This document shows, piece after piece, positions 1 to 32,000 of a stretch of 32,000 bases of DNA; position 1 is the stretch's first letter, and every line of letters starts with the position of its first letter. Source of the stretch: an uncultured bacterium (GTDB lineage: Bacteria; GCA-001730085); assembly GCA_964565945.1 (NCBI GenBank), contig CAZMGY010000021.1, forward strand, positions 30,001-62,000. Reading direction: 5' to 3'. The notes beneath the pieces are model-generated. The model was not told where the DNA came from. It did not search any database and was given only the letters and a program-made list of their open reading frames with translations. The translations under genes were made by a program, and so were the position numbers.

Positions 1-690
1 AATCCAAACATCTCCGATAAAATAACTTTGTTGAATCGGTGCCGCTTGCGATGGATAGCGAATCATCTCGACAGCATCAATCCATCCATCTTGATTCAAG
101 TCCTTAAATATCCAGGTCTGCTTATAAGTGTCGCTGGTGTGTAGATTAACATGACGATGCCACACATCCAAATGGAGCTGACGCCCCTCCTTGGTTGCGT
201 CTTGCCACGAAATCATCACATAGTCTTCAAAAGTTAACGACGCTCGTTTCATTCGGATAGAATCAAAGGGGTGCGCACCCTGCTCAATTTCGACAGCTCG
301 CACAAATTGCTCCACATCGTAACGCGGATCTTGCTCCACCCATATCAATAATCGTGGAAAAGCATCCATTTCTATTTCGAAGTGAGACGAAAAAAAGGAA
401 AGAGGATTGGGATCAGCCAAAGCACCTCGATGCCATGCCGTCAACCATGCAACATAGGGATCTCTCCAATTGGTCTCCATACGAAAGTACTCATCGACAG
501 CCTCTTCCGAAGCAAAAGAAAATAAACCCTTCAGTTGCGAACCTCTGCCCGTCAAAACCAACCCCTCTTGCTTAGCCCCTTCATAAACCACATATTGCAC
601 CTGAGCCATAAGAGGTTGAGCGAAGCTCCCAAGATATCCCACCATCAAGCACACGAGTACAACCCAATTGAAATACTTTCGTTGTTTCAT
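1..690 (-). CDS. hypothetical exported protein (its 3' end runs off the left edge)
   Basis: Absent from the ORF track because it has no stop in the window. I read all 230 in-frame triplets on the minus strand and found no stop. ATG at 690-688. The N-terminus MKQRKYFNWVVLVCLMVGYLGSFAQPLMA looks like a signal peptide. No family recognised. Confidence 0.5.
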   Translation of the reverse strand, partial: MKQRKYFNWVVLVCLMVGYLGSFAQPLMAQVQYVVYEGAKQEGLVLTGRGSQLKGLFSFASEEAVDEYFRMETNWRDPYVAWLTAWHRGALADPNPLSFFSSHFEIEMDAFPRLLIWVEQDPRYDVEQFVRAVEIEQGAHPFDSIRMKRASLTFEDYVMISWQDATKEGRQLHLDVWHRHVNLHTSDTYKQTWIFKDLNQDGWIDAVEMIRYPSQAAPIQQSYFIGDVWI

Positions 691-774
691 ACCCCTCACA
701 TACTCTTTATTTGGTTAAAGTTGAAATTTCCCCACCCCTGTATGATATCATTATTAAAAGAGAGGGTGTTATTC

Positions 775-1479
775 ATGGATAAAAAAAATCATGTTTTAAT
801 TGACGAGATAATTAAGTTTATGGGTCCTCTGTTCAAGGCTCACCCCTGGCATGGCGTGCCAATCGGATCTTTAGCACCTCGCCAGATTACAGCCTATATC
901 GAATTGATACCAACAGACACAATTAAATACGAATTAGACAAAAGTACTGGCTATCTTAAAGTCGACCGTCCTCAGCAATTTTCCAACGTCTGTCCTATGA
1001 TCTATGGACTCATTCCTCAAACCTATTGTGCCGAACAAGTGGCTGAATTATGCTCAATGACAACTGGACGCAAAAATATTGTTGGAGACAAGGACCCTCT
1101 CGATATTTGCATTATCACCGAAAAAACCATTTCTTACAGCGATATCCTTTTGCAAGCCATCCCTATTGGTGGTTTTCGCCTGATTGACGGCGAAGAAGCC
1201 GATGACAAAATCATTTCTGTCATGAAAGGCGATGCGATTTATGGTCAATGGAAAGACATTTCCGAAATTCCAGATACTTTGGTGGAACGTATCAAACATT
1301 ACTTTTTAACCTACAAAGATGCTCCTGGCAGCATCAAACGCAAGTGTGAAATCACTCACATTTATGGCCACGAAGAAGCTTATCAAGTGATCACGCGAAG
1401 CCAAAAAGACTACCTAAACCATTATGGACGTCTGGCCGAGGCCTTGCACCACTGCCGATCCCTGATGAGCAACAACTAA
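775..1479 (+). CDS. ppa: inorganic pyrophosphatase (family I)
   Basis: Same frame as track ORF 535..1479. The internal ATG at 775 is preceded by AGAGGG. Family I PPase-like acidic motifs GDKDPLDICIIT and FRLIDGEEADDKIISV. The upstream 80 codons of the track ORF look non-coding. Confidence 0.8.
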   Translation: MDKKNHVLIDEIIKFMGPLFKAHPWHGVPIGSLAPRQITAYIELIPTDTIKYELDKSTGYLKVDRPQQFSNVCPMIYGLIPQTYCAEQVAELCSMTTGRKNIVGDKDPLDICIITEKTISYSDILLQAIPIGGFRLIDGEEADDKIISVMKGDAIYGQWKDISEIPDTLVERIKHYFLTYKDAPGSIKRKCEITHIYGHEEAYQVITRSQKDYLNHYGRLAEALHHCRSLMSNN

Positions 1480-3008
1480 GTCCAATACACATCATAGCTA
1501 CGTGATTTTGAAGAAACCTGACGCGACACAAAAAGAGATGTCGGCAACTCCTTGAGCAAATTCATCATCAGGGGCAAAGGAATGTTTTCGACCATTGCAC
1601 CTTGTTGACTCAAAAGAGGCCACAGAAAAAGAAACACCCAACCACCTGTTTTTTTAAGCAAATCAGGCCCCTTCACATACACATTCAAATCATTTTGAAG
1701 CATCAACGCTTGATGCTCCTGTAAACTTTTCTTCTGGTACAAAGACATTCGCTGAGCATCTTCAATAAGATCGATCTGTTGCTTCAAAAGATCTAATGAT
1801 AACGCCAACCAAAGCCAGTCTTTGACAACCACAAAAGAGAGCTCGAGGCCTTGCTCCGTTTTTGCACTGCGCAAAGCATAGCCTTTGTAAAATGTTTCCT
1901 GCCAGGGACTCAACTCCTGTTTGAGACGCCCTTCGTAAAACATCCAAAACTTGGCGTGATCTCTCAAAGAAACCACCGCACCCAAATGCCGCAAACCTAA
2001 GTCTTCGTTGTCCTTAGGCTCCGAAACCCAAAAAGCTCCACGCGACCCCACCCAAGGAAGCACATACCTCAAAACACCCGCAGGTGATCGTAAAGTTTTA
2101 TCCGACTTTGACACGTTGAAAAAAGGTGGTCCTAAAGCTTGAATCAAAAGCTTTAAACGATCCCGATCTATCTGCTTCGATACATACAACCAGGTATTTT
2201 CGGGAACAAACGAAACCAAACGATCACGCGCCTGCATCCGCTTCTCTGTGTATTCTTCACCATTTTTTTCTCCTGCCAAATGGTGCGTAACAACATGTAA
2301 AGACGCTTGATCTCTAAGCTTCAAAGAAAAACCAAGGTCATAGTTGCTGCCCCCATCGTCTTTTGTTCTCGACTCAAAACGTTCAGCGTCAAAATAACCC
2401 CATAACACATCATTGCACTTAGCAAGACGTCCAAATTTTAGCGGGTGGGTGTAAGGTCGATATTTTGTGGGTAGGGTGCAACACAAAGTATCTTCCATCA
2501 GGCTCGGTTGCGACAACAAGGTTAAAACACCTTTGATACGAGCCACATAAATAATCCCCAAGTCTTTGCTTTGAATTTTGTAAAAGGACTGCCCTTTCCA
2601 GCGGATTTCTATGGCAGCCCAGCGCTGCTTCATCTCTTTTTTCATTTGCTCCCAGGCCATGCGCGACAAGCGGGTTTGGGTTACAGCAACAAATCCGCCG
2701 TAAGTGTCTTTTTTTGCACTATGATGATAAACACCTAGCCACATTTTGTTCGACACGAAAGGCTTCAAAAAGAGAGCATATTTGGCATAGATTCCTTGCC
2801 ACTTTTGTAACTCAGGAGAAAGACCTTCCCAGCCCTGCACCTTTTGAAGCAACACATGCGGATCATTGATCTGGACAAATAGTGTCGGCGCAGGAGGAAG
2901 AACCTCTTCTAAATCAGTATAAGTCCACGATACATAAAGATAAACAAGCGCCGTAACAATAGAAAAAAAAGCCGCTCCAGTGAAAGATAAGATGACTTTA
3001 AAACGCAT
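1476..3008 (-). CDS. hypothetical membrane-anchored protein (510 aa)
   Basis: Long uninterrupted ORF with an N-terminal hydrophobic helix (ILSFTGAAFFSIVTALVYLYV). Its stop overlaps the ppa stop convergently (CTAA at 1476-1479). No family recognised. Confidence 0.7.
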   Translation of the reverse strand: MRFKVILSFTGAAFFSIVTALVYLYVSWTYTDLEEVLPPAPTLFVQINDPHVLLQKVQGWEGLSPELQKWQGIYAKYALFLKPFVSNKMWLGVYHHSAKKDTYGGFVAVTQTRLSRMAWEQMKKEMKQRWAAIEIRWKGQSFYKIQSKDLGIIYVARIKGVLTLLSQPSLMEDTLCCTLPTKYRPYTHPLKFGRLAKCNDVLWGYFDAERFESRTKDDGGSNYDLGFSLKLRDQASLHVVTHHLAGEKNGEEYTEKRMQARDRLVSFVPENTWLYVSKQIDRDRLKLLIQALGPPFFNVSKSDKTLRSPAGVLRYVLPWVGSRGAFWVSEPKDNEDLGLRHLGAVVSLRDHAKFWMFYEGRLKQELSPWQETFYKGYALRSAKTEQGLELSFVVVKDWLWLALSLDLLKQQIDLIEDAQRMSLYQKKSLQEHQALMLQNDLNVYVKGPDLLKKTGGWVFLFLWPLLSQQGAMVENIPLPLMMNLLKELPTSLFVSRQVSSKSRSYDVYWT

Positions 3009-3014
3009 ACCACC

Positions 3015-3536
3015 CTAAGCTTTCTGAAGTTCTTCAAGATAGCGGTTGGCTTCGCCTTCCCACTTACCTTGAACATCAAATATAAGATATTTTTTAAGCA
3101 TTTTCTTGGCAGGCTTTGCATCTTTTTTCTTGTAATAAATTTTGCCCAACTGAAAATAAGCATCGGCATCACGCTTGTTTTTGCCAATAATCGCGCGAAA
3201 CATCCTCGCAGCTTCATCATAATCCTTTTTAAGATAAGCCGAAACCCCTTGATCATAAAGCTCTTGCCACTCGTTTTCCACTTTCACTTTTTTTCGACGC
3301 AATCCCTTGTTGTCGAACGTTTCTAAGGCATTGTAAATCCAAACAAAGAAAAACATAAAAGCCCCTGCAGGAATCAAAACAAACGGCAAGATCCCTTCGG
3401 ATTGAATGCCTCCAGCAATGGACCCAAGCGACGTCCAAAATCCAATAATCAACAAACTACCTTTAACATACTCACGGCGCAGGATTGAACCTAAGCCACA
3501 AGCTAATAAATATACCATTGTTTTGAAAAAATTCAT
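3015..3536 (-). CDS. membrane protein with C-terminal TPR-like repeats
   Basis: Hydrophobic N-terminal half with several predicted TM helices. The C-terminal half has TPR-like sequence (YDQGVSAYLKKDYDEAARMFRAII...ADAYFQLGKIYYKKKD). ATGA overlap with the folC stop at 3533-3536. Confidence 0.65.
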   Translation of the reverse strand: MNFFKTMVYLLACGLGSILRREYVKGSLLIIGFWTSLGSIAGGIQSEGILPFVLIPAGAFMFFFVWIYNALETFDNKGLRRKKVKVENEWQELYDQGVSAYLKKDYDEAARMFRAIIGKNKRDADAYFQLGKIYYKKKDAKPAKKMLKKYLIFDVQGKWEGEANRYLEELQKA

Positions 3537-4699
3537 CGCACTAACCTCCGCACCCGACTAATCAAATAAAGAGAACCCGTCACAAGCACACAACAGTCCC
3601 TATCATACAATAATGGATTTAATTGAGCTATATTTATAATAGACACATTAGACTGATATTTCAAACATTCTTTTTGCAAAACATCGATAGAGCACTGTTG
3701 TGGGTCAAACCCCTCAACCACAATCACCTCAGAAACATAAGGCACGATTGCTCTCACCAAGGCAGAATATTCTTTTCGCTTCATCACACCTAAAACCAAA
3801 CGAAGGGAAGGTTTAATATTTCTTATCTCCTGAGCCAAAGCATACATGCCTGCCGAATTATGGGCTCCATCCAAACACAAATGAGGATTGATCCACTCCA
3901 TTCGCCCAGGCCATGGCAATAAATGTTCCAGGCAATCATTCCGTACCTCATAACCCATCTTTTGAGCCAGAGCTAGAGCTAAACGCTTGTTTCTATGTTC
4001 AAAAGAAACCTCTTCTTTCACATCGACATAACGCACATCGGCCCCCACTTTACGAGCGATATCATTCAATAAAGGTCGTAACGTGGCATCCACCATGCTA
4101 ATCATCTGTTGTTTCGGCTTTAAAATACCTGCTTTTTCTCGCAAGATCTCCTCTAAAGAATATCCCAAGTACTCTTGATGATCCAAGCCAATATTGGTAA
4201 TCGCCGAGTAGGAAGCATCCACCACATTGGTGGCATCCCAGCGTCCTCCTAAACCAACCTCCCAAATGCACACATCCAAGGGTTGAGATGCAATCCAGTC
4301 CATCGCCAACGCGGTTAAAGTTTCAAAAAATGACAGCTTTATACCGACCTGCTCGCACACTTTTTCAAGCTTTTGATGGATAGCCACAAAATCATCTCGC
4401 GAAATCACAGTTTCTTGTACATCCCCCACGCGTATCCGTTCGGTGATACAGTCCAAATGAGGCGACGTGTACAAACCCACTTTCAAACCATAAGCGCGCA
4501 AGATTTGATACAAATAAAAAGCCGTCGAACCTTTGCCATTGGTTCCAGCAATATGCACATGAATGGTGGAGACACAAGAGAAGCACCAATGCGGCAAAAG
4601 TGCCTGCATACGTTCTAAACCAGGCTTAATATTTTGCTCCCCTTGAGCATAAAGATCGTGAACAAGTTTTGAAAAATCACTCACTGGCAACTTTATCAT
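3533..4699 (-). CDS. folC: folylpolyglutamate synthase / dihydrofolate synthase (Mur ligase family)
   Basis: P-loop HIAGTNGKGST, typical FolC length, and its usual position directly downstream of accD. Confidence 0.85.
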   Translation of the reverse strand: MIKLPVSDFSKLVHDLYAQGEQNIKPGLERMQALLPHWCFSCVSTIHVHIAGTNGKGSTAFYLYQILRAYGLKVGLYTSPHLDCITERIRVGDVQETVISRDDFVAIHQKLEKVCEQVGIKLSFFETLTALAMDWIASQPLDVCIWEVGLGGRWDATNVVDASYSAITNIGLDHQEYLGYSLEEILREKAGILKPKQQMISMVDATLRPLLNDIARKVGADVRYVDVKEEVSFEHRNKRLALALAQKMGYEVRNDCLEHLLPWPGRMEWINPHLCLDGAHNSAGMYALAQEIRNIKPSLRLVLGVMKRKEYSALVRAIVPYVSEVIVVEGFDPQQCSIDVLQKECLKYQSNVSIINIAQLNPLLYDRDCCVLVTGSLYLISRVRRLVR

Positions 4700-5537
4700 A
4701 AAACAAACGAATGGCTCGGCTTAAATAAGCTTTCATCTCATGACGACGAACAATCTCATCCAAGAAACCATGCTCAAGTAAAAACTCGGAACTCTGAAAA
4801 CCTTCGGGCAATTTTTGTTTGAGCGTTTGTTCAATCACCCGTGGCCCAGTAAAACCAATCAAGGCTTTAGGTTCAGCAATGGTGATATCTCCCAACGACG
4901 CAAAACTTGCCATAATACCAGCCATGGTAGGGTTCGTTAAAATCGAAACATATAATTGACCAGCTTGATTCAGCTTGGCGATGGCCACGCTGGTTTTAGC
5001 CAATTGCATCAATGAATTAATGCCTTCATACATTCGTGCGCCACCTCCCGAACCAGAAACAATAATTAAAGGAATCTTGCGTTCGATGCTACGCTCAACC
5101 GCACGCGCAATTTTTTCACCGACCACCACACCCATGCTCCCCATAATAAAACGAGCATCGGTCACGCATAAACTCACATCAACACCATCAATTTGACCAA
5201 TCCCAGTCACAATAGCATCTTTAAGCCCCGTTTTTTTTTGATCGGCTTCTAACTTTTCTTTGTAAGACTTCACCGCTTTGAATTGCAAAGTGTCGACGCT
5301 GGTCAAATCGGCATCATATTCTTCAAAGGTGTCTTGATCGATTAATAAAAAAATACGCTCCCAAGCAGGAAAAATAAAGTGATGGTCACAGGCAAAGCAA
5401 ACCATGTGATTTTCTTGCAAACCTTTGTTAAAAACCACCTCATCACAACCTTCACAACGTAACCATAAGCCGTCGGGTAAAGCTTTTTTCTTAGCCTCAA
5501 TATTGTTTTTTTTCTTTGGACGTAAAAACCATGCCAT
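4677..5537 (-). CDS. accD: acetyl-CoA carboxylase carboxyltransferase beta subunit
   Basis: N-terminal C4 zinc ribbon (CEGCDEVV...CFACDHH) and carboxyltransferase motif SGSGGGARMYEG. Confidence 0.9.
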   Translation of the reverse strand: MAWFLRPKKKNNIEAKKKALPDGLWLRCEGCDEVVFNKGLQENHMVCFACDHHFIFPAWERIFLLIDQDTFEEYDADLTSVDTLQFKAVKSYKEKLEADQKKTGLKDAIVTGIGQIDGVDVSLCVTDARFIMGSMGVVVGEKIARAVERSIERKIPLIIVSGSGGGARMYEGINSLMQLAKTSVAIAKLNQAGQLYVSILTNPTMAGIMASFASLGDITIAEPKALIGFTGPRVIEQTLKQKLPEGFQSSEFLLEHGFLDEIVRRHEMKAYLSRAIRLFYDKVASE

Positions 5538-5633
5538 AACTTTATCACCTCATTTCTTAGCCGTTCATTGTAGCATGTAGGGAATCTCAATACAGAGATC
5601 AAGGTCGCTGCTAACAGCTCACAAAAGCCCCGC

Positions 5634-8048
5634 TTACGCCGCAACACGTATTTGAAACAGACTCAGAACTTCACTATCTAGCAACATCTGTTGGGAAGAC
5701 GCTAATTCCAAGAAATCTGGCAACGAAAAAGAAGAACATGAAACTTCCGATGGTGCTAAACCTTGTAAACTGCACAATTCTTCAATAAGTCCCTTTTTCG
5801 AAATGCACGAATGATACCCCCCTTCAAACACAGACAAAACTGTCTGCAAAATCGAGCGCCAGTCGTCCAGAGACAATTCCTTCTTACTTTGATCGGAACG
5901 TGCCTTTCGCAATAATTCTATAAGAGCAACAAATAAAACCACATTCAAACCAAGTTCGTTAACACGCTTTAAATCTAAAGTCCTTTGATCGACAAGCTTC
6001 AAAACAGAGGGAGACACATTAATCTGCAACTGCTCCATCATTGCTCGCAACGTTGTGACCGATAAAGTACCTGAAAAAACTGACGGTGTTTGCAAAAAGT
6101 TCAAGGCAAAATGAGGAAGCTTACCCTCCTCCCCCAACAGCAGCACTCTCAAAAGATTCCATAAAGTGGGTGCACCACCCTTAACAGCGGGCTCGGAAGA
6201 AGGTCGACGTTCTTTAGCCACAACTTTAGACTTAACCACACGACCTGGGGATAATAACTTCACTAAGTGCGCAACTTTTTTGTACTCCGACGCCACTAGC
6301 TCGCCCTTTTGCTTACGTGCAATATCTGCCAATTTAGCACGCGCCTTGCGTTTTTCAGCTATACTTGGCCCGTATTGTTTTTCAGCCTGACGTACTTTAT
6401 CATTCAAATCCTTATCCTCAATGTGACGATTATAAACCAACGCCTTAAGAGATTTAGTAAAACTCGTCACAAGGTAAGCCACCCCATGTTCATCGGTGTA
6501 GCAAAGACCATCGGCATCATAACCTTCTAACAATTGTCTGATCTGTGCTTCCTGCTCTTTGGACACCAAAGACGCCATTCGCGCATCAGAAAGCAAGCCT
6601 CGCAAAACCCTCCGCACCAAAAGACTTTGGGCATGCGCTTGATAGTAGATCAATAGATCATCGCCCAAACCTTGCTCCAACATAATACGTAAATAACGCT
6701 TCACATTATAATAAGCATTTTCGGGCAACACCATTTGATAAAATTGAATGCGTTTCCACAAAGCCTTCCGCACATCATTCATCAGCCAACTTTTCAAACG
6801 CTTTTCGAGCAAACGCCGGTGAGCCCCCCCTTTGGGCTCATCCCAATAAGCTTCATCCAAAACCTGTTCCAGCGACATGGTTTTCACCCGCGATGCAAAC
6901 GAAGGTGTCACCTCTCCGAGATTAACGTGATCATAAATCGGAACTTCCTCCACCTCATAGCCCAAAGCTTTCATAAGTTCAGGCACACTGTAATCATATT
7001 CGTCCGCCAAGTGCGCCAAGCCCACAGCCACAAAAGAAACCCCGCCTTGAGCCATAAGAGCGTTTAGTTGATGCACCCAATCACGGTTACGCTTATAGAG
7101 AAGTTTAATCTCAGCTTTTTCCCGTTCTTTGGACCAGCCCCGAGTTTGTTCTTCTAGGCGAGCCAAACGCTCCCGCTTCCACGGTTCCATCCGATCCAAA
7201 TACATCGTTGCCTTACGCTTCTTACGTGCATATTCCTCGAGTTCATAATCCATCGAAGTGAGTCCCAAAAACCCTAAATTAATGGGCAAATCCAAATTCG
7301 ATAAAATCTCTCCGCAGTAAGTATGTGCTTGATTCAAAGCATCCCAAACTGGCTTCGGTAATATTTTGGACGACGTGCGATGTTCGGTTCCCAGGAGATA
7401 GAGCGTGCCTCCATCAGGAGATTTGACTTTCCACATGCGCGGCTGATAAGGTTCAAACTGCCGTTGAACTTTCTTAGAAACCTTCCCAGGCTTAACCCAT
7501 ACACGAGCTTTCTGATTTTCCGCTTTACCTTCCATAATGGTCTTAAAAATATCTTCCCAAACACCCCAAGTCTTTTTTTTGGGCTTAGGGGCAGGAATCA
7601 CTAAAGGGAGATTTAAAGGCTTGGACTTAACAGACTTCACACGTTTAGGATGCAAACCAAAAGGAAAACTTTTCCAAAAAACTCCACCCCAAGGGTCCCT
7701 CTTTTTCGGAGAGGATTGAAACCAGGGGAAAAAACGATCAAAGAGATCTCCCCCCCAAGGTGGTTGCCCCCAAGAGTCCGCCGAGCTTCGAAAAACCTCA
7801 ACAGTGGAACCATCCAGTCGATGTTCGACCCAATGCTTGGTGCGGGGCATGTCGCTGATCACTCTTCGCTGGATTAAGGTCTGCAAAGATGGTGCAAAAA
7901 AGAGACTCTCTGTTGCTTGCTGCAAGGTTTCTTGACGGGTTTGGCTAGCTGGAGCTAAGGCTCCGAGATCAGCTACAACAAAGAAACTCCCCAAGCACAA
8001 CGATACACATCTTAAAAAAGACCCGCTCATCTTGAACATATCACTCAC
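5634..8048 (-). CDS. large exported protein with a TraB/GumN-family domain (804 aa)
   Basis: N-terminal signal-like segment. GumN/TraB-like motifs GTLYLLGTEHR and FVAVGLAHLADEYDYSVPELMKALGYEV in the first half. About 400 C-terminal residues have no family I recognise. Confidence 0.65.
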   Translation of the reverse strand: MSDMFKMSGSFLRCVSLCLGSFFVVADLGALAPASQTRQETLQQATESLFFAPSLQTLIQRRVISDMPRTKHWVEHRLDGSTVEVFRSSADSWGQPPWGGDLFDRFFPWFQSSPKKRDPWGGVFWKSFPFGLHPKRVKSVKSKPLNLPLVIPAPKPKKKTWGVWEDIFKTIMEGKAENQKARVWVKPGKVSKKVQRQFEPYQPRMWKVKSPDGGTLYLLGTEHRTSSKILPKPVWDALNQAHTYCGEILSNLDLPINLGFLGLTSMDYELEEYARKKRKATMYLDRMEPWKRERLARLEEQTRGWSKEREKAEIKLLYKRNRDWVHQLNALMAQGGVSFVAVGLAHLADEYDYSVPELMKALGYEVEEVPIYDHVNLGEVTPSFASRVKTMSLEQVLDEAYWDEPKGGAHRRLLEKRLKSWLMNDVRKALWKRIQFYQMVLPENAYYNVKRYLRIMLEQGLGDDLLIYYQAHAQSLLVRRVLRGLLSDARMASLVSKEQEAQIRQLLEGYDADGLCYTDEHGVAYLVTSFTKSLKALVYNRHIEDKDLNDKVRQAEKQYGPSIAEKRKARAKLADIARKQKGELVASEYKKVAHLVKLLSPGRVVKSKVVAKERRPSSEPAVKGGAPTLWNLLRVLLLGEEGKLPHFALNFLQTPSVFSGTLSVTTLRAMMEQLQINVSPSVLKLVDQRTLDLKRVNELGLNVVLFVALIELLRKARSDQSKKELSLDDWRSILQTVLSVFEGGYHSCISKKGLIEELCSLQGLAPSEVSCSSFSLPDFLELASSQQMLLDSEVLSLFQIRVAA

Positions 8049-8101
8049 GCTCCATTAAAACATAATAACTTATTAAGTGTATTAAACAACCCTCCTATAT
8101 G

Positions 8102-9121
8102 TCAATAGGATTTCTTCACATGAATCCCGCGCTGATCCTGATACACAACCACATAGTGAGCCTTCACCACAGCAGGCACAAAACGGTCAATAGTCTGGGG
8201 GCCTAACACCGAACACGCGGTGGCCCAGGCATCAATAGCCATCATATCCTGCCCCACCAATGTCACACTGCGCGCATTTTCTACTGGCCAACCTGAGCGA
8301 GGATCGATAATATGGCTATAACGCTTGCCTTCAATGGTCACATAACGTTGATAGTCTCCAGACGTAACCATTCCCTGGTTACTCAGCTCAATCACATTGA
8401 GAAGCTTTTGCTGATTATCGGGATCCTGAATTCCTAGGCGCCACACCTTCTTATGCTCATTAAGCCCCATAGCCCAAACATCACCACCTATGTTAATAAG
8501 AGCATTCTCCACGCCAGCCTTGGTCCAAACATCTCGAATCTGTTCAATCACATAACCTTTGGCAATGCCTCCCAAGTCGAGCTGCATTCCCTTTGTCATT
8601 TGAAGCGTGCGTGCTGCAGGATCATAGGCCAACTTGTCCACACCAACATACGACACAATCTTTTGAAGCAAGGCCTTCTCAGGTAATCTTTGGGTTTGCT
8701 GCGCCGACCACCACACCTGTAACAGAGGCAAGACAGTCACATCAAAGGCCCCTTCACTCTGGCGAAAGACCTCTAATGCATAGCCAAATACTTTGGCTAA
8801 TTCCTCACTCAGCACATACTCTTTGTCGGGATAAGCATTGATGTTGGCTACTTCGCTATCCGTGCGGTAACGGCTAAAGATACGATCCAGGCGAGTAATT
8901 TCGGCATAAGCCATTTCAAAAAGTTTACCAGCACGCTTTTGAGATGCATCGTCTTTGGATAAAACCAGCACAAGTTGAGTCATTGTGCCCAGACGCAAGC
9001 TCGTTTCCTCGAAACGCTGTAATGCCTGACACGACCTAATTACCAAGGCCCCAAGCGCCGCCATCACGAAGAGAAAGCCGACAAGCATCTTACGATAATT
9101 AGGAGGTTGAAGGGTTTTCAT
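8102..9121 (-). CDS. apbE: FAD:protein FMN transferase (ApbE family)
   Basis: ApbE motifs LDLGGIAKGY and INIGGDV, with an N-terminal membrane/signal segment. Confidence 0.85.
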   Translation of the reverse strand: MKTLQPPNYRKMLVGFLFVMAALGALVIRSCQALQRFEETSLRLGTMTQLVLVLSKDDASQKRAGKLFEMAYAEITRLDRIFSRYRTDSEVANINAYPDKEYVLSEELAKVFGYALEVFRQSEGAFDVTVLPLLQVWWSAQQTQRLPEKALLQKIVSYVGVDKLAYDPAARTLQMTKGMQLDLGGIAKGYVIEQIRDVWTKAGVENALINIGGDVWAMGLNEHKKVWRLGIQDPDNQQKLLNVIELSNQGMVTSGDYQRYVTIEGKRYSHIIDPRSGWPVENARSVTLVGQDMMAIDAWATACSVLGPQTIDRFVPAVVKAHYVVVYQDQRGIHVKKSY

Positions 9122-9680
9122 AAGGTCTATCCTACAACAAAAATTCCAAAGCCGTCAGAGGTGCCATTAACCCATCAAAATAAAGAATGCACTCCAGATT
9201 CTCTGATTCGATTGTTAAACTCATGTACTGATTCACCTATCCCCATTGCAAATCGCTCCAAGACAGTTCAAGCGGTTTAAGATCTAAAGGGTCTTGCCCC
9301 GCCTCGAAATCATGAATCACATCAGTGTGCTGAAAGGTTCTTTCATCCAAATCCGTGCAGATAAATACGTAGGTCAAACAAAGTATGCGCAAACCCTAAC
9401 ATAACTAACCTATGCAGAAGCTCATGATCATGCCCCCTTTGAGCATCCAATCATCTTAGCCAGAGTGCGTAGCCATTTCGATACGTTCACGGGCTAGCCT
9501 AAAGTATTATACCGCTCTCAACCCCAATCAACTTAGAATGCGGTCTCCAACCATAAAAACCCCGATGCGCTAACTTTGCTGAATGATACATAGTTACATC
9601 GGTCTCACTAGAACTATCCACACGCTCAAAGAGAATATTGGCAAATTGCTACTCATCAAAGTTTTCTCCATCATAGAATC

Positions 9681-9712
9681 AAAAAAAGAGGCAACTTAGC
9701 ACGCAGTTAACT
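9681..9712 (-). terminator. weak candidate terminator downstream of icd
   Basis: On the minus strand there is a short AACT/AGTT-based stem followed by GCCTC and a T7 run (A7 at 9681-9687 on the plus strand). The stem is short, so confidence is low. Confidence 0.3.
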
Positions 9713-9747
9713 TCCCCTTAACACACTTGCATTTAAATCATCACATC

Positions 9748-10827
9748 TTATTGATACAATTTGGCAATAACAGCCTGACCAAACTCTTTGGTCCCAACAG
9801 CTGTGGGATCATCTTTGCTTGATTTAAGGTCGCAGGTCACATCCTTACCTTCGGCAATCACATCGGTAATCGCTTGCTCCAAGCGATCCGCAGCATCTTG
9901 TTCTTTCAAGTGATGCAACATCATCACACCCGAAAGTAATAAGGCTGTTGGATTCACTTTGTTCAAACCTTTGTATTTAGGCGCACTTCCATGCGTTGCT
10001 TCAAACACAGCCATCTCTGTACCAAAGTTTCCACCAGGAGCAACACCCAAACCTCCGACTAATCCAGCACAAAGATCGGACAAAATATCACCGTACAAAT
10101 TAGGCATCACCAAAACATCGTACCATTCTGGATGTTGCACCAAATGCATGCACATGGCATCCACCAAAACCTCCTCGTATTCAATCTCGGGATATTCCTT
10201 AGCCACATCTTGTGCCACACGATAGAACAAACCATCGGTGTACTTCATGATATTAGCTTTGGTCACAGCGGTCACTTTTTGACGACCTTGAGCTTGCGCA
10301 TAATCAAAAGCAAATTTAACAATCCGCTTCGTACGCGCAATTGAAATAGGCTTAATGCTAATCGCCGCATCGTATTGAATCGGCTTAGCGACATACTTGT
10401 TAATGCACTCTCGAACATCTTTCAACTCATCGGTTTCTAAATCGAATTCAATGCCCGCATAGAGGTCCTCGGTGTTTTCACGAACAATCACCACATCCAC
10501 TTCTTTAAAGTTGGTCTTAACACCAGGATAAATTTTGCAAGGACGCAAGCACGCATACAAATCCAATTCTTTGCGCAAAGTTACATTCACACTGCGAAAC
10601 CCTGTTCCAATAGGAGTGGTGATCGGGGCTTTAATCGCCACTTTATTTTCTTTGATCGACTCAATCACATTGTCAGGCAAAGGTGTGCCCACTGTTTCCA
10701 TAATATCGATACCAGCTTGAACAATATCCCACTGAATACTAACACCAGTGGCATCAATACAATCCCGCGTCACTTTTGCAATTTCTGGGCCAATTCCATC
10801 ACCATCAATAAAGGTTACTTTACGCAT
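9748..10827 (-). CDS. icd: isocitrate dehydrogenase (isocitrate/isopropylmalate dehydrogenase superfamily)
   Basis: [18 protein letters not shown] and [15 protein letters not shown] match the IDH branch (compare E. coli Icd SLNVALRQELDLYICLRP and RENSEDIYAGIEW) better than the LeuB branch. Confidence 0.85.
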
Positions 10828-10854
10828 TTTCTTATTCTCCTTTGTTCGTATATC

Positions 10855-12009
10855 TTATTGGGCCCAACGCGCAAAACGCTCAAGACCTTCACTAATACTA
10901 TCTAAATCTAAAGCATACGATAAACGCACACAGTCATCGTCGCCAAAAGCTTGTCCTGGCACCAAAGCCACATGCGCTTCTTTCAACAAGTCTTCCGCCA
11001 CATCAATCGAAGACCCGCGCTCTAGGCCACTTATATTAGGAAAAGCATAAAAAGCACCTTCTGGCCTTAAACATTCAACACCTGGAATCGCATTCAACAT
11101 CTCCACCATCACATCACGACGCGCTCTAAACAAAGTCACGTTGTCAGCCAAAAAGCTTTGATCCCCTTCAAGAGCGGCTAAAGCTGCTTTTTGCGCAATC
11201 GAGCAAGGATTCGACGTGCTGTGACTTTGATAACTCGCCATCGCTTTCGCCACAAAAACAGGCCCTGCCATATAGCCGATCCGCCACCCCGTCATCGCAT
11301 AGGCTTTGGAATGTCCGTTAACAACAATGGTTTTATCTTTAAGCTCAGGAACCACGGCAGCAATGCTTTTGTGTGGAGTGTCGTAAACAATATGTTCATA
11401 AATTTCATCCGAAATGATCATCGTTTCGCATTGCTGCAAAACTCCGCCCAAAGCTTTAAGCTCATCTTCGCTATAAACCATTCCCGTAGGATTAGAAGGG
11501 CTATTTAAGATGACTAATTTGGTATGACGGGTCAAGGCATTCTGCAACATCACGGGTGTCATTTTGAACTGTGTGTCTTGCCCACAAGGCACCACCACCA
11601 GTGTCGCGCCTGCTATTTTAACCATTTCGGGATAACTCAACCAAAACGGCGCGGGAATTAAAACCTCATCGCCAGGGTTGCACAAAACTTGAATCAAATT
11701 AAAGATGGAGTGTTTAGCCCCACAAGATACCACGACCTGAGAAGGATCATAGCTCAAACCATTGTCACATTCAAACTTACGACAAATCGCAACTTTCAAT
11801 TCTTCGGTTCCCGTGGTCGGGGTGTACCGGGTGAAACCATCTTGAATCGCTTGAATAGCGGCATCTTTAATAAACTGAGACGTATCAAAATCGGGCTCTC
11901 CAGCCCCAAAACCAATCACAGGAACACCTTCGGATTTTAAACGTTTCGCTTCTGCTGAAATCGCCAAGGTCACCGAGGGCGTCACACTTTGTAAACGGGT
12001 GTTGATCAT
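10855..12009 (-). CDS. pyridoxal-phosphate-dependent aspartate aminotransferase (class I)
   Basis: NSPSNPTG and the PLP-lysine motif SKAYAMTGWRIGY. Typical length of 384 aa. Confidence 0.85.
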   Translation of the reverse strand: MINTRLQSVTPSVTLAISAEAKRLKSEGVPVIGFGAGEPDFDTSQFIKDAAIQAIQDGFTRYTPTTGTEELKVAICRKFECDNGLSYDPSQVVVSCGAKHSIFNLIQVLCNPGDEVLIPAPFWLSYPEMVKIAGATLVVVPCGQDTQFKMTPVMLQNALTRHTKLVILNSPSNPTGMVYSEDELKALGGVLQQCETMIISDEIYEHIVYDTPHKSIAAVVPELKDKTIVVNGHSKAYAMTGWRIGYMAGPVFVAKAMASYQSHSTSNPCSIAQKAALAALEGDQSFLADNVTLFRARRDVMVEMLNAIPGVECLRPEGAFYAFPNISGLERGSSIDVAEDLLKEAHVALVPGQAFGDDDCVRLSYALDLDSISEGLERFARWAQ

Positions 12010-12206
12010 TGCTTTATCCTTAAATTTTGTTTTATCCTATATTTAGTTACCGTGGATTGATCACAGCATGACTTAAGAAATCAGTTCTTTAACATAACTA
12101 CAATCGCTCCATTTTAGCAAAAACAAGGGGTTTTGTCATTCAACACAAGAAAAGCCGTTTAAGTGGCATCCTGCACATAAAAAGGTTCCAGTGATGCAAA
12201 AGATGC

Positions 12207-12242
12207 TTTAAATAAAGGATACTGGCCTCTCCTTTATTTAAA
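12207..12242. repeat. perfect 13-bp inverted repeat with a 10-nt spacer
   Basis: TTTAAATAAAGGA (12207-12219), spacer tactggcctc, TCCTTTATTTAAA (12230-12242). It lies in the divergent aminotransferase/rsmI intergenic region. Confidence 0.8.
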
Positions 12243-12513
12243 TTATTACTCACAGAACCCTCGCAAACACTCAAGTCAATATACTGATTGATTGGCAGCA
12301 ACTAGACAAACAATTCAAACAACTTTACCAAGCTAATCAAGGCATGGACAGTTGCGCCCAAAGTGGCATTATTCAGATGATTTTGGGTCAATGATGTTAG
12401 CTTTTACGACGTTCGTGAGAGAATTTATGAAAGATTGTGTTTTTTAAAAAATTGTTCATTGTTAATAAATATGGTTAAAATAGTAAAAAATCAAGTAAAG
12501 AAAGCTTGGGGCG

Positions 12514-13173
12514 ATGTTATATATTGTGAGTACTCCAATAGGAAATTTAGACGATATCACGTTACGTGCTCTTAAGACTTTGCAAGAGGTCGATTGGATT
12601 GCGGCCGAAGATACGCGCCACACGGGAAAGTTGCTCAAGCATTTCGAGATTTCAACACCGCAAGCGTCTTATCACGAACACAATAAAGAAAGTCGTAGTG
12701 GTGAGATCGTTCAAAAGATGAAAGAGGGATTATCCTACGCATTGGTTTCTGATGCGGGCACTCCTGGTATTTCCGACCCAGGCTTTCACTTGATACGTGA
12801 AGTGCAAAATGCTCAGCTTCCAGTAACATGTGTTCCTGGTGCTACGGCTGTGATTCCTGCCTTAGTTTTGTCGGGCTGTCCAGTGGATCGCTTTCAGTTC
12901 GTAGGCTTTTTACCGCCCAAGCTTGGAAAAAAACGTAGCAAATTAGAATCTCTCAAAGGCTATGGTTCCAGTGTGATTGTTTATGAGTCTCCATACAAAC
13001 TTCTCAAAACCCTCGAGGCAATCCAAGACGTTTTGGGAAACATTCCTGTGACACTATGTCGCGAATTGACCAAGATGCATGAAGAGGTTTGCACTCGCTC
13101 TGTTTCTGAATGGTTTCAGTGCTATCAACAATGTCCTCCTAAAGGAGAATATGTGCTTGTTTTTGTGTGCTAA
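12514..13173 (+). CDS. rsmI: 16S rRNA (cytidine1402-2'-O)-methyltransferase
   Basis: N-terminal tetrapyrrole-methylase-fold signature LYIVSTPIGNLDDITLRAL...AAEDTRHT. Confidence 0.85.
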   Translation: MLYIVSTPIGNLDDITLRALKTLQEVDWIAAEDTRHTGKLLKHFEISTPQASYHEHNKESRSGEIVQKMKEGLSYALVSDAGTPGISDPGFHLIREVQNAQLPVTCVPGATAVIPALVLSGCPVDRFQFVGFLPPKLGKKRSKLESLKGYGSSVIVYESPYKLLKTLEAIQDVLGNIPVTLCRELTKMHEEVCTRSVSEWFQCYQQCPPKGEYVLVFVC

Positions 13174-13182
13174 AATATCTGC

Positions 13183-15608
<2,426 letters not shown>

Positions 15609-15659
15609 CGTAAGCTTAAGCTTAGTTCTGATGTGGCTTGGGGGGGGGGAGTGTAAAGG

Positions 15660-15983
15660 GTGCGACGACAACATTATCGTCAACATTGGGTAGAGAGAAT
15701 TTTTCTCGATAACAGGACTCTTGCCTGTGTTCTCGTTTTGGTAGGAATGGCTATGTTCCAGCTATTGTGGCCCATTGCACGTAAAAAACAAGAGTTACAG
15801 CAAGAAATCACTATTGTTAATCGCGATATTAATGAAGTGCGGCTCTGGCGGGATTACTTGGAACAGCAAATTGATATGCTCCAAAATGATCCAGAGCATA
15901 TCGAACGTTTGGCTCGGGATAAGCTGGGCTTAGTACGTCAAGATGAGATCGTTTATCAAATCTTGGATTCAACTCCTCGCTAG
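15660..15983 (+). CDS. ftsB: cell division protein FtsB/DivIC family (septum formation initiator)
   Basis: Single TM helix followed by a coiled coil and the conserved tail IERLARDKLGLVRQDEIVY. GTG start. The position after eno is the usual one for ftsB. Confidence 0.8.
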   Translation: MRRQHYRQHWVERIFLDNRTLACVLVLVGMAMFQLLWPIARKKQELQQEITIVNRDINEVRLWRDYLEQQIDMLQNDPEHIERLARDKLGLVRQDEIVYQILDSTPR

Positions 15984-16020
15984 TGTGGTTAATGGTTAGA
16001 AGCTTTGCTTACCTTTGGTG

Positions 16021-16050
16021 TTTTCACCCACTGGGTGAAAAGGTTTTTTT
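16021..16050 (+). terminator. rho-independent terminator after ftsB
   Basis: 8-bp stem TTTTCACC / GGTGAAAA with loop CACTG, followed by GG and a T7 run (16044-16050). Confidence 0.8.
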
Positions 16051-16568
16051 GTTGAAACCATTATACCAGTTGGGATTTCTGTGCTTTTTTGTTTTCTATT
16101 TTTGGATGGGGGTTATAATAGAAAGGGTAGAGTGCGGAACTGTGAGGTCGCGCAGGGGGTCTTATGAGCTGGATAACCAAGCGGTCGCTCTAATGTTGAT
16201 ATGCCCAACTTGAATGTGCAAAGAAATCAAGATTTTACAACCCAATTTACCCCTCATGAAACTTGGGAGGTGGATATTGCTTTTATTCTTCGCTTGCCCT
16301 GGGGTTTGTGAAAAGGGTGAATGCTTGTTTGTGCGTGAGTCTGCCATTTGGGCCGATAGTCAACTTTATAGGGGCCGAGAGGGTCTGTTGAGGGTGATTT
16401 TTAAGAAATTTTGGCTAATGCGGGTAGTGATTTCCTGGATCTTGAGCATTGTTTTTCGTTACAAAAATTATCCTTCTCGCCTCGAGGACTTGCAATGTCT
16501 GTATATGCCACAATCTTTGAAAGTGCCCAATAAATTGGTCAAACCTTTTTTGATTCCATTTACCTTGC

Positions 16569-17400
16569 CTACAAACTAGTATTTTCAAAGTTAACTGCTA
16601 GTATCTTTTTTAAATCTTCTTTCACAGTATTAGTGATATGTTCATTATCGTTTAAAGACTTGCATAAAATCTTAAGTTCTTTTTTTTGATCAGCATAATC
16701 ATCCGATATTGAAAATTTACTTATAGGGCTTCCTGTTTTTTGAGCTATTAAGCAATATAGTAACAATGAGGTTGTGTTATATCCACGAGCACTGCCAAAA
16801 ACATCCCCTAGAGATATGAATCGAGATTCAAGCCCTGAAACATTTTGTGGATCAAAAGGCTTAGAATAAGCATTTTCAAAAATCTTTCTATAATTAACAT
16901 TTCACCGAATGGTTTTTGACCTATAAGAAAATCATAATATTCATCTTGAGTATATTTTTTAGGGGTTTCAATTTCATTAATCTTTTTACATTCTTCTAAA
17001 AAATCAAGTGGGCTTTCTTTATTTTCTAAAATAATTTTTAAGCCCTTTGCATAATCAAAATCTAAATCCAGATTTGTTTTAAAAATCTTAAAAGCTGACT
17101 TTAATCTACCTTCTTTTAATTCTTTGTCTAATTTTTTTTGTAGCAAGTTTTTTGAATATTCCTGTGTGATTTTATTTATTCCTTTTTTAAATTTAAAATA
17201 TAAGAATAATAATATCGCTAAAGATACAGCCCAAATTAAAAAGTCTAATGTTCGAATAAAACTTAGAATGCCATCAAAATCTTCATATATTAGAAAAAAA
17301 CTTGCTACAAAAAAAACGAAACAATAGAACTAACTATTCCTAGTTGAAGTCCCTGATTCCAATACAAATATTCTTTTTCTTGTTGCTTATTATTACTCAT
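16569..17400 (-). pseudogene. AT-rich membrane-anchored hypothetical gene disrupted by at least two frameshifts
   Basis: The ATG at 17400 opens a 31-codon frame that stops just after a T8 run (A8 at 17309-17316 on the plus strand). One extra T would fuse it to the frame of track ORF 16808..17146. A second shift near 16810-16890 would join that to track ORF 16569..16766, whose upstream extension (FENAYSKPFDPQNVSGLESRFISLGDVFGSARGYNTT) reads as protein-like. Confidence 0.5.
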
Positions 17401-17534
17401 ACCCTAATATTTTCCTCACAAAATCAATATCAAAACCTTTGAAATTAGCATACAGTTATGATACAATCGTTTCGTTGAGCAGGGATGAAGGCAAGCAAAA
17501 AATAATCGTTTTCAGGAACGTATTTAAGAAAGAC

Positions 17535-17564
17535 TTGATTTTTGTGCCCACTCTTCGATACAAT
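17535..17564 (+). promoter_or_regulatory. candidate sigma70 promoter for the tRNA
   Basis: TTGATT (17535-17540), an 18-nt spacer, TACAAT (17559-17564), ending about 20 nt upstream of the tRNA 5' end. A second TTGAAA-17nt-TACAAT pair sits at 17439-17467. Confidence 0.4.
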
Positions 17565-17585
17565 GATCATTCTTTATGTTTTTGG

Positions 17586-17662
17586 CGCGGGGTGGAGCAG
17601 ACTGGAAGCTCGTTGGGCTCATAACCCAAAGGTCGAGGGTTCGAATCCCTCCCCCGCTACCA
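17586..17662 (+). tRNA. initiator tRNA-Met (anticodon CAT), CCA encoded
   Basis: I folded the cloverleaf by hand: acceptor CGCGGGG/CCCCGCT with position 1:72 unpaired, D arm GAGC-AGACTGGAA-GCTC, anticodon arm TTGGG-CTCATAA-CCCAA with the three G:C pairs typical of initiators, T arm GAGGG-TTCGAAT-CCCTC. It is close to E. coli tRNA-fMet. Confidence 0.9.
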
Positions 17663-19310
17663 ACTCTATAGACGGCTGGCTAGAATAATTGTCATTGGCA
17701 ACTAATCTGGCGAGCCCTTTTTTTATGTCTGCGTTTTTCATAGGATTCTCCTGTGAGGCTATGCTTAAAATACCGGCCAAAGAGCCGTGAAGATCAATTG
17801 ATAGATCATCCTGCCCAGCTTTTGGGGTGAGGGTGATTTTCTCGATCAGCCCCCTTAAAATCAGCGCAGCTTCCCCTCTGTTTTCTTCTTGGTCTAAAGA
17901 TGCGCGTAAATCACTGATTTGCCTGCGATAGCGCTCAGCCATGGCAGGGTGAAGCATAGGCGCGGATTTTGGCGTGGCTTCGAGCAAGGTTTCCAACTCT
18001 TTGAGGCGCTCTGAGGCTCTCTCCAGATCATCTTTTATCAAATCCACGGCTACACCGTCTTTGATGGCCTGGATGATGTTCTCGCGCTCCTTAGCGAGTT
18101 TAGCAGCCTCTGCGCGGTAGCCCTTTAAGCTCTGATCATGCTGGCTTTGCAGCTTATTAAAGTGCTTCGTATATTCCGCGCAAAACACCTTCAAGAGATC
18201 ATCTCTCATGAGATGGGTTTGTAAGGCTCCGAGCACCAGAGCCTCGATGCGCTCACGTTTGATGCTCTTTTTATTGGCGCACACGCTAGAGCCTTTATTG
18301 CGGGATTGTGAGCAGCCATAGCGCTCAGAATTGATCTTGGCATAGCCACCGCCGCATATTCCGCATTTTAGTAGCCCAGAGAGCAGATAATTGGGGCGGT
18401 TATTGCGGTGCAGCCCCTTAAGGCTGGTATCAAGGGTCTTTTGACGGGATTTGGCAGCATCCCAAAGCTCCTGATCAACAATCCGTAAATCAGGCACATC
18501 TTGCCTGATCCAATCCGCCTCATCGTTTAGGCGGGTAACGCGCTTGCCCGTAGCTGGGTCTTTGATAAAATGCTGGCGGTTCCAGATTAATTCCCCAATA
18601 TAAAGATGGTTATTTAAGATGCCGGTTCCGCGCCTGCGATTACCATTGATGGTCGATTGCCCCCAGGCCTTGCCTGAGGGGGCAGGGATGCCGTCTTTGT
18701 TCAGCGCATCGGCAATTGCCTTGGGAGATTTATTTTTAAGGGCGTATTCTTCGAATATGCGCTTAACGATTTTGGCTTAGATTTCGTTGATCTCCCGATC
18801 ACCGCGTATGGCCTCGCCCTCAGAGTTAAATTGCTTCACGACTTTATAGCCGTAAGCAATGCCGCCTCCAGATTTCCCTTTTTCAACGCGCCCGCGAAGC
18901 CCGCGCCGCGTTTTATCTGCAAGGTCTTTCAGGCACATAGCGTTCATCGTGCCTTTAAGGCCGATATGCAATGTTGAGATTTCACCTTCGGACAGAGTGA
19001 TGATTTTAACGCCAGCAAATTCCATGCGCTTATAGATACCGGCAATATCTTCCTGATCACGGGACAGGCGATCCAGCGCCTCGCAGATTAGAATATCAAA
19101 CTCACCGTTCATGGCAGCCGTTAGTAGCGATTGAATACCAGGGCGCATAAGTGATGCGCCTGATATTCCTGCATCGCTATAGCAGTTTCCTAAATCCCAG
19201 CCTTCGGCTTTGGCTTTTTCTGACGCGAGGCGGATTTGATCTTCAATCGAAGCATCGCTTTGAAGATCAGAGCTATATCTGGCATAGATGCAGGCGCGTA
19301 ATTTTTTCAT
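17619..19310 (-). pseudogene. large serine recombinase interrupted by a single in-frame TAA (18777-18779)
   Basis: Track ORFs 18777..19310 (resolvase catalytic domain, ACIYARYSSDLQ...) and 17619..18497 (Cys-rich zinc-ribbon region plus coiled coil) are in the same frame. I translated the 93 codons between them by hand (AKIVKRIFEEYALKNKSPKAIADALNKDGIPAPSGKAWGQSTINGN...) and found no other stop. Together they make a 563-codon LSR. Confidence 0.85.
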
Positions 19311-19501
19311 TATTCTTCACCTTCCAATTTCTGATTTGAGAGCTGATCAGCGCAAAGCTTGTAATCTTCTTCCGCACATGTGCGGGCTAAGAGCTTTACG
19401 AGATTAATAAGGGCTAGGTCATGATTATGACTCTCTTCCTTATGACTCTTCAAGCGCGTCTGCTTGTTTTTCCGTGCAGACTTATTCATCTGATCCCCCA
19501 T
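19310..19501 (-). CDS. small hypothetical protein (63 aa) coupled to the recombinase start
   Basis: Its stop overlaps the recombinase ATG (TAATG at 19308-19312). No family recognised. Confidence 0.4.
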   Translation of the reverse strand: MGDQMNKSARKNKQTRLKSHKEESHNHDLALINLVKLLARTCAEEDYKLCADQLSNQKLEGEE

Positions 19502-19776
19502 ATAAGGGGCGAGAACAAGATAGACCTCGCCCCCGAGAGGGAATTGGCGCGAGCAGTGGGGCTGTAAGATGCAAAGACAGTGGGTGATAATGCGCTGGCT
19601 TTGCGTAAATTCGCGCCAAATAAAAAGGGGAACATATTGCCTTCACAAAATGTACCCCTAGACTTCATGCTAGGCAGCAAAAGCTTAATAAATCCTAAAG
19701 ATGCACCGTCAAACATGGCTCTCACAGCCACATTCCAAGGAGTTATTAAGATATATTTAATGCTCATAGTGCTCAT
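19486..19776 (-). CDS. hypothetical ORF (96 aa) coupled to the coupling-protein stop
   Basis: The only support is the ATGA overlap with the upstream stop at 19773-19776. The sequence is unremarkable, contains a GC-rich hairpin (19506-19533), and competes with a plus-strand ORF (19580..19789). Confidence 0.25.
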   Translation of the reverse strand: MSTMSIKYILITPWNVAVRAMFDGASLGFIKLLLPSMKSRGTFCEGNMFPFLFGANLRKASALSPTVFASYSPTARANSLSGARSILFSPLIWGIR

Positions 19777-21437
19777 GCGTGCCCATTAAGGTATATGCGC
19801 ACAGGCAAGTTTTTTGGATAATTATTTTTGTGATAAGGGCTTTTACCTGCTAATTTTCGCCATGGCTCTATCTGGAAGTAAGCTAATTTCTCAGCTCTAA
19901 TCAAAGCTTTTCCATCAATAGCGATAAGCTGGTGGCTCATATCCATGCGCCCGATCTCATCTATGCTCATCACGGATGCGGCGCGCTCGTTAATACTTAA
20001 ACGCCATGGAGAAACCGGATTATTGGGATCACGGGTAAGAGAGCGGGCTTTCATGGTTTTATTACCAATGCGAGCGCTCCATGCTTTACGATCAAGTTCC
20101 CCGCGTATGCTCCAAGCCTGCATAAAGCTTGATTGCTCTTCGATCAGGCCTGCCATTTGCTGGCCATAAATCTCAATTGGTTGGCGGCGGCTTTGAAACA
20201 CCATCCATAGGCGCACGCCCTTGCCAGGCAATAGTGATAGCGCTTTGGAAAGATTAGGTAGCTTGCCGATATTACCCATCTCTTCTAAAAGCATCATGAT
20301 TGGTGAAGGCTTTGGCGCGGCGGCAATGGTTTCTAGTAACAATGTAGCGATCAGGCCAAGGGCAGAGCCATGGGTTTCTAATTTTGCTTCTGGCAAAATC
20401 ACATAGAGCGTGGTTTTGCCATCCAGAATATCGGATAATTTAAAATCAGAGCTGCTCATTGCCGCGCCCATAGGTGAGTGCGCGTCATAAATCTCAAGAG
20501 CGTTCATGGCGTTATCTCTAAATGCGCCATAGGTCTTGATATATTCAGATCGCAACATCTCTGCTAAGCCATTGCCGTAATCTTGAAGTAATCCGTGCAG
20601 CCAATCGCTTGAGCGCATCTCAAAGGCAATGGCTTTTTGTTTATTGCTTCCAGCCCAGATAAGTTTGCGCAAAGTTGGCAGGGTGCATTGATCAGGCATA
20701 AACACAGCCATATATAAAAGGAATGTAATGATTAGCCTGCGCCCACCATTACGGAAGAACATACCATCGCCCATATCATTAGGCCTTTCTGCAATGAGCT
20801 GGAAGGCAATAGAGCGCGCAAGATCATGCAAGTCCTTGCCTCCGTTCTTCATCACATCAACAACCAAGATGCGCAGTGGATTAAAATTCACGCCCTTAAT
20901 GCCAAGAACATTAAAGGGATTAAAGATCAAAACATTTTGACCTCGCGCTTTACGGTACTTGGCGGTGATAGCTGTTAGCTCGCCCTTAACATCGGTAACA
21001 AACATCGAGCCTCCAAACCAGTGCAAAAGCGCAGGAATAATTACCGAGATTGTTTTACCGGTGCGTGAAGGCGCATAGGTCAGCATGTGACCATTGCCAG
21101 TTAGGTATGGATCGTAAAAGAGCGGGGCATCTGCCATGCTGCCAACATAAAAACCACTGCGGTTTTTAATTAGCTCTTTTATGAAGCTGTCTTGGATTTC
21201 GGCCAGTCTTGCATGACCATAGCTATCAGATAGCTTGCGACTTTCATGCAATAGATTGATCTGATGCGCGGTATGTAATGACAGGGAAAGAAACTCCATT
21301 ATCTTTTTGATAAAGATAAGCAGCGCCAAGCCCATCACTGCCACGCCCCAAACATAACCGCCATTCATAGCGGCCAGCCACAATCCTGCAAGAAGCAGGA
21401 TTAGTGGCATGAGCAGGAAAATGAGGGCGGTAAACAT
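19773..21437 (-). CDS. type IV coupling protein (VirD4/TraG/TraD family)
   Basis: Two N-terminal TM helices, GHARLAE, Walker A LTYAPSRTGKTISVIIPALL, VTDVKGEL, a Walker B-like MMLLEEMGNIG, and VRLWMVFQSRRQPIEIYG. This motif order is typical of VirD4/TraG. Confidence 0.85.
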   Translation of the reverse strand: MFTALIFLLMPLILLLAGLWLAAMNGGYVWGVAVMGLALLIFIKKIMEFLSLSLHTAHQINLLHESRKLSDSYGHARLAEIQDSFIKELIKNRSGFYVGSMADAPLFYDPYLTGNGHMLTYAPSRTGKTISVIIPALLHWFGGSMFVTDVKGELTAITAKYRKARGQNVLIFNPFNVLGIKGVNFNPLRILVVDVMKNGGKDLHDLARSIAFQLIAERPNDMGDGMFFRNGGRRLIITFLLYMAVFMPDQCTLPTLRKLIWAGSNKQKAIAFEMRSSDWLHGLLQDYGNGLAEMLRSEYIKTYGAFRDNAMNALEIYDAHSPMGAAMSSSDFKLSDILDGKTTLYVILPEAKLETHGSALGLIATLLLETIAAAPKPSPIMMLLEEMGNIGKLPNLSKALSLLPGKGVRLWMVFQSRRQPIEIYGQQMAGLIEEQSSFMQAWSIRGELDRKAWSARIGNKTMKARSLTRDPNNPVSPWRLSINERAASVMSIDEIGRMDMSHQLIAIDGKALIRAEKLAYFQIEPWRKLAGKSPYHKNNYPKNLPVRIYLNGHA

Positions 21438-21441
21438 GATT

Positions 21442-22476
21442 TTATTTACCTATATGCAGGACTTGTAGGCCGGATATAGAAACGCCTAAGCTCTGGAAGA
21501 AGTTTTGCAGATCAGCATCAAGGTTATTGGTAGAGACAATTTCAAGATCAGCCAGACCCTTTAAGTGACCAGTTTCGTAATTGCCCACCCAAAACACAAA
21601 GAGCTTGGAGTTTGTTTTTGCTTTGGTGGCATTAAGGCTTTCTAATGTTTGCCCGTAATTGGCGGTGTTTATACCGTCTGTTACAACAATCGTGATATTA
21701 GGAAGATCAGTAACAAAGCCCTGAATATCAGATTCAAAGCCAGTTTCTATGGCCTTGTAGAGCGCAGTAGCACCGCCAGCTTTGAGCGGTTTATTCAAAT
21801 GATAAATCATATAGGGGCAGCTTTTTAGATAACTCATACCATTATCCGAAAGCCGCACAACATCATTGCTAAAGGTAAATATCTGGCAGCGCGCAGAGCC
21901 TGGAAGTTTTTTCATAAAATCCCTTGTGGCGCTTACCACAGCGCCCAAATGCCAATCCATTGAGCCGCTAGTATCCAGCGCAATGGCAACAGGCATGTGC
22001 AATGAGCCAAGGGATTTCATTGGCGTGTAGTTAAAGCTCAGGGGCTTAAAATCTGCGTCAAACACAGCGATATCTTTAAGCTTTGGGCTGATGACTTTAT
22101 TGTTCGCACCATAAAACAGCACACCTGCATCGCGGCCTTTCTGCTTATCACTGACACTGGCAATGCTAAGGTGGGTTACATCGCCGCCAGCAATGATGAT
22201 TACCCCCGCTTTTTTATGAACGCCAAAGGCGGTAAAGCTTCTTCCATCTTTAAGCTTTAGATCAGAGCGACGAACTTTAAGAGCCAGCAAATCATCATGG
22301 GCAGCAGATAGATCAATCTGAAAGCTAACCGTGCCAAGCGTTTTTGTTAGCACATCAGGATCACTAATCTCGATAGAAGTTGTTTGTAACTCCTGCGGTT
22401 CGATAACTTCTATCGCAAAAGCTGGATTTACGAAGAAACAAAAAACTAAAACAAACAATCGTTTGAGCTTAATCAT
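21442..22476 (-). CDS. exported von Willebrand factor type A (vWA) domain protein
   Basis: Signal peptide MIKLKRLFVLVFCFFVNPAFA. Complete MIDAS pattern (ALDTSGSM ... GGATAL ... VVTDG) in the C-terminal half. The N-terminal ~150 aa are unassigned. Confidence 0.8.
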   Translation of the reverse strand: MIKLKRLFVLVFCFFVNPAFAIEVIEPQELQTTSIEISDPDVLTKTLGTVSFQIDLSAAHDDLLALKVRRSDLKLKDGRSFTAFGVHKKAGVIIIAGGDVTHLSIASVSDKQKGRDAGVLFYGANNKVISPKLKDIAVFDADFKPLSFNYTPMKSLGSLHMPVAIALDTSGSMDWHLGAVVSATRDFMKKLPGSARCQIFTFSNDVVRLSDNGMSYLKSCPYMIYHLNKPLKAGGATALYKAIETGFESDIQGFVTDLPNITIVVTDGINTANYGQTLESLNATKAKTNSKLFVFWVGNYETGHLKGLADLEIVSTNNLDADLQNFFQSLGVSISGLQVLHIGK

Positions 22477-23168
22477 TTTGAGACCTCCAATTTAAGTCCG
22501 CCCCGAAGAGCAAATTTACTGCGCTCAATATCCATCAAACTCATGGGAATGGAGCGCTGCGCCGCTGCATTAAAACTCGGTTCTAGGAATTCTTCCCAGA
22601 CGCGCTTTTGATGAGGTGATGCCCAGTAAAAAGCTATAGAGTGAATACTCTTGTATGTAGATAGAGCCTGATTGATATCTCCCTCCAATGGCGGAGGCTG
22701 GGGCAGGGTGATTTGCGTTGTATCACTGCACGGTATTGGCGTATGGATCAGCGAAGAAAATACAATCACATGAGCGCTGGTAAATCCCTGGCGCTCAAGC
22801 GCATTGATATTGCTGGCCAGTTCCATGAATGCCCCAGGCAGATTATTACAGTTCTCTGGATTGCTCTTAATCGCATTAACCAGCTCAAGTGCGCGTTCGG
22901 GCTTGCGCTTGAGATCACTGGGAACACCCGACCAGATGGTGCGGCCAATCGAAGTGCTAATCACATCGATATGCGCACGGGCAAACTCACGCTTACGGGT
23001 TAGCCCTTTTATATGCGAGAGCAAGACCAGCTTGTATTGATCAGCATCTATTGGATCAATCAGCACGCCGCTATCATCAATGATGAGCTGGATTGTGGTG
23101 TGCGTTCCTCTAGCCATTACTGGCATTGAGAAGCAAAGGATAATTAGTAATGCAATTTTGGTTTTCAT
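22473..23168 (-). CDS. exported hypothetical protein (232 aa)
   Basis: I chose the ATG at 23168 (AAGGAGGA upstream, ATGA overlap with the preceding stop) over the track start at 23282. Signal peptide MKTKIALLIILCFSMPVMA. IQLIIDDSGV and VIVFSS strands suggest a degenerate vWA/Rossmann-like fold (inference only). Confidence 0.65.
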   Translation of the reverse strand: MKTKIALLIILCFSMPVMARGTHTTIQLIIDDSGVLIDPIDADQYKLVLLSHIKGLTRKREFARAHIDVISTSIGRTIWSGVPSDLKRKPERALELVNAIKSNPENCNNLPGAFMELASNINALERQGFTSAHVIVFSSLIHTPIPCSDTTQITLPQPPPLEGDINQALSTYKSIHSIAFYWASPHQKRVWEEFLEPSFNAAAQRSIPMSLMDIERSKFALRGGLKLEVSK

Positions 23169-23791
23169 TGTTCTGATCCTCCTTTTAAGGCAAGTTTGGC
23201 GCTGGGAACCATATGCGCGGTTGCCAGACCCATGGCAGCATTGGTGATGATTAGTGCTACGCTCATAATCAGCATCGGCCAAAAACTCGCCTCACCACCT
23301 GAAAAGCCAGGAATGGGAGAAGGTGCGGTTTCTTCCTTGATGCGTATATATAATGTTGCGAACTCAGTGGAGATCACGAAGAAATAGAGCAGGGCAAACA
23401 CAGCGGTGATTACAATATGCAGCCCGTCTTTAAAGAATTTACCGCCAGCTTCGAATATCTCGCCGTGGCGCTCTAATAACTGCCCGAATAAAAATACCGG
23501 CGTAGCAACAGCGGCCAAGCCGAGCACGCCATTGATCAGCGTGCCTACAGAGATGTTGGAAAGTGCGGAGATATCCGGCAGGCCAAGAACATCAAGCACA
23601 AACAGGTCAGAGCCAACCGTATTGACCAATGCGTAGTTACTTGTATGTAACAGCCAGTTACCTGCTTCCGCCGAGAAGATCAGGGATAATTTGCCAAATA
23701 GCCATAACTTGTCGCTTGGCTCCAAGGGGTGCTGGTTTGAGCCGTGTTCAGGCGGCTGCCAGCTCTCGAAATTGTCGTTACTATCACTCAT
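23165..23791 (-). CDS. three-TM inner-membrane protein (208 aa), first gene of the module
   Basis: ATG at 23791 with GGAGG 5 nt upstream (the track uses a TTG 12 nt further up). Three long hydrophobic segments. No family recognised. Confidence 0.65.
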   Translation of the reverse strand: MSDSNDNFESWQPPEHGSNQHPLEPSDKLWLFGKLSLIFSAEAGNWLLHTSNYALVNTVGSDLFVLDVLGLPDISALSNISVGTLINGVLGLAAVATPVFLFGQLLERHGEIFEAGGKFFKDGLHIVITAVFALLYFFVISTEFATLYIRIKEETAPSPIPGFSGGEASFWPMLIMSVALIITNAAMGLATAHMVPSAKLALKGGSEQ

Positions 23792-23837
23792 AAAAGCCTC
23801 CAACCCCTTCTAGTAAGGGGAGTTGTTTGAAATAGAG

Positions 23838-23851
23838 GCTTTGCGCAAAGC
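23838..23851. promoter_or_regulatory. 14-bp perfect palindrome upstream of the membrane/vWA/T4CP module
   Basis: GCTTTGCGCAAAGC lies 47-60 nt upstream of the ATG at 23791. A CCCCTT/AAGGGG hairpin lies at 23804-23820. A regulatory role is inferred from position only. Confidence 0.35.
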
Positions 23852-23995
23852 TTGGGGAAACTTTAATTTATTGGTTTGATGGAAGCAAAGACAGGACACA
23901 AGACTATATTTCACTGCTATTTGCATAACATTTTGATAAACAATGAAAAATACAGGTAGAATTGGAAATTCAAACAGCAGTATTTTGAGGTTTAA

Positions 23996-24943
23996 ATGGC
24001 TAATTTAAGGAAGAACTCAGCAAAATCTGAATTTTGGAAAAAGCATGTGCAGGAGTGGAAGAAGGGGAGGCTAATTCAATCTGAATATTGTATAAAAAAT
24101 AAAATATCAGAATCTGCATTTTCCAAATGGAAAACTAAATTATTCCCAAAACAAATTGGAACGCGGCGCTTAAAACAGCTTAAAAATAAATATTATAAAA
24201 ACTCGAAATTGTCTAACCAGCAAATCGAAAATTTATTTGTAGGTTTTTTATGTGATGTGCCAGCGAAAGTTGCTGCTAAAGGGAGTGATATAAGTGAGGC
24301 TACTGCTTATAAATACTATAACAAAATACGATATGATTTAGTTAATGGAGCGCTAAATTATCCGCTTTTATTTTTTGGTTCAGGGATGCTTTTGATTTTA
24401 GGGGCACCACCAGATGTACATGAGTTAGCACGCAAATTTAAACCCATAAGCCCAAGTATAAAAGGCAGAGAAAAACATATATATTACGCGCTTTGTAATG
24501 TTTTGATTTGTCATTCTTTTCGCAAATGGACAGTTTCCGAGATATATTATTTTTGGTTTCAGGGGTTACGGGCATATTTTTTAAAGCACTATGCTAAAAG
24601 TCATGGTCTAAATGAAAGTGATTGGAATATGGCTATGGCAGTTCAGATGCAAAATAAAATTTCAATTGCAAAAATGACAGTAACAATATGGCTGGATTGG
24701 ATAAAAGAGGGAGGAAATACTACCCCTTTTTCTGAGGATGTATGGGAAGCTATTCGATATCAACATGACTATCATGCTGATGCTAAATCCTGGATAAAAC
24801 CTATGCTCCATGATTTAAAATGGGTCGTAGAGAGAAATAATAATTTAAAAAGAAGTACATACTGGGATTTCTTTAAACCTAGCAAGTCAGGTATTCTTGA
24901 AGTAAATAGAAGGATTCATGAATACCTAGAAAGAACAAACTAG
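23996..24943 (+). CDS. hypothetical protein with transposase-type HTH motifs (315 aa)
   Basis: The N-terminus FWKKHVQEWKKGRLIQSEYCIKNKISESAFSKWKTKL resembles IS66 Orf1 / IS3-type HTH accessory proteins. A second HTH-like stretch is GSDISEATAYKYYNKIRYDL. No DDE domain recognised. Very AT-rich. Confidence 0.55.
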   Translation: MANLRKNSAKSEFWKKHVQEWKKGRLIQSEYCIKNKISESAFSKWKTKLFPKQIGTRRLKQLKNKYYKNSKLSNQQIENLFVGFLCDVPAKVAAKGSDISEATAYKYYNKIRYDLVNGALNYPLLFFGSGMLLILGAPPDVHELARKFKPISPSIKGREKHIYYALCNVLICHSFRKWTVSEIYYFWFQGLRAYFLKHYAKSHGLNESDWNMAMAVQMQNKISIAKMTVTIWLDWIKEGGNTTPFSEDVWEAIRYQHDYHADAKSWIKPMLHDLKWVVERNNNLKRSTYWDFFKPSKSGILEVNRRIHEYLERTN

Positions 24944-26232
24944 ATTCTGAGCGCTATCTTTTGCAGCCATTTATACTTCTGTTCAAGGCTAGGACCATCC
25001 CCATATCGGGGACGGTCATATCTATGTCCCATGAGTGCAGCCTGTACTTTGTCGGGCGGCTCTACTGCCGTCAGCCGATCCTCAAAACTGTGACGCAGAC
25101 TGTATAGGCTATGATCTTCACTTGGAAGTAAATTGTTATTACGCAGAAACTTATTCAGATTTCCTGATAGCTGATCAGGTTTGCGGTAATATCGCTCAAA
25201 TCCTTTTGGTAGATTTTGAAACGCATAGAGTGATGATCCCACCAATGGCATGTAGCGTTCACTGTAGGGTGTTTTAATTTCCTTGTCTTTTTCTGCATGA
25301 ATATATATGTAGGGGATATCTGTATCCAGCCTAATATCTCCTGCCTTAAAATTCAGGCCAACTAGCTCAGAGGGGCGAGCACCTAAATCGGCCATAGCGA
25401 ATAGAAATAACTGACACTCTCGTTCCAACCCTTTCAGGTTGTCCATGTTTAATAATACATCTCGAATATGGTTCACCTTAAAAGGTTGTCTTTTGCTCTT
25501 TATTTCTTTGAACCTTATACGGCTGAATAATTCATCGACGCTGATGTCTGCGCCGTGATTATCTTTTGCAAAGAACAGGAGTGTTCGTAGATGCGTAAAA
25601 TCCTTGTTTGGTGAATTGGGAGATAGGCTTTCTGATTCGACGCGTTCTTGCCACCATGACCGAAATGCTAATATATCGTTTCTGGTGATTTGCTCTACTG
25701 ATAGGTCGCCACATATTTTAATAAAATTACTGACAGCTTTTACTTTAGGGTTTTTCCATTTTCTTAGTTGGGATTCATTTTTTCTTGTATGATTTGGTTT
25801 TTCAAACTCGATATATGAATCTAATGCTTCGCTTATAGGAAATTTAGGTTTTTCTTTTCCTCCTAGTAAGGCAGTAACGTTTTCATCGGTCTCGGGTATA
25901 TCCGATTGTAGCGCATCTAAACGATCAATAATCTTGCTGACATCAGAACCTGCAAGCTCTGAAATAGATTTGTACGAGAAATTGAATGTTTGGGCTGTAT
26001 GAACGGCTTTGCTATATTCATAGTCCTTATCCATCGGTATATTTTTTACGATGTTATTCCAGTAATTATCTAATTCCTCTTTTAATACTGATGCACGCTG
26101 AATGGCAACAGATTCTGATGTCGTCTTCAAGCTTACCTGTATGATCTCCTGGCCATCATAATATTTCAGATACCGTTTTGGTATTCTGTGTTTAAAGTGG
26201 AACCAGCCTTTTATTTTTATAATATGGCGCAT
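24940..26232 (-). CDS. tyrosine-type site-specific integrase
   Basis: Catalytic-domain pattern: GARPSELVGL (Arg), KTPYSERYMPL, LYSLRHSF (H-x-x-R), LMGH, and a terminal Tyr region. The N-terminal GWFHFKHRIPKRY arm-binding-like segment is common in island integrases. Confidence 0.85.
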   Translation of the reverse strand: MRHIIKIKGWFHFKHRIPKRYLKYYDGQEIIQVSLKTTSESVAIQRASVLKEELDNYWNNIVKNIPMDKDYEYSKAVHTAQTFNFSYKSISELAGSDVSKIIDRLDALQSDIPETDENVTALLGGKEKPKFPISEALDSYIEFEKPNHTRKNESQLRKWKNPKVKAVSNFIKICGDLSVEQITRNDILAFRSWWQERVESESLSPNSPNKDFTHLRTLLFFAKDNHGADISVDELFSRIRFKEIKSKRQPFKVNHIRDVLLNMDNLKGLERECQLFLFAMADLGARPSELVGLNFKAGDIRLDTDIPYIYIHAEKDKEIKTPYSERYMPLVGSSLYAFQNLPKGFERYYRKPDQLSGNLNKFLRNNNLLPSEDHSLYSLRHSFEDRLTAVEPPDKVQAALMGHRYDRPRYGDGPSLEQKYKWLQKIALRI

Positions 26233-26267
26233 GTGTGACGTTTTGTGTTAAAAATGTGTGATGTTTT
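26232..26267. repeat. direct repeats TGTGTGAYGTTTT (candidate integrase arm-type sites, left set)
   Basis: TGTGTGACGTTTT at 26232-26244 and TGTGTGATGTTTT at 26255-26267, with a partial TGTGTTA at 26244-26250. They lie immediately upstream of the int start codon. Confidence 0.5.
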
Positions 26268-26375
26268 ACTGTAACCGAATTAAGTAAAAATTCAGTTTAC
26301 GTCAACAACTTATTCTGCAAGGTAAGCTCACAAAGCGTTTCAGAAGATAGCAATTGTTAATAAATAGAGGGGAAG

Positions 26376-26396
26376 TGGCGGAGACTGAGGGATTCG
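26376..26396 (-). other. orphan tRNA 3'-end fragment (T-loop to CCA), candidate att core
   Basis: The minus strand reads CGAATCCCTCAGTCTCCGCCA: part of the T-loop, T-stem CCCTC, acceptor AGTCTCC, discriminator G, then CCA. No matching 5' tRNA half lies upstream. It differs from the tRNA-fMet 3' end. Confidence 0.6.
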
Positions 26397-26445
26397 TTTG
26401 TTGTTTTTTTGCCCTGTAACATACTGTTATGAAACAATAAAAATA

Positions 26446-26805
26446 TTAGGGTAAATAATTTGTGTGTGAAACGTGTGAAAAAATGTGTGAAATATTTTCT
26501 ATGTTTTTTCTGCTAGAAACTTCTGTTGATAAGTTTTTATGGCCTATGCTTTTAGCAATGTCCAGAAGCTCATGCTTCGATTTATATTCTGTTAGTTCAT
26601 TATGCAACCGTTCAAACAATGGAAGATATCTATCACCGTAAACAGCAATGATATTTGCAAGGTGGTTATAAGCTTCCTGTAATTCAGTAAACGTTATTTT
26701 TGAGCGTTTAATTCTAACTTTTGAAAAAACATTTGCCTTATTTGATGATAAGACGGGGCTGCATTGTTTCATGCACTTTTCAATATTCCAATCTAGTGTA
26801 GGCAT
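26446..26805 (-). CDS. hypothetical protein (119 aa) coupled to the AlpA-family gene
   Basis: ATGA overlap with the upstream stop at 26803-26807. No family recognised. Confidence 0.45.
   Translation of the reverse strand: MPTLDWNIEKCMKQCSPVLSSNKANVFSKVRIKRSKITFTELQEAYNHLANIIAVYGDRYLPLFERLHNELTEYKSKHELLDIAKSIGHKNLSTEVSSRKNIENISHIFSHVSHTNYLP
26461..26490. repeat. phased TGTGTGA repeats (candidate arm-type sites, right set)
   Basis: TGTGTGA at 26463-26469, cGTGTGA at 26472-26478 and TGTGTGA at 26484-26490, in the same orientation as the left set with 9-12 nt spacing. They overlap the last codons of the 119-aa ORF. Confidence 0.5.
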
Positions 26806-27098
26806 CAGCTTGTTTCCTTGCCACTATCCTGGCGATACGTATGCGGGCTTTTGATCCATTCATGAATATCTTTGAGATAAAAAGCCTTACGCTTAGCTTT
26901 CTTGTGTGAAGATAGCATTCTTGGCCTGGGGAATGTACCGCGTGCAATGCGCCTTCTTATCTCTTGCCTTGATATACCACAGAGCCTGACTGCAAGCTTT
27001 ATTGGGATTAAGGCATTAGATTGGATCATTAGCGCGGCAGTAACTTCTGCCTCGAATGTTTTCTTTAAGCTAAATGATTTAAGTAAAAGCGTTTTCAT
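26805..27098 (-). CDS. AlpA-family (MerR-type) HTH regulator / excisionase-like protein
   Basis: IKLAVRLCGISRQEIRRRIARGTFPRPRML...YLKDIHEWIKSP matches the AlpA/Vis pattern. I chose the ATG at 27098 (AAAGGA upstream) over the track start at 27152. Confidence 0.75.
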   Translation of the reverse strand: MKTLLLKSFSLKKTFEAEVTAALMIQSNALIPIKLAVRLCGISRQEIRRRIARGTFPRPRMLSSHKKAKRKAFYLKDIHEWIKSPHTYRQDSGKETS

Positions 27099-27334
27099 AG
27101 GTGATTCCTTTCTACGATGTGCAGCTATTGCCACATATCTGCGTTTACTCACCCATCCTTAATGATTGTGACGATGCCAGAAGCCCTCACAGTCTGATCT
27201 GCCTGTGACAGAACATATCGCCATATATCCATTACACACCATAATTACTTAATATTTTATTAACAACTCCCTTAAAAGCTACAGTGACAGCCATCTTTGT
27301 TTGCTGCAAAGCCGCATTGATCTGTGCGGCGGCA

Positions 27335-27862
27335 CTAATATAAATAACAGCTACTCTCCCCATCAATGACAATGCTCATGGGCTTGGCTGTCATAGAGAT
27401 AAAATCATCTATTAGATGCCATTTAGCGCTTGTCTTCCATTCGTTAGAATTTAGCCTAAGGGAAGCTTCTTGAAAGTAATTTTGCACTGCGGCAACATTT
27501 TTGTAGCCAATCGCAAATTCCAGCAGCGTATCGCTTTTGATCTTCTCAAAATGCAAATAAAGCGCACCGTCGCGATATTGTGCATATTCGTATGGAGTGG
27601 CAAAACTATTATTGATTTTAAGGCCACAATCTAATGTTTCTGGAGCGGCGGCTTTGACTGCCTCTATCGATACATTGATCCTGATCCAAACATCTGAGAT
27701 ATCGGCTAAGGGAGATCGGACGCTGTAGGATATCCATGTATGAGTTTTATTGCCTGTTTTGCTGATGCGCGCTTTGCCAATCAACTCCCCCGCCCAGGCT
27801 CCAGAGCACAGGATTAAAGCCAGGACAAAGATGATGGTATTTTTCATGGGATTTGGCCTCAT
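27335..27862 (-). CDS. exported hypothetical protein (about 170 aa)
   Basis: Signal peptide MKNTIIFVLALILCSGAWA. The start is either 27862 (directly after the XRE stop, TAAATG) or 27847. No family recognised. Confidence 0.6.
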   Translation of the reverse strand: MRPNPMKNTIIFVLALILCSGAWAGELIGKARISKTGNKTHTWISYSVRSPLADISDVWIRINVSIEAVKAAAPETLDCGLKINNSFATPYEYAQYRDGALYLHFEKIKSDTLLEFAIGYKNVAAVQNYFQEASLRLNSNEWKTSAKWHLIDDFISMTAKPMSIVIDGESSCYLY

Positions 27863-28099
27863 TTAGGGATCGCCATTTAATTGGGCAATATCGCCCTTGA
27901 ATAATTGCCATATTTGAAGCCCGAGGGCTTTGGCAATCTTTTCAACGGTGCCAATCTCAGGGCTGACTTCTCCGTGTTCAATCGCCCCGATATGGGTGCG
28001 GTGAAGGCCAGCACTCAAAGCCAGAGCTTCCTGCAACCATCTGCGCATCGCCCGAGCCAGCCGGATTTGATCTCCAAGGGTCTGCCGATATGTTTGCAC
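27863..28099 (-). CDS. XRE-family HTH transcriptional regulator (78 aa)
   Basis: HTH_3 pattern LGDQIRLARAMRRWLQEALALSAGLHRTHIGAIEHGEVSPEIGTVEKIAKALG. GTG start. Confidence 0.75.
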   Translation of the reverse strand: MQTYRQTLGDQIRLARAMRRWLQEALALSAGLHRTHIGAIEHGEVSPEIGTVEKIAKALGLQIWQLFKGDIAQLNGDP

Positions 28100-28116
28100 G
28101 TGGCCGCCAGCCTGCT

Positions 28117-28178
28117 ATGATTCACATATGAATCATTATTGTAACGTAAAAATACTCCATTGAGTCACATATGGGTCA
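28117..28178. promoter_or_regulatory. two related operator-like palindromes between the divergent XRE genes
   Basis: ATGATTCA-cata-TGAATCAT at 28117-28136 (8-bp perfect arms) and TGAGTCA-cata-TGGGTCA at 28161-28178 (degenerate copy with the same CATA centre). Confidence 0.6.
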
Positions 28179-28184
28179 AATAAT

Positions 28185-28385
28185 ATGAGCGTTATTATTC
28201 AGCGTTTAGCCATGAATATTCGGCGAAGGAGGGGTGATATATCGCAGCGTGCCTTTGCCAGCAAGCTAGGTATATCTCAATCCACTTTGGCGCGCATAGA
28301 AAACGCTGGCCAGAACACAACGCTCTCGACATTAGAGCAGCTCATGAAATCACTGAAATGCGATATAGGCGGGTTGTTCAAATGA
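28185..28385 (+). CDS. XRE-family HTH transcriptional regulator (66 aa, Cro-like size)
   Basis: HTH_3 pattern IRRRRGDISQRAFASKLGISQSTLARIENAGQNTTLSTLEQLMKSL. Confidence 0.75.
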   Translation: MSVIIQRLAMNIRRRRGDISQRAFASKLGISQSTLARIENAGQNTTLSTLEQLMKSLKCDIGGLFK

Positions 28386-29032
28386 GGTGTATATATAGTG
28401 AAGTACGGGAGCAGTAGGCAAGGCCGGTAGTTCCCGTCATCGCTTGCCAGCCGGTAAGGTTGCACTCAGGGCATTGTGAGCAACAGCACAATAGTTCCGC
28501 TATTGGTAAGTGCTTACGATGGGCGCAAGAAGTCGGTTGTATTACAAATTTCTGCGAATTTGCCCTCCAACCGCTATCTTGAGAAGGACGTTTCCCCGTC
28601 CGTTCTATCCTCAGGAGGCGCGCTAAGCTATCGAATTATTATTCGAGAGCAAGGGCTTATATGGTGCATTACCGGCATTGAGCCGAGTGCTGCACCAGCG
28701 AACGTGTGGCCGTTCTAATCACCACTTATGGGAGCCTTCAAGCTGCCCCCAAAACCCCCATGATCAGGGGAGACTTCGCTCTCCCCTAAAGCCCCATCGA
28801 GTCAGGAGCCTTCGTGCCCCTAACAACCCAGACCAACCGTACGCCGTTTGGATGCCGTGAACATTTCGGTGTTCAATGCCTACCACTGTTTCGTCAGTGG
28901 AAAACGATCAACGAGCGCCCTTGGATGCAACTGAGTTATGAAACGTCATCGCCAATGATGCAATATTCGCTATTGACATAGAGTTCGTTTTCGATTCTAA
29001 TAATCTGCATCATCGTTAATGAAGGAATTATT
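28386..29032. other. ORF-poor, hairpin-rich segment of unknown nature
   Basis: Only weak 60-80-aa ORFs are present. Several stems: ACGGGA/TCCCGT at 28405-28437, GGTGCA/TGCACC enclosing CGGC/GCCG (about 28663-28697), GGGGAGA/TCTCCCC at 28767-28786, CCACTG/CAGTGG at 28883-28900. No RNA family recognised. Confidence 0.3.
28730..28830 (+). repeat. three degenerate tandem units of about 37 nt, each GGAG(C/A)CTTC...CCCC followed by (T)AA(A/C)NCCCA
   Basis: Unit starts at 28730, 28767 and 28805. The middle unit forms a perfect 7-bp hairpin. The shared GGAGCCTTC word falls in different reading frames in units 1 and 3, which argues against a coding repeat. Confidence 0.45.
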
Positions 29033-29629
29033 TTGAAGCTCACTGATCTTGCAATTATATCCGCTGGACACCCATTCAGAGGGAAAATACTGGAAAAATC
29101 CGGTAGCGGTATCCGTGCCGTGCAGATGAAAGACATCTCTATTGATCAGGGTGTTTGTTGGGAGAGCGTTATCGAAACGGAGCTTTCTGGCAAAAAAAAA
29201 CCTGCTTGGCTGATGAATGGGGATATCCTTTTCGCAGCCAGAGGCGCACGTAATTATGCCGTACTGGTAGATCATATTGTAGGGAAAGTCGTTAGTGCTC
29301 CTCATTTCTATATTCTCCGTGTGAACGAGCAATCGCTTTTGCCGGAATTTCTGGTCTGGCAGCTCAATCAAAAACCCCTGCAAAACTATTTCGACAGGGC
29401 AGCGCAAGGGTCGTTTACCAAGAGCATTAAACGCTCAATTTTAGAATGTGCTGAAATCACAGTACCGCCACTAGATAACCAAAAGCAAATCGTAGGCTTG
29501 CACATGACATTGATGCAAGAAAGAAAGCTCTATTCTGAATTGACCAGAAATGCGGATAAGTTAATGAATTCTATTGCCAGCAAACTTGCGGCAGGTAAAA
29601 CTCTACAGTTAAAAGGAATAAAAATATGA
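29033..29629 (+). CDS. hsdS: half-size Type I restriction-modification specificity subunit (single target-recognition domain plus conserved helix)
   Basis: HsdS-like pattern: KLTDLAIISAGHPFRG, GDILFAARG, FLVWQLNQKPLQNYFDRAAQGSFTKSIKRSIL, ITVPPLDNQKQIV, then a coiled-coil tail. TTG start with GAAGGA upstream. ATGA overlap with hsdM at 29626-29629. Confidence 0.7.
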   Translation: MKLTDLAIISAGHPFRGKILEKSGSGIRAVQMKDISIDQGVCWESVIETELSGKKKPAWLMNGDILFAARGARNYAVLVDHIVGKVVSAPHFYILRVNEQSLLPEFLVWQLNQKPLQNYFDRAAQGSFTKSIKRSILECAEITVPPLDNQKQIVGLHMTLMQERKLYSELTRNADKLMNSIASKLAAGKTLQLKGIKI

Positions 29630-31149
29630 ACACACCAATAAGCCAAGATGCTATCAACAAAGCCTTATGGGGGGCATGCGATACATTCCGTGGCACGGTC
29701 AGCGCTGACACATACAAAGACTTTATCCTAACCATGTTGTTCCTGAAATACATCTCTGATGTTTGGCAGGATCACTATGACAAATACAAAGAAGAGCATG
29801 GTGACGAGCCAGAGCTTATTCATGAAATGATGAAGAATGAGCGCTTTGTTCTTCCCGATGGATCAAGCTTTTATACCCTTTATGAAAAACGCCATGAACC
29901 CGGCAATGGTGAGCGTATCGACCAAGCTCTTCACGCATTGGAAGAGGCTAACGGCACTAAGCTTCGTGATGCATCAAAATCCGTGTTTCAGGATATCAGT
30001 TTTAACACTGATAAGCTCGGTGAAGAAAAACAAAAAAACACCATTCTTCGCCACTTGCTGGAAGATTTTGCCAAAGATGAATTAAACCTTCGCCCCAGTC
30101 GTGTTGGATCACTCGATGTGATCGGTAACGCCTACGAATATCTGATTAAGCACTTTGCCGCAGGTGGTGGGCAAAAAGCAGGAGAATTCTATACCCCGCC
30201 CGAAGTATCTGACCTGATTGCAGAATTGCTAGACCCACAAGAAGACGACACAATTTCTGATCCGGCTTGTGGTTCTGGTTCCTTGCTCATGAAATGTGGT
30301 CGTAAAATTAAAAAGCGTTTTAACAGCAAAAAATACGCACTCTACGGGCAAGAAGCTATTGGCTCTACTTGGTCTCTGGCGAAAATGAATATGTTCCTGC
30401 ATGGCGAAGACAATCACAAAATAGAGTGGGGAGATACAATCAGAAACCCTAAGCTACTGAATAAGCATGGCGGCTTGATGCATTTTGATATTGTGACGGC
30501 TAATCCTCCATTCAGTCTCGATAAATGGGGGCATGATGAAGCTGATCATGATCCGTTTGGACGTTTTCGTCGTGGTATTCCTCCAAAGACCAAAGGTGAT
30601 TATGCCTTTATTTCGCATATGATCGAAACTATGGAGCCGACTACAGGGCGTATGGGCGTTGTTGTTCCGCATGGTGTTTTGTTTCGTGGTAGCTCAGAAG
30701 GAAAAATCCGCAAACAATTGATAGAAGAAAATTTGCTTGATACGGTGATAGGACTTCCTGAAAAGCTCTTTTACGGTACAGGGATACCGGCGGCGATTCT
30801 GATCTTTAAGAAAAATAAGGCGGATAGCAATGTCCTGTTCATTGATGCCAGCCGTGAATGTAAGACGGGTAAAAACCAAAACCTACTCACGCTTGATAAT
30901 ATTAAAAAAATAGTCAAGACATATAAGGTGCGTAAAAGCTTTGATAAATATTCGTATTTGGCCAATTTTGAGGAGATTGAGGAAAACGACTTTAACCTTA
31001 ATATCCCGCGTTATGTCGATACTTTTGAAGAGGAAGAAGAAATTGACCTATTGGCAGTGCGTAAAGAGCGTGAAGAACTAAAAACTCAACTCGTCGAACT
31101 GGAAACGGAAATGGATGGTTATCTCAAGGAGCTGGGTTATGGTTCCTGA
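29626..31149 (+). CDS. hsdM: Type I restriction-modification N6-adenine DNA methyltransferase subunit
   Basis: HsdM N-terminal domain (LWGACDTFRG...YKDFILTMLFLKYISD), motif I DPACGSGS, motif IV TANPPFS, and a C-terminal coiled coil. Confidence 0.9.
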   Translation: MNTPISQDAINKALWGACDTFRGTVSADTYKDFILTMLFLKYISDVWQDHYDKYKEEHGDEPELIHEMMKNERFVLPDGSSFYTLYEKRHEPGNGERIDQALHALEEANGTKLRDASKSVFQDISFNTDKLGEEKQKNTILRHLLEDFAKDELNLRPSRVGSLDVIGNAYEYLIKHFAAGGGQKAGEFYTPPEVSDLIAELLDPQEDDTISDPACGSGSLLMKCGRKIKKRFNSKKYALYGQEAIGSTWSLAKMNMFLHGEDNHKIEWGDTIRNPKLLNKHGGLMHFDIVTANPPFSLDKWGHDEADHDPFGRFRRGIPPKTKGDYAFISHMIETMEPTTGRMGVVVPHGVLFRGSSEGKIRKQLIEENLLDTVIGLPEKLFYGTGIPAAILIFKKNKADSNVLFIDASRECKTGKNQNLLTLDNIKKIVKTYKVRKSFDKYSYLANFEEIEENDFNLNIPRYVDTFEEEEEIDLLAVRKEREELKTQLVELETEMDGYLKELGYGS

Positions 31150-32000
31150 TGGGTGGAAAGAAGAAAATCTTGGAACTCTTTTTGAGTTTAAAAATGGCGC
31201 TAATACTGAGGCAGCCAATTACGGTTCTGGAATTAAGTTTGTTAATGTGATGGACGTGTTTGGTAATCACTTTATTACTAGCGAGAAAATTCGTGAAAGA
31301 GTTAATCTGCCTGAAAAAAAGATTAATTTATATTTGTTAAAAATGGGCGACGTATTATTTAATAGAACGTCAGAGGTTTTCGACGAAATTGCTCTAACTG
31401 CTGTTTATATGGATACTTCACCAGCAATATTTGGTGGCTTCGTTATTAGGGGGCGACCTAAGGCTAACGAACTTGACTTTAAATTTTGTATTTATTGTTT
31501 TTCATCTTATAGAGTCCGTAAGGAATCTATAAGAAGAGGGCAAGGGGTAATACGATCGAACATTGGTCAAAAAGACCTACAGTATGTTCCGTTGTTAGTT
31601 CCTCCTATTATAGAACAAAAGAAAATAGCCAAAATATTATTGACTTGGGATCGAGCGATTGAGGTAACAGAAAAACTAATCAGCAATAGTCAGCAACAAA
31701 AAAAGTCCCTCATGCAACAACTCATCACTGGCAAAAAACGCCTTCTGGGATTTAGTGATGAATGGGAAAAGATTCGATTAAAGCCTCTTTTAGAGGAGGG
31801 AAAGGCTAGAAATAAAGATAGTTCAATACAACGAGTATTAAGTGTTACTAATCATAGCGGTTTTGTATTACCAGAAGATCAATTTTCAAAACGTGTGGCG
31901 AGCAGTAATGTCAGTAACTATAAAATAGTTAAACGTGGAGAATTTGCATATAACCCATCTCGTATAAACGTTGGTTCATTTGCGCGTCTTGATGATTATG
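31139..32000 (+). CDS. hsdS: Type I restriction-modification specificity subunit (3' end runs off the right edge)
   Basis: Absent from the track because it has no stop in the window. ATG at 31139 overlaps the hsdM end by 11 nt. MVPDGWKEENLGTLFEF..., central conserved region VPLLVPPIIEQKKIAKILLTWDRAIEVTEKLI...LMQQLITGKKRL, then a second TRD begins (EWEKIRLKPLL...). Confidence 0.85.
   Translation, partial: MVPDGWKEENLGTLFEFKNGANTEAANYGSGIKFVNVMDVFGNHFITSEKIRERVNLPEKKINLYLLKMGDVLFNRTSEVFDEIALTAVYMDTSPAIFGGFVIRGRPKANELDFKFCIYCFSSYRVRKESIRRGQGVIRSNIGQKDLQYVPLLVPPIIEQKKIAKILLTWDRAIEVTEKLISNSQQQKKSLMQQLITGKKRLLGFSDEWEKIRLKPLLEEGKARNKDSSIQRVLSVTNHSGFVLPEDQFSKRVASSNVSNYKIVKRGEFAYNPSRINVGSFARLDDY

Follow-up and report, generated by a model that had tools for sequence, protein, structure and literature searches.

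A VirD4-type coupling protein with two exported vWA-fold proteins in a proposed family of mobilizable genomic islands at the initiator tRNA gene

Integrative mobilizable elements (IMEs) that carry a relaxase together with their own coupling protein are a recognised class (strategy I), as are IMEs with extra mating-pore subunits, e.g. SGI1 (Guedon et al. 2017, PMC5704250). In operational terms, a mobilizable element has been defined by the presence of a relaxase and the absence of VirB4 (PMC3158045), and the known serine-recombinase IMEs insert into, and disrupt, dispensable protein-coding genes (PMC5704250). The locus described here lies in a 32,000-nucleotide stretch of DNA from an uncultured bacterium (the window). 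Its element family resembles the strategy I IMEs in combining a site-specific recombinase, a MobC-type accessory protein and relaxase, and a VirD4-type coupling protein of its own; mating-pore genes are likewise absent, and dependence on a helper T4SS is therefore presumed. It differs from them in being found in proteobacterial environmental hosts, and in that a TM protein and two vWA-fold proteins, which have no described counterpart, invariably precede the coupling protein. Judged from sequence, these four genes are likely to constitute the coupling module of an IME family inserting into the initiator tRNA gene. The elements are previously undescribed mobilizable genomic islands; as a family they have their own recombinase and att junctions, a relaxase and a candidate oriT, and no T4SS.

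In the window, four translationally coupled genes on the minus strand encode a 3-4-TM protein, an exported 231-aa protein, an exported vWA protein and a VirD4-type type IV coupling protein (T4CP), and lead via two small ORFs into a large serine recombinase. The features of the region are, in window positions:

17586..17662, plus strand: tRNA-fMet (initiator-type tRNA-Met; ARAGORN, Rfam), the integration target
17650..17663, minus strand: attL core, the 14-mer TTGGTAGCGGGGG(A/C), reverse complement of the tRNA 3' end
17619..19310, minus strand: putative large serine recombinase, 563 codons, intact orthologues with Resolvase + Recombinase + Zn-ribbon
19310..19501, minus strand: 63-aa ORF, kept in most loci, dN/dS 0.35-0.37
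19486..19776, minus strand: 96-aa ORF, in some loci only, dN/dS 0.47-0.95 (weak constraint)
19773..21437, minus strand: VirD4/TraG-type T4CP, 554 aa, two N-terminal TM helices
21442..22476, minus strand: exported 344-aa protein with signal peptide, beta-rich N-domain (~62-155) and vWA domain with intact MIDAS
22473..23168, minus strand: exported 231-aa protein, predicted vWA fold, degenerate MIDAS (DDSGV), invariant C107 and C147
23165..23791, minus strand: 208-aa predicted inner-membrane protein, three strong and one weak hydrophobic helices
23804..23851, minus strand: upstream control region with palindrome GCTTTGCGCAAAGC (23838-23851) and hairpin CCCCTT-N-AAGGGG (23804-23820)
23996..24943, plus strand: divergent 315-aa gene, N-terminal IS66-TnpA-like HTH
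24940..26232, minus strand: DUF6538-type tyrosine integrase
26805..27152, minus strand: AlpA-like small HTH protein, orthologues of 66-80% identity in four related islands

Every sequence-level statement of the preliminary description was re-checked and holds, including the ATGA stop/start overlaps at 23165-23168, 22473-22476 and 19773-19776, the 4-nt gap at 21438-21441, the TAATG junction at 19308-19312 and the perfect 14-bp palindrome upstream of the first gene. The palindrome is kept in related loci, and the hairpin, which directly precedes the RBS, has a stem that co-varies among them. Of the small ORFs, the 96-aa frame is doubtful as a real gene, while the 63-aa frame may encode a recombination directionality factor or a DNA-binding factor.

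The T4CP matches the Pfam families PF02534 (T4SS-DNA_transf; E 7e-54, 183.8 bits vs. a cutoff of 20.1) and TraG-D_C (E 6e-15, 55.6 bits vs. a cutoff of 22), scores far under every NCBIfam curated cutoff in the profile search, and is closest by sequence, among solved structures, to Cag5/Cagbeta. With the canonical VirD4/TraG/TrwB proteins of conjugative plasmids and ICEs it shares both of these families, the Walker A and B motifs and the N-terminal TM helices; the two helices proposed earlier were recovered as hydrophobic segments at residues 4-22 and 32-50. The Walker A motif APSRTGKT was likewise confirmed, with P123, R125, T126, G127 and K128, as well as E386, all invariant across 30 homologues. 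Unlike the canonical proteins, the window T4CP belongs to a separate clade (≤30% identity to any T4CP on 72,556 plasmids), has the Walker B motif LLEEMG, the main clade having EE where DE is usual, and is never found beside VirB-type genes: no mating-pore family, VirB4 etc. included, occurs within ±10 kb in about 20 loci. Its description as an orphan is nevertheless not supported, as a relaxase pair sits just across the recombinase attP in the element family: MobC and a PF03432 relaxase are present in every attP-form locus and also at the attR junctions.

The 344-aa protein has a signal-peptide-like N-terminus, in agreement with its proposed export, and matches PF00092 (E 1.5e-7, 32.2 bits vs. 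a Pfam cutoff of 23.8). It resembles the integrin I-domain and ArnB both by sequence and by fold, and its vWA matches include the PilB minor pilin and integrin. The MIDAS was correctly recognised as intact, D168, S170, S172, T237 and D267 being invariant in 35 homologues. In Pfam and NCBIfam, vWA was the sole profile match of this protein, and no Tra/Trb component was matched. The N-terminus of the 231-aa protein is also signal-peptide-like, and the DDSG motif noted earlier is present; no sequence-profile match was obtained, vWA included. The initial guess of a degenerate vWA fold is borne out by an AlphaFold model (pLDDT 91), for which the top 50 Foldseek matches were almost all vWA-fold proteins or vWA-containing complexes (TM about 0.5), among them TFIIH p44, Ku80, VWF A1 and integrin I. 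The protein as modelled is thus a predicted vWA fold with a degenerate MIDAS: the second Ser is absent (DDSGV) in 46/46 homologues, whereas DxSGS is kept in remoter relatives that have a C-terminal TM anchor. Two cysteines, C107 and C147, are invariant.

Neither the 208-aa TM protein nor the 231-aa protein belongs to a Pfam or NCBIfam family, a homologue of the latter is absent from 72,556 plasmids, and PADLOC returned no match for nine proteins at E ≤ 0.01. The accessory proteins gave zero matches to known Tra/Trb components; such matches are what the preliminary description had named as refuting its hypothesis. The trio is specific to the T4CP clade of the window, and its members are fused in some relatives: P0205 joins the 231-aa and vWA families in one protein, and P0261 and P0219 do so with the TM and 231-aa families. 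The TM protein and the two exported vWA-fold proteins constitute a module that has not been described before and that goes with this T4CP clade; no T4SS using vWA components was found in the literature.

In the myxophage Mx8, attP lies inside intP, which encodes a phage tyrosine recombinase, and integration alters the C-terminus of the integrase. The window family is similar in that attP lies within the recombinase coding sequence and integration at a tRNA gene swaps the C-terminal tail, ~58 aa being exchanged for 8-9 residues encoded antisense to the tRNA; it is unlike Mx8 in that the enzyme is a large serine recombinase and the element a mobilizable island. Large serine recombinases also integrate and excise mobilizable elements with a relaxase in the Tn4451-type IMEs (TndX), but these are Firmicute elements with no T4CP, no tRNA target and unrelated gene content. 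Targeting of a tRNA gene equally sets the window family apart from the serine-recombinase IMEs reviewed in PMC5704250.

The attP site comprises an inverted repeat, AGATGGCGTTGG ... CCAACGCTATCT, around a 14-nt core that is an exact copy of the 3' terminus of the initiator tRNA-fMet gene. This 14-mer is common to every element copy and has two junction types, leading directly either into the host tRNA body or into the inverted-repeat arm, MobC and relaxase. Un-recombined copies have the candidate oriT directly after attP, and then MobC and the PF03432 relaxase, while in integrated copies, the window among them, the recombinase abuts tRNA-fMet; the attP, attL and attR forms share the core and show the expected flank exchange. 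The window tRNA (CGCGGGG...CTCATAACCC), which we take to be of the initiator type from its likeness to E. coli tRNA-fMet, has its last ~14 nt supplied by the element. The last 44 nt of the recombinase gene are antisense to it, and the anticodon loop, in complement, supplies the stop codon of the recombinase. In the window recombinase, Resolvase and Zn_ribbon_recom were detected, the Recombinase domain being seen in intact orthologues only; the frame is colinear with these 561-563-aa orthologues and broken by one in-frame TAA (18777-18779) where relatives have Gln. As its recombinase carries this nonsense codon, the window copy is probably immobilised and locked in the chromosome, where it stands at the head of a large island.

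Since integration into tRNA-fMet splits the element at attP, the relaxase comes to lie at the other extremity of the island. Of the distinct attP-form genome loci, 6/6 have MobC and relaxase; of about 11 attL-form loci, none shows them within reach of the contigs. Metagenomes independently yield attR junctions, which have the rimP/nusA flank, a tRNA 3' fragment, MobC and relaxase, and no recombinase. The ~200 nt between attP and mobC are strongly conserved at the DNA level, include an inverted repeat and represent a candidate oriT. In the closest relative (L023, T4CP 95% identical), MobC, relaxase, AbiEii and ArdA follow directly past the recombinase, and the family as a whole carries MobC and the PF03432 relaxase and often ArdA. 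The earlier remark that no relaxase is in view stands for the window and fails for the element family, in which MobC and relaxase lie across attP. No relaxase, oriT or attR was found in the window or 9 kb beyond it; the far end of this island may have been lost or may lie at a distance of over 23 kb.

About 19 distinct loci, in MAGs of Alpha-, Beta- (Accumulibacter) and Gammaproteobacteria, have the same gene order, all relatives being MAG or metagenome contigs. Wherever the contig allows, the order TM/exported/vWA/T4CP/small ORFs/serine recombinase is constant in all related loci examined, and the exported/vWA/T4CP core is kept even in L021 and L034, with T4CP identities of 39% and 25%, respectively. 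All four quartet genes are under purifying selection (dN/dS 0.05-0.2), which together with the identical order in every related locus argues that the arrangement is not due to chance. One MAG contig holds three copies, an indirect sign of mobility. A further relative, L001, is heavily invaded by IS elements and a group II intron. Mating-pore genes were found in none of about 20 loci (precomputed Pfam tables, 115 flank ORFs), the flank families that recur being tyrosine integrases, HipA and ArdA. The VirB4-type ATPase and mating-pore components that characterise an ICE were absent from the window and from the locus gene tables, and the quartet never occurred inside a T4SS cluster in the about 20 loci surveyed, the arrangement that had earlier been named as pointing to a truncated ICE.

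Among the roles initially considered, that of a mobilizable element bringing its own coupling protein and borrowing a T4SS is best supported, by the MobC/relaxase pair and the lack of mating-pore genes. Sequence comparison across loci supports a recombination of attP with the 3' end of tRNA-fMet by the serine recombinase, leaving the T4CP module and recombinase at the attL end, as in the window, and carrying oriT, MobC and relaxase to the attR end beside rimP-nusA. After excision, the relaxase would nick oriT, and the element's own VirD4-type T4CP would take the relaxase-DNA complex and hand it to the T4SS of a co-resident conjugative element. The TM protein and the two periplasmic vWA-fold proteins are translated together with the T4CP, and some relatives have them fused with each other; they probably assemble with the T4CP into an inner-membrane/periplasmic complex. 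From operon coupling, gene fusions and localisation signals, we infer that this complex probably docks the T4CP onto the foreign T4SS, or remodels that T4SS, and the ligand of the MIDAS in the 344-aa protein may be a periplasmic component of the channel. An alternative proposal, of an undescribed envelope module for relaxase-independent transfer, exclusion or defence, was right as to the module and wrong as to its setting, as the backbone is one of relaxase-dependent mobilisation.

The best analogy for the role of the trio might be the mating-pore subunits of SGI1, likewise a mobilizable island with its own envelope proteins, of which TraN, TraH and TraG reshape the pore of the helper. SGI1 has a tyrosine integrase and no T4CP of its own. 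Its proteins can be recognised as homologues of subunits of the helper T4SS, unlike the trio, which matches no Tra/Trb family.

A role in exclusion or defence was also considered, in which the T4CP-like ATPase and periplasmic vWA proteins would block incoming conjugative DNA or phage and the module would merely ride on the mobile island. The island in the window (>23 kb) does carry defence cargo (a type I RM, DUF4917 and a 1745-aa AAA_16 protein), HipAB and AbiEii are found in related islands, and the module is located at the conserved end of the island. We regard this role as unlikely, as PADLOC matched none of the proteins and the module is constantly accompanied by the recombinase, MobC, the relaxase and the candidate oriT, whereas the defence genes vary by locus; the recurring ArdA anti-restriction protein is, moreover, expected of DNA that is itself passed between cells.

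Alternatively, the T4CP, TM protein and two vWA proteins might by themselves move the relaxase-bound DNA of a ~15-20-kb island without a canonical VirB4-type mating-pore T4SS, possibly aided by a giant cadherin/RTX adhesin that many family members carry. The lack of mating-pore genes in all of the loci, the restriction of the trio to one T4CP clade, the three copies within one MAG contig and a giant cadherin/RTX homologue adjoining the relaxase in at least 6 loci would fit such a scheme, which, if true, would amount to a new minimal conjugation system in place of a passenger on helper T4SSs. It is nonetheless very unlikely: the module contains no protein similar to an outer-membrane channel, a VirB4-type ATPase or a pilin, and the adhesin is out of view in the window. 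In Gram-negative bacteria, no relaxase-dependent ssDNA route is known to work without a mating-pore apparatus.

The same adhesin raises the prospect that the trio serves its export, anchoring or Ca/Mg-dependent aggregation and is only co-transcribed with the T4CP. The giant protein is a recurrent backbone gene, and vWA is a typical adhesion module, as seen in the PilB and integrin matches. Stop/start overlaps, however, tie the trio to the T4CP, the gene order is fixed even in variants of 25-39% identity, and the adhesin is encoded on the other strand, at a great distance from the trio, and is not in view within 23 kb of the window island; there is accordingly little likelihood of such a service. 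Hardly credible, finally, is the decayed ICE remnant proposed at the outset, having lost T4SS and relaxase, for which the nonsense codon and out-of-view relaxase of the window copy and the insertions in L001 could be cited, but which is contradicted by a T4SS-less architecture repeated across three proteobacterial classes, by the low dN/dS of the quartet and by the intact MobC and relaxase of attP-form and attR-form copies.

Upstream of the module, a divergent gene is always present at the position of the 315-aa gene, its sequence family differing between loci, and the 315-aa protein is a candidate regulator. Related loci repeatedly have a tyrosine integrase, of the DUF6538 or P4 type, upstream of the module, and many of them pair a tyrosine integrase with the serine recombinase.

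The locus of the coupling protein is one end of an integrated member of an undescribed family of integrative mobilizable elements (IMEs), the noteworthy parts of which are an envelope protein trio and the arrangement of recombinase, attP and tRNA-fMet. The ORFs and domain matches bore out the preliminary description of four coupled minus-strand genes (the quartet) as regards their overlaps, the upstream palindrome and the types of protein encoded. The features of the island are as follows:

17586-17662: tRNA gene, start of the island, which runs rightwards beyond the quartet
19308-19312, minus strand: TAATG junction, 63-aa ORF into serine recombinase
19773-19776, minus strand: ATGA junction, coupling protein gene into a 96-aa ORF, followed by the 63-aa ORF
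23791 to 19773, minus strand: quartet, ORFs of 208, 231, 344 and 554 aa
21438-21441, minus strand: 4-nt spacer within the quartet
23165-23168 and 22473-22476, minus strand: ATGA stop/start overlaps between quartet genes
23838-23851: 14-bp palindrome GCTTTGCGCAAAGC
23996-24943: divergent HTH gene
24940-26232: DUF6538 tyrosine integrase
26805-27152: AlpA-like gene
from 29033: type I RM system

The 554-aa product is a VirD4/TraG coupling protein (T4CP; PF02534, E 7e-54; TraG-D_C, E 6e-15) with two hydrophobic helices at the N-terminus and an invariant Walker A motif. In the 344-aa protein, a signal-peptide-like N-terminus is combined with a vWA domain whose MIDAS residues are invariant in 35 homologues, the 231-aa protein likewise opens with a signal-peptide-like segment, and the 208-aa protein contains hydrophobic helices (three strong segments and one weaker). 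The palindrome CAAGCTTTGCGCAAAGCCTCT 5' of the first gene is kept in four loci (window 23804-23851 and the equivalents in L006, L009 and L019, from the set of related loci L001-L037), and a second small hairpin lies directly before the ribosome-binding site, its stem kept by compensatory changes (CCCCTT/AAGGGG, GCCCTG/CAGGGC, CACCC/GGGTG). The two probably represent an operator and a hairpin of RNA or DNA. The N-terminal part of the divergent 315-aa gene product (23996-24943) matches the IS66 accessory protein TnpA (HTH, E 4e-9), and across loci the position of this gene is filled by several barely related families.

The T4CP clade is small and mostly metagenomic (65 clusters), and a scan of 185,579 species genomes returned 14 loci only, all in MAGs. 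The hosts are Alphaproteobacteria, Methylococcaceae, Thiodiazotropha, Thiohalobacter, Steroidobacteraceae, a tubeworm endosymbiont and Accumulibacter, as well as one Kiritimatiellae bin that shares its element with an alphaproteobacterial bin; the sources of the relatives are marine or engineered-system proteobacterial MAGs. Wherever the contig permits, the gene order is fixed: TM protein, 231-aa protein, vWA protein, T4CP, small ORF(s) and large serine recombinase. A variant in L021 (T4CP 39% identical) encodes a TM protein, an exported protein, a vWA protein, two small acidic proteins and the T4CP; it has a SprT-like metalloprotease gene on its 5' side (1342-2061) and an IS110 nearby, and lacks the serine recombinase. 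A second variant, in L034 (T4CP 25% identical), runs from an exported-like protein through vWA protein, T4CP, recombinase and attP to MobC and relaxase. All four quartet genes are under purifying selection (dN/dS 0.05-0.2), while constraint on the 96-aa ORF is not clear (dN/dS 0.47-0.95). Three copies of the element (L014, L016, L017) lie on one 1.2-Mb contig of the alphaproteobacterial MAG PRO23, an indirect sign of recent mobility, and just upstream of L016 there is a second, distant pair of T4CP and serine recombinase. The copy in L001 is a decaying family member, its quartet genes (1714-10001) being interrupted by IS1595, IS66, other transposases and a group II intron reverse transcriptase.

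In the window, the recombinase ORF overlaps by 44 nt the opposite-strand tRNA gene, which we take, judging by its sequence, to be of the initiator tRNA-fMet type. The same overlap is found in L001/2, L004, L007, L009, L015, L020 and L022, and a 22-nt variant of it in L010 and L018. Alignment of the recombinase 3' regions showed that TTGGTAGCGGGGGC, the reverse complement of the tRNA 3' end, is common to all elements, which after this point fall into two classes. In the attL form, where the recombinase end lies against tRNA-fMet, TTGGTAGCGGGGGC is followed by the tRNA body and the recombinase ends in ...VAGxGFEPxTFGL; its last residues, GFEPxTFGL, are antisense tRNA (window 17619-17663; L002, L004, L007, L009, L015, L020, L022) with a stop codon formed by the complement of the anticodon loop. 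In the un-recombined attP form, by contrast, TTGGTAGCGGGGGC is followed by T(CC/GG)(C/T)T(A/G)CCAACGCTATCT, an inverted repeat of AGATGGCGTTGG across the core, and the recombinase gene runs about 58 codons further. Because the two forms end differently, the C-terminal tail of the recombinase is swapped on integration, which may constitute a directionality switch. The approximately 200 nt from attP to mobC are strongly conserved, non-periodic DNA (L003, L006, L013, L014, L016, L023, L027-L037) with an inverted repeat AAGCGCG...CGCGCTT and then GCGC(A/G)(C/T)ATTCTAC; this stretch is a candidate oriT and overlaps the sequence that nominally encodes the C-terminal tail in attP-form recombinases.

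Past the conserved stretch, attP forms carry a MobC/NikA-like gene and then a PF03432 relaxase gene, both present in 6/6 distinct attP-form genome loci, whereas no MobC or relaxase was found within reach in attL-form loci. The closest relative of the window, L023 (T4CP 95% identical), is of the attP form and also encodes AbiEii/DUF6088 and ArdA. Scanning metagenomes for the attP pattern yielded further attP forms as well as the reciprocal junctions that were predicted (L027/L032, L030, L031, L033, L035, L037), in which an unrelated flank, often with a terminator-like hairpin at its end, leads into the tRNA 3' 12-mer, the inverted-repeat arm, MobC and relaxase, with the recombinase absent upstream. 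In L037 and L030, RimP and NusA are encoded in this flank, on the opposite strand, in agreement with the metY-rimP-nusA context of tRNA-fMet in E. coli. The three junction types are as predicted if a circular element integrates site-specifically at the 3' end of tRNA-fMet, and the pattern identifies the relaxase, on sequence grounds, as a core gene of the element that lies at the far end (attR) in integrated copies. The T4CP had been called 'orphan' for want of a relaxase, a label that is wrong for a family with MobC and relaxase in its attP-form loci and reciprocal junctions. For annotation, the lesson is that an 'orphan' T4CP beside a tRNA can mark where an integrated element ends, with the relaxase of that element tens of kb away.

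In many members the relaxase gene is adjoined, mostly convergently, by a gene for a giant cadherin-like/RTX calcium-binding protein (1000-1900 aa), which seems to belong to the element's backbone; none is in view in the window. Homologues were located as follows:

L003, 15905-20038
L014
L016
L022, 1-2411
L034, 7498-10596
L037, 3691-8007

Mating-pore families were absent from the precomputed Pfam tables of nine loci, from targeted scans of large flank ORFs and from 115 flank ORFs (≥170 aa); the families that did recur in the flanks were tyrosine integrases (9), HipA (5) and ArdA (3). A decayed ICE remnant is largely ruled out by the conservation of the quartet, purifying selection and the constant lack of mating-pore genes, and the idea of a truncated ICE from within T4SS clusters is not supported either, as the quartet was never found with a T4SS in the examined loci. 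The family is an IME under the operational definition of a relaxase and no VirB4 (PMC3158045), and belongs to the 'own relaxase plus own coupling protein' strategy known among IMEs (PMC5704250). Its T4CP is at most 30% identical to plasmid T4CPs and far below all NCBIfam cutoffs, the NCBIfam search giving sub-threshold T4CP matches only.

The element's T4CP is also set apart by its constant companion, the trio of TM, 231-aa and 344-aa proteins, which has no described counterpart. Apart from vWA, the trio had no Pfam match, and none in NCBIfam or PADLOC. The 231-aa family is tight (73 clusters at ≥43% identity), with only 123 profile-detectable representatives among 1.84 billion proteins, and is absent from 72,556 plasmids. 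Its vWA fold was revealed by structure prediction only: the matches of the model (pLDDT 91) are nearly all to vWA-fold proteins (TFIIH p44, Ku80, VWF A1, integrin I domains; TM ~0.5), while a PDB sequence-profile search returned nothing and hhalign did not relate the family to the 344-aa vWA family (probability 1%). The MIDAS is degenerate (DDSGV) and two cysteines are invariant; more distant relatives keep DxSGS and have a C-terminal TM anchor. In the 344-aa protein, a canonical vWA domain follows a beta-rich N-domain. The 231-aa and 344-aa families are fused in the homologous protein P0205, and the TM and 231-aa families in P0261 and P0219; these fusions and the overlapping stop/start codons argue for one membrane-anchored periplasmic complex, whose synthesis would be matched in a fixed ratio to that of the T4CP. 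We prefer to read this complex as a docking or remodelling adaptor that would connect the element's T4CP to a foreign T4SS, in analogy to IMEs supplying a coupling protein or pore subunits themselves (PMC5704250). Rival readings are that it acts in exclusion or defence, that it serves the giant adhesin, or that it provides a helper-independent transfer route.

Little is known of IMEs, especially outside Firmicutes and clinical Proteobacteria, although they are thought to outnumber ICEs. Here, the T4CP is always accompanied by a dedicated membrane/periplasmic vWA complex, and if this complex does plug it into unrelated T4SSs, it bears on the question of helper specificity and range; it also deserves attention that a mobilizable element apparently counts a giant adhesin among its backbone genes. 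The element integrates by a large serine recombinase with a tRNA target, the initiator tRNA; its attP lies inside its own recombinase gene, and the C-terminus rewritten on integration is a possible built-in directionality switch. In a recent survey of att-delimited genomic islands, serine integrases made up <1% (bioRxiv 10.64898/2026.01.13.699239). No description of the combination of T4CP and vWA, or of serine recombinase and tRNA-Met island, was found in the literature.

The window's own island was extended by a Logan contig (L025) that overlaps it by 12.4 kb with 5 mismatches and reaches 9 kb further, through hsdS, DUF4917, hsdR, a YgjP-like protease and a 1745-aa AAA_16 protein. The defence cargo of window 29033-32000 and L025 comprises a short HsdS-like ORF (198 aa), HsdM, HsdS, DUF4917, HsdR, the YgjP-like metalloprotease and AAA_16. 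Neither a second tRNA 3' half nor its 3' 12-14-mer was found in the window or the 9 kb beyond it, nor within 10 kb upstream in other attL-form loci; with no attR through the end of L025, the far end of the island must lie more than 23 kb away, if it has not been lost. Searching the window by tblastn with MobC, relaxase and the other recurrent flank families gave only AlpA and a weak similarity of the divergent gene. A single in-frame TAA (18777-18779) interrupts the window recombinase at a codon that specifies Gln in relatives (CAA in the nearest ones); unless the TAA is a sequencing error, this copy is probably immobilised. L023 also has an in-frame stop in its recombinase, at a different position; a recurrent programmed stop was rejected, as the L020 and L022 ORFs skipped by gene callers turned out intact.

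A second recombinase, the DUF6538-type tyrosine integrase, shares the window's island together with the AlpA-like gene, and most relatives likewise have a tyrosine integrase, of DUF6538 or P4 type, upstream of the quartet. The attP-form copies in megabase contigs (L003, L014, L016) may have integrated through it. A simple tandem-island model might explain the tyrosine integrase, but the orientation of integrase and AlpA varies between loci. Just upstream of the tRNA, AT-rich DNA contains a 30-nt inverted repeat (17124-17153 / 17295-17324), 90% complementary, with arms 141 nt apart.
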